Assembly (NCBI GenBank): GCA_001600815.1
Contig: BCKZ01000011.1
Location: forward strand, 289,622 to 353,621
Direction of reading: 5' to 3'
DNA from: Alloascoidea hylecoeti
Taxonomy: Eukaryota
DNA length: 64,000 bases
The notes beneath the pieces were generated by a model, which was not told the DNA's origin, did not search any database, and worked only from the letters and a program-made list of their open reading frames with translations. Shown here in pieces: positions 1 to 64,000 of this stretch (positions within the stretch are counted from its first letter, which is position 1; every line of letters begins with the position of its first letter). The position numbers and the translations under genes were made by a program.

Positions 1-1239
1 GGAATAGTAGCATCATCATCAGAATTTAAAGGTGGATCGATGAGATGGTGGAGAACAGCACAAGGAATGTCTCGGGATTTAAAATTAAATCTTGAGTTTT
101 CAAATTTATCAGAAGAAGAAAGAGAAGAAAGAAGAAGATGTTTTTGGTTAATTTATATGGTTGATAGACATTTAGGATTATGTTATAATCAACCATTAGC
201 AATATTAGATTCTGAATGTCTCGAATTATATCATCCAATTAGTGATTTTATTTGGAATCATACTGATCCAAGTTTAAAATTATCAAAAATACCAACAAAT
301 TTATTATATAAAGATAGAAAAATTGGTATATCTTTTAACTTTTCTGAAGGAGTTTATGGATTTTTCTTACCAGCAATGTCAATATTGGGTTCAATTGTTA
401 CAATGCATCATTTATTACAACAACCAATTAATTTCTTATCAAAAGATATGTTTCTTGATTTTGGTAGATCTCAGATTGAAATTGCAATAACTCAATATGA
501 ACAAGCAATTGATGATTTTAATAATAATAAAGGTACAAATGATAATAGTAATAATAATAATTTACAACGAAAAAATGAAATGATGGATGAAATATTAATT
601 GATTATTCTGAATATACAGATTGGATTAAATATCATGAAGTTTGGATTAACTATGCAAAGTTTTTTTCTCATGTTTTAAGATTATTATTATATATTTCTT
701 GGGATCCAATTGTCTTATTTAATACGCCAATTTCAACTATTTCAACTTCAAGAGATTTTCAAAAAGCTATTAAAGATTCTATATCAATTTCATTTGAATT
801 AGAGAAAATTTTAGAATTAGATCCAGAAATGAGATTAATTCCTTTCTTTTCAGGGATTTATTTATTACAAGGTGGTATTATTTTGTTAGTTATATTAGAA
901 AAAATGGGTAAAGATACAAGTAATGAAATTATTAAAGCTGCAGAAGTTGTTGTTAGAGCTCATGAAGTTTGTATTGTTACATTATTCACCGAATATCAAA
1001 GAGTTTTTAGAACCTGTATGAGAGCTGCTTTAAGATCAGTTAAAATGAAAAAATTAAGAGCAAAACAATCAAATTTAAAGCAAGTAGGGGATAATAATGA
1101 TGAACTAGATGTATTTAATGAATCAGAGTCTAGCGCTCATAATATTGAGAATAATGAATTTGAAGAAGTTTCTAAAAAACGAAGGGAAGCAATGGGAGTT
1201 TATAAATGGGCACCAGGTGGTTACGGTCTTGGAGTATGA
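1..1239 (+). CDS. xlnR: XlnR/Xyr1/AraR-family Zn(II)2Cys6 transcription factor, C-terminal part (5'-truncated by window edge)
   Basis: Frame is open from base 1 (GIVASSSEFKGGSMRWW...). It contains the fungal TF middle-homology motif EEEREERRRCFWLIYMVDRHLGLCYNQPL. It also has XlnR-typical C-terminal blocks PFFSGIYLLQG, VRAHEVCIVTLFTEYQRVFR and the terminal RREAMGVYKWAPGGYGLGV*, matching recalled XlnR motifs SMRWW / VRAHEACVVTLNTEYQR / YRWxGDGxGLAL. The Zn-cluster DNA-binding domain lies outside the window. Confidence 0.85.
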   Translation, partial: GIVASSSEFKGGSMRWWRTAQGMSRDLKLNLEFSNLSEEEREERRRCFWLIYMVDRHLGLCYNQPLAILDSECLELYHPISDFIWNHTDPSLKLSKIPTNLLYKDRKIGISFNFSEGVYGFFLPAMSILGSIVTMHHLLQQPINFLSKDMFLDFGRSQIEIAITQYEQAIDDFNNNKGTNDNSNNNNLQRKNEMMDEILIDYSEYTDWIKYHEVWINYAKFFSHVLRLLLYISWDPIVLFNTPISTISTSRDFQKAIKDSISISFELEKILELDPEMRLIPFFSGIYLLQGGIILLVILEKMGKDTSNEIIKAAEVVVRAHEVCIVTLFTEYQRVFRTCMRAALRSVKMKKLRAKQSNLKQVGDNNDELDVFNESESSAHNIENNEFEEVSKKRREAMGVYKWAPGGYGLGV

Positions 1240-1975
1240 CTTGAATTTATACAGGTTTGATTATTGTTGTATTATACAACTACAAACTTATAATTAAGTA
1301 ATGGTTATAAAAATTATATAATTACAATTGGGGTGCAAATATTATGAACACTCCAAATTTATTAATGATGACTGGGATTTTCTTAGAAAGAATATCTTTA
1401 TAATTATAATGAATGATCATGATTTGAAATGATAATAAATAGTTTTGATGTTTACGATAGTACTAATATGGATATGTTTTCTTTATAACATTTGATACGA
1501 TTTTTCTTATAAAAATATACAAATAATTGATAGTTAATAGCTAATATACTGTCATCCAATCCAATTCACTTTAATGAAAGATCAAGGAATATTGGATATT
1601 TTGGTAGCAGGAATTATATTCGTATCTCTTAACTTTTGAAGATTTGAACAATTTCAACCGATAATCTCCTCAAAGCTATACCGAAGGTAAAGTACAAAAC
1701 CTCATGAACAATTGAACATACTTGTGTTCTGAAACTTCCCAACCTTGTATGGAAAATTAATTTCCACGGCACTGGTCATAAAAGCTTTAAATATTATTTC
1801 ATTGCTCAAATCAACTGGACATTGAACACTTCACGGGTAAATTTCTAAAACATTAATATTTCATAAACTAACATAATTATGTGCCTGGAGATTAGACATC
1901 ATCAATAGAAATTCTATATAAACAGATCATCATTAATATAAATCAAAACATATGCCATACAATCATGAGTTATAA

Positions 1976-3739
1976 TTATACTACCAACTTATCTTCTGCC
2001 AATTTTAAAGCATCTACACCGGGTTGATACCTTTCCCAATCCCTTGCAACAACTTCTTCTTCTAAATCCCCATTAACTTTTTCTAATAAACCATTTCTAT
2101 CCCAATCGAATTCTTCTTTCGTCATATCTTGAAAAGTTTTATATTTTTCCTGTTGATCAACCCAAGCAGCTTTATAAGCAGCTCCAGTAGCACAAGCATC
2201 AGCAATTTCAATTTTAAATGATCCATGAGTTGGCCCAAAAACTTGTGACATTACACGACAAATTGATAAATTTCTTGAAGCACCACCAACGAAGAATACT
2301 CTATGTGGACGTTTTAATTTCGTTGGGTTGTCGATATCTGCAATCATTGGTCCCGATCTCATTCTCATTGATAATGCCTGGGATTCAACAATTGCTCTTG
2401 GATCATCATATGGTAAATTCCAGTTATCTATTTTATCTGAAAGATCTTTATTCTTAATATCATATTCATATCTTAATGTTTGAGCCTGACAATCAGGTAT
2501 AATTTCAGCAAGTGGGAAATAAACTCCAATCTTAATAGGATCATTTGAATTAACTTGTCCTAATGGTGGATTTGATTCAGCCAATTTATTAAAAATATCC
2601 CAATTATATTTATCTTTAATTAAATTTTTTGAATTTGGATTTTTTTTCAATTCAATTTGATTTAATTCATTTCTAACATTTTCACGAGCTAATGATCCAT
2701 TACAATAACAAAGCATACCCATAAATAAATTATTTGTAGTTGGATGTGTAAAAACATGATATAAATCAGATGGTACTAAATTTTCAGTTGTAATTAAAAC
2801 AGTTGTTGATGTTCCTAAACTAATCATTAAATCATCTTTTTCTAATGGTAATGATAAAATTGTTGATGGATTATCACCAGTAAATGTTGAAACTTTGCAA
2901 TTTTTAGAATCAAAGTTATATTTTGAGACCCAATAATTACTAATATTTCCTAATATTGCACCACCATTTTTTTCAACAGGACCTAATTTACTTAAAAGTT
3001 TCTCTTTTTCATTTGCATCAGATGAACCAGCAACCAATTCAATCAATGAATCATCCCATTTTTGATCATTAATATTCCATAAATTCATACCACAAACATC
3101 ACTAACATCAAATGGAGCAATTTTCCCTAAGAAAACTGATGATAAAAAAGAACTAACAAGCGATATTCTTGATGTTTTTTCATACTCTTTTGGATTTTGA
3201 TTTTTAAATTTCATAATTTGTGGACCTGTAAAACGATGATGTGCTTTTGATCCAGTAATATCTGCTAATTTTTGAGATCCTCCAACTTTCTCTTCAAACA
3301 ATTGACATTCTTTTGCAGTTGAATGATCTTGCCAATTTGGTGCATATTCATGTGATAAAACATTAGGATAATATAATTGATCGGCTAAAGATTTATCAGG
3401 ATCTAGTTTGTCTAGTATATCATTTGCTTCATAAGACCAATAAACAGATCCGTGTTGTTGACAAGCACCCGAAATTGCTCTTACATCTTTAAAGGGGAAC
3501 CCGTCCTTTTCCATCCTCGAGAACAAGACATCTAATGCCTCGAACCACATACGGACTGGGGCATAAACTGAATTGTCAACGGGATTTTTAAAAACACCTT
3601 TAGAGACACCATATGAAGGGGTATCAACATCAAATTCAACATGATATTGGTAATGCTGTGCTAAGTGAGCATCCACAGCAACTGCCTTAATCTGTTGGGT
3701 TGATAGATCAAAGCCTAAATATAAAGGAGTACCAGTCAT
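1976..3739 (-). CDS. XKS1: Xylulokinase (FGGY carbohydrate kinase)
   Basis: 587 aa ORF with motifs LYLGFDLSTQQ, ISGACQQHGSVYW, PNWQDHST, HRFTGPQI, TGDNP, ISLGTSTT, MLCYCNGSLARE and VGGASRN, typical of eukaryotic xylulokinase. Confidence 0.95.
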   Translation of the reverse strand: MTGTPLYLGFDLSTQQIKAVAVDAHLAQHYQYHVEFDVDTPSYGVSKGVFKNPVDNSVYAPVRMWFEALDVLFSRMEKDGFPFKDVRAISGACQQHGSVYWSYEANDILDKLDPDKSLADQLYYPNVLSHEYAPNWQDHSTAKECQLFEEKVGGSQKLADITGSKAHHRFTGPQIMKFKNQNPKEYEKTSRISLVSSFLSSVFLGKIAPFDVSDVCGMNLWNINDQKWDDSLIELVAGSSDANEKEKLLSKLGPVEKNGGAILGNISNYWVSKYNFDSKNCKVSTFTGDNPSTILSLPLEKDDLMISLGTSTTVLITTENLVPSDLYHVFTHPTTNNLFMGMLCYCNGSLARENVRNELNQIELKKNPNSKNLIKDKYNWDIFNKLAESNPPLGQVNSNDPIKIGVYFPLAEIIPDCQAQTLRYEYDIKNKDLSDKIDNWNLPYDDPRAIVESQALSMRMRSGPMIADIDNPTKLKRPHRVFFVGGASRNLSICRVMSQVFGPTHGSFKIEIADACATGAAYKAAWVDQQEKYKTFQDMTKEEFDWDRNGLLEKVNGDLEEEVVARDWERYQPGVDALKLAEDKLVV

Positions 3740-4132
3740 TAATATTAAAGATGTATAGTTTTATATTATTATCAAAAGTATAGAGCAATTAAAGCAATTA
3801 ATTAGTTATAAATTAATACGTTGAATATATTGATAGAATCCCCCCTCGGATGGTTGGTTCTTATATATTGATGATCGGGAGAAAAGAAATTCAAATAAAT
3901 ATCGTAGAAATCAATCAGGAAAATCAAAAAGTAAGTTTGAAGGTTGATCAAATAAATTCACTGCAAAATGAAAAATAAAATTCAAAATAAGTAATAAATT
4001 TAAACGGATCATATTCCTGTTTGGTCCCTGTATTTTTCCGGGCTTTATGCACTGTTTTCAGTATATACGTATTTGGTTTTACCGTTTTTGCTTTGACTTC
4101 TTCTATTTAAATTGGTTCACCATCGGGTGGTT

Positions 4133-4143
4133 CCCCACAATTT
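4133..4143 (-). promoter_or_regulatory. Putative Mig1/CreA glucose-repression site (AAATTGTGGGG)
   Basis: Exact match to AT-box + SYGGGG in the XKS1/XYL2 divergent intergenic region; motif match only. Confidence 0.45.
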
Positions 4144-4465
4144 GAAATCGAGAGGAATACAGTAATATAAGCGATTGTGGGTCGGAATTTGAAGGGAGTC
4201 GGAAATCTGTGACAACAGTGTTAAGGCCAATTTTAAGGATATCGATTTTAATGAAAACGGCAAAAAGGTCAAGGGATTAGAAATAATACTCAAAGGCTGG
4301 AACTATAACTGCCATGTCATATTGTTCATTCGACTATAAATCGCAAATCTCATGATTATAAAAACATGTAGATGATATATTACAAGCTACAGTAGTTTTA
4401 ATTTTATATATCGCGATCGTATAATATAATTATAGATTCCATGGATTACAATAACCTATACATAC

Positions 4466-4482
4466 CGGGAACTTAGTTTCCG
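4466..4482. promoter_or_regulatory. CGG-N11-CCG near-palindromic Zn-cluster TF site
   Basis: CGGGAACTTAGTTTCCG, inverted CGG triplets with an 11-bp spacer (Gal4-type geometry), in the divergent promoter. Confidence 0.4.
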
Positions 4483-4673
4483 TATACCATATCGCGGAGA
4501 ATTTTGTTATATTCCTGAATCCTAATCATTAAACTATTGAAATGTATCCTATAATTTAGAGCTTTAAACTAAGAGTGATAATGAGTTAAAAGTTGTAACT
4601 ATAAAGTTAATGTTTCAAAAATTTGTTCAACAGTAATCCAGTTATATTATAATTATAATTAACTATATTGTCG

Positions 4674-4681
4674 CGGATAAT
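4674..4681 (+). promoter_or_regulatory. XlnR-like site CGGNTAAW (CGGATAAT)
   Basis: Matches the CGGNTAAW motif described for XlnR; about 290 bp upstream of the XYL2 ATG. A related CGCGGAGAAT lies at about 4493-4502. Confidence 0.35.
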
Positions 4682-4973
4682 TGCTTCTCGAAGCTCTTAA
4701 ATTGTTGTGATCATGATTATATTCAATTATCCTCATGTAATCAAATCAAGAATAATGGAGAATTTTAAATTAAGCGAAATTTAATATAGTCAAAATAACT
4801 TTTATTGATAATTGATATCTGATCATTTATATATTTATATAACTCCACATTTTACTTTATACTTTTTTTTCATTCTTCATTGTATTTGATTTTCATACAT
4901 TAAACACAAAACAAAAACTCAATTAAGATTGAAAATTTTTGAATTTTTATAAATTTCTTTTTTTAACAGAAAA

Positions 4974-6059
4974 ATGTCATCTAATTTATCCGATCTTTCA
5001 ACTAAAGTTAATCCGTCATTAGTTCTTCGAAAAGTTCATGATATTGTTTATGAAGATCGTCCAGAACCAACGTTACCAGATCCTTATTATGTAAAAGTTA
5101 ACATTAAGAAGACTGGTATTTGTGGATCAGATGTTCATTATTGGGAGCATGGATCAATTGGTAATTTTATTGTTAAAGATCCTATGGTTTTAGGTCATGA
5201 ATCAGCAGGTATTGTAACAGAAGTTGGATCTGCTGTTACTACTTTAAAAGTCGGTGATAGAGTTGCTGTTGAACCAGGTATTCCATCTCGTTATTCAAAT
5301 GAATATAAAGCAGGTTTATACAATTTATGTCCACATATGGCGTTTGCTGCTACACCACCATATGACGGTACATTAGCAAGATATTATACCGTACCTGAAG
5401 ATTTTTGTGTTAAATTGGCAGATAATGTTTCTTTCGAAGAAGCTGCAATGTGTGAACCATTATCAGTTGCTGTTCATGTATCAAGATTAGGTAAAGTTAC
5501 ATTTGGATCAAAAGTAATTGTTTTCGGTGCTGGACCAATTGGTTTATTAACAGTTGCTGCTGCTAAAGCCTATGGCGCAACTGAAGTTATTGCTGTTGAT
5601 ATTGTTCCAAGTAAATTAGAAGTTGCAAAAGAAATGGGTGCAACAAAGATTTTCATTCCATCGAAGGGTGATTCTTCGGAAACTTCTGCAGAAAAAATTC
5701 AAAAAGAATTTGGATTTTCACCAGATGTTGCAATTGAAGCATCAGGAGCAGAAGCTTCAATTCAAACAGCAATTCATGTTTTAGCTCCAGGTGGAACATT
5801 TGTTCAAGCAGGTATGGGGCGTGATTACGTTAATTTCCCAATTACAATGGTATCAATTAAAGAAATTGAAGTTAAAGGATCTTTTAGATATTATTTTGGT
5901 GATTATCCACGCGCTGCTGAATTAATTTCAACAGGTGCTGTTAATGTTAAAAGATTAATTACTCATAGATTTAGATTCGATCAAGCAATTGAAGCTTTTG
6001 CAACTGTTAGAGATGGAAAGGCAATTAAAGCTATTATTGATGGACCTGAAGATCTTTAA
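4974..6059 (+). CDS. XYL2: Xylitol/sorbitol dehydrogenase (MDR Zn-dependent)
   Basis: 361 aa with GICGSDVHY, GHESAG, NAD-binding VFGAGPIG...VDI. PGIPSRYSNEYKAGLYNLCPHMAFAATPP lacks three structural-Zn cysteines, as in yeast XYL2/SOR1. Confidence 0.93.
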   Translation: MSSNLSDLSTKVNPSLVLRKVHDIVYEDRPEPTLPDPYYVKVNIKKTGICGSDVHYWEHGSIGNFIVKDPMVLGHESAGIVTEVGSAVTTLKVGDRVAVEPGIPSRYSNEYKAGLYNLCPHMAFAATPPYDGTLARYYTVPEDFCVKLADNVSFEEAAMCEPLSVAVHVSRLGKVTFGSKVIVFGAGPIGLLTVAAAKAYGATEVIAVDIVPSKLEVAKEMGATKIFIPSKGDSSETSAEKIQKEFGFSPDVAIEASGAEASIQTAIHVLAPGGTFVQAGMGRDYVNFPITMVSIKEIEVKGSFRYYFGDYPRAAELISTGAVNVKRLITHRFRFDQAIEAFATVRDGKAIKAIIDGPEDL

Positions 6060-6404
6060 ATTTGATTTAAATTTATTTTTATGATGTTGATGAATATTTA
6101 GTACACATAGATAATTAAGTATACAAATAGTTGTTTAGTTTGATAATTAATTTTAATGAATTTTATTTTGTTATTTGTTTTCATCATCAGGTAATAATAA
6201 ACATTACAGATATATTCAATTGTTACAGAATATCAAAAGCTTAAGTAAGCCAACTACACGTGACACAATTAATATGAGTGTATGGGTGTATTGCATTTGG
6301 CCAATCACGACCTACGAATTAGTAGCGTATGAAAGGATGTCAGCCAGTTTTAAAACCTTCATATTTTTTCGAAATCTAGCTCCACGACTGAAATTTGTTT
6401 AGAA

Positions 6405-7135
6405 ATGTCTGCTGTTACAAAATGTTTTAAGGCAGGTCAATCTTCAGCCCTTATGGGTTGGTCCTCTAAGTTGTTAGCTTCACAGGGTACGAATCTTTTT
6501 CAATCCAATCAGTTTTGTCAGTTAACTAATGATGTATATGTCTAGTCCGAAGTTTGTCTTCAACCTCACCAGCAAACAAACCAACTTATCAAATGCCTGA
6601 TTTTTCCCATTACGTTAAGGAAAACAGGAACACAGATGCTAACAGAAACATTACATATTTCGCTGTCGGTGGTCTTGGTCTTTTGTCAGCTGCTGGTGCA
6701 AAATCAACTGTCACTGAATTTTTATCTTCAATGTCTGCTTCTGCTGATGTTTTAGCTTTAGCAAAAGTTGAAGTTGATCTAGCTGCAATTCCAGAAGGTA
6801 AGAATCTTGTTGTTAAATGGCAAGGTAAACCTGTTTTCATCCGACACAGAACTCCAGATGAAATTCAAGAAGCAAATGAAGTTGATATTTCATCATTAAG
6901 AGATAAAGAAGCAGATGCCGATAGGGTTAAGAATCCAGAATGGTTAATCATGTTGGGTATCTGTACACATTTAGGTTGTGTGCCAATTGGTGAAGCTGGT
7001 GATTTTGGTGGTTGGTTCTGTCCTTGTCATGGTTCCCATTATGATATTTCAGGTAGAATCAGAAGAGGTCCTGCTCCATTAAATTTGGAAATTCCAGAAT
7101 ATGATTTCAACGGTGATATGTTAGTAGTTGGTTAA
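6405..7135 (+). CDS. RIP1: Rieske iron-sulfur subunit of cytochrome bc1; join(6405..6486,6546..7135)
   Basis: CTHLGCVP and CPCHGSHYD Rieske boxes. The 59-bp intron GTACGA...ACTAAT...TAG (6487-6545) joins a mitochondrial presequence ([11 protein letters not shown]...) in frame. Confidence 0.96.
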
Positions 7136-7716
7136 GAAAATAATTAAAATAATCCGTATATACATCAAATTAAACAATTTTAACAAATCAAAACATATCC
7201 AAAAAAAAGAAAAAAATTGTCATAGTTATATTAATTAATAGAGGTTTTCATTTGCAATATTATTATTAGCTATTTTATATTAGTAGCTAAAAGAAGTCAA
7301 AATCTTTCTTTATCCGTTTAATTTTAATTAATTTAAACCTTTCATTTACAACACTAAACTATTTTCACAGCCTACAAAAGAAGATCTAGATGATAAAATG
7401 AAAACGGTATAATTAAATAGCCTTAAAAGAGTGTATATCAATTACAATTTTTATACAATATGTATTAGTAATCTCTACTATGTACGATTACCTAAGATGC
7501 TGATCAGCATTACATAAAGATCAATAAGCGTATGCGTATCAGTACATGAATATTTTAATCGTAGTTTTCCGTACAGTTTTGTCTTCTATTCGATCACGTG
7601 CTCGTATAGTATCATTTACATATATAGTCCTCTCTATTTCTTCTTTTCTTTCTTCGTTTTTTATCAGGAATATATCAGGAATATATAAAAACGCGGTAAT
7701 TGGTGTTATTGATTGG

Positions 7717-10101
7717 ATGTTCGAACACGATAACAGTTTAGATTTGAAGAAATGTCTTGCGCGACTTCCGGAGTTGTACGACTTCAATTTTGATGCCGAT
7801 TTCCAACAAGTTCTATATCGTTTATTTTACTTTTCTCTTTCTAAAGAAGGGAAATATCTATCATTAATGTTCCCAAAGGCATCAAAATCTTCATTTCCTA
7901 CTAGTTGGGCAGATATATTGAGTGAGGTTAATAAGACACAAAATATCTCATGTTCCAACTCCGACCGCACGCATGAACAGTTTTGGTTCGATTCCCAGCA
8001 AAGTAAACCAACCGTTATATCGCATAAAGGTAGAGTTTGCAATGCAAAGTTTCATGAAGGTGACTTAATTTATAAATGTCGGTAAGTTTTGATATAACTT
8101 TTATGTTTTAAGTTTTTTGATTTTTAATTTTTAAGTTTTAAGTTTTTAAAATTACCATACATATTCATTATTTAATGCATTATTTAATTATTTTATTCAA
8201 TTACACATTATTAATGTTTAAATTTTAGAGATTGTTCAACAAATGATTCATGTGTTCAATGTGAAAGCTGTTTCGATCCAGAAACACATAAAAACCATCA
8301 AGTATTAATGTTAATAACAGAAACATCTAATGCAAATGGTGTTTGTGATTGTGGTAATCCTGAAGCATGGAGGAATAAATCAATTAAATGTAAATTATCA
8401 CATCAGAATAATTTTCAATTACCAAATGATTTGAAAGATTCAATTTATAATACTTTACAAATAATTTATGATTATTTTTTTGATGTTATGAATGCTGCTG
8501 AATTACCTTTATTTTATGGTTATGCTAGAAAAAGATATGGTGCTGATCCTCGTACAATTGGTTATTTATATCAAGAATATTCTGATAAAAGATATTTATC
8601 TCCATCTGTTTATGGCGAGTTAGAAAATAATTCAAAAAATTTTATACTAGTTATCTGGGATAATGAGAATTTTGAAACCGTTGAAGAATTGTCAGATTTG
8701 ATATATGAAATTGAAAATGAAATGGCAACTGAACATAATATTGATGAAATATCAATGGAAAGAGCTTCATCATTGGCTACTGAGTTACGTAACAATGGTC
8801 GTGTTCCAATTCCATATAGCTCACCGGACATGTCTTTTTTAATGCAACGGAAAAGAAAATATGATTTAAAAGGTTTTATTACAATGATACCAAGTTCAAG
8901 AGATTATTTCCGTGAATTAATCGCTTGTACAGTCGCAGATTGGAATAAATGTACTTATATTTCTATCCTGCCTGATATATCAGTTTGCTTGAAGAAAACA
9001 ACTGGAGATTTATTATCGAAACCAAGAACTATTGGTTGCATTTCAGATACCTTATCTTGTCAAAGGTTTGCCGCTAGAAATATGGAATGTTTAGCTATTG
9101 CTTTAGTTAAGGATGGAAAAATACCAACTATTGTTCAAGAAAAACCACCATTATTTGATAATAAGGACCATCTTTTTGATAAAAGTGGTTACTTAGAAGA
9201 TATCAACTTGATTGATGATGATAATAATATTAATAATAATAATGATATTTTAAATTATATTAAAACCCAAGATGAAAAATCATTAATTCAATCAAGATTT
9301 CAATTATTAATGTATTTTGAAGTAAGATTTTCAAAAAAATTACGTGAATTAATTCATGAATTATATATGGTTATAATTTCATCAGATTTAAAATTAAAAG
9401 ATTTATTTACTTTTCAATTTATTGAAGTTTATCCAATTATATATAATGTTTTTTTAAAAATGGATAGATATCCTCAATTTTCATCACTTCAAAATATTTC
9501 AACTCAATTATTTTCAAGTAAATCACTTGCTAATAAATTAATTAAATTTAGAGGTATTACAGTACTATTATCAACTTTATATTCAATTTTTACAGCTCAA
9601 GAATGTCTTATCTGTGATAGTTCAAAAATCTGGCAAATGGATCGTTCTGGTATAATTGAAGATAATGAAGATCAATCAATTGATGTTATTGAAACTTCAA
9701 TTATAGATGCAAGTGAAACCATCTTATCTAACATTATAAGTATTATTGAATTTTCAACAGAATATACAACTTTAGCATTTAAAGATAGATATTTAATTTG
9801 GGATATATTAAAAGTTTGTACAGGATTTAATCCACATACGAGAAATAAAATAATTAATAGTACAAAGGAAAATGATAATAAATCATATGAATTATATTGG
9901 ATATCATTATATTTACCAACAATTATAAATATTTATAAACTTGCAAGTAATGTTAACTTTATGAATTATATTACTAATTATGATAAAATAAAAATTATTG
10001 AAGAAGCTATTAATTTTTATTCTTTTCAACTTTATAATATTGAAGATGAATTAATTGATATTGAAATACCAAATTATAAAAGTATTTTATTAGATTATGA
10101 T

Positions 10102-10157
<56 letters not shown>

Positions 10158-13100
10158 ATTTCAAAATTTTATAAAAATTATTGATTTTAAAGTATCTGAA
10201 GGAAAATTAAGTTTTTATCATCCTTTTAATACTCATATTTCTTATTTAATTTCGAATTTACTTAATGGGGGTGAAGATTGTGCGCAATTAATGAAAAAAT
10301 CATTTCAAAATAAACAAAATACATTTTTACAAGATGCTTTAAATTTAATAATTGATTATTCATTAAGAACAATAGTTTATTGTGAACAAGTTTCATCAGG
10401 ACTTTGGGATAAAAATAATGCGGATGGTGAAGAATTAAAAGAATTGATGTATATGTATAAAAGACATTATTTCTTAACGGATGGTATGTTAAGAGATATG
10501 TATCTTGTTCAATTGATGTGTTGTATATCAGACAATGGAGAATATTTTATTACATTACTTGATAGATGGGGATTATTAGAATGGACATTACATAATTCTA
10601 AATTTGAGCATGAGGATAAATTATCAGCAACTTTAGAATCTTTTTCAAAAGTATTATCTATATTCATGCTTGAAAGACCAATTTTATCAATTAAGAATGA
10701 TAGAGAAAGAAGACGATTCAGTTTAAGAAGAGTATTAATAAATACTTTATGCTCTAGACCATTAAAATTTTCAGATATGAAAAAATATATCTTAGAAGAA
10801 TTTATAACTGATGATCAATTTGATTCAACATTAAAAGAAGTTTCTATTTATCATGAACCAGGTGATAATATTGATGATGCAGGTGTTTATAAATTAAAAG
10901 AAGAATGTATGGATGAAGTTGATCCATTTGCAATATATTTTTGTAGTTCACAAAAAGAAGATGTTGCAAAATTAAAAAGAGATTATATTTTTAAAAAATT
11001 ACAAAAGGGAGAAAAAGAAGTGAATAATATTTTAGATTCATCAAATGTTATATTATATCCAACTTTATTACCATTAAATAATTCAGTTTATTCAAATTTA
11101 ACAAATATTTTAAAACATGATTTGTTTATATTATTCTGTTGTCGAGTTTTGGTTAACTCTTTTCAAGATGATTCAGTCATTAATGATAGTACATTATATT
11201 CAATTCTTAATTTGATTTTTATTGCAGTACTAGAAGATGATAAAACATCAAAAAATCTACCAAAATTTTCAAAACTTATTATCAAAGAATTTCATACAAC
11301 AGATTTAAGATCATATGCATCATCATCATCATCAAAATCACTAAATTTATGTTCACTTCTTTTTAATATTTTAAAAAATCCAAATAATTATGAAGCTCAT
11401 CTTCAATCAAAATTAATTGCAATTTTTAGATTAATAATAAAAGATAATAATCCTGAATCAAATATAATTAAAGAAAGGTTAATATCATCAGATCTTGAAT
11501 TTGTTTTAATTCAACAAAAAGGTAATAAAAGAAAAGATCCACCACCAACAAATGCATATGAAGAACGTAAAAAAATTGGTGCTGAGAAAAGGATGAGAAT
11601 TTTACAAGAATTTTCAAAAATGCAAAGACAATTTTTAAATAGTAATAAAACAAGTTTTGATTTAGCTACTTCTTCAACAACTATTTCATCATCAAATTTA
11701 AAAGAAAATACTTCTGGTAATCAAGTTAATTTTTCTCTATCTGTATCAAACACACCCGAATATATAGCTACAGGTAGTTGTCTTTTATGTAAAAATAATG
11801 CTACAAATGATGAATTATTCGGAGTTATTGGTTATTATTCTAAATCATCGCGATCTGTTATAAAACACCTTCCAAAAGGTTTATTATCTGATGATAACTA
11901 TTGGCTTCTTGATTCATTTGGTCATTCATTAAACCTAGATGTTGAGGTAACAGATTACAATACAGATGATCAATATAGTAATCAAAATTGGAGAAGAGGT
12001 CTTCAAGAGCTTAAATCAAAACGTAATAATCATGCACTTACAACCAGTATATATAATGAATATCATACGAATTTGAGTGAAGGGATTATGGTTGGTTGTG
12101 GGCATGGAATGCACTTTAAATGTTATGAACAATATATCAAAAGAGGAGATGATCCTATGAATAATATCAAGAATTATAATTCATCAATGGGAAAGTTATG
12201 TTTTAGTTGTCCGCTTTGTAAAACAATTGCGAATTCGATTATGCCAGTTATTATGTATGAATCCTTACCTAGTTTTAAACAGCTTACGGCACCAGCTTTA
12301 AGTAACGATTTATGGAATGATAGTTTTAATATTGAAAATATTAAAGCAAGAACTCCAGTTAGAAATATGGTTACTAGACAATTAGCGCAGGGTGACGCAT
12401 TTATAAGTGAAGATGAAAAGAAAATGGAGAAGATTATTGACACTTTACAATATGGTTGTATTCCAGTTGCAATTGAAAAAGAATATGATCAAAAAATGAG
12501 TTATGAAGAAACATTAAATGCAATAGGAAATGTTTTAATAAACACAATTAGTTCTGTTGAGATTTCTCTTAGAGGAGTGAAAAATAAAAAAAATGCATAT
12601 GGACCCCGTTTAATGGTACATAATATTCCAGAATATACATTAACATTGATAAGAGGCCTTACCTCTTATAGAGCTGCAATATCACAAGTATTGAAAGAAA
12701 GTTCTTCAGTTGATAAAATTGGACCAAAGGATTGTTTATTTAAGGCATGTGTTTATGAATATTTCTATCAATTTGATAATTTTCATGAAATCGCTAGATA
12801 TTTTCTTACAATGGAGATCGTTCGTGTAACAAGGGATATAATTTCAAATATTGAATATGGTTATAATAACGAATTCAATGATCATGATAAAATTAAAATC
12901 GATATTGAAGATATTCCTCTTAATACTAAAAGTTTTAATGAATTCAATTATAATGAAGGAACAATTAGACAATATTTATTACAATTTGCTTTACCAACAT
13001 CAACATTAACTCAATCAAAAATTTCAAGATCAGTTAAAGGGATTTTTAAAATTATTGTTAAAAGTGTTACAATATTTTTAAGAAAATTATTAATATTTGC

Positions 13101-13827
13101 ATTCATCATAACTCCAATAACAATGGAGTATAATATAAAAGATATATCTGAATGTGAAGCAGATAGGCTTTGTCGGATCTTTAGTTTCCCATCAATCTTT
13201 AATATTATTGAAAGATGTTTAATCTCAAATACATTTGAATGCTCTTATTATAACAAATCTATTCAAAATTTAGAACAAAATATATTAAATAAAGTTGATG
13301 TCAATGAATGGTCAAGTCCGATACGATATACTGGAGAATATAGTTTAATTGATCTCAACGAAAGATTAGATTATTATCTTTCAAAACAGTTCAGAACGGA
13401 ACACAATCTTGAGCCACAAATGGAATTTGCGATTTGTCTGAAAACAGGAAATATAATAAAAGAATTTGATGAAACTTGGTCAATAGCAAATTATAATGGA
13501 AATATAAGTATTGGTCGCGGATCAACCAGCCAAGATGCATATGAATATCAAATACAACAAAAATTACTAGATTCAAACATTTATTTCTTTCCAAAAGAAA
13601 ATGTTTTCCGTTTAAGACATTGGGATATTATAGGAACAGCTACTATTCCAGCACCTTATTGTGACTCACATGGTGAGAGTCGTACAATTTCATGTTTTGG
13701 GAATAGAATGTTATTTCTAAATAAACAAAAATACTACAATATTCAACAATTGTGGCTGACACATCAAATCGGGCCTTTTATTGCCCGGCAAATGATGAAT
13801 AATATTGACATACTTCCCGATATATAA
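7717..13827 (+). CDS. UBR1/UBR2-like N-end-rule E3 ubiquitin ligase; join(7717..8081,8229..13827); start could be as far up as 7546
   Basis: Splicing the GTAAGT...TAG intron 8082-8228 reconstitutes the UBR box (CNAKF...YKCRDC...CVQCESCF...H..H...CDCGNPEAW). Split RING-H2 is present (CLLC...GCGHGMHFKC...CPLCK), plus C-terminal APYCDSHGE. Confidence 0.88.
10103..10146 (+). repeat. (AAT)n microsatellite encoding poly-Asn in the UBR gene
   Basis: Uninterrupted AAT run visible. Confidence 0.9.
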
Positions 13828-14203
13828 GTAGGATGTATACCTGTCAAATAACATTATATAGAGCTAAATAAATATAGGTATAAGTCTAAGTATATAAATA
13901 AGATATAGAGGAGAAGATAATTAACACACAAATACAACACAAACAGATCTAATAATTACACTGTATTGCCTGCCTCCCAATAAATATTAGTGTGTTAAGC
14001 ATTTCCACATATACCATTTGATTTCAACCAATCCCAATCACCAGCTCCATACATATTAAAATAATATTCATGTCACACAGGTAGCATTTCATTTTTTTTT
14101 CTCTTCAAGCTCGCCTCCTTATAATCATTATATAATTCTTTCTCTTTTCCTTAATTTATATTTATTAAATTTATAATTATATACCTATAATTTAAACCCA
14201 AGA

Positions 14204-15529
14204 ATGCCTTCGGATTCTAATAATAATAATGGAAGACCTCCGAAACCAAAGACTCCACCTGGTTGGGAGGTCAATTGGGATCCAAACTATGAAACTTATT
14301 ATTTCGTTAATTTGAAAACTGGTACCTCCCAATGGGATCAACCAACCTCTCCTGCAACACCCGATGGTGGGAAAACTCAAAACGGTAATAAAAACGAAAA
14401 GCAAAAAGATGAAGAAGATAAAAAGAAAAAAGATGAAGAAAATAAAAAGAAAAACGATCATGTTGATACTTTATATGTCACTGGACCTATGACCGATGAT
14501 GATATTGATGATCCACCAGTTAGTGTTCCTGATAGTCCTACTAACAAGTATGGTCATGGGAAACAGAGTGATTATCCTCCTCCAGACACACAACTCAAAC
14601 CTCATTCTTATGGCTATTCAACTTTAACTTCAGACACAGACTCTGCCCCTCCAAATTTAAATACATCATCCAAAAAACAAGAAATTGGCAAAACATTACT
14701 TGCTGTCGGTGCTGGTGTGTTTGGTGGTGCGGCATTGGCTAAATTAATCGACCATAAAAAGTCTAAGCATAAGGATTCTGATACCGCTTCAGTGGCATCA
14801 TCATCGTCTTCTTCTTCTTCAGATTCTGGTGATGAAAATGAAAATTATAAGCCTTCAGCTGACGATAAAATACAACATCATGTTAGTGAAAGTTCCTCAG
14901 ACAGCGATAGTAGCAGTAAACCAAATGTTATGTATGCTACAAAACCTTCCATAGATTCATCTGGTGCTGCTGCTGGTGCTGCTGCTGCTGCTATGGCAGC
15001 CTCCGCAGCCGGTATTGCTGGATTGAAAATGTCTGATAAGCCACCAATCTCAACCCCCAATAAAGTTACTATAGAAGAAGTTGAAGAGCCAGAAACAGTT
15101 ATACATGTTAGACCTCCGCCAACATATCCTCCAATCTCAACCGTAGTTGCCCCGGAGATAATCTCCCCACCTCCAGCGGCTACCAAAATCACAGAATATA
15201 TACCAGCTCAAGAGGTTACTACAGAACTTAGTCCAGTTAGTTCAGTTAATTCTGATGGATACATTACGAGACGCGTTCAACTTACACCAGAAGAGGTTGA
15301 AGAATATCTTTCCAAACAAAGAAATAATAATTCTAGTTCATATTTTAAATCAACGTTTTATAAAAAACAGGATAATGAGCCTGAGGTTTATAAGAGTACA
15401 ATTACCAAATATGATTCAGATGGTTATAAAACAATAGTAACTGAATATTCCCCACAAATTTCGGCACGCGAAGAATCTTATACTAATTATGGTCCTCGTT
15501 ACAGTGGCCACGCTCGAAGGAATAGTTAA
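14204..15529 (+). CDS. WW-domain protein, Wwm1-like N-terminus, low-complexity remainder
   Basis: PPGWEVNWDPNYETYYFVNLKTGTSQWDQP is a WW domain. Short glycine-zipper-like LLAVGAGVFGGAALA; Ser/Pro-rich tail. Confidence 0.8.
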   Translation: MPSDSNNNNGRPPKPKTPPGWEVNWDPNYETYYFVNLKTGTSQWDQPTSPATPDGGKTQNGNKNEKQKDEEDKKKKDEENKKKNDHVDTLYVTGPMTDDDIDDPPVSVPDSPTNKYGHGKQSDYPPPDTQLKPHSYGYSTLTSDTDSAPPNLNTSSKKQEIGKTLLAVGAGVFGGAALAKLIDHKKSKHKDSDTASVASSSSSSSSDSGDENENYKPSADDKIQHHVSESSSDSDSSSKPNVMYATKPSIDSSGAAAGAAAAAMAASAAGIAGLKMSDKPPISTPNKVTIEEVEEPETVIHVRPPPTYPPISTVVAPEIISPPPAATKITEYIPAQEVTTELSPVSSVNSDGYITRRVQLTPEEVEEYLSKQRNNNSSSYFKSTFYKKQDNEPEVYKSTITKYDSDGYKTIVTEYSPQISAREESYTNYGPRYSGHARRNS

Positions 15530-15903
15530 ATTACTTAACTTGCAAAAGCTGCATGGTATAAACTTCAAATCAAATCTTAACCATGTGTGATTAAAACTCA
15601 AGTCGCGCTTCAATTTCAAGCACGTTAATCAAATGATAGGATGAAATGAATTATAATAATTAAATCAGAAATAGCACTTAAAAAGGGGAGAAAATCCCCT
15701 TTTAAGATAGTTTTTTTTATTTTTATTTTTTTTTAAACGAAATTAATTAATATCATACTACTTATTATATAATATTTGATATATAAAGTAAATTAAAGTT
15801 TATATAACTTCTACTATTCTAACATTTTCATTATTAGCTATTTTTTGTCATAGAAATTGTCATCATTATCTTCCATTAATATTTCATCTAATTATATTCA
15901 AAT

Positions 15904-18315
15904 ATGATTCAGAACAGTATACCTAATAGCCATAATAATAGTCAGTCGTTTAGCCATAAGTATCGATCTTCGGGTTCAAAGAATCACAAATCCCAAGCCA
16001 CTACAGCTGATTTGTTGGACTTGGATACTCTAGCGATGGATAATACGGGAAGATATCCAAAGCAAGCCAATATACATAGTTTAACTAGTAAACGCTCAAG
16101 TATAAGTCTGAAAAAAAAACAATCTCTTCAACGATTAAGGATTAATGCTAAAACCTCAGTTGTTAAGAACCCAAGTCCAACAATGATGACAAACACTAGC
16201 TATAACTATATTGGTGATGCAGAAAACATGAGATATTTACAACACAGTCGGTCTCCAGTATCAGATTTAAGTCCTATTCATTATCGTAATGATAGTTATG
16301 GTTCTTCTAGAAGTTATATCCATCAACATCAACAATCTCATTCCCAGTCTCCAGTCTACTCCCCTAATACTCATCACAGCCAAAAATTCCAAATGCCAGT
16401 ACCTCCTACTATTGCTATGGGGATTAATATGGGGAAACAAGCCAAATCCCAACGAACACGCTCGGCCATAGATTACCAACATCAAACTCCTATCCCCAGG
16501 ACAAGAAATAGGACGATATCAGCTGGGTCCTTCCCGGTGAAAGCGATGGTTCCTCCGTCAACTTCAATGATGTCAATACAGTCTGCAATATCATCTGCGG
16601 GAACCTCGGACACCGGATCTACTTCAGGTACAAACTGCAGTTCTATTCCTGAAACCGAACATTTGAAGTCTCAAATGCATTTTATTAATGGTATATTTGA
16701 AGAGGAGCCAATTGGTTTGGTATCAGATGCTGATACAGGGATGAACAAGGTGTCACCACAACAACGCACAGAAACGCCTCTTTATCCCAATATTGAAGGC
16801 ACAAAGACAAACTTAATAAATGAAGATGGCTTTTTAACTGAAAACTCTTCTTCTTTTACTTCTTATCCAGGAGACAGTACGAAATCAAATCTATATATCA
16901 GTAATCTTATTAAGAAATTATTAAAAATGCAAGAAATTAAACTTGATAATCAGGTCGACATAGATGAATACTCCTCAACAGTATTACCAGAAAATATACC
17001 CTTACCAAGTTTTAAATTATATTTAAATGAATATAACAATTTAAGAGAAATCAATTTAAAAGCTGAAGAAAAATTAAAAAAATTACAAACCAATTTATTA
17101 AATTACTCAGAAGAAAAAATTAATGATTTATCAGAAGAAATTATTGATCAAGATAATATAATAAAAAATCAAAAAGATGTTATTTTAAATTTGAAACAAA
17201 TAACATCAAATTATGAAGAAATAATTAAACAATTTGAACAAAATCAAAAAGAAAATGAATTAATAATTTCTAATTTTAAAAAAGAATTAAATGATACAAA
17301 AGAAATAACAAGAAGGAATATAGAAGATAATGTAGAAGAAAAAACATATCGTATCGAAGAATTAGAAACTGAATTAACTGAATCTATTCAAACAATAAAT
17401 GATATGGAATCAAGTATAAATGATTATGAACAAAGAATACATAATTTAAATTATGAAAATGCAAAATTAACTGAAGAATTACATGAAAAAACATATCAAA
17501 ATGAAATCTGGTTAGATGTTATTAAAGAATTTGAAGATGAACAATCTAATAATAATAATAATAATAATAAAGATGATGAATCAAATGAAAAAATTGAATC
17601 TTTAAAAATGTCATTAAAATTATCACAAAATCAATTAACAATAACTGAAAAACAATTATCAAATAAAATAAGTAAATTACAAAAAAAATTATCTTTAGAG
17701 AAAAAAGTTAAAAGTTCTCTTGATAAACGAAATCAAAATCGTCAAATTCAATTATCAAAACTTATTTCAACTCCAAAATCATCAGTAGATTCAACCAATT
17801 TAACACCAATTTCAATCTTATCTTCTCCAACCTATAGTAAGATATCTGCTGGTTATTCTAGTAGTAGAACAAATACTCTAACAAGTGAATCAATAAATCG
17901 TTTTCAAAATCAACCATATCAATATAAATCATTCTTTAAAGGAAACTCAAATTCACCTCCAAATTTATTCCATTCTTCTCATAAATCATTTAATTCTAAT
18001 TCAACATTCACATCTACAAGTTCAAATTCATTTAGTGATAATTATCACATGCAAGGTGATGATAGTTATTCCATGTCTGATAATGATACAGGATCAGTTA
18101 GATCATCAGACAGTTCACATAGCTCAGATTCAAACACCTACGATTTATCATCATCATTTAAATTGATATCAAATGTTAATAGTTATGATAATATTGATAA
18201 ATTAGAATCATTAATTGAATTATCTAATGTTAGAAAGGTTGGTGATATCGGTATTAATTTTATAAATGTTTCAAGAGAAGTTAATGTTAACAATGATAAT
18301 ATACAATCACAATGA
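15904..18315 (+). CDS. Hypothetical protein with Ser-rich disordered ends and a long central coiled coil
   Basis: 803 aa ORF with an E/K/Q/N-rich heptad region around aa 375-620; no family recognised. Confidence 0.75.
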   Translation: MIQNSIPNSHNNSQSFSHKYRSSGSKNHKSQATTADLLDLDTLAMDNTGRYPKQANIHSLTSKRSSISLKKKQSLQRLRINAKTSVVKNPSPTMMTNTSYNYIGDAENMRYLQHSRSPVSDLSPIHYRNDSYGSSRSYIHQHQQSHSQSPVYSPNTHHSQKFQMPVPPTIAMGINMGKQAKSQRTRSAIDYQHQTPIPRTRNRTISAGSFPVKAMVPPSTSMMSIQSAISSAGTSDTGSTSGTNCSSIPETEHLKSQMHFINGIFEEEPIGLVSDADTGMNKVSPQQRTETPLYPNIEGTKTNLINEDGFLTENSSSFTSYPGDSTKSNLYISNLIKKLLKMQEIKLDNQVDIDEYSSTVLPENIPLPSFKLYLNEYNNLREINLKAEEKLKKLQTNLLNYSEEKINDLSEEIIDQDNIIKNQKDVILNLKQITSNYEEIIKQFEQNQKENELIISNFKKELNDTKEITRRNIEDNVEEKTYRIEELETELTESIQTINDMESSINDYEQRIHNLNYENAKLTEELHEKTYQNEIWLDVIKEFEDEQSNNNNNNNKDDESNEKIESLKMSLKLSQNQLTITEKQLSNKISKLQKKLSLEKKVKSSLDKRNQNRQIQLSKLISTPKSSVDSTNLTPISILSSPTYSKISAGYSSSRTNTLTSESINRFQNQPYQYKSFFKGNSNSPPNLFHSSHKSFNSNSTFTSTSSNSFSDNYHMQGDDSYSMSDNDTGSVRSSDSSHSSDSNTYDLSSSFKLISNVNSYDNIDKLESLIELSNVRKVGDIGINFINVSREVNVNNDNIQSQ

Positions 18316-19510
18316 TGTTAATAATAATATCATACCCAATTAAAAGAAGAGTTTTATTCAACTCAACAACGGTAATATTTTTAAAAAAATTTTATAATTG
18401 ATTTTTGTTTTCTTCTACATTTTTTTTCTTTTTGTTTTATTTACTTATATAATCATTTCTGCATACCTATAGTTTGGCGTTGTCATTGCAATTTTGATAT
18501 TCCTAATCTTTTCTATTCTTTTCTTACAATTAATTAAACGATTAAAGTTTTTCACTTATTATTTTAGATTTAGATTTGCATATCGCATATATATATTTTT
18601 ATTTACATCTAATATAAGATACTTATATTAACATTAAAGAGGGCCAAGAGGGTTATAATAATTTTATGTAAAACTTATTGCGGCTTCATATTTCAATTTT
18701 CCATTATACGTATAAGCAGTATCTATAATGTATTGGCCTACGATATAACTATAGAGGGACATTAGATTTAGCATTAATATTAATAGTGGAAAGTTAAATC
18801 ATAAATTAAAGACTAATAATAGAACCTTATTGATTAGATTGACTAAAACGACTATATGCAAAAGTCTATAAAATACAGGAGTCATTAGTTAAAGAAATGA
18901 TGAGTTTGTGTTGTGTAAATTATAAAGTGACAAAATTACTATTTCGAATTCTGATTTTATAAAATCAGAAATAGCAGTTCTATCAAGTTTTGAATCGATG
19001 ACGATTGGCTTATTTAATATTCAGACATCCGTATTTTGAGATTTATATCTAACCACACAGTATTAGAATATATGAAACGATTCTAGCTTCTATTCCATAG
19101 TTAATCCCCACATCATCAATATTTTGTGTATAGTCCCTAAATAAACCTTCATTTTGTCTTGTAATAGCTTAATGAAAAAGTGTGTTGTTTTACAACTAAG
19201 TTGATAGACTTCTTGTGACAACATAAAACAGTCGGGGATTCTTCTTAAAAAGTATCAGAGATCTGATTGATCACTATTATCTTTTTTCTTGACATTGCCG
19301 TCCTAAAGGAGCTGGATACTATTTGGAGCTGTTAGGTAAAGGATCTGATGTTTTTTTTGGAGAGTTTCAGTGGTAATATTTGATATTAAAAAAACCTTAT
19401 GAAAAGAAGAGGATTTTTATCCCCTTTATTATCTATTTACTAATTTCCTATACAAAGCAGGGAATCCAACTTCACTGCATTTTCCATGGTATTGGAAATT
19501 ATCATTTTAC

Positions 19511-19658
19511 TGAGGTGCTTGGTAAATTAAGATTCCTAGGATTTCAAACATAATACAATTTGTCCATTCTTATATTTGTGTTGACGAAGAAATTATGGAA
19601 TTGTATTATATCAGGTCTTGTTTAAAATCCTAGGAATCTTAATTTACCAAGCACCTCA
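19511..19658. repeat. Long inverted repeat / hairpin (40-bp arms, 1 mismatch)
   Basis: 19511-19550 TGAGGTGCTTGGTAAATTAAGATTCCTAGGATTTCAAACA pairs with 19619-19658; inner TAATACAATT (19551-19560) pairs with AATTGTATTA (19599-19608). Confidence 0.9.
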
Positions 19659-20187
19659 TGAAACAAAGTGATTCTTTATATTTTCATCCTTAGTTGAATC
19701 GTCATTTGTTGGTTTAAGATCATTCTCAATCTCGTTGGGTTAGATTTAGTATGCATATCAATTAATGTATTAAACTTGTTACAGATATCTTGATATTAGG
19801 TATTAATTGACTCGAATTTGTTCTCGAGAATATCAAGTCTTGATGACATATCATCCAATTGAGGGCTTTTCGTCGATTTCATTTCTATAATTCTACAATG
19901 ATAGCTACTAAGATGCATAAGATCTCACAAGACAATTTAGCTATAGCCAAATATTAATTCAATGAATAAAAAATATCAATTAACTCGCAATATATATATC
20001 AGTGTGTTTGTTTTATAAAATAACAACTATTAATTAACGTTAACTATGCTTTACAATTATATAGAAAATAACAGCAACAAAAACAAAAATAAAATGCATA
20101 TTCACACTGAATTTCACAGTTATATTATCTTTTCTTCCCATTCCAATATTAATATCATGGTATTAATAATTAAGTTTAAATTTAATT

Positions 20188-22032
20188 TTAAATTTTTGAT
20201 TTCATATTTTCATTTTTAATAATTGTAATATCATCATCATTGATTTCTTCAATATCAGATGGATCGGTATCAACAATTGAGTGAATTGAATTTATTTCAT
20301 CTTCTGTTTCACTATTTGTACTTGAAGTTGAAAAATCTGATTTAATTGAAGTTGGAATTTCAGGTAATTCATCTTCATTGATGTTATTATTATTATTATT
20401 AGTTAAATTTTCTTTGATTTCATTATTTTTTTCCTCTAGTTGTTGTTGTTTATTATCTATTAATTCATAAAATAACATAAATATTCCTTGTGATTCTAAA
20501 ACTTCTTCTTCTGTAACACATCTAACACTTTCATCACTTAATCTCCACCAAATATCATTATGTAAACGATAATTTATATAATGACCATAATTATGTGAAC
20601 CAAAATGTATAATAACACCTTTTAATTTATATAAAACATCATTTTTAGAATCATTTTCATTTTCATTTTCATTAATTGTTGGTGTTGGTTTCATTGGTAA
20701 TCTTGGATCTAAATTAAGACAATTTGGATTATCTAAAGTATATTTTGAAAAATTTAAAATTTTTGGAAATTTAACATGAGAATAAATTTTTTTAATAAAA
20801 CCAGTTTTAAAATCATAAATACTTCGATTTATGTGAATTGATAAAATTTTTGATGGAATTATAAAATAAGTTTGTTTTGATTTTTCACATTTCATAATTA
20901 CTTGTTTTGGTCTTAATTTTGAATAAATTAAATCAGGTATATATTGTTCTTTTAAAACATTATTAACTTGATTTAAACGATTTTCAAATAATTTAATCAT
21001 TTGTGGTGATGAAGTTTTTGAAATTCTTGATTTTAATTCATTGCGACATAAAATTAAACCACATCTATTACATTCAACACCTTCAATAATTTCTTCTTCA
21101 ATATAAGAATCAATTAAAGATTCTAAATTAACAGTAGCATCAGCAAATAATGATTGTTTTGTAGTGAAAGTTAATGCTAAACTACTTGATACATTATATT
21201 GTATACCAGACATTTCACCACATGTTAAACATCCAACCCTTGTTGCAGAAATTCCATCAAATGGAGTATTTAAATTTAATTTTTTAAAATTTTCAATTTC
21301 ATTTGTTTTATTATTATTAATAGTTATTATATTTTTTAAATCATCTTCATCAGCTCTAATCATTGGTATTAAAATTTCCATTGGTTTTAAATTTTTTAAT
21401 TTTGCATCTTTTTCAATTTGTGATAATAATTGTTGAAAAAATTCTTGAGCATCTTCTTGTTCATAACCAAACCATCTTGATTTTGAAGGACCATTCACTA
21501 TTGAATCGACTAAAGGAGCAGTTGTATAAGTTTTTGGTTTATCGGTTGTACACGTATTCAAATCATTAATTAATAGTCTTAAATTTGAAATAGAAGAATT
21601 ATTCTCATTCATAGTCGGGGCTTCATCTATATTTTGTTGTTGTTGTTGCTGCTGCTGTTCGTCAACGGAAATGGACTTTGAAATCCAATCAAGAAAATAA
21701 TCCAAACTTGCAAAGGATTGAACGACCGAATTCATAAAACATGTATTTCCATCGTTATTTAAACCTCCGACATAAACCGGAACACCCGAATCCGATAAAC
21801 CAACACTTTTATTGGACCCATTAAAACGAGAGTACATTGAAGAAACCAAATATAGAATTCGTTCCTTTTTTAATGAGAGAAAATACAATATTAAAGTGAT
21901 TAAGACTGTAATAATAGCAGTTGATAAAAAAGGGATCAACGATGGCTCAAAGAAACAATAAAAGGTAAATAATGATAAAATGGAAATCAGCACAAAATTT
22001 AAAGAAGAAACATTTACATTTACCGTGTTCAT
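20188..22032 (-). CDS. Membrane-anchored ubiquitin-specific protease (Ubp1/Ubp16-like, USP family)
   Basis: Cys box GLNNDGNTCFMNSVVQ, QEDAQEFF, His box HFGSHNYGHY...WWRLSDE; hydrophobic N-terminal segments. Confidence 0.9.
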   Translation of the reverse strand: MNTVNVNVSSLNFVLISILSLFTFYCFFEPSLIPFLSTAIITVLITLILYFLSLKKERILYLVSSMYSRFNGSNKSVGLSDSGVPVYVGGLNNDGNTCFMNSVVQSFASLDYFLDWISKSISVDEQQQQQQQQNIDEAPTMNENNSSISNLRLLINDLNTCTTDKPKTYTTAPLVDSIVNGPSKSRWFGYEQEDAQEFFQQLLSQIEKDAKLKNLKPMEILIPMIRADEDDLKNIITINNNKTNEIENFKKLNLNTPFDGISATRVGCLTCGEMSGIQYNVSSSLALTFTTKQSLFADATVNLESLIDSYIEEEIIEGVECNRCGLILCRNELKSRISKTSSPQMIKLFENRLNQVNNVLKEQYIPDLIYSKLRPKQVIMKCEKSKQTYFIIPSKILSIHINRSIYDFKTGFIKKIYSHVKFPKILNFSKYTLDNPNCLNLDPRLPMKPTPTINENENENDSKNDVLYKLKGVIIHFGSHNYGHYINYRLHNDIWWRLSDESVRCVTEEEVLESQGIFMLFYELIDNKQQQLEEKNNEIKENLTNNNNNNINEDELPEIPTSIKSDFSTSSTNSETEDEINSIHSIVDTDPSDIEEINDDDITIIKNENMKSKI

Positions 22033-22124
22033 TTATTGTGGAAACAAAATTTAAAATTTAAAAGGAAAAAAGGAAAAAAAATTATACAATTTATATATTC
22101 GCTGACTCAGCACTCAGTCAAAAC

Positions 22125-22752
22125 TCAAAACTCGCCGCACTCGGTCACCAGAATTTCCTCTTTGGGAGCCTGCCCGCTGACGACCGGCACCTGCCCCATC
22201 CGGTAGACAGTTGTCGTTCCCTCGATTACCCGCCCGATGACACAGTGTTTGCCGTCCAGGTGAGGAACCCGGTCGAGGCAAATGAAGAACTGGCACCCGT
22301 TGGTGTCGGGGCCCGAGTTGGCCATGGACACAGACATGGCGTCGTGTGGCAGCCATTGCGTGCGGTTTTCATCGGGAAACGTGGAAGACCCGAAGATGGA
22401 ATAAGAGCCTCTGCCGTCTCCTTTAACAAAGTCACCTCCTTGGACAAGAAGACCGGGTATGATTCTGTGAAAGCTCGTGTTTTTGTACCCGACGGGGGAG
22501 TTGTTGACCTGGGTTTCTCCGGTACAGAATTGCCGGAAGTTTTCCGCCGTTCTTTACGGTTCGAAATTGGTCAGCCAGGAGAAGTATTAATAGTAGAAAA
22601 ATACACTTACCTTGGAAATTTGTCTGCGAAAAGTTCAATTTTCACCCGTCCTAGTGAGACACCTCCCAGCGAAATCTATATACTGTTAGAGTCTTGTTAT
22701 TCATACAAGGAGAAAATACACACACATCTAAGAACACAATTGGATTTTCCAT
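22125..22752 (-). CDS. Cyclophilin H (U4/U6 snRNP-associated PPIase-like); complement(join(22125..22551,22611..22675,22726..22752))
   Basis: Spliced product MENPIVFLD|ISLGGVSLGRVKIELFADKFPR|TAENFRQFCTGE...FHRII...QGGDF...SMANSGPDTNGCQFFI...LDGKHCV...ECGEF. TAENFRQFCTGE and NGCQFF are cyclophilin H-typical. Introns are 22676-22725 and 22552-22610. Confidence 0.88.
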
Positions 22753-22891
22753 GTTTGATTCGTTGGTGAAATGTGTTTTTCGGCTATTGTCAAATGAAAT
22801 CCCATCAAATGGAATCGGAGTCCGGGTAAACCCCGGGCTGATAAACCTCCAAATTATAGATCGGACTTAATTGTGTACAAACAATATCACA

Positions 22892-23923
22892 ATGGAAAGA
22901 ATACACACCTCAGATCCTGCCATCAATTCAGCAATCGATCGTTCAATTCCTGAATTCCCTGCTGCTGATATCCAAGCAGAAGATGATTATTTCCATCATA
23001 ACCCACCTCCCCCATATTTACCTTCAATCTTAGAATCTGTTGATAATTTCATAAAATATCATCAATCTACAACACAAAAAAGAAGAATTGTACTAGTTAC
23101 ATCGGGTGGTACAACTGTACCATTAGAAAACAATACTGTTCGTTTTATCGATAATTTTTCTGCTGGAACAAGAGGTGCAACATCCGCTGAATATTTTTTA
23201 GAAAATAATTATGCCGTTATTTTCTTACATCGTGAATTTTCATTATTACCTTATTCAAGACATTATAGTCATACAACAAATTGTTTTTTAGACTACATGA
23301 TTGAAGATTCAAAAACTGGTAATGTTATAATTGATTTAAAATATCAAAATCAAATGAAAGAAATTTTAAAAAAATATCAAAATGTTAAAGAAAAAAATTT
23401 ATTAATTAATATTCCTTTTACAACTGTAAATCAATATTTATTTACATTAAAAATTATATCTGAATCATTAAATAAAATTGGTACAAATGCTTTACTTTAT
23501 TTAGCAGCAGCAGTTTCTGATTTTTTTTTACCACATTCAAAAATGCCAAAACATAAAATTCAATCATCAAAAGATCATGGTGGTACAGGTAAATTAGTAA
23601 TTGATTTAGAACCAGTTCCAAAATTTTTAAGAAGAGTTGTTGATAATTGGGCCCCAAAAGCAATGATTGTTTCATTTAAATTAGAAACTGATGATTCAAT
23701 ATTGATTAAAAAATCAAGATATTCTTTAGAAAGATATGGTCATGAATTAGTTATTGGAAATTTATTACAAACTAGAAAAAAACAAGTTATATTTGTAACT
23801 ACTGAAAAGGAAGAAATTATTAAATTAAATGATGAACAATTAAAAAATAATGTTGATATTGAAAGTATTATTATCCCAAAAGTTATAGAATTACAAGATA
23901 ATTGGAAACTTAAATTTAATTAA
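22892..23923 (+). CDS. CAB2: Phosphopantothenate-cysteine ligase
   Basis: VLVTSGGTTVPLENNTVRFIDNFSAGTRGATSAE, YLAAAVSDF, SFKLETD. First ATG is 22892 (the track starts at an upstream TTG). Confidence 0.95.
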   Translation: MERIHTSDPAINSAIDRSIPEFPAADIQAEDDYFHHNPPPPYLPSILESVDNFIKYHQSTTQKRRIVLVTSGGTTVPLENNTVRFIDNFSAGTRGATSAEYFLENNYAVIFLHREFSLLPYSRHYSHTTNCFLDYMIEDSKTGNVIIDLKYQNQMKEILKKYQNVKEKNLLINIPFTTVNQYLFTLKIISESLNKIGTNALLYLAAAVSDFFLPHSKMPKHKIQSSKDHGGTGKLVIDLEPVPKFLRRVVDNWAPKAMIVSFKLETDDSILIKKSRYSLERYGHELVIGNLLQTRKKQVIFVTTEKEEIIKLNDEQLKNNVDIESIIIPKVIELQDNWKLKFN

Positions 23924-23930
23924 ATACTAC

Positions 23931-23966
23931 ATGTTTATGTTTATGTTTATGTTTATGTTTATGTTT
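23931..23966 (+). repeat. (ATGTTT)6 microsatellite in CAB2 3' region
   Basis: Six perfect hexamer copies. Confidence 0.9.
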
Positions 23967-25171
23967 GAAGTCTAGATAGCGTACAAAATTTATAAAATAA
24001 AATCATCTTATGAAATTAATGTACGGGAATCGAAGATTCTCGCATTTACTCTGGACCAATCAACTAAAAACTAAACTCCCTCATTGTTTATGAGATCTTT
24101 ACGACTCGCATATACGTTCGTCAATTAAGAAAATTTTCGTGATTGCCTCGCACTCGTCAAAATCCGCTTCGATACTTACAATCAGAAATTTAACAGTGTG
24201 CCTCGATGTTCGCCAAAACGTGTGTGTTCAGTGTTCGCGTCTCGGCGATGCGCGGCCTATGACTTATAGAAGCCATCTAGGTGTGAATGGCGATGATGGA
24301 TGGAAAAAAAAGGGTGCGAACTTCGTAGGGTTGGTTCATTTTTTATATTTATGTTAAATAGTTATCTACCAAGACTTTTAAACAAAGAGTTTCTTAAACA
24401 AAAACTTTTAGGACGAGTATTTTGGTTCCATTATATTTAATATATACTGAAATATTTATAAGCTTGAGCTATTAACTTAAGCTTTTTTAATTTAATATGT
24501 TGATTTACTGGTTTTACGATATCTGAGAAACATCATACACTTTTCTGATATAGTACTCTGCGTTAATATCGGCCATTTGTTAACCTATATATTCGCCATA
24601 TTTTAAGCTAAATAATTCGACCACATGATGTAATAGTATTCGATCAACTTCTTACTTAAGTTCGGCCTCCTTTATGTATATTTTGGCAAAAACCGATATT
24701 TCGAAACTTTGAAAGGTCTTAATATTTTCAATGGAAATCCAGCCTTTCTTTAATACCTTTGAAGATTTTGAAAGACTACTTCTGGCTATATATAATTATA
24801 GACTCCATGAATTCATTCATCACTTAATATTACTTGAAATATTAGGAATATTATTAACTCGTTTAAATGAATATCTCTTACTCCCTAAGCCTTATTCCTA
24901 ACTCACATTCATTTATCCTTCTTTATTTCATTAATCCGATTACTAAATCTTCATATAAGTATAAGGTATATAACCTAAATAATCTACAGTGATTTCATAT
25001 AAGATCTAATAACAATACAAATTATTAACTACCTATAATGAAAATTAGTTGGATTTAGAATTGGTTGGAATTGCAATTGATATATATTTGCAATTTTATT
25101 ACTTCATTTTAATCGTAATCACATATAATTGTATTTTGCATATAACGCGTATCAATAATTATATGCATATA

Positions 25172-25780
25172 TTACCAACGTCCTCCTGGACCACCTGGAC
25201 CATCTCCAAATCCTTGGCCTCCTGGGCCACCTTCTGGGCCACCAAATCCTCCATGATGACCACCTGGACCTCCAAATCCTCGCTCTTTGTGACGGCCACC
25301 ATGATGTTCCTTACGTCGTTTGCCATCATCGCTACTGTTTCCATCACTGCTGTCGTCATCACTACTGTCACTACTGCCTTCATCATGACGACCACCTTGA
25401 TGCTTTTTATGTCTGTCATCACGACGACGACCGCCTTCATGTTTTTTATGTCGGTCATCATCACGACGACCACCTTGATTTTCATTATTTCGGTCATCAT
25501 CAAGACGACCACCTTGATATTCATTACGTCGGTCATCATCACCACCACCACCGGTGAGTTTATTCTTAATTTGATGATCAAAAAGACCAATTGCAGCACC
25601 AGCAGCAGCGCCAGTTTTAGTATGGCCCGTAAGTTTGCCAATTACACCACCGGCAAGACCACCAATGAGGGCTCCTCCAATACCACGTTCTCCATCACCA
25701 CCTTCATTGTTTCCGGATCCTTGATCTTGGTTGTTACGGTCGTTTTGATTATTAGCGTAGAAAGAATCTGATTCACCCAT
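25172..25780 (-). CDS. Gly-rich hydrophilin with ERG + glycine-zipper motif (YNL208W-like), family copy A
   Basis: 202 aa. ERGIGGALIGGLAGGVIG...GAAAGAAIG; repeats GGRxDDDRxxxxQ/E; ends GGPGGRW. Upstream TATA (GACTATAAAT) is shared with copies at 45 and 49 kb. Confidence 0.8.
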   Translation of the reverse strand: MGESDSFYANNQNDRNNQDQGSGNNEGGDGERGIGGALIGGLAGGVIGKLTGHTKTGAAAGAAIGLFDHQIKNKLTGGGGDDDRRNEYQGGRLDDDRNNENQGGRRDDDRHKKHEGGRRRDDRHKKHQGGRHDEGSSDSSDDDSSDGNSSDDGKRRKEHHGGRHKERGFGGPGGHHGGFGGPEGGPGGQGFGDGPGGPGGRW

Positions 25781-26963
25781 TTTTATATAGTATTTGTATA
25801 ATTAAAACAATTATTAACAAATAATTGGGAAGTTGAGCTCATTTATAGTCCTCTTGAAACATATTCCAATTAATATAATCATACAAAAAAATAAAACTCA
25901 TCATTTGATCCATGATAAATCAATATTTTATATAAAATCAAAGACATTAATATGTGCGCGTCACTCTACTTGTCGCATTTATTTTTGAAATTTGATATAT
26001 AATGTATCCATTCATATACGGCAATTTGTAACATCATTTAAAACATTTGATTGGAAGATTTTACAACCATCACAATTTGAGAAGTTCATGGATTGACACA
26101 ATTGGATTTACTGTGTTCTGCATGTATAAACGTCTAAAGTTTAGCCAATATCTACTGATATGATCCATCTAATCGTCTTATTTCGCTTGCTGTTCTTTTT
26201 TATTTCGCAATTAGATTTTTATGCGTTCCTTATATTTTGATTTAATTTAAGTTCTGTTCACACTCTCAATATTTTCAATTTGTTATCCTAGATTTTGATA
26301 TACGTATACTGGCAGGTCTAGCCTCGGAGATTGTGTTGTTTTGGGATGCCGCTTTCTAAGATATGTGATTGTGTCATAGCTTCGCTCTTCTATTTTTTTA
26401 GATATTTCCCAATTGCTACATTGCAGAAGTATCTTATTATTGACTAAAAGTTATTATGTTGGCAGATGGGAGAAGAAATTGTTAGTGTAACAAAATGAAA
26501 TCGTGGAGAAATAAACTAAATTGGCTATATCGTCGATACTCTTATATGTACATGTACCATGTTATTGTTGTTGGCAAATGAAATCGACCCCTAAACATTC
26601 GATTTGATGTCATTTGAGAAGAGTCGATCATCACATAGAATATATAGGAGGCAATTGAAATTTGCTAGGAGAATACTACCCTATAATCAATAACAAACTT
26701 AACAAATCTCCTTTCTGCCTATCAAGTCACTAGAATCCACTAAATAACCTTAACATCGTGATGGAAATAAAAACGACCATCTGAGAGACGATAGTATTTC
26801 CCTTAAGCTTTCTTTCCCTAAATAAAACATACTTCAACTTATGAACTACAAAGGCAAGAATTACTGCTGATCACAAGTGACAATTTTAGTTATATTCTAT
26901 TTAGTGACTTCACTATCGAGTAAGCTATTGGACCATCGCCAATATTATATATAATAGTCTAGT

Positions 26964-28699
26964 CTATAAAAATGACATGCCAATACCAAATTGAATCCCT
27001 TTTCTAACAAAATCATCATGCCTTGCAATTAAAGGCATTGTTAAATTTAATTCTAATCGTACAGCTGGATGTCTATAAACAATACCAAATCCAGCAGAAA
27101 TTGAAGGTTCTAACAATAATTTTTTTAAGTTTTTAAAATCATTTTCACCATTAGAATTTAAAAGATTATTTATTAAAGAACCAGAATTTATAAATGAATG
27201 AAATCTTAAATTTGAATCTTTTTTCAAATTTGGTAATCTTGTAAATAATGATAAACCATTTGATAAGAAAAAATCACCACCCAATGAATCATTTAAATCT
27301 TTTGGTCCTAAACCATTTAAATAAAAACCTCTTACATCATTTGGTCCACCAATGAAAAATCTATCCATTGGATGAGATTCTCTTTTTTCTTTTTTATTAT
27401 TTAAAAAATTCATTAAAAATCCAAATCTTGAATTAAAATGAAATATAAAATCATCATTTTTTAAAGATTTCGATTTTGAAATTTCAAAAGTTGATTTTAT
27501 AAAATTTTCATGACTTTTTAAAAAGTTAAAAATTGGTAAAATACCAGAAATTTCAGTATTTAATTTTAAATTTAAACCTTTTGTTGGTAATAATAAATTA
27601 TTTCTTGAATCAATTTCAAAATTATGAATTAATGATGTTTTAAAATTATCACCTGCTGATTTTAAAATTGATTCACTTGAAAAAGGTTTTAAATTATAAA
27701 TTGTTCTCCAAACAGTTTCAAAACCAAATGAATGTTTAATAATTGGTTTTGGTAATCCATTTCTAGTTATTCTTTCTTTTGAATTCAAATTCATATTATT
27801 TAAATTTAAATTTAAATTTGTATTTATATGTTTAAAATTAGTTGAAAGTCCAACTAATTTTTCATGATGTGATGACCATGGTATATCTCTACTTGTAATA
27901 AATCCTAATACTTCATTTTTCCAATGTGCTGAATTATTAATTGGTTGATTGAAATTAATTAAATATGATGATTTTGTTCTTGTACCAATTGTTGCATCTA
28001 ATGTTAAATTTTCTCCACCACCAAAGATATTCTTAATTGCCAATTTTGTATATCCATTACCTTCTCCATTACCAACACTTGTACCAGTTTCCATGAAGAA
28101 TTGTTTTGATGGTAATACATGTAATGAAGTTATTAAATTTAAAGTATCACTTTCATTATTATTATTATTATTTAATGATGATAAAGGATTCATTAAATCA
28201 CTAAAGAAATCCTTTGGTGCTACATCTAAAGTATATTGAACATTTTTAAAAATATTAAATGATACTAAATTTGCTGTAACTTCATCAATTGTTGAAATTA
28301 ATGATGATACTGTATGTTGTTTATTAATAATTGGTGAAATTTGGGTTTGTAAGAATGATGATCTTGTTTTATTACCACCAATTATATTTATTTTCGATAT
28401 ATTAATAGGTCTAGTTGCATTATGCGTTAACTATCCATATGAAATAAATATATCGTTAATAACTGATCTCATGAAATTTAAACAAACATAAAAACTTACA
28501 ATTTCTTCTAATTCCTTTCTTGCCAATTCCTGTTGTTTTTGTAAATTTTCTTGAAGTTGTTGTTGTTTTTGTTTCTCATTGGGATCTTTATATTTGGTAA
28601 CCCGAGAAGCAAGCTATCCAACAAAACAAAGTTAGTTGGATATAATATGGTCATGGATTATGTGATCGTTATTCTTACTGAATCATCATCTCCAATCAT
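26964..28699 (-). CDS. SAM50: Mitochondrial outer-membrane beta-barrel assembly subunit; complement(join(26964..28430,28500..28613,28679..28699))
   Basis: Omp85 motifs NIFGGGE, DRFFIGGPNDVRGF, RLELN, QFGIGMSFL. Two introns (28614-28678, 28431-28499) restore the N-terminal POTRA region in frame. Confidence 0.92.
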
Positions 28700-28894
28700 T
28701 TTTCTCCAAGTTCAATTTAAAGATTAACTTGCAATTGAATTCCATTAATTGAAGGTGAAAAATTATGAGTTCTCACCAAAACCTGAAAAGTCAAAAGTAT
28801 AATCTTTGGGTGGTGTATGGATGTTACAAGATATTGATATTTTGAATATGATACTTCAAATCAAATCGAATCAAAGAAAAGAAAAAAAGTAGAA

Positions 28895-30077
28895 ATGACG
28901 TTTACTTCAGAACCTCCTCGTTTTGTTAAAACCGCTGCAATTATGGTATGAGTTTTTTTTTTTTCATTTTGTTACAATTGTTGATTCAAACTTAATTAAG
29001 AGAACGAGACATTTTAAATCTTAAGAAAAGAATTATAATTAATATTCCAATTATTATCAAATTTAGATTATTGGAGATGAAGTTTTAAATGGTAAAATCA
29101 CAGACACAAACTCTAAATACTTTGCAAAGAAATGTTTTGAATTGGGTCTTGAATTAAAACAAATTGTAGTCGTCGGAGATGAAGAAAAAGATATTGTTGA
29201 AACTATTGTAAATCTTGCTCGGAAATATGATTTCATTTTAACTTCTGGAGGTAATATATATATAAAGTTCAAAATACTGATGGTACTTATATTTACTAAT
29301 TATTGATTATACTATAGGGATTGGTCCAACACATGATGATATCACTTATGAAGCCAGTAAGACAGATTTCAATTTAAATAAAAGGTCTCAACAGTTTACT
29401 AATCTTCAAATTTATCAGTTTCCAAAGCGTTTGGAGTAAACCTGGAATTGGATGATTATACGGTAAATCGAATGAAATCATTAAGAAATATTAAATTTGA
29501 TTCTTTTGATGAAGAAGCAAGAAAGGCCCAATTGCGTATGGCAACACTTCCTACTGGTCCATTAGCCAAGTACTTATATGTTTGTGATGATTTATGGGTG
29601 CCCATTGTTCGTGTTGCGGGGAAAGTCCACATTTTACCAGGTGTTCCTCAGTAAGTACCATTTCCTATTAGAAGTGTCATACATAATTAATATACTAACA
29701 GAAACATATTTCATGATAGATTATTTGAAAAGTTGCTTGATGCTTTGATCTCTCAAACAATATTTGAAACAAGTGCATTTCATCGTCTTTACGTCCTAAC
29801 AAAAATGAAGGAGTCTCGAATGGCGCCATATCTTACCATTTTACAAAACAAAGTGGATGAAAAATTCAAAGCAGGAGAAATCCAAAGTAAGATTAAAATT
29901 GGTTCATATCCTCATATGGGCGTTGAATTAAATACAGTTAGTATAATTGGTGATAGTAGAGATGAAGAATATCTTAAGGAATTAGTGATTGATATTGAAA
30001 AAAATGTTGAAGGGAAACAAATTTCCAAAGAAGAAGAAGAGAAATTATCAGAGAATATTGATCCAGTAAAACTCTAA
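28895..30077 (+). CDS. CinA/MoCF-biosynthesis-domain protein (YMR178W/Fpy1-like); join(28895..28945,29067..29250,29318..29356,29419..29650,29720..30077)
   Basis: Spliced motifs IIGDEVLNGKITDTNS, TSGGIGPTHDDITYEA, ILPGVP, KIGSYP. All four introns are GT..AG and preserve the frame. Confidence 0.88.
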
Positions 30078-33000
30078 TTATAAATAATATTCTCTTTTAG
30101 AAATAAGTTTTGATCTAATTAAAACCGAACATAGTGGTAATTATATAGACTATAAATAAAATCATAGACTACCCATAATTATAGCTAAATTCTGTGCAAA
30201 AGATTGATAGAAGATACAGTTTTCCTTATCTGTTCGTGGCGTTAGTTTCAGATATCAGCTGACGGTTTGAAAATTAGATTATGACAATAAATTGTGCATT
30301 TATTTGATAATTCTTTAGTGTAGGATGAGAAAATTCATTGCTTGTTATTCTACGTAATTGATATCGGTAGCTATTGATTTTAAATTTTAGGATGCTATTA
30401 CTTTGTTGCTGATGTAACTATTGCTAACGACAGTCCCCAAAATACCAAGTAAAAAGGACTTGTTTCCTTTATCAGCTTTTAAATTCACTTTTACAGGACT
30501 TCTGTCCTCAAATTTTAAATACATAAAAAGCGATTTTCTTAAAATTTATCAAAACGGGCAAGAGGCAATAGGTTTTTCAGACTTGGTTTGGAATATAATC
30601 ATCATAGTAATGACTCACCAAGGATCAAGACTTTCTCGTTTCATTGATATCATACATTAAATCCCTTTAATTATTTGCGTAAATGAGAATTTTATTGAAC
30701 AATGCGATTTCACAATTCACTAACTTTAAAGTTTTCATTACATCTTAGTTATACCGGTATTTATTTCCGGTATATGTGCGATCGTTATACTTTTGAGATT
30801 TGAACATATAAGAATAACCCTGAATCAATTAATAATGAGGTGTAATCTCCTTGTACTAGGACCACAGCTATAGTGTAAATATAGATAATAAAGTTGTTTC
30901 AAGTATAATTACAATGAGATTTAGTTTATTATCAGTAAAAGAAAACAGTACATGATAATATAATATAATTGCAATATTTGTAACATTGGTTTAACTCAAA
31001 TTGTGATATGAATATATCTCCATAATCTTCTTCTTATATGTTTAATTGATCCACGGTCATATTATCTTCTTCTTCAATTGAGAAATAACGATTTAATGAG
31101 GAATTATTGGGTTTTTGATTCTTATTAGAGGATGAATCACGTTCCTATTTTGATGATTGGATTATGTATTGTGCCGGTAATACTTGATGAATGATTTATT
31201 ATAGGTAGTATTTGATGCATTTCAGAATCGATTTTTATTTAATATAATCAGTATAATCAGAAACAATCGTCATATCCGTTGCAATTTCAGAATCCTTACC
31301 TCCCTCGAGCTCTACTTTTAAAATTATCATTAGTAGTAGTGATTAAAATTGGACCATTGGGTTTAAATTTAGCAACTTCCATTTCATTATCATATTCCTC
31401 AGCATTCTCAATTCCACCCCCATTTTGACATTGATTGAAAATTATGGGGGTTTAGAAGAAAAAGAATGTTAATAAATGATTGAAGTGATTGCATTATGTG
31501 AGTCCATCAGTTCAATATTAATATATCTATAGCGCTCACTATTATTATTGGTTAACCATTACAACGAAATTCAAATTACATTTACTTATAACGAACAACT
31601 TTTTTCTCGCACGAAATATTGGTCTCCTGAAAATATACATGCATCTTTACGGATTACTAAATGAGGAAGTATATCAGCATATATGCATGCACTCATCTAG
31701 ATAAGGTATATTTCACTGCAATTTTTAGCGCGATGCAGATTTCGCAATTTTCGTTTTGTGAGGACTCCATTTCTTCTAATATATCGATGTTCCCCATTGG
31801 AATCAATCTAAGCATATGTATCGGAAATAATAATATACATCAATTTTAAGTTATAAAAGGATAATACATATGAAGATGCAAATATAAGTTATAGAACAGA
31901 ATTTTTATGGCTAAATGGAAGCCACATCCCAAATATCAAAATTGCTAAGTATGTAAATGAGAATTCGACATTAGTATGGTATTGAACCTCCTATGACAAA
32001 TTCCAATCTTATCTGATTTACATTATAACCTGGTCCCATCTTCCTGCATAGCTACAGGCATCCATGATGGATAATGGATAATGGATAATGGATAATAGTT
32101 TGGGAAATTTGGATATGATAATTTGATAAGTCATAAAAGATATCCATGTGGTGTTGCGACATGGGCATATCCATAATATCGATATATCTCCAGCCTAAAG
32201 TTTGAGCGCTAATTGATCTCTCCTCATTTATGCAGTTACAGGTATATGGTGAACCTCAGCACAGCCGCTATTTCTGGAATGAGCTTAATGGCAACTTACA
32301 ACACACTTTCTTCTCCCGTTTGGTCCCTTGTACAGTAAACCAAGGAAGGAGGTTTATAAAAGGAAACCAGTTAATAAATTAAAGTAATTAAACATAATAG
32401 TGTAGTTTGTAGATTATTATAGAATAACTAAAATTTAATAGATTATTATTATTTCTAAAATATTGCGTGTGATAAAAGGATCACCACATGTGCCATACCT
32501 ACATGACTAAACAAAAAACTTGCTATATATTTTAAATCTTTTAAAGCAATTGCATTGTTTGATTTTCTTGGTAATATTCCTTTCATTAATTAAAGCAATT
32601 GAAAATATTACACACAAAAGACACAAATAAAGCCTAAAGTTAACATTCTTTCCGCCATGCGAAATTGGGAGTGAAATTGCAACTTACATATGCGAAGCAC
32701 TCAGCATATAAAATTAATATTGGAATTTGGAAATATAATCCCTCTCTAGATCCCAGCTATCCAAAAGTTACCCAATGTCATGCCTCGGTAAAACCAATGA
32801 CTAAATATAGATATTATTGGTGTGATGAGTAAACCTACAACCAACTTTGATGATATTCAGTACAAAGGCTCACCAATTGCAATGATGAAAAACAATAAAT
32901 ACACTAGATCCAATTAAACATAATGTATTGACTCCATATAGAGCCAATATTGAGCCTACTAAAACACCTCAAAAGTAGGTCTAGGCTATGAGAATATGAG

Positions 33001-34248
33001 CTGAAAAAGTCGATCCGATATTTTTCGGATGAGAATTGCTTTTCAATTTGGTTGAATATATGCTAGGCCTAGTTATACTAAGATCACATTCTTATAATTA
33101 CATGATGTGATAACAAAAAAAAAAAACAGAGCGCCAATACTGATTGGAAGTTTGGAACTCACTTTTATCGTGTAGAAGAACTCAGACCGACATATAAATC
33201 TTTAAAATTTAAAATGTACATTGTCTTAAATTTTACTTCAGGAAAAATTTCTATGCTCATTACATTTCCTAATATTACTGCAGAAACGTTATATTAATCA
33301 AATAAATTAAAATCTCTCATTATAATTAACGCTATTTATAGTTGGTTAGATAATAAATCTTGTTTCCGAGATCATCTATATTAATCTATCATATAAATAG
33401 ATTCCAATGATAATGATATGATTAATAAATTATTATATAAAGTATTTATTCTTTTTTTTCCTTTAAATGAAATGAAATTCTTTCAGATTTAATCGATTTA
33501 TAATTAAGTTTTAATTTAATCTCTTTATGAAGATTCATTGAATATGAAGATGAAAACAACCAAGAAAAATATTAAAAGAAAATGAAAATGACAATGATAT
33601 ATTAAGCAAGGAACATAATATGTAACATTAATAATTAATATATTTCCAATTAATTATAATGTTAGCTATATATATATATACAGCTGTATTTGATTTTTTG
33701 TTTAATGACCGCCAATTAAAAATTAAAATAAAGTTTATAATTAACAAGATTATTTTTTTTAATCAAGAGTTAATTTAACTTTTTTAAAAATAGAATGAAA
33801 AATGAAAAATGAATAAAAAAGAACCAAAAAAAATTTATAGCTATGAGGGCCCTGGATGAAACCAACATAAAACAAATTAAGACAAAATCAAATTTAAATC
33901 AAAACAATACAAGACAAAGCAAAACACTAAAACAAAATATTTATTTATATGTATAAATAATATCACAAAAAAAATATAAAAATGCAAAAAAAAAACAATT
34001 CAATTCAATCAATAGATAAATAAAATTCTCTATAATAAACATTTTAAATTTTCACAATTGCAATATCAAAAAATGATGATAATAATAATAATAGTCGTAA
34101 TAAGAAAGTAATGATAAATAACAAAAATAGGTAAAGATAAATGATTATGATATAGTGAGATAATGAAAAATACCAGTTATAGGTTAGTTAAGCGTCCAAA
34201 GTAAACAATTAATATATTTTTTTTTATTATTATTTTAATGAAGGGTTA

Positions 34249-35178
34249 TTAAAAATTAGAACTTGCATTTAATTGTCCTTGTTTATGATATTGATCTAAA
34301 TTGGCTCTAAACACATCACTTCCATCATCCTCATTGATACTCTTATCATAATTTAAGAAATCAACATCATTTTTCTTAGCCTTCATTTTCTTATGTCTTG
34401 TATATAATACAAAAGCAGCGACTATTAGTAATAATGGAATTCCTAAACCAAGTGTGATTCCAAGGATTATGGATCTTGTATGGGTTGAAACACCACCGCT
34501 ACTTGCTGTACTTGATGAGGTTGCAGTTGCGGTTACGGTTTCACCTTTTGCAGCAGTTGCTTTACTAGTACTTGAGGAAACTAATGTTTTTGTGACTTCG
34601 TAATAAATGGTAGAACCACCTTCATTTGTTGAGGCAGAAGATAACACAGTTTCGATTGTAGTCTTGTGGATGGAAACCGAGGCGGAGGTAGCAGAAGAAT
34701 CGCTGTTATCATCGTTCTCTGCGGCGGAGGAGTCCGAAGATCCGGCAGTAGTAGCCACAGCTTCATCGGTTGTCGCGGCCTCTGTTACGGTAGGACTTGC
34801 GGTAGTTTTCTGAGATGTTTTAGTGGGGGATTGTGTAGTCTGTTCGGCTGGGGAAGAAGTGGTGGGTGAAGTCGCAGCAGATGTTGTAGCAGCCGCAGTG
34901 GTAGCTGCGGTGGTTGTCTGTGCAGCAGATGTGGTGGCACTGGCCTTTGCAGAGGTAGCTTTCTCAGAAGTGGCCTGTTCAGTGTTGGCAGCGGTGGTGG
35001 CGACTTCAGTGACAGCTTCCGTGGCTCCAGTGGCTCCAGTGGCCGCGGCCGTAGTTGCGACTTCTGTGGCTTGTTCAGTGTTGGCAGCGGAATCTGTGCT
35101 GGCGGCGAGAATAGGGGCGGCGAGAGCGAGCGTGAGGGCGAGGCCCAGCACCCACCTGTGGAAATTTTCGATTTTCAT
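34249..35178 (-). CDS. Ser/Thr/Ala-rich single-pass cell-surface protein (Mid2-like sensor)
   Basis: Signal peptide (WVLGLALTLALAAPILA), S/T/A-rich ectodomain, TM IILGITLGLGIPLLLIVAAFVLY, basic stop-transfer and short tail FRANLDQYH...ASSNF. Confidence 0.8.
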   Translation of the reverse strand: MKIENFHRWVLGLALTLALAAPILAASTDSAANTEQATEVATTAAATGATGATEAVTEVATTAANTEQATSEKATSAKASATTSAAQTTTAATTAAATTSAATSPTTSSPAEQTTQSPTKTSQKTTASPTVTEAATTDEAVATTAGSSDSSAAENDDNSDSSATSASVSIHKTTIETVLSSASTNEGGSTIYYEVTKTLVSSSTSKATAAKGETVTATATSSSTASSGGVSTHTRSIILGITLGLGIPLLLIVAAFVLYTRHKKMKAKKNDVDFLNYDKSINEDDGSDVFRANLDQYHKQGQLNASSNF

Positions 35179-35301
35179 TGCAATTGCAGAGCGAAAGAAA
35201 AGTTAACAAAATGTCATTTCGGGGGAGGTTTATATGGGAGTTACCCGGCCTCGCGACAGCTGCGCCTTCAACAAACAAAAGAAACCACTTTATGCTGATT
35301 A

Positions 35302-36207
35302 ATGGACTCATTATCTTCTTTATATCCTCCTCCGCCTCCTTACATTAAGTTCTTCACCGATGAGAATCTCCAAAAGCTGAAAGAGTGGAAAGAACACACT
35401 TCAGGGCTCGATGGTGCTGAAAATGTTGAGCTGGACCCAAAAGATGAGCTGAATTTCCTAATACCTCCACCTTTACCTGCTGGAAACACATATAGATCTT
35501 TTGGAAATCTATGGCAAATAAATGATAAAATTCCAAAATTAAAAGATATGGGTGTAACTCAATTATACCCTTCATCCGATTCAATTTCTCAAGATGTAAC
35601 TAATGAAGATCCTATTACACATGAATCAACAACAACAACAACAATAACAACTACTGATCCGGCTAAAATTGATCCTAAAACCAATCCTGAACCCGGTGAA
35701 GAATTATCATCATTTGAAAGAATTCAGCAATTAAATAAACTTTTAAAATCTTTATTATTAAATTTTTTAGAATTAATTGGAATAATGGGAGTTTCACCTG
35801 AACAATTTCCAAATAAATTAGAAAATATTCATACAATATTATTAAATTTCCATCATTTATTAAATGAATATAGACCACATCAATCAAGAGAATCTTTAAT
35901 ATTATTATTAACAAAACAAATTGAATCTAAAAAAGTTGAGATACTTAAAATTAATGATTGTTGTGAAGAAGTTAAAGAAAGGATATCCAAATTAACTGAT
36001 TCTTTTGAAACAATAACTAATGAATTAGAAATTGATGATGATGATGATGTTAAAATGGAAGATTCAATTAAAGGAGATAAAGAAAATGAATTACAAGTAC
36101 ATAAAAATGATAATGATAATGCTATTAATTTAAGGAAAAGATTAAAAGATATGAAAATAAAAGAAAAAATTGTTTGGGAATTACTAGAAGAAGAATTAAA
36201 TAAATAA
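35302..36207 (+). CDS. MED7: Mediator subunit 7
   Basis: LSSLYPPPPPYIKFFT, YRSFG, LKSLLLNFLEL, HHLLNEYRPHQSRESLI. Confidence 0.95.
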   Translation: MDSLSSLYPPPPPYIKFFTDENLQKLKEWKEHTSGLDGAENVELDPKDELNFLIPPPLPAGNTYRSFGNLWQINDKIPKLKDMGVTQLYPSSDSISQDVTNEDPITHESTTTTTITTTDPAKIDPKTNPEPGEELSSFERIQQLNKLLKSLLLNFLELIGIMGVSPEQFPNKLENIHTILLNFHHLLNEYRPHQSRESLILLLTKQIESKKVEILKINDCCEEVKERISKLTDSFETITNELEIDDDDDVKMEDSIKGDKENELQVHKNDNDNAINLRKRLKDMKIKEKIVWELLEEELNK

Positions 36208-38985
36208 CTCCAAAAACAAAATTAAAATGTATATTAGATTGGCATATATGTATTTCCTTAAGTTTTAATGTTAACTAGTTATATATAACTATGATTAGTG
36301 TAATAATTTCAATTTACTCTATAAACCAATTGCAATTACAAGATTATTTGTGATTTGCTTCATCAACGCTTTTTCTTTTCACAAAATTTTATTTTATTAT
36401 TAATCAGACGTTACCTAAATAAATATTTACACTACAAATATGAATATGAAAAGCATGATCTCTTTTTTACTAAGTTGTAAATATGAATTTAACTAATTCT
36501 TTGACTACTAGATTTTCAGATCCACTATCATCGATAATCAATTTAGGCAAGTTATATCTCGAAATCCATTCAAATAATTAACAAAAGTACATGCCATAAT
36601 TTTGATGAACACTTAAGACTTAATAAGTGAATTTAAGTTGAAATATAAGAATTATTTAACAGATCTATGAATAATAAATCGAGTTTTCTATCTTTATTAA
36701 ACAATGTAAAAGAACATGTACATTTTAATCTATGCTCGTTTACGAACGATACAACACTATAGAAAAAGAATATATAAACTTCTTAACTTATACATTTCCT
36801 TAACTTCTTATTCCTAACTTCAATTCTGAAAAATCTACCTGGTATTATTATTTTTTTTTTCTATCAATACGATGGCCATTAATATTGACAGATTACATTA
36901 ATTTCAGGATCTTATCAATTGGAGAAGATGAACATTAGGAAGAACCTCGATTACCTATACATGTACAGTGTGACCGTTCACACACGATTCACAGTCATTC
37001 TTACATCTCACCGTATTAAAATCTGTCGGTTTGGTTATGAGTTCCCCTTTCCGATCAATAACATTCTGTTCATATACACGACCAATTGATTATGAAGTTC
37101 GTTGACCTCATTCCATAATAGTAATTGTCGGTGATGTGACATCCAAAGTGATATCATTTATTTCATATTCATATAATATGAACAATAATCAGCAATGCGA
37201 ATTTCAGCAGTATCTGACAACCCGATTGCATTTACAAATTCAACAACAGAATAATCCGTTGATATGTAATTAAATAAGAACTCCATCATTCGAGTTTTGT
37301 TCAATCCTAGACCCCATTGGCTGATTATACTGCCTATAATTTTTCCTGAACTTGATTAAAAATTTGTTCAATACTGGTTTGAAAGTTTAGTTTTGAGGAA
37401 TTTGGTTTTGGGATTCTGATCTTTAGAGAGCGGTAAGATTCCTCCAAGTGGCTTCTGTCTCCCTTCTGTTAATGGTTACATCGGCTCTAGGCAATGGAAT
37501 GAACTCCTTCCGGAGACTCATCTTGATACAAGTGAACTTCCGATTGCTCGTCCTTCACCTTTACTTCAGCTTTAAGAGGTGTCGTCATGATTGTTGCTTT
37601 TATCAATGATATAAAAACAGTTAATAAAAGTATTTTGTAACCGTGTGTACAAACCCAGATTAGTTCAAAATCTTTCAGTATAAAAAGAATAATATGTATA
37701 AAGAAAATGTTTAATTGGAAACTCAAGTCTGTACGGAAAAAGTAACGATAATTGCAATGGCAGCTACTTTATGCTCATCTATACTAATAACACTAGTTTT
37801 TTCAGATTGCCTCAATAGTTTTAATCGTATTAGAAGAAAAGATCTTTTTAATGCTTTCATGATCTGTAATATTAGCTGATTAATAATAATTATATCCAGA
37901 ATACATATCAGAAAAGAGAAGAAGAATATTAGACTAGAATATTAATAGGTAATTATGTACGATTCTTACCTTTACGCTTTTAACAGCCAAGCAATATCTT
38001 AATCATATGGACTAAAAATAAAAAACTCTTCAAATGTCAAATAGTTGGTCCAAGGCTCCAAGTAGATATATTTGATAAAAAAAGCAAAATATTTTTACAT
38101 GTCTTTAGGGAATTACACAAACACCCCGATCCCTTATCATATAAGGCTGTTTTAATTTTCTAGATCTTTTTCTATTTTTACTCCACTATGTGATGCTGGG
38201 GAACCATGTGTTTTCGGTGCTGAATTTCTTCACATTAAACCTAAGTTGAAAATCCTCAAAAGAGATTGTCTTATGCTTATGAAGGTTTCACACTTAAACG
38301 TACCTCATGGATATCATTTACACTTTCAGGATCATTTTAATTTAGAAACCACCAGAGAAATAAATATAATAAATATTTTAGTTCCATCCAATACTCGGAT
38401 TATTCTTCTTTTCCGTGCAACTGACGGCATATATGAAACAAGTTTCAACAATAGTGAAATTCAGCGTTTGATCATTACTGCTTTCCACATAATTGATTAT
38501 TATCTATTAGTTCATGAAAAGGATATAAATATATCTAAAGATGTGTTTAATAGAGTTCTAAGTGCTTGTTTCTCTCAGTTACGCCAAAAAGTCAATCGAT
38601 CTCTTGTGAACTGTTAGAGTTGCCATATAATATAATGTTTGATCATTCAAATTCTAAAGAAGCTGGAGAGAAACTACTAGTATGCTTTCAAGGAAAACTC
38701 CAGATTACTATGAAATTTTTTAAATATAATCTCAATATATAAGCATATTTTGTATGTATTTGAATATATTGTGGTTTATCTTTATTCGTTATCACATATG
38801 ATTTTGATATCCCAATAATTACAAAATATCAATATATACAAGTACAAGTATACACTACCGGTATACTAATATTAATCATGTGTGAGATTTTTTACATACA
38901 TATATTGTTAGATATAAAGGATTATACAGATAATAACTTAGATATTAAAGAAGAATCATATATGCATAACCGATTAATATTAGTA

Positions 38986-40932
38986 TTATAAACTTCTTTT
39001 TTTTAAACAATACCACTTAACCTTTTCACATTTCGATGACTCATCTCGATCAAAACTGGTAAAAAGTTCTTCTTCTGTGGAACCATAAACATATGGTGAA
39101 TTCAAAGAATTATCTTTTGATTTTAATACAATATCAAGAGGAACATTTAAAGTAAAACGATAACTATTCGTCTCCGAATTGTTTAAAGAAAAAGAATTAT
39201 AATTTATTTTTGGTTCAGTTGAAGTAGTTTTACTATTATTATCGTAGGTGGTGCTGTAGTCCTGAAAGAATTTTGGTGTCATTGATTTTAGGCATTTTTC
39301 CATTAAGCCTAGATTCGGGACATCAACTGGTGTTTGAGATTTTAGTTCAATTCGGATTTCTAATTCATAAAATCTTGAAAAGTAACAACTTTGAAAATTT
39401 GGAACCAAATTAGAAGTGATTGAAGGTATTTTAATATTTATAGTTCGTTCATATCTGGTCACTAGACCTTCTTGATTATATTGTGGTGTCCATTGACGCC
39501 ATCTACCTTTACTAGTTGGCTTCTCACTAACTCTAATGGATCCAGCAACGGGGTCACATTTCTCATCAATAATACTCTTTAAAACATCCCGATTCTGATC
39601 AACTAGAGAGTATTCTCTTGAGTTCTTAAAAATTCTTAAAGTGTACATTGACAATCCTGCAATATTATGAATTTTTAAATATGGTTCCAACTCTGTAATA
39701 AGTGGTGGGGTGGACTGTGATACTCCATCAATTTTTGTTGGTGTATAGATGAACTTCAAAGGAAATGTAACATAATTACCTACAATTGGATTAATGATTG
39801 GCCGCTGAACTGATTTCGAGGTTACTGATTCCGGTAAATATAATATTGGATCAGGACGATTTGCAATCACTTTGATCGTTGAGATAATTTGATTTGAGCA
39901 AGATTCTTGCTTTTTTTCCATCCATTCAAAATGTTTAAAGTATAATAATTTTTCTGTTTTGGGGTCAATAGTATAAAATGTTTTTAACTTAATATCTTCA
40001 TTCGCCTGTTCATGGTTATGACTTACTAATGCATATTTATTAGTATCAAAAGATGGCTGAAAAAGGTGATAATGAGGAGAAACTGGAGCTCTATATGAAG
40101 GTATGATATTGAAGGTATGTGATCTCCTCAAATATATAGTTGATGGTATTTGTTGCTGTTCATATGAGGTGTGTTCTGGAGTTACTAAAGATCTATTCTC
40201 AGGCTTCTGTTCAATAATTACTCCAATAGAATAAACGATACTAACACCAAATGCACTATCAATTGAAATAATATCTGCTCTTAAATTTTTAGTGAAAATT
40301 GCTTCTTGACCTCTAGAGGTTCGACACAAAACGCCCATAACTTCTTCTCGGAGTTTGTATGGCGATTGCTCGGCGGTAATTGACAATGATCCTTGAAATT
40401 CCTCAGGCAAGGGATAAGAATAGGACTCTGTAAAGTCACGAGAATCATTATTGATATTAATAGACAAAAATGGAATTGGGAAGTTATCAGTAACACTTGG
40501 AGGCAGGCGCTTATGGAGCAAGTTATCTATACATTTTTCTTCTGACAGTTTTTTAGGAATGTCGAAGCTAAATGGTATAGTATACTTCTTACCAGCTAAA
40601 GCTATATTGTTTTTGGGACTTTCATCTGCATCTGGAAATTTATCATCTAAGTTGTGGAACATTGTACGATCGGGTCCGGGTGTTTTGCAGATAAGACCTT
40701 TTATCCCTAGTAAGAAATTATTATATTTAAAAGTAGCTTTGGGTATTAGGGTTACAAAACCTTTGATACTATCACCTGGAATATAGAATGGTTTTTTATT
40801 TTCTATACAAATGGTTAACTTTGTATTCATGGATTCCTGGGTTTCTTCGTCGTCCCATAGTAGCTTTGACCACCAAGAATTGATAGAATTTTCCGTTTCC
40901 GACTGTTCTTCGCTCTCAGTTATGCCATCCAT
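38986..40932 (-). CDS. Arrestin-fold / Bul1-like ubiquitin-ligase adaptor, divergent
   Basis: FYIPGDSIKGFVTL, YTIPFSFDIP...C...HKRLPPS and C-terminal LVPNFQSCYFSRFYEL, typical of fungal arrestin/Bul1-like proteins. Likely ATG is 40932 (ORF open to 41142). Confidence 0.7.
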   Translation of the reverse strand: MDGITESEEQSETENSINSWWSKLLWDDEETQESMNTKLTICIENKKPFYIPGDSIKGFVTLIPKATFKYNNFLLGIKGLICKTPGPDRTMFHNLDDKFPDADESPKNNIALAGKKYTIPFSFDIPKKLSEEKCIDNLLHKRLPPSVTDNFPIPFLSININNDSRDFTESYSYPLPEEFQGSLSITAEQSPYKLREEVMGVLCRTSRGQEAIFTKNLRADIISIDSAFGVSIVYSIGVIIEQKPENRSLVTPEHTSYEQQQIPSTIYLRRSHTFNIIPSYRAPVSPHYHLFQPSFDTNKYALVSHNHEQANEDIKLKTFYTIDPKTEKLLYFKHFEWMEKKQESCSNQIISTIKVIANRPDPILYLPESVTSKSVQRPIINPIVGNYVTFPLKFIYTPTKIDGVSQSTPPLITELEPYLKIHNIAGLSMYTLRIFKNSREYSLVDQNRDVLKSIIDEKCDPVAGSIRVSEKPTSKGRWRQWTPQYNQEGLVTRYERTINIKIPSITSNLVPNFQSCYFSRFYELEIRIELKSQTPVDVPNLGLMEKCLKSMTPKFFQDYSTTYDNNSKTTSTEPKINYNSFSLNNSETNSYRFTLNVPLDIVLKSKDNSLNSPYVYGSTEEELFTSFDRDESSKCEKVKWYCLKKRSL

Positions 40933-42442
40933 GATTAGATATTGTATAAATGTTGACAATTTTAAAAAAACAGTTGGGAAGTTGATACAAAAATATGTTA
41001 AGAAATATTTTATTTTATAGCAAGACTCCATTATAAATACTTGCTTGCATATAAGGTTGAGAGCAATATTAATGCATATGTAGAAACTCTTTTTCCTTGC
41101 CACTTCTGGAAATTGCAGCATTGAGATATTAGATATATGCAAATAGAATTAATTATAAACAAATAGGTGAAAAGCTATCATGCCTTCTTCTTCAAACAAT
41201 AAATTCTACTGATCTATAAATACATGTATAATGTTCAACATAAATTCAGTTTCCCGGAATCTAAATATTGATCCTGTGGTTACTGGACTATTATGATATA
41301 AATTTAATAATTTGATTTGCGTTAAAATCTTACCATTTAGTAGAGGGCACAATTGCAAATGCAATTGGTAATATATCTAATAGAGCTATTAAGTAGTCGA
41401 TATTTAGTTTGTTCACCAGAGAGGATGTATACCTAATACTTTTTCACACTTCGTAGAAATCCTGATTAAGTTAATCAAAAATTATTAAACCTCTTTATAT
41501 ATTCATAGTACACTCTTTTAGTGTATTCTCTTGTTATATATAGACTATATAATTCCGTCCACTGGAAACTTCTTCATTACCCAGGCTTTAATAGAAATGT
41601 TTTTTGAAAAAAAATCAGAAATAGGCTTCACACAGCTTCGGCTACATTATGTGCTAATATTCCGTCTTATGATGCACCAAATAACCTACGACACTAATGT
41701 TCGGCCACCCGTATATCGCGATCAATAGATTTCTACCATCACATTAATAATGTATGATTGAAAAATCTAAGATACAAACTAATAAATTATAATTTTCGAT
41801 ATATGTATAGTAATATCTATTTAAACTAGAAATATCTCTTTCTTCAGGGATTTAGAAATGAATTCGTTAACGTTGGCGGAAAGTATTGTATTATTGAACT
41901 TAGATTTCTTGTGTCACTTCCTAATTCCCAAACCATTCATTCTTTAATGGTGATCTTTCTGGTTGTTTTAGGTAATCTCATTGCTTAGATAGTATTTCGC
42001 ACCTATTTAATTTTCTTTAGAATTTCATACTTTCCTAATTATGTTCTTTTGTTTTATTAATTACTGGTACAACTATGGGATATTTAAGCTCGTTGCTAAA
42101 TCCTTTTGATTATCTTCCTCATTTCTAATCAACTACTTAATTAGATAATTAACCTCGTATTGGATCCACACTAGCTACGATCAATACTATATTAACTTTT
42201 ATACCTACAGTACATGGATGTTATATGGTATAAATTGAAACATAAATATTAGTGTCTTTATATACTTTTAATTCATAAGATTAGTATATCTAAATCTAGA
42301 TCTGATATAACATTTTAAATAAACAAGAAAATCAATCTGTGCGGTAGCGTAGAGTAAATTGTAAAAGAAAGCTATTTCTATTAACATTAAAACGTTTTGA
42401 AAAATAACAACATAATTATAAGAAAATTTTAGAAAAAAAAAA

Positions 42443-42533
42443 TTATTTTGAATTTGATTTGGTCGAAGGAAAACAAATAGAAATAAGACTGAGAATAATA
42501 CCCAAGATTCCACTTTCCTGTTCTTGTGATTGT

Positions 42534-42568
<35 letters not shown>

Positions 42569-43476
42569 TTGATTGTAATTTTGACCTTGTTGTTGTTGAT
42601 GATGTTGTTGGGGATAACTTGGTTGATTGAATTGTTGACCTTGTTGTTGCTCTTGTTGTTGCTCTTGTTGTTGCTGTTGTTCACCTTGAGGTAATTCAAC
42701 AACCAAAACACCAGCATTATCAGGATTTAAATGATATGATAATCCTAATTCATCACAAAGCTTTTCAATAGCAGGTCTTAATTTGGCAAGACCATTTTTA
42801 GAATGTATTCCTTTTCCAACAATAACATCTAATTTTGGTTGATTTCTTTGAATTCCTGATTCAATTCTTCTTTTTAAGAAAATTTCGGCCTCTATCATTT
42901 TCAGCAGAAGATTAGTTTGTGTATTTATTATTGATTAATATAGGAAATATATGATCATACCTTTAACATAAAGTCCATGTAAATCTATATCATCTGCATC
43001 ACTATCTGCATTGTTTTCTCTAAAAACATACTATTTCAAAATAGAAAGATTAGTATTGACAAGCTTGTTCTCCTTACCGACGCACTACGCCATCATTTTT
43101 TTCATTGTTTTACATACCTCAGCAGCCTTCATATTAAACTCATCCATCAATTTAGCTTCTTGTTTACTCTTTTCAGATAATTTTTTGGCTTCAGAATGAT
43201 CATTTGAATGATAAGCTTGTTGAGATTGTTGAGAAAATTGTTTTTTTTTTTTATAATGTTGTTCAGCTTCTGATCTTAATCTTTTATATTCATCATCACT
43301 AACATGATTATAATCAAATTCTAATTTAATTTAATAATTTATTGGTTAGTTAATATTTTTTCATTAAGATGTTTATAAATTCAAAGAAAAGATAGGGATT
43401 AAATATTTGGTTTCGTGGCCTATAACATACCAGGAACTCCTCTGTTTATGTCTCTGTCAACAGCAACAACACTCAT
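42443..43476 (-). CDS. DUF1771 + Smr-domain protein (YPL199C-like); complement(join(42443..42891,42961..43030,43118..43320,43431..43476))
   Basis: Spliced product YNHVSDDEYKRLRSEA...AAE|YVFRENNADSDADDIDLHGLYVK|EAEIFL...VIVGKGIHS...NAGVL, then poly-Q and a hydrophobic C-tail. Three GTATG..TAG introns are in frame. Confidence 0.9.
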
Positions 43477-44047
43477 TATTAATTTATTGGTATATTGATA
43501 ATATAAACAGTAATGTTTTTTTGGAAAAAATGAAGAGCAAAATGGTTAAAAAATGAGATTTTAAAAGAAAGTGTCGAGTACAGTTTCAGCGAATTTAAAA
43601 CTGAAATATAAATGGGATGGCTGTACACAACAGCACATTCATATGCACGAGACGGGAATAGGAAACTATAAAGCTAAGGTGTTACATTTGGATATTCATA
43701 ATATTAATTGGTATTAAATCTACAATTGATACAGAATATATAGTCAATTTAAAATATACAGCTCATATTAAATATGGAATACACAATTGAAATAGAATAT
43801 ACAATTGAAGTGGAATATATAATCATATAATACATATTACACAATTGATGCAAATAGAAACATAAAACTGTCAAAAAGAACACACCGCTTTCTATTATAA
43901 TTACAGAAAACCCAACGTTAATCATACATCAATTGCAATTACAATTACTACAGTATCATTTCTAAAAAATCATTTCGCTTAAATTCAGTTACATATAAGA
44001 TAACTTTTATACTTAATCAAAAAAAAGACGATCATTATGGCCATAAA

Positions 44048-44560
44048 CTAGTATCCACCTCTTCTATCGTTGTCACCACCATAACCACCTCTTCTGTCAT
44101 CATCACCGCCGTATCCACCTGGACCACCTCTTCTTTCATTATCGCCACCGAATCCACCTGGGCCACCTCTTCTGTCATCACCTCCATAACCACCTCTTCG
44201 GTCATCATCACCACCGAATCCACCTCTTCTGTCATCGTCACCACCACGGCCACCGCCAAAACCTCTAGCACCGTCATTATCATCATCACCATGATGTTTG
44301 ATCTTATTAACACCATGCTTAACACCTTCTTTGATATCATCATCAAAGTAACCGGCTGCAGCACCAGCAAGTGCACCAATAACACCACCAGCGGCTAAAC
44401 CTTCTTGTTTATGTCCAGTTTTTTGACCAATGAAGTTACCAGCAGCGGCACCAAGACCACCACCAGCAGCAGCACCTAATACAGCACCACCGATACCTCT
44501 TTCTTCAGAAAGATCTTTTCTTCCATAGTTATCATCGTCATCACGGCCGTAGTTACCCAT
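44048..44560 (-). CDS. Gly-rich ERG + glycine-zipper protein with (GGDDDRRGG[F/Y]) repeats, family copy B
   Basis: 170 aa; ERGIGGAVLGAAAGGGLGAAAG...GGVIGALAGAAAG; about 6 acidic RGG repeats; TATA-like element at about 44675. Confidence 0.8.
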   Translation of the reverse strand: MGNYGRDDDDNYGRKDLSEERGIGGAVLGAAAGGGLGAAAGNFIGQKTGHKQEGLAAGGVIGALAGAAAGYFDDDIKEGVKHGVNKIKHHGDDDNDGARGFGGGRGGDDDRRGGFGGDDDRRGGYGGDDRRGGPGGFGGDNERRGGPGGYGGDDDRRGGYGGDNDRRGGY

Positions 44561-45069
44561 TATTGGAGTTGTTTTTTATAAGTTTTTAATAAGAAAGTGC
44601 AAAATGTATAAGATCAATTACAATTGAAATTGAATGAAGAAACAGAAAAGGAGTGATAAAGAGTACTAGTGGTATTTATATACTTTATAACTGAAGAGTA
44701 TACCCACCAGGTCCTTTTTTTTCATGGTTTAACATGTAAGATTGATTACAGAATTTTACAGTTTACAGCTAGCGGGCTGCAAATCACTGCCCGGATAAAC
44801 CGAAACCGAAACCGGACTCGGAAACGCAATTGAAACCAAAATCTGGGGTTATAGCCTATAAATTACGTAATATAATCGAACATTGAAACTGGATTTCTCC
44901 AACATCCAATTGTATTTGAATTTGCATGTAAATAGTTGGAAGTGCATAATAGCAACTTTATTACATGTATCATTTATCATGTGCCATGTATCATTAATCA
45001 TTTACTCTGAACTCATCATACGAAATCATCACTTAATAATAAGTTAATATTTATTAGCTAATTGGATTT

Positions 45070-46090
45070 AGAAATCAGCTAACGTTGGAACTGAGAATAT
45101 ACTTGAAATTTTATTACAATTACTTCACTGAAGTTCGTTCTAATCGTAATCACATAATTGTAGTATAACGCATAATAACTTTAGGTTCATAATGATTACC
45201 AACGTCCTCCTTGACCTCCTTGACCTCCTGGACCACCTTGGCCTCCTGGACCTCCGTGTCCACCTTGACCACCTTGATGACCTCCTGGACCACCTTGACC
45301 ATGTCCACCTTGTCCTCCTGGACCACCACCTTGTCCACCAAATCCACCTTGGCCCCCATGACCTCCTTGACCTCCTTGACCTCCCGGACCACCCTGATGT
45401 CCACCTGGACCACCACCTTGAAATTGGTTGTTGTTACGGTCATTACCACCACGGAAAGAATCTGGACCACCACCCATTTTTAAATTTGTATGATTAATAT
45501 ATTGTATAATTAAAACAATTACTGAGAAAACATTGGGATGTTGGGTTCATTTATAGTCCTCTAGAAACATATTCCATATCCCTATTAATATGATCATACG
45601 CATTAATACATAATATAGTTAAAAGGCCATGGTATTAATTTCATTATCCTTTCCTTTCAATATTGAAATTGAAGTTAAAGAAGCTAAGCCACGGATTATT
45701 AAAGAATTTTTGACTCCAGAACTAAACTCCCTTTAAAAGGTTACAATTTGAATTTGTGTGTTTGATGATATCAATTGCAGATTCAATTCCTTTTAAAACA
45801 AATGGGTATAATATTATTGCAATTGATGACACTGTGATAATTATAGCCATAGAAAAATCTATATTAACAATTATTGTGGACTTTTTCTTACTTTTGAATT
45901 AAAGACGGTTCTTTTTATTTAATATATTCTTGTTCATGCACGTTGGATTTGAAAGTGATTGATGTATGGTTCTTAAGCTCACTAGGCTTCTTTTTAGAAT
46001 TCTACTCATCAATTGAACAGAACAAAAATGAATAAAATAAAACAAACCTTATTATTTGATCCTTAAATCAATTGTCAGAATCATTATTTA
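45070..46090. repeat. ~1 kb duplicated segment (gene C plus flanks), paralogous to ~48550-49690
   Basis: Shared blocks include AACGTTGGAA, ATACTTGAAATTTTATTAC, ATTTATAGTCCTC, AAGCTAAGCCACGGATTATTAAAGAA, CAATTGCAGAT and GTTGGATTTGAAAGTGATTGAT. Ends are approximate. Confidence 0.85.
45196..45477 (-). CDS. Small G/Q-repeat protein (zipper-less family copy C)
   Basis: 93 aa MGGGPDSFRGGNDRNNNQFQGG...(GGQGG)n...GGRW; N- and C-termini, promoter and 3' flank are homologous to copy A. Confidence 0.75.
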   Translation of the reverse strand: MGGGPDSFRGGNDRNNNQFQGGGPGGHQGGPGGQGGQGGHGGQGGFGGQGGGPGGQGGHGQGGPGGHQGGQGGHGGPGGQGGPGGQGGQGGRW

Positions 46091-48692
46091 TTATTTATAA
46101 AAAATGAATACTACGGGAATACCATAATATTGTTTGAATTCATCAAATCGATTACAAATTTGCAATTGCAATAAATTGCAAACTTTCATGATCATGGTAT
46201 GATCCAACTAAAATTACAACCTACAGATTTTATAAAGCAAAGTACAGGGTTTCATTCCTTAATAGCCCTGAATACCCTTATGGAGAAATTAAAGTGTTTC
46301 CTGTTACTAATTGTAAATTAAAATCTGTTTCAAACTTTCAATTGTAAATTTTAAGTTTATATTTGTAATGATTCTCAGTAGATCATTTAAATAGTAGTTA
46401 ATTGTGTAACCGTTGATCAAAAAGTTAGGGGAGAAATCTATTATTATTATTATTATAATGACGATGGAATTTTGGATGTGTTTCGATTTTCAATATGGGG
46501 TTTCCAATACGAGTTCGGAAAATACGCAACTCCACAATTTTAAATCTTTCATCTTTAAATGATCTCTAATGATCGATTGTAAATATAAATGCTACACTAG
46601 GTATTCTACTAAAAGAGTGGTCAGTTACCGTATACGTGGTAGGGAATACACTAGGGTTTTTTATACATCATATATATGCATTGAAAGCTTGACATAATAT
46701 TGCAATTGAGGTACATCAGAGTAAGTCATTAAATAATACAGGCTTATTAACAATGAGACCTTTATGTCGGATTATGTAAGTGAACCATAACAGTTACCCT
46801 CCCTATCAAAGATCTAATGTAGATCAATCAGGAAGGTATGATATAATCGGGTTTGCCATAACCCGTCCATAATATTTTGATCATGAACATCCCTTGTAGG
46901 TGCCATTGAGTTTGACAAACTTATGATTGTGGCAGATGTTTCTCATTGGAAGCGTAAGGAATAAAAGAAATGAATAAAATACCTAGTATAGTTGAATCAT
47001 AGAACGGTTAGGTCAATTGTGAATGGTGATTGCGGAATATTACCGCAATCCACGTTTCAGTCCATCGGGTACGTATAAATCAGAGCATTAATTAATATTG
47101 CAACATTCTCACAGTCTGATGATCCCAAATTTTTTTTTTTTTTATGATTAAGTTCAATTAATTCCGGACTGCCTCGTACCCTATTCAATGTTTCATGTTG
47201 TTCTGTAGATAATCGTTTATCTGAACCTGGGTACCTAAACAGGTAGTACTGGTGTGAGCTTCTAAACACAAGTCAAAAATCTACTTATGATTATCTTTTT
47301 AGATATTTTATTGGATAAGAATATTAATTATCGTGTAAATCTTATAACCTTATATCGGAACATTTTTTGTGATGTTATTTAGGGGAGCCATCTAACAATT
47401 GTTTATAAATCCTCTGTTTAATCAAATGTATTTTGAGACCTTTTAAAAAGTGCCCGGCTCAGATCAAGTACTAGTGTTGCAACTGATGAAATATCAACAA
47501 CGGTTCTAATGAATATTTTGTAATGCTTACTATATCACGTTGTTGTTTAAGTATACGAGGAACATGTTAGATTGCTCCACAACTTCATCATTAGGCTCCC
47601 TTCTCCAAAATATCTTGTGTGACACTCCTTAGTGTTTGCATGGCCAATTTGATACTGGATAGCCTTTCCAATTTTATTTTCGTTTGTCCCGGATCAAATA
47701 GTAGATTTTGTTGGTGACTACCATGGATGGTGTTAGGGCTCATTTGACGATAAAAGCGGTCTTTTCTAGAATCATTGTACTGCTATTGACATTGCTGTTC
47801 CAAATTCATTTGTACTTGATTTTAGGAATAATTTTGTGGAGAGTTTAAACCCCAGAGTTTGTATTAATTGGGATGTTCATGCTGTTTATTATAATCATTT
47901 TTATCCACATATTCCCCTAATCCCCATTGTATTTTCTAGCACTTGTGCAATCTCAAAATATGAGTTGCTTTGATCCACCTTGGTAAATCATCGCAACGCG
48001 TCCATTATGTTATAGTATTGGAGAATTTTCCATAGCGCGTACACTAGCTACTGCGATGAGGGAAAAGAATCGTTTATTGATATTCTTTTTTATTTAATAT
48101 TCGCTGATCCATATATATAGTCTGGCTCTCTATTTGAGATTACCATTGATGTTCTATAACTGAGGGCTCAGTTTTTCCAGGTTCTGTAAGTTTTAAAAAA
48201 GGCTTGATTTGATTTAAGTTATTAATATTTTTATTTGCATGTCCAGCGCTAAGTGGGTGGCCTGTAAGCGAGCCATATGCACACTGCAAGTATTTGAAAA
48301 TGGCGAAATCATATTCAAACATATGACGAATATAGGACGAAATAGATGTCTTGGATATGACTATAGTTATGTTATTAAGGCAATAGAATGAAACATTGTA
48401 TCAGTCAGAGAACCAATCATTTCGTTCCACAGATTTTCAATCTAGCGAGCTGACACAAAAAAAAGCAGCGAAATATGTTCTACGATATGGCTAATTCCGA
48501 GTAGAAAAACTGTACTTCTAAATATTCTGTAATATATTTTGCCAGCATTAACGTTGGAATTAATTGAGAATATACTTGAAATTTTATTACAGTTTATAGT
48601 ACTTTATTGAAGTTCATTATAACCGTAATCACATAATTGTATTATAACGTTAACGCATAATAACTATAGGATCATAATTGATAATTATCATG

Positions 48693-48977
48693 TTAACGTC
48701 CTCCTCGACCTCCTTGGCCTCCCTGACCACCTCCTTGACCACCAAATCCACCTTGGCCTCCATGACTTCCTTGACCTCCTTGACTACCTCCATGGCCACC
48801 TCCTTGACTACCAAATCCACCTTGGCCTCCTTGACCTCCTTGACTACCACCATGGCCTCCTTGATTACCACCTTGGCTTCCTCCTTGATGACCACCTTGA
48901 CCACCGTTACCGGATCCCTGGTATTGGTTGTTGTTACGGTCGTTTTGATTACCGCGGAAAGAATCTGGTCCACCCAT
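48693..48977 (-). CDS. Small G/Q-repeat protein (zipper-less family copy D)
   Basis: 94 aa MGGPDSFRGNQNDRNNNQYQGSGN...(GGQGG/SQGG/HGG)n...GGRGGR. Confidence 0.75.
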   Translation of the reverse strand: MGGPDSFRGNQNDRNNNQYQGSGNGGQGGHQGGSQGGNQGGHGGSQGGQGGQGGFGSQGGGHGGSQGGQGSHGGQGGFGGQGGGQGGQGGRGGR

Positions 48978-49521
48978 TTTTAAAAATTTGTATAATTAAT
49001 ATGTTGTATAATTAAAACAATTATTGAAAAATCATTGGGTTGTTGAGCTCATTTATAGTCCTCGAGAAACATATTCCAATTAATAATCATATGCATATGC
49101 ATTAATACATAATATAACTAGCTAGGTCGTGGTATTATTATCCTATCATTTCGATATTAATATTGTAATATGAAAGTTAATGAAGCTAAGCCACGGATTA
49201 TTAAAGAACTTACCTCTAGAACTAAACTCTTTTTAAAGTTTACAAATTAAATTTCATATAACATATGTGTTTTATGATCTCAATTGCAGATCCAATTGCT
49301 CTTAAAACAAATGAGTTATAATTTTAAGGCAATTAACGATGATGTGATAATTATAGAAAAATTTACATTAACAATAATTGTGGATTCTCCCTTTGAATTA
49401 TATTCGATATCAATTGATTAATATTGCAATGAACGAACAACTTAATTATTAAGATAGTTCTATTCTTGTTTATGTATGTTGGATTTGAAAGTGATTGATT
49501 TTTTAAGCTAGACTTTTTTCT

Positions 49522-49628
49522 AAAATTAATTATATTATACTCATCATTATCATCAATATTGAACAAAACAAAAATTAATTATATTATACTCATCATTATC
49601 ATCAATATTGAACAAAACAAAAATTAAT
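49522..49628 (+). repeat. 49-bp perfect tandem duplication (2 copies + partial)
   Basis: AAAATTAATTATATTATACTCATCATTATCATCAATATTGAACAAAACA at 49522-49570 and 49571-49619. Confidence 0.9.
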
Positions 49629-50628
49629 AAAGCAAACAAAGCTCATCAATTGATTCATAAATCAATATATTGTCAAAACCATTATATAAAATAAAATGTA
49701 TTGCATATGGATGCGATATGGTCTGGTTCTATGTTTCCAATTAACATTGATATTCTATGAACCAGGGCTTGGTGTTTCCGGAACCTGATGTTTGATTTGT
49801 TTTAATGTCATTGTTCGTCTCCTCCTACAAGCTAGCCATGCTCCAACTATTTTCATTGATATCTATGTTCGTGTCATGTTTAAAAATAAATCAACAAAAA
49901 TAATACAATAAAGAATAAGTAGATTGAAGTGAAAGTAAATATAATATATATTAATGATGATAAATCCTACCAATACTTCTGGCTGACGTTATACATAATG
50001 CAAGTACACTATAATTTCTACATGTGGTAAGTCNTTGCATCCAAGGTGTAATATTCAAATTTTTAAGCTTTCAATATATACAGCATATAAGTAACTTTTT
50101 ATAAGAAGTATATTGAGTTCAAATCTATTATACATGTAATNACCTTCAAGTTCAGTGTCAACTATCTGATATAAATAACCATAGATCGGAAATACTANAT
50201 ATATATATATATACATGTAACTAACGAAATAATAAGTGATTCAAATGAATTAAGAGATATAACGAAGTTATAATATGTTGCTCTTATTTATATTTAAGTA
50301 ATTTATGAAATACGGTTTATTATAGCTGATGAACGAAAATAATACCAACATTCTTTATCTGCTACTAAAAATACTTAACATAAATGTGCTAGTACTATTG
50401 TTCAAATTCACATGATTATTATAGCCTAGTAATTTGGATTGAATTGATTATATTCCTATCAGACAATATATCAGACAATAGTTTAATGATTTCTTCGATT
50501 TATCTCTTATATTGATATTCCTATGACTGTAATGTAATACTAAAGCTTTCGAAAACTAAAATTTATTATAAGATATATCGGCTCAGAGCCTTAGCGGTAC
50601 TTAATATTTATAATTAAACAAACTTTAA

Positions 50629-50850
50629 TTAATTTGTCCCCTAATCCCTTTATAATTAGGCTTTATGACCATGTTCATGAGATTCTTGATGCTTATTACC
50701 TCCATAAACCCCTTGAGTTTTGTTTTGCTCTTTGTTTTGAACGGCATGTTCTTGGGATCCTTAATAGGCCCCTTCAGATTTGTGTTGGCCCTTGTTTTCA
50801 CCTTGATGGTTCTTTTGGTTATTTCCTTGTAAAGAATTTGAATAAACCAT
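50629..50850 (-). pseudogene. Decayed copy (E) of the G/Q-repeat family
   Basis: Translates MVYSNSLQGNNQKNHQGENKGQHKSEGAY*GSQEHAVQNKEQNKTQGVYGGNKHQESHEHGHKA*L*RD*GTN*. Same strand and start context (TAAAATGG) as copies C and D, with a GACTATATAAAT TATA-like element at about 50960-50970. Confidence 0.55.
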
Positions 50851-51869
50851 TTTAATAATAACTTTAAATGTTTATGATTAAGTCAGTTGTAGTCAGAAGA
50901 AAAAGAGAAAAGCTTGTATTATTTATCTAACTAAAAAGAAAAGCAAGAGATTAGTTCCATTTATATAGTCTTGTATTGATAATTTAGTACTGCTTAACTT
51001 TTAAATTTAAAATAACTTATTAATCATATAATTAATAAGATTCAGTTATTGAATATAAATATCGCAATATTTCATCTTTTAACTAATTATAAACACCAAC
51101 TAGCTAATTTAAAATGATAAAATAACGTTCTTTTAAATTGGTTTTAATTTTTTTTTTAATTGAAAGTTGTTAATCATAATGTAAATTAAGATTTATAATA
51201 TATTGTATTATATATGTTATCCAATTTCAAAATTCATTTAGATCTGATATACTGTTCATATAATTGATTTATTCTTGGTTTTGATTANTATTCGATTCAC
51301 TAATTGGTTTTGTACAGACACTAATGTATTTATAGTACATAATGTGTCTGTGTTTGTGTCTGTGTAATATTTAAATGTTATAAACAATAGTTATATATAC
51401 TAGTATTGCCGCTGTATGGGTATGCCTAAATCATAAAATATCAATTCACGCAATTTCAAGCTTGTTTATAGGTTGAGGTTAATTGTAGGTTTAAAGCTGA
51501 TCTTTAATATCGATCAATAGTCTTTTGATGATCTAATCAAACAAGAGTAAGTAAATTAATGTAAATAATACTACAAATCCAAATAAAGCCATGCTTGACT
51601 ATAGAAATATTATACTCATATGAATTATATTATATTATATTAATACTTTACTTATTTTTTCTTTTGTATACTATATTTTATGATCACTTGTTTACTGGCC
51701 AGTAATGCTCTAATTAGCCTTCCACCGTCTCAAAATGCATAAGAATACCCTACATAAAAGACAGTTATACATTTGTATATAATGACACTGACATTCTCAT
51801 ATATCATAAACTCCTTATAATTGACTAGTTTCTATTCATCTTGGCTTTGTGGCCGTATCCTCCTTGACT

Positions 51870-52319
51870 TCAGCTCCAACCTTGGATTTGCAATTTAATA
51901 CCATCATGAACAGCCCCTTGTAATTGAGTAGAACTACCTCCATAAGTATCCTGCTCATCATATCGATTTTTTGTATTATTTTCCTTTTCATACTTATTTC
52001 TACCATTGTTATTATTTTTATTATCTTTATTATCACAAGTAAACTTATTTCTATTTTGATGACCAAAAAGACCAAGTGAGGCACCAACAACAGCACATAT
52101 TGGTAGATGACCAATGAGAGCACCAATTACTCCACCGGCGATTCCACCAACTAGAGCACCCCCAATATCACGCTCATGATGATCTTCACCTTCAAGTTCA
52201 CCATTATGATTCCCGCCTTTGATGGTGGCCTCTTTCAATCGAATTTTGGTGTCGTTATATTGCAATTTGCGGCTGTCTTGATTACTACCACAGAAAGTAT
52301 TTGATTCGCTAGTACTCAT
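51870..52319 (-). CDS. Diverged ERG + glycine-zipper family copy (F), possibly truncated
   Basis: 149 aa with ERDIGGALVGGIAGGVIGALIGH...VGASLGLFGHQNRNKFT, collinear with copy A (GLFDHQIKNKLT). The in-frame read past TGA continues SQGGYGHKAKMNRN*. Confidence 0.7.
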   Translation of the reverse strand: MSTSESNTFCGSNQDSRKLQYNDTKIRLKEATIKGGNHNGELEGEDHHERDIGGALVGGIAGGVIGALIGHLPICAVVGASLGLFGHQNRNKFTCDNKDNKNNNNGRNKYEKENNTKNRYDEQDTYGGSSTQLQGAVHDGIKLQIQGWS

Positions 52320-53837
52320 TGCAATTGTATAATTTATAGTGATTATATATAAAAGATGTTAAAATCAGTTAAAGTTTAAATTTAAGTTGTAGAAAGAAAG
52401 GATAAAAATTATAGAAACCATAAATTAGATGATATCGATTAAAACGTGATCAATTTATATAGGTTACAATTAAGATTACTATACTTGTATAACAAAGAAC
52501 GAGAAATTTATACTCAACACTGAGTCAGCAGCCGTTAATTTTAATTTGATCATAATTATAATCTTATATTACAAACATATTTTGCCATAGATCAAGTTCA
52601 TATCAACATGTTTTCGAAAGTGGGGAATAATTAATTGGTATGCAAGTTACGACTATGGTATCACTAGGGTGAAATCCCCATGAGGACATAAAAACAATCA
52701 ATAACTTTTGAATGTATTCAGTGGTGCTTCTAGTTGCGATTAGTTGATTTTCTTGTGGCCTTTAAATATGGGTTGCGACTGAGACATATTCTCTAAGGTA
52801 CCTTATAGATAAAAATGGTAATTATATAAGATATTATATGCATAGTTAAGAGCACTATGTAGCATAGTACAGTTTCTAGTGTGAATTCAGTAGGAGGAAA
52901 CGTATTTGGTATATAATTACTGCACATATACATACAACTGTAAAATAGGACAAGATCTAAGCTATATTGCATAGCACCAAACTATTACTTGTAATCCGAT
53001 CGTCATTTTGCAAACAAAATTCATTCTACTTAATTATTCATAACTTATTATCTGAAACTATATGGATATTGTGAATATTTTGGACTATAACCGTACCTAT
53101 AAATCTTAAAACCGATATATCCCTACAATAAGGATATCGATGTAATTACATGTATTTATATTCTAAACCAATCTGATATATATTTTAAAGCATTATATTT
53201 GTATGTTTCTAATCATAGATATCAGCTTTTAATTCCACATTTCAATTTATTTAATTCGGATTTCGTATTAATCACATCTCACTAGTTTATCCCATTATGA
53301 AAACTTGGGGCTAGATTTCTAACAAACCTTTAAATGTCCACTTTTTCCTGACTTTCATGCTAATTCTTATAGTTTCTATTATTGATATTTTTATGGTATA
53401 TAGCCAGCTATATTATATGTGTATGCCATAGATCTATTAATTATTGTTATAAAAAGAATTGTCAATATTGTGGCTGAAAATATGTAACATCTGTAGGCAT
53501 AACTTAAGACTTAACTATTTCTGTTAATTTTAGCATTTCCAATTACAATCAAATTAAAGACAAAATTTCTACATTATTCGCTATTTTATTAACAGCCATT
53601 GAAGTAAGTAATAATGATAGTGATTTCTAAGATATTAATTTGTCAATGAATTTGGCGCCTTTTTATTTTAAATTTTCTTAGCAATAATTATATGAACTAA
53701 TAAACCATATAAGCAATACAATCATATTTTACTGATTTTATAAGTAGATATAATAATGATATAATACTAATTATATTTTTATTTAGTTAAAATTATTAGC
53801 TTATTCACTTATAGAATGTTCGGTGATATAAATAAAT

Positions 53838-54557
53838 TTAAAACTGTGGTTTCCAAAGGTGTGTGAGCACGGATCTGCAGACCATTTTGTGTTCGTTACA
53901 CAAAATCAATGTTCCAAATTTAGCACCACAATATTGACATCCATTATTCCTCTCCCACCAACAATTATAAGCTAACTGTTTGCTTGATGTCATTCTTCCT
54001 TTGAACATTTTGTCATTAATATCAGGAGTTACACCGTACCATGTAGCAGGAGCCGATTTCTTCATTGTGTTAAAGTTTATGACATGTGAAGTTGGATTAC
54101 TTATTGTTTCTTTACCTTTTCCTTTTCCTGTATTGACGGGAGTAAGTTGTTCATTTTCTTCTTCAGTTTCTTCTTCAGAACTAAAAGGTGTAAAGGACTC
54201 AACATACGGTAAAAATAATCCTCTTTTTTCCCTTTTTGAACTTTCTGATTGAGCCTGGGTTTTGTGTAATTGAAATTGGGATTGTGTTGAAACATTAGTG
54301 AGGGATTGAACTTGAACTTTGGGTTTAACGAGACATCGTTTTGATAACTCTGATCTTAGAATTTCATGCTGCTCTAGATTTGATAATTCAATTAGTACAT
54401 CATAATGTAATAGCATTCTTCTAACAAATTCAGATGATGTCGTTTTTTCCAGGTTCGTACTAAGTGATCGATTATCATGATCATCATTAGGTGCTTTTAT
54501 ATCCTCATTTTCATCATCTTCTTTCTCTTCAATTATGTCCGGAAGTTTTTGTGTCAT
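53838..54557 (-). CDS. Hypothetical protein with C-terminal CxxC...HxxxC putative zinc finger
   Basis: 239 aa ORF; acidic/disordered N-part; CQYCGAKFGTLILCNEHKMVC. Confidence 0.6.
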   Translation of the reverse strand: MTQKLPDIIEEKEDDENEDIKAPNDDHDNRSLSTNLEKTTSSEFVRRMLLHYDVLIELSNLEQHEILRSELSKRCLVKPKVQVQSLTNVSTQSQFQLHKTQAQSESSKREKRGLFLPYVESFTPFSSEEETEEENEQLTPVNTGKGKGKETISNPTSHVINFNTMKKSAPATWYGVTPDINDKMFKGRMTSSKQLAYNCWWERNNGCQYCGAKFGTLILCNEHKMVCRSVLTHLWKPQF

Positions 54558-55312
54558 CTGGTGATTTCTATTGGTTTTGTTGGTTGGCCCTTTTGTGTTA
54601 ATAATCTGGTGCTTATGATAAAACCCTATATATTGATATCAAATTAGTAACAAAGTGATAATGGGGGATATAATTGGAAACAATATTACCATACTTTATA
54701 AGTGAGGTACCGTTATGCCAGATTTATAGCGACTTGATAAAAGTGAAATTTGTAAGAATATGTTTGATCAATTGAAAAATAAAAGTAAAAGAAGAAGTGT
54801 TTAAGCGCTACATATAGGTTAGAGGTTGAAATTTACAAATTAATATTGTAAGAACTTTTCATATAATAAAAAATTATAAACATAAGAACAACATTATTGA
54901 TATTAATATCTTAAGCCTATAATATCAATGATTACGTATCATATGGTATGCCATAATGAGAGTTTTGGGAAATGAATGTGGCATCCTCAACTTAAAGTTG
55001 CAAATATAGAAGTTAAAAAAATTTATGTTAACGTTTTTACGATTCATATAATATACTATGATAAAATATATTACAATACAAAATAAAATAAGCCATATAA
55101 AGTAATTAGATAAATGAATAAAATATCATGAGAAGGAAGATATAGATAGTTTTTCTGAGTTGTGGTATTTTTTATTAATCTATTTATTTTATCATCCTAA
55201 TATGAATATTAATCATTAAATTTCCAATTTCAATTTCAATTTCAATTCCAATTCCAATTCCAATTTCAATTCCAATCTACAAATTATAAATTATAAATTT
55301 TTTATAATCAGT

Positions 55313-58300
55313 TTATAATCTTGGACTATTTTGTCTTTTAATAACACCTTCATTTTCATCATCAATAACATTTATAAAATTCTTACCCCAAACAAGAGAA
55401 ATCACATCCCAAATAGTATCAACATATTGAATATCAATATCTAATTCTTGTTTAACAAATTTTTCACCGTCCATTTCTGCAACATCACGTTTATTTTTAA
55501 TTGGAAGTAATACTTTTGTTACACCTGCTAAATGAGCACCAAGAAGTTTTTCACGAATTCCACCAACTGGTAAAATTTTACCACGTAATGTCATTTCTCC
55601 AGTCATTGCTAAATCACTTGGAACAGGTGTTTTAGTTAATAATGACAAGAGTGTCATTGTTATTGCTGAACCAGCACTTGGTCCATCTTTTGGAACAGCA
55701 CCATCTGGAACATGTAAATGGATATTAATTAATTCTAGATTTGTTTCAATTCCTAATCTTCCTAAATTGGCCTTAACAAAAGACATACTTAATTGAGCAC
55801 TTTCTTGAATAACATCACCTAATTGACCAGTTAACTTTAAGTTCCCATTACCTGGCATTGCAATTGCTTCAAATATTAAGATTCCTCCATTACCACTTCC
55901 CATGTATGCAAGACCATTAACAAGTCCCATTCTATTTCGAAGAGAAATATCAGGTTCAATTAATGTATCATCATACTTTTCCATTCCAATATATTTGTAT
56001 AAATCTTCCATAGTAACATTTCCATTATAAATTGGTGTAGAAGATGATAATGATTCAGCATATTCAACAGCTTTCCCACGACAAATACTAGCAAGTTCTC
56101 TTTCAAGATTTCTTACACCAGCTTCACGGGTATAACAGGTAGCAATTTTCATTAATGCTTCATCATCAACATTTACTAATGAATCATTTAATCCATTTAA
56201 TTTAATTTGTTTTGGTAATAAATATTGTTTTGCAATTTTAGTTTTATCAAAATATGTATAACCTTCAATTTCAATTACTTCCATACGATCATATAAAGGA
56301 GCTGCAATATCTCTTGCATAGTTAGCAGTTGCAATGAAAATAACTTGAGACAAATCAACAGGAAATCCAATATAATGATCAGTAAAAGTACTATTTTGTT
56401 CAGGATCTAAAACTTCTAACATTGCAGCTGAAGGATCACCATGAATTGATTTAGCACCACCATCATTACCACAAATTTTATCAATTTCATCTAATAAAAT
56501 AACAGGATTCATAACACCAACTTTTCTTAAACCTTGAATCATTATACCTGGCATTGCACCAACATAAGTTCTTCTATGACCACGGATTTCTGCTTCATCA
56601 CGAACACCACCAAGTGAAATACGATGGAATTTACGACCAAGAGCTGCAGCTATTGATTTAGCTAAACTGGTTTTACCAACACCTGGAGGTCCAACAAGTA
56701 ATAAAATAGGTGCTTTTGATTTAGATGGTTCTGGTTTTGGTTGAACTTTAATTATTTCAGTTTTTGATTCCTTTTCAGAAGAATCATCACTAATATCAAA
56801 AAGATTTGAATATTTAAGTAATGCTTTTGAGAAAGCAGGATCTTCTTCTTCATCTTCACTAGTTGATGCATTATTTGAATTAACATCTTTAATTGAATTT
56901 GTTTTTAATTTTTTAGAATTTTCAACTTCTTTTTCAGAATCAAAATGTTGATGTAATTGTAAAACAGCAAGATATTGTAATAATCTTTTTTTAACTTTAT
57001 CTAAACCATAATGATCATCATCTAATTGTTTTCTTGCAGATTCAATAGAAATAACATGCTCTTCTTCATTATCAGTTGAATTATTTTTAATAATTTTTGA
57101 ATTTGTTAATTCAGACCATGGAATATCCATTAAAGTTTCTAAATAATTTCTGCCAACTTGATATTCAGATTGTGATGGATTCATTCTACGTAATTTTGAA
57201 GATTCTTTTATAATTATTTTTTTACCTTCTTCAGGAATATTTAAATTTTTTAAATTTTTAACAAATTTATTAATTTGTGCAAGTTCTTCATCTTCATCTT
57301 CAATATCTGAATCAGAACCAAGTTTACCATTATTTTTTTTATTGGTTGATGATGATGATTTTTTCATTTCTGATTGTAATAAACCTAATTGTGTTCCAAT
57401 AAGGGCTCTTTTTTGAATTTCAGTTAAACCACTAAAGACATATTCAGTTGAATCAATACAAACACGTAACAAACTAATAAGATCCTCAAGATTTTCAAAC
57501 GATGTATTTAATCTATCAGTAACATCAACAGCAGCTAAAATTTTCAATTTATCCGAATATTTTAAAGGAAGAACAGTTGAAAGTAAATCAATAACACCTG
57601 TAAATCTAATTAAAGAATCTAAATTTGGTTCAACTTTAGAATCAATATCTAAATTTTTTAAAATTGAACGAAGTTTTTCTAATAATGCTTTTTGTGAAAG
57701 AAATCTAACATATAAAGAAGTTGCTAATAATGATTTATTTGAAGCTTTTAACTGTTTATAATTTGTTAAAAACTCATCAATATAACCAAATAAATCTAAT
57801 GATGAATTATAACATGATCTAACAAGGTTATATTCTAGATTACCAGTTAATGACGATTTTGTATCTAGGTATACAGTGATTTTGGCCTCTATCGGTTGCT
57901 TATCATTACCAAACCTTGTATATTCATCAACTTTAAAACGTAACATGGCTTGATAATTAACGATATATTTATTTGAACCAGCAGCTATTCTTTCAGAAAA
58001 AGAAGTGACCATAGCGATAGTTCCATATAACTATAAAATTTTGAAATCATCTGTTGTTAGTTGGTTGTAGTTATAGATGGAAAAACAATTATGTACTTAC
58101 CTGATCCGCATTATCAGCAAATTGGGATTTACCAGGTAAACATCCAAAAACCAACCATTCAAAAAGTCCTCGATTCACACCATCCTCACCAGAAAAGTTT
58201 TTAGAAGATATATCTCTTATTCTAGAACCGTTTAAACCATGTTTTCTCAAAACGATTTGTTTCCCACTTGAGCTATTAGCTTTCATTTCTGACCATATGG

Positions 58301-58598
58301 ACCTTACTAATTTAATGCCTTCTTTCGCCTCATTTGATAAACGCAATGCAGACGGGGAACCGGTGTTGAAAACAGTTGAGACTAAAGTTGATATTTCATC
58401 TTTGTCGAGTGCCAAGCGGTAAATAGCACCGGGCAGGAATATAGTTTCCTCGGGTAAGGTGAATATGGGGATTGTGAGGGAAATGTAATCTACAGAAGAA
58501 GCATTCGAAGATCTACTGGGTCCGTCTCCTGATTTGGAAGAGTTTAAAGGATTATCGGCAGACTGGGAGGCGAACAACGGAGGAAGAAACTTCAACAT
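55313..58598 (-). CDS. Peroxisomal Lon protease (LonP2/Pln); complement(join(55313..58030,58101..58598))
   Basis: Walker A GPPGVGKT, GHRRTYVGAMPG, LLDEIDK, catalytic PKDGPSAG and VGGIREK; C-terminal PTS1-like -PRL. The GTAAGT...ACTAAC...TAG intron 58031-58100 joins the Lon N-domain exon in frame. Confidence 0.92.
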
Positions 58599-58849
58599 TT
58601 CTTGAGTACTATAAAGGAAGAGGACTAAGAGCGTGGCGGGGGACTTCTGCTATCGGATTACCCGGACCTCGCGAATACAGATAGATCACATGCCATGTAG
58701 GCTACTAAATCATAAAATCATAAAATTTATTATTTATTACTATTGTAATAATATGTAATAGTTATATATAATGTTTATAATAGTACACCCCACCGTATAG
58801 TTAAATCAAAAAGTATCCCAATGCCCTGTCCTTCAATGAATATACATCA

Positions 58850-59128
58850 CTAGTAAACGCTTGAGCAGGCACCGGAGCTCGTATCGGAGGCTGCATCATT
58901 AAAACCCAAAGTTCCACTGGACGAAGTAGATAGCGTTCTTTCTTTAGAGTTGGGTGGAGAAATATCTGAAGTCAAAGGCAGGAATGATAGATCACTTTTA
59001 GAAGAGCGATCACCATCAACATGACTATTGGTCAATTTGAGGAAAATCATTCCATTTGGTGTAGGTGTTGTGTAACCTGATAATCCTTCAAATTTTGAAT
59101 GTTGATTGGAAATAGTTTGAGCAGACAT
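58850..59128 (-). CDS. Small Ser/Thr-rich hypothetical protein
   Basis: 92 aa ATG ORF with coding-like composition; TATAAAA at about 59251-59257 upstream; no family recognised. Confidence 0.55.
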   Translation of the reverse strand: MSAQTISNQHSKFEGLSGYTTPTPNGMIFLKLTNSHVDGDRSSKSDLSFLPLTSDISPPNSKERTLSTSSSGTLGFNDAASDTSSGACSSVY

Positions 59129-61187
59129 AGTATATGACAGTAGTAGACTGTTAATTTTATTAAATATTGAGATTAAGATTAAGATTGAGATTGAGATTGA
59201 GATTGAGATTGATAAATCACAAACTTAAGACAAAGGGCAGGAAAAGACCCTTTTATAATTTTGGTGATGGCTGTGGGGTTTAACTACTGTAAAATATGCA
59301 CTTATATTTTCAAAAATTATTAAGTGATACAATTAAACCTGGAAAAAACGGCTCATTTTTCTTTTGTTGATTTGTAAACTAATTAAAAAACAGACCCGAT
59401 AAAATCTAATTAATAATCTCTCTTTAATACCTGAATTCTTTCAATTAATATTAATTTGTAAATAATCACGATCATAAGATGCGGCTTTTTTGGTTGCTTT
59501 CCTTCGATATAGTATGATCTTATCTAACAATTATGAGCCCCCTATAAACTCATATCAATAATTTATTATATGGAGATGTTTATTAATTCTGGCAACAGAT
59601 CACATCATTTTATTGAGGTTTAACTTAATTCTGAAAGTCTAACCAGTATTATGTATGCATGCAGAACACATGCTATTTTGGGAACCTTGCGGTCATTGTA
59701 AACGTTCTTCACTATTAATAATATATAAGACATATTTTTAGTAAATTCCACCATTTTTCAAATATGTTGAGTCATTTGAATCATCCTTCAGAAATATTTA
59801 TGAACCTGATAGAAATACTATGACTCATTCAACATGTTATATATCGTCTCATGCTATTATTTTTATAATAAACGTTTGTAACAATTGATTGACCATGTTT
59901 GCCGTGGACTGATGTTATGATTGAAAATATAATAATTTATTCATTCTGGTTTTTAATTATCATTAATCGTTATCTGAATGACTGATAATAAATGAATATT
60001 TCTACATGTAATTAAAAGAAATTATGGTATTGTTATTTTATCCGACTCCATGGCCATAGTTGCAATTACGAGTGACTTAAGAATTTGAATTTCGAGTGGA
60101 TGAAAAGGACATAAGAGAGCTAGAATTCCAGTTTATAATACTTAACTTTCAGTTTGTCACGTAGTAACTATTAGTAATATATCATCATGATCATATTGTG
60201 AGAAGTATGCCAGATACGACATTAGCTTCTACTACTAGTGATTTGATTAGATTTATCTTTTTATATGTTTTACACCACAATTTATACTTATCCAATTAAA
60301 ATGTCAGATGTGTATATTATATTATAGATTCGTATATATAAATGCAGAAATTCATCATTAAGCGCCAAGGGCCGGGCATAGATAGTGGAGGAAACCCAAA
60401 CCCGGGTGAAAGCATACAAAACTTACGGAAAATACAGTTTATTAGATCCTAAAGTTTGATTTATAAGAAGTTATAAAAGTTGCAATTGTGGGGTTAATTT
60501 TAATTACCTTAAGTAATTATACGAATATTGAATAGAGAATTCAGTATATCAAGTTTTTGGTCTATGAATTTACAAGTAAAATCTTTAATTCACAAGACTT
60601 AGAAGTTACCATTGCACCAAAGAACAAAGAGAGAGGGTTGTGATAGTATACAATCGAGTTCATATTTGGTTAATTTCTTGATTATTGTGTTCTAGACATC
60701 CCAGACAGTCTTGATAGAAATTCTATTTTCATTTTTCTTTGTATCGTTCCTTAGATTCATATTTATATTGACCAAACGATAGTATCTTTTAACTCATGTG
60801 CATGAGAACCTTATTATCCAGATCTGGTAGAAATGACGAGCTCAATTAAACGTTAATAATATGCCTATAATCACTTATAAGATGATTAAGATCAACCCCA
60901 CAAAATCCACAATTGCAACCTATAGATAGATCTAAAGCTTTATAGAAAATAAGCAATATCTGACACGCATTGGAATATAAAAAATTTTAAAGATCTATTT
61001 AGAATTTAGAGGTAGAGAAAGGTACTTTTTAGAATGTATTATATATAATTTATAGTCAATTGATAAGATATAACTTATATGTGAAAGTTATCTCAAGCTT
61101 TAAAATAAAATGAATACATCATCAATAATTATTTTTACAGTTACAGTATATTACCGGTAATCCATCATATGAATGATCAAATGTAGA

Positions 61188-63020
61188 TCAAGAAGAACAT
61201 CCACATTGTCTTCCTCTATCATTCTCAGGCACATCTCCAGTTAAAATATTTGTTTCTTCATTTCCAATAAAATCCCAAGATTCTTCAAAAGGATTTACAC
61301 TTAACTTTAAAATTTTCTTTAGGTAATCAATATCATGATCTTGTTGAACTTTTTCAATTAATTCATCAAGTATATGTCCTCTTAATAAAAAATTTGGATT
61401 AAATTTATCCATATCTTCTTTTCTTTTTAAATCATTTGTACGATTTTGTGATTGAAGAACTGGAATATAATGATCTAATATCCATTTTGAAATTAATTCA
61501 TTAGCTTCCTCTAAAGAAAGAATAGGGTATCGACCTCTTTTTAATGGAAAGAAGATTTTTGATAATTCTTTAATTTTATTAAAAGGAATAGGTTTATCAT
61601 TTTCAAATAATTTAACTTTTCCTAATCTTCTAAAAAAATGATTAAAATCGACTTCACATTCTTGCAAAATTCTTAATAATTCATCAATTATTTCTAAAGA
61701 ATCATTACCATTACCATTATCATTCTCATTATTATTATTGATATTAAATCCTAATCTTTTTGAAAAAAAATAATTATATGTTTTAAGAAATTCTTTTTGA
61801 TATTCTTCACCCGCATTTTTAATTTCATTCTCCGCATTTTTTATAATTGTATCAATTAAATTATCTTTAATCCCCTCTTTTTTAAAGAATTCATCTTCTA
61901 ATAATTTTGAATCAGCACCTAATAATTCAGCTAAATTTTCACCTAATCTTGTTAAATTCCACCAAATTGTACTTGGTGTATTTTTATATGAATATCTTAA
62001 TAAACCATCATCATGATTTGGTGTATGATTTTTATCAAATATATCCATAAATGCAAATGGACCAAAATCAATACTAAGACCTAATATTGATACATTATCT
62101 GTATTTAAAACTCCATTCATAAATCCATATACTTGCCACATAGCTGTTGTTTTTGCATTTCTTATAACAATTTCTCGATATAATCTTTGATATTTTGTTT
62201 GGGTTCCAATGGCAGGAACAAGGTTATCTTCACCTCCAAATAATTCTTCAATACAATAATCAGATAATTTTCTTATCCCTGTTCTATCACCCCTCCATCT
62301 ATATAAATCAAACGTTCCAATTCTTATCCAAGATGGTGCCATTCTAGAGACTATAGCACATGATTCAATCCGTTCTCTTCTTGCAAAAGTCTTCGGTAAT
62401 GATGTTAAAGCAATTGCTCTAGTTGATGGAATACCTAAAGCATTCAAATGTTCGGATATAAGGAATTCCCGAATACTTGATCTCAAAACGGCTTTACCAT
62501 CTGCAAATCTTGAATAAGGTGTTAAACCAGCACCTTTAATTTGAACTTCATATCTTTTACTAGAAATAGGATTTAAAGCTTCAAATAAACTAATAACTCT
62601 TCCATCTCCTAATTGTCCAGCAAAATTACCAAATTGCCATCCAGCATAACATTGACTCCAAGGGTAAAGACCATTTGATTCATCCTCAATAATAACTTGT
62701 CCACTTAAAACATCTTTGAAATAATCTGTATCAATCTCACTCAATTGTAATCCTAAATCTTCAACTGCTCTTTCACTAGCAACTAAAAACTCACGATCTT
62801 TATACTCTGTTGGTTTTACCCATGTAAAAGATCCTCCCAATAATTGACGAGGTGTGTGTGTGAGGTTCTCCACATTTTCTTTAGCAGCAGCAATAGTTGG
62901 AATTCTGACATCCGGAGGCATAAATTTCGTAAATGAAGAACTTTTTGGAATCTTAGATAAAGTAGTTAATGTTGAAATTTGCCGTACTGTCAATTTTTGA
63001 GACTTCAGTAAATTCATCAT
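61188..63020 (-). CDS. FMP40: SelO-family mitochondrial protein AMPylase
   Basis: YAGWQFGNFAGQLGDGR, QIKGAGLTPYSRFADGKAVLRSSIREFL, GFMNGVLNTDN, IDFGPF, C-terminal CGCSS. First ATG is 63020. Confidence 0.95.
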   Translation of the reverse strand: MMNLLKSQKLTVRQISTLTTLSKIPKSSSFTKFMPPDVRIPTIAAAKENVENLTHTPRQLLGGSFTWVKPTEYKDREFLVASERAVEDLGLQLSEIDTDYFKDVLSGQVIIEDESNGLYPWSQCYAGWQFGNFAGQLGDGRVISLFEALNPISSKRYEVQIKGAGLTPYSRFADGKAVLRSSIREFLISEHLNALGIPSTRAIALTSLPKTFARRERIESCAIVSRMAPSWIRIGTFDLYRWRGDRTGIRKLSDYCIEELFGGEDNLVPAIGTQTKYQRLYREIVIRNAKTTAMWQVYGFMNGVLNTDNVSILGLSIDFGPFAFMDIFDKNHTPNHDDGLLRYSYKNTPSTIWWNLTRLGENLAELLGADSKLLEDEFFKKEGIKDNLIDTIIKNAENEIKNAGEEYQKEFLKTYNYFFSKRLGFNINNNNENDNGNGNDSLEIIDELLRILQECEVDFNHFFRRLGKVKLFENDKPIPFNKIKELSKIFFPLKRGRYPILSLEEANELISKWILDHYIPVLQSQNRTNDLKRKEDMDKFNPNFLLRGHILDELIEKVQQDHDIDYLKKILKLSVNPFEESWDFIGNEETNILTGDVPENDRGRQCGCSS

Positions 63021-63078
63021 GAATAGTTTCAAAATAAGTTAATTAGAGATTACAAATATTTATACAGGCTGGAGTTGA

Positions 63079-63085
63079 TCACGTG
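63079..63085. promoter_or_regulatory. TCACGTG bHLH (Cbf1/Pho4-type) motif in the short FMP40/DPP3 divergent promoter
   Basis: Motif match only. Confidence 0.3.
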
Positions 63086-63194
63086 GGTATGTGTTTTGTT
63101 CAATATGCTTTTCTTTTGTGTTCTTCTTCTTCTTTCTTTTTATTTAATTGAAAACCCAATTAATATTTTATACTCAACTACAATATTTATAATC

Positions 63195-64000
63195 ATGTCC
63201 GATAATTCTGTGTTTTTAGCTGATAAAGACGCACCAGTTTGTTATCTTGATGTGAAAACCCATTTTAATGCCTTATCCCTTAAACAGAAATTCTATGCGC
63301 ATCATTTTTCAAGAGCTTCTCATTGGGGAACAAGAGTAATCTTAAGACAAGTTAGTTTTGAAAGTGAATCAATTTATGATATAATTATTTTAATTCATAA
63401 ATCAATTGAAGGAAATTATTCAAAATTAGATGATTTAATCGATAAAAAAGAAACTAAATTATATTTAGAATACGCGGCACAATTTTTATCAAATTTAGGA
63501 AACTTTAAATCGTTTGGTGATGTTAAATTTATTCCTGGAATTTCAATTGAAAATTTTGAAAAAATTGCTTCTATTGATGAAAAATCCAAGGAATTGTTTA
63601 ATAATGTTAAAGAGGCAATTTATTCAATTGAACCTGCTGCTTCTACTTTATTAGGTTATTCTGAATTAGGACACGTTACAAGTTATTATAAAGGATCAAT
63701 TACTAAAGATGAAATTGAAAAGATACATAAGGAATCTGTATCTCGTGGTATTTTACCTGAAAATACTAGGATTTTTAAAACTGAAGATGGCAAGTTTGAT
63801 TTATTGATTGCATCTGGAGATAAAACAAGTGATGCGTATCCAGATTCATCTTTTGAAGTTGAAACTGTTGGAACTGTTAATGTTGTCTATGGAGATTCTT
63901 ATAAAGAATTTACTCATATTGCTAATGAGCTTGAAAGTGCTATAAAGTATGCGGGAAATCCAATTCAAGTGAGAATGATAAGTGAATATGTCAAATCTTT
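63195..64000 (+). CDS. Dipeptidyl peptidase III (M49), 3'-truncated by window edge
   Basis: Not in the ORF track (no stop). Translates MSDNSVFLADKDAPVCYLDV...YAHHFSRASHWGTRVILRQVSFES...YAAQFLSNLGNFKSFGDVKFIP...LPENTR, typical DPP III. Confidence 0.92.
   Translation, partial: MSDNSVFLADKDAPVCYLDVKTHFNALSLKQKFYAHHFSRASHWGTRVILRQVSFESESIYDIIILIHKSIEGNYSKLDDLIDKKETKLYLEYAAQFLSNLGNFKSFGDVKFIPGISIENFEKIASIDEKSKELFNNVKEAIYSIEPAASTLLGYSELGHVTSYYKGSITKDEIEKIHKESVSRGILPENTRIFKTEDGKFDLLIASGDKTSDAYPDSSFEVETVGTVNVVYGDSYKEFTHIANELESAIKYAGNPIQVRMISEYVKS

Follow-up and report, generated by a model that had tools for sequence, protein, structure and literature searches.

A gene of the budding-yeast XlnR/AraR branch adjoins divergent xylulokinase and xylitol dehydrogenase genes in Alloascoidea hylecoeti

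Introduction

To our knowledge, what switches on the xylose genes in native xylose-using yeasts was poorly understood and largely remains so. The genome of Alloascoidea hylecoeti, an AT-rich, wood-associated budding yeast from an isolated, early-branching lineage, contains a locus that bears on this question. Within the 64-kb stretch analysed here (contig BCKZ01000011.1, positions 289,622 to 353,621; hereafter the window), the ORF list gives three adjacent genes at positions 1–6059, encoding a transcription factor (TF, forward strand), a xylulokinase (reverse strand) and a dehydrogenase (forward strand). Does the TF belong to the XlnR/AraR family of pentose regulators, and does it control the two enzyme genes beside it? 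In Aspergillus niger, XlnR and AraR jointly control the xylitol dehydrogenase and xylulokinase genes xdhA and xkiA; the XlnR/AraR double mutant expresses no pentose-pathway gene among those tested (PMC3161754).

Results

Layout and completeness of the locus

The TF gene is represented by its C-terminal part (1..1239, forward strand, 412 aa), which comprises the middle-homology region (PF04082) and the C-terminal regulatory region; the ORF is open at the 5′ end of the window. It is followed by a convergent (3′-to-3′) spacer of 736 bp (1240..1975), in which no ORF of at least 80 aa, no tRNA and no Rfam family was found by the ORF list and the tRNA and Rfam scans, both scans being empty for the whole window. 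On the other side of the spacer lies an intronless D-xylulokinase gene of the XKS1/XYL3 type (1976..3739, reverse strand, 587 aa, with FGGY_N and FGGY_C domains). A divergent promoter of 1,234 bp between the start codons (3740..4973), with a GC-richer core at ~3800–4500, separates the kinase gene from an intronless gene for a xylitol/sorbitol-type NAD-dependent polyol dehydrogenase of the XYL2 type (4974..6059, forward strand, 361 aa, with ADH_N and ADH_zinc_N domains). The enzyme genes are arranged head-to-head, and the TF and kinase genes tail-to-tail, sharing no promoter.

Pfam domains and structure-database matches agree with the three gene identities proposed in a first-pass annotation of this DNA, and the ORF coordinates bear out the divergent promoter that it assigned to both enzyme genes. 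The dehydrogenase and kinase genes encode consecutive steps, from xylitol to D-xylulose to D-xylulose-5-phosphate. Two consecutive pathway steps are thus adjacent and a gene for a pathway-type regulator adjoins them, the arrangement of a catabolic cluster. A xylose reductase or sugar transporter, which the annotation had proposed to look for, was absent among the ORFs of at least 150 aa in the remaining 58 kb downstream.

A public contig of 17,938 bp covers window positions 1–9000 at its positions 7813–16812. It extends 7.8 kb upstream of the window, so the TF gene is truncated by the window edge and not by a contig end. In relatives, the part corresponding to the sequence upstream of the window measures ~330–640 aa and includes the Zn2Cys6 domain. 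No full-length copy of the window's TF was present in the protein collections, where the best match is about 40–47% identical.

The locus also occurs in a second sample. An independent contig of 7,090 bp from a wood-decay metagenome covers window positions 1–6844 with 10 substitutions and 0 indels, and all three genes are therefore intact there as well; seven of the substitutions lie outside coding sequence, two alter residues of the kinase and one is a synonymous change in the TF gene. Contigs from the wood-decay metatranscriptome runs X7 and X8 match the window solely at brief conserved or low-complexity stretches (~7014–7049 and ~8114–8146), away from all three genes; these runs are uninformative about expression.

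Identity of the two enzymes

The best named relatives of the kinase among the best 120 of 5,425 matches are fungal xylulose kinases (44–52% identity), and human xylulokinase (4bc2, 5e-90) is its sole match at E ≤ 1e-10 among solved structures. Both FGGY domains and the closest similarity to characterised xylulokinases make it a D-xylulokinase. Phylogenetically it groups with the kinases of Lipomycetales (SH-aLRT 99), and because these are budding-yeast kinases the locus looks native, not transferred.

The best solved match of the dehydrogenase is a xylitol dehydrogenase (7y9p, 4.6e-110, 371 bits), followed by human sorbitol dehydrogenase (5e-100) and L-arabinitol 4-dehydrogenase (1e-71). Domains and closest match place it with the xylitol dehydrogenases; sorbitol dehydrogenases score 338 and 329 bits, and at a margin of 371 against 338 bits a preference for xylitol or sorbitol is not readable from the sequence.

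Placement of the transcription factor

The TF piece carries a Fungal_trans domain (PF04082, E 1.9e-10) and aligns along 100% of its length with named Penicillium XlnR proteins (30–34% identity, E 1e-57 to 4e-62). Its relatives align through to the last residue, with 28 columns invariant across 26 aligned sequences. With a middle-homology region and XlnR homology extending to the C-terminus, it belongs to the XlnR/AraR family in the broad sense. An exhaustive HMMER search (373 representatives at E ≤ 0.001) returned filamentous-fungal XlnR, AraR and their paralogues as the nearest relatives after yeast proteins.

Phylogenetic trees were built at two scales. For FastTree, 173 of 175 sequences passed a filter of BLAST matches spanning at least 280 query residues; the smaller tree used 60 hand-picked representatives of the FastTree groups, plus newly named matches. 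A 70%-identity redundancy filter, which kept 28 of 120 sequences, was too coarse and was left unused. The TF falls in a separate budding-yeast sister clade with proteins from Lipomyces, Dipodascopsis, Geotrichum, Trichomonascus and Tortispora. The split has an SH-aLRT of 100 and sets this 32-row clade, in which all named rows are yeast, against 28 rows from filamentous fungi and Taphrinomycotina, including XlnR-named and AraR-named sequences; the 174-row FastTree reproduces it. Among budding yeasts, the XlnR/AraR group as a whole has no counterpart other than this clade.

As the TF lies on the budding-yeast side of that split, outside the XlnR clade, it is not XlnR sensu stricto, and constraining it with a 9-row XlnR group, defined once the tree was in view, cost 37.9 log-likelihood units and was rejected by the AU test (p 0.0087). 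Nor is it AraR: the AraR-named sequences P0424 and P0425 and an 828-aa Rasamsonia protein belong to a 6-row group inside the filamentous side. The pairing with row P0376 in FastTree was flagged as a long-branch join (P0376 branch 3.15), and this row was excluded from both the later tree and the AU test. The branch of the TF itself is long (1.55 changes per column) with an odd amino-acid composition, and the tree does not fix its place inside the yeast clade. The 'XlnR-type' label of the first-pass annotation therefore survives as a statement of similarity to XlnR and fails as one of membership: grouping outside XlnR/AraR was the outcome that the annotation itself had named as speaking against it.

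The DNA-binding domain, as judged from other members of the clade, is highly XlnR-like. In Lipomyces and Dipodascopsis members, 36–39 of 45 residues are identical to Penicillium canescens XlnR, against 20 of 45 in an AraR-like protein. The yeast relatives carry 2–4 paralogues of this TF per genome, and the copy in the window therefore need not be the pentose one.

Reports from 2011 (PMC3161754) and 2026 (PMC12969433) state that ascomycete yeasts lack XlnR homologues. Contrary to this, our searches show that the XlnR/AraR family has a budding-yeast branch, which is well supported and includes this organism. Literature on XlnR together with Saccharomycotina, Lipomyces or Blastobotrys described no yeast homologues, in a search that most subscription journals lay outside.

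Motifs in the shared promoter

GGCTAR is the canonical XlnR site. It occurs 0 times in the shared promoter (3740–4973) and 14 times in the window, fewer than the window expectation of 23. The patterns GGCWWW, GGNTAAA and SYGGRG likewise showed no enrichment in the shared promoter.

Repeats within the promoter were mostly AT-rich chance pairs, and only one family (D5) contained GC. This family follows the pattern TCGCGGAKAAT, picked post hoc, and its two copies on the forward strand, TCGCGGAGAAT (4492..4502) and TCGCGGATAAT (4671..4681), are candidate cis-elements; both of the sites in the 64 kb lie in the shared promoter (expected 0.02; two reached in 0 of 100 shuffles). A second pair of candidate cis-elements on the same strand, TCGGATGGTT (3846..3855) and TCGGGTGGTT (4123..4132), follows the pattern TCGGRTGGTT, of which the promoter again holds both copies found in the 64 kb (expected 0.10; two reached in 1 of 100 shuffles). 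A direct repeat of the heptamer GTCGGAA, with copies beginning at 4181 and 4198 (4181..4204, forward strand), was found by eye, post hoc, and accounts for two of the three such sites in the window. The promoter thus contains three repeated GC-containing motifs of which the other parts of the 64 kb have no copies or almost none; this enrichment is partly circular because the candidate motifs were picked from the same promoter. One of the three CGG-N11-CCG inverted triplet pairs in the window also lies here (4466..4482, forward strand); this spacing is used by Gal4-type zinc-cluster factors.

Linkage in other genomes

The expectation that these genes are unlinked elsewhere held so far as it could be tested. 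Contigs carrying the TF and those carrying the kinase differ in size in all 14 species present in both match lists, and in Trichomonascus vanleenenianus the locus tags place the two genes on different contigs. Among 80 metagenome loci that carry relatives of the TF, 35 of which extend at least 3 kb downstream, none has a xylulokinase nearby; at Geotrichum-like TF loci the neighbours are RAD21, VMA12 and a nitronate-monooxygenase gene. The TF matches listed for Logan, JGI and ENA shared no contig size with the best 120 of the 5,425 kinase matches. The relatives examined, all of which lack the linkage, are all distant (nearest kinase 52% identical, nearest TF 40–45%). No XYL2-XKS1 cluster was described in the literature on XYL-gene clusters in yeasts, in a search that likewise left most subscription journals outside. 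The intact three-gene arrangement is real, and probably lineage-specific.

A rough calculation of ours, assuming ~6,000 genes, puts the chance that two named genes adjoin at p ~3e-4, and a member of a small TF family on either side adds ~1e-3. The enzyme pair alone could arise by chance somewhere, given that the observation was made post hoc during a very large scan; for the triple, chance is an unlikely explanation.

Discussion

The analysis establishes the identities of the three genes, their arrangement and the family placement of the TF. They make a small, self-contained module for pentoses plausible but fall short of proof. The two enzyme genes are probably co-induced from the 1.23-kb shared promoter, and the adjoining TF, from the budding-yeast branch of XlnR/AraR, is most likely a pentose-responsive activator of the enzyme pair. 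It would bind CGG-containing sites in the promoter in response to xylose or to a pentose or polyol further down the pathway, and the ancestral link of its family to xdhA and xkiA, known from Aspergillus, would be retained. The second sample with this locus comes from decaying wood, which is rich in xylan. The completed protein would carry an N-terminal Zn2Cys6 domain resembling RACDQCNQLRTKCDG. Regulation of the enzyme pair by the TF is the best explanation we can offer, and we give it a little under an even chance. Co-regulation and the nature of the inducer are inferred, as are the sites bound and any control of the TF gene by its own product, and the phrases 'self-regulated' and 'carrying its own activator', used in the first-pass annotation, are conjecture.

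Several known systems share parts of this layout. In Saccharomyces, GAL1 and GAL10 are co-induced from one intergenic region through the CGG-triplet sites of a zinc-cluster factor, and the enzyme genes described here likewise form a divergent pathway-gene pair, with one candidate CGG-N11-CCG site; unlike the TF gene of this locus, S. cerevisiae GAL4 is unlinked from its targets. At the Saccharomyces MAL loci the activator gene MALx3 lies beside divergently transcribed permease and maltase genes, so that, as here, a zinc-cluster activator gene adjoins two pathway genes with a bidirectional promoter. The MAL loci differ in TF family, pathway and sugar, are subtelomeric and repeated, and their regulation is proven, whereas here we infer it. 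A lineage-specific budding-yeast sugar cluster with its own zinc-cluster regulator is also found in Sungouiella (Candida) intermedia, where the GALLAC cluster combines the regulator gene LAC9_2 with genes for enzymes of the pathway, among them the aldose reductase XYL1_2 (PMC12930983). GALLAC serves galactose and lactose through a Gal4/Lac9-type regulator and has been genetically tested, as described there, whereas the TF family and the enzymes differ here. A counterpart in TF family and enzyme genes is the XlnR/Xyr1/XLR-1 and AraR regulon of filamentous ascomycetes. The TF belongs to the same superfamily with end-to-end C-terminal homology, it has yeast relatives with a highly XlnR-like DNA-binding domain, and the enzyme genes correspond to xdhA and xkiA, which XlnR and AraR control in A. 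niger (PMC3161754). Unlike XlnR and AraR, the TF stands in a separate budding-yeast clade; the promoter between the enzyme genes has no GGCTAR, and the TF gene is linked to the enzyme genes, whereas an XlnR-type regulator and its targets look unlinked in 5 of 5 comparable Penicillium species (contigs of unequal size).

Alternatively, the enzyme pair alone may be the functional unit, under another factor. The TF gene would then sit beside the pair by coincidence and its product would govern other genes, such as those for secreted xylanolytic enzymes or, its function having diverged from that of its paralogues, something unrelated. The convergent orientation of TF and kinase with no common promoter, the lack of GGCTAR in the promoter between the enzyme genes, the absence of the linkage from every other genome or locus examined, the several paralogues in relatives and the long, compositionally odd TF branch all fit this explanation. 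However, the neighbour comes from the one TF family that in Aspergillus is known to control exactly this pair of enzyme genes (PMC3161754), and drawing such a neighbour by chance from a family of 1–4 genes among ~6,000 has, as a rough estimate, p ~1e-3. Regulators of yeast sugar clusters, moreover, commonly adjoin their targets without a common promoter, as at the MAL loci and in GALLAC (PMC12930983). We regard an incidental TF as a serious possibility that is on balance doubtful.

The module might instead serve general polyol catabolism (xylitol, sorbitol and D-arabitol-derived xylulose) through a broad sorbitol/xylitol dehydrogenase, growth on xylose not being required. The nearly equal dehydrogenase scores (338 and 329 bits for sorbitol dehydrogenases, 371 bits for xylitol dehydrogenase) would allow this, as would a window without xylose reductase, and XYL genes do not always predict xylose growth in budding yeasts (PMC11067038). 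We consider such a role improbable, given that the best solved match is nevertheless a xylitol dehydrogenase and that its partner, a xylulokinase, acts on what xylitol oxidation yields; the same DNA is present in a wood-decay metagenome, and a reductase could sit in the 7.8 kb that precede the window or at some other place in the genome.

An XlnR-family pentose regulon may predate the split between budding yeasts and filamentous ascomycetes and, against the published statements of its absence, survive in early-branching budding-yeast orders; here the regulator would have become linked to two ancestral targets in a ~6-kb module of a xylose-responsive regulator and a bidirectional promoter. We think this scenario somewhat unlikely as a whole. 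The linkage to xylitol dehydrogenase and xylulokinase genes is the first circumstantial hint found that the yeast branch of the family also handles pentoses. If true, it would single out a candidate xylose regulator for study in tractable yeasts, among them Lipomyces starkeyi with its homologues of 683 aa (P0396) and 883 aa (P0028), and would provide a natural pair of xylose-responsive regulator and promoter for engineering.

Results and discussion

The three open reading frames (ORFs) that the first-pass annotation had placed in the first 6,059 bases of the window agree exactly with the ORF listing: a C-terminal piece of a Zn-cluster-type regulator (TF; 1–1239, + strand, 412 residues, 5' end open at the window edge), an XKS1-type xylulokinase (1976–3739, – strand, 587 residues) and an XYL2-type xylitol/sorbitol dehydrogenase (4974–6059, + strand, 361 residues). 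The kinase and dehydrogenase genes are head-to-head, with start codons 1,234 bp apart (3740–4973), and the TF and kinase genes are tail-to-tail with a spacing of 736 bp, in AT-rich DNA (GC 22–35% per 500-bp window). Pfam domains comprise a fungal-specific transcription-factor domain in the TF, both FGGY kinase domains in the kinase, and two zinc-dependent alcohol-dehydrogenase domains in the dehydrogenase. Human xylulokinase is the only solved-structure match of the kinase at E ≤ 1e-10 (5e-90), and its named database relatives, fungal xylulose kinases, are 44–52% identical. The top solved match of the dehydrogenase is a xylitol dehydrogenase (4.6e-110), with sorbitol dehydrogenases close and L-arabinitol dehydrogenase far lower. 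Two consecutive pentose-pathway genes are found on one bidirectional promoter, with an XlnR-family regulator gene immediately adjacent.

The truncation of the TF reflects the window edge and not the assembly, since a public 17,938-bp contig from the same organism (positions 7813–16812 = window 1–9000) extends 7.8 kb further upstream. Relatives of the TF align with the fragment through to the last residue and carry 240–640 extra N-terminal residues, including the Zn2Cys6 domain; the full-length TF of Alloascoidea hylecoeti itself was not found in the protein collections searched. A word-indexed search of longer proteins placed budding yeasts on top (Geotrichum, Trichomonascus, Lipomyces, Dipodascopsis and Tortispora, 33–40% identity), followed by Penicillium XlnR-named proteins aligned over the whole fragment (30–34% identity, E 1e-57 to 4e-62). 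The family is compact, as an exhaustive HMMER search yielded 373 representatives at E ≤ 0.001.

Trees were built using FastTree (174 rows) and IQ-TREE (61 and 60 hand-picked rows), and all three recovered one split (SH-aLRT 100). In the 60-row tree, one side (28 rows) holds Pezizomycotina and one named Taphrinomycotina protein (Neolecta), within which the XlnR-named proteins form part of a 9-row group, two AraR-named proteins fall in a group of 6 rows and other paralogue groups are also present, while the other side (32 rows) holds the TF together with exclusively budding-yeast or unnamed proteins. Constraining the TF into the XlnR group, which was defined post hoc from the tree, cost 37.9 log-likelihood units (AU p 0.0087). 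Given the split and the constraint test, the TF lacks strict XlnR or AraR orthology, and the "XlnR-type" of the first-pass annotation, taken strictly, does not hold; on this phylogenetic placement, the TF belongs to the budding yeasts' counterpart to the XlnR/AraR group as a whole. Its branch is long (1.55) and its composition odd, and it has no resolved position inside the yeast side. A FastTree pairing with P0376, a very long row, was flagged as a long-branch join, and this protein was excluded from later analyses. The closest yeast-side relatives by identity are Lipomyces and Dipodascopsis proteins (Dipodascopsis tothii, 45%), whose DNA-binding domain matches that of Penicillium canescens XlnR at 36–39 of 45 residues, compared to just 20 of 45 for an AraR-like protein.

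In a separate tree, the kinase joined the Lipomycetales kinases and was separated from those of Pezizomycotina (SH-aLRT 99); its branch, too, is long. Both the TF and the kinase therefore mark the organism as an isolated lineage of budding yeasts, with a locus that looks native. The stretch is present in three runs of one organism and in one wood-decay metagenome, a contig of which differs from window 1–6844 at 10 of 6,844 positions with no indels (one synonymous in the TF, two that alter amino acids of the kinase, and seven outside coding sequence). This near-identity implies that the organism or a close strain inhabits decaying wood.

The first-pass annotation had also stated that these genes are unlinked elsewhere, which is borne out as far as examined: TF–kinase linkage was not found in any genome or locus inspected, comprising 14 species, Trichomonascus vanleenenianus and 80 metagenome loci. 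In all 14 species that appear among both the TF and the kinase matches listed (seven Lipomycetales, five Penicillium, Kalaharituber and Glutinoglossum), the TF relative and the kinase lie on contigs of unequal size, a criterion that is no more than a proxy for species with several assemblies. In T. vanleenenianus the TF homologue is TRVA0_015S00518, and one report places the xylan-induced xylitol dehydrogenases and xylulokinase on contigs 002, 006 and 057 (PMC13130702). A metagenome scan with the yeast-clade alignment gave 80 loci (811 kb in total), 35 of which extend 3 kb or more past the TF on its downstream side and 36 of which reach 4.5 kb or more upstream from the matched part. By tblastn against these loci, the window's kinase had no match and the dehydrogenase a single weak one (27%), to a different dehydrogenase. 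Three of the 80 are yeast-clade members, all Geotrichum-like, and the neighbouring genes there are one of RAD21 type, one of VMA12 type and one for a nitronate monooxygenase. The comparison is one of distant relatives, the nearest kinase being 52% identical and the nearest TF 40–45%.

Elsewhere the window encodes ordinary housekeeping proteins: a Rieske iron-sulfur protein, a ubiquitin ligase of the UBR1 type and a ubiquitin hydrolase, one protein each with a WW and a DFP (DNA/pantothenate metabolism flavoprotein) domain, a SAM50-type member of the Omp85 family, a Mid2-like sensor, MED7, a Bul1-like protein, SelO, Lon protease and an M49 peptidase. No aldo-keto reductase or sugar transporter occurs among the window ORFs of at least 150 residues. 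Scans of the window for tRNAs and Rfam families gave no match. Read from sequence, the Rieske gene (6405–7135) has an apparent short 5' intron (ATG 6405, GTACGA donor 6487, AG acceptor 6544–6545, in frame to the ORF listed from 6593); with this start the XYL2–RIP1 spacer would be 6060–6404. The UBR1-type gene (7546–13827) comprises two ORFs separated by an apparent 147-nt intron within the UBR box (GTAAGT donor 8082, AG acceptor 8227–8228), the join reading in frame. Inside this intron, low-complexity sequence at 8114–8147 draws many 31–37-nt contigs from several sequencing runs, some of them RNA, which looks like a simple-repeat artefact and not expression. Two stretches, 28200–34200 (~6 kb) and 44600–53800 (~9 kb), contain no ORF of at least 150 residues and few of 70–149, which is unusual for a budding yeast; their GC is normal for the window and they have no Rfam or tRNA match.

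In Aspergillus niger, one study reports that the same TF family controls both enzyme genes, xdhA and xkiA (PMC3161754). We tentatively propose that the adjacent TF is the pentose-responsive activator of the enzyme pair, acting via candidate CGG-type sites in 3740–4973. The shared promoter has no copy of GGCTAR, the XlnR site (14 in the whole window, 23 expected). Three GC-containing repeats, spotted by eye and regular expression, are restricted or almost so to this promoter within the window: TCGGRTGGTT at 3846 and 4123 (two in the window, 0.10 expected), GTCGGAA at 4181 and 4198 (two of the window's three copies) and TCGCGGAKAAT at 4492 and 4671 (0.02 expected in the window). One CGG-N11-CCG site lies at 4466. 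Taken from the same promoter, these patterns are leads, not evidence. The main rival, a less probable but serious one, is that the enzyme pair alone forms the unit and the TF is merely an incidental neighbour. It is unlikely that the module serves polyols generally and not xylose.

MAL loci are yeast sugar-catabolic clusters with their own Zn-cluster regulator. The GALLAC cluster of Sungouiella intermedia is likewise described as carrying one (PMC12930983), and clusters of this type are thus already known. As a pentose cluster with an XlnR-family regulator was not found for yeasts in the literature searched, the A. hylecoeti locus would be an addition to that type.

The yeast branch of the XlnR/AraR family is well supported and spans Lipomyces, Dipodascopsis, Geotrichum, Trichomonascus and Tortispora, whose genomes carry 2–4 paralogues each (including the tree and search entries P0005, P0007, P0011, P0012, P0019, P0022, P0025, P0028, P0241, P0246 and P0396). 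Battaglia et al. (2011) describe ascomycete yeasts as having "no XlnR and AraR homologues" (PMC3161754), and a 2026 paper describes XlnR homologues as "absent in Saccharomycotina" (PMC12969433). The yeast-side clade contradicts both statements, and no account of it came up in literature searches that paired XlnR with Lipomyces, Blastobotrys or Saccharomycotina. This under-appreciated budding-yeast branch may outrank the locus itself in usefulness.
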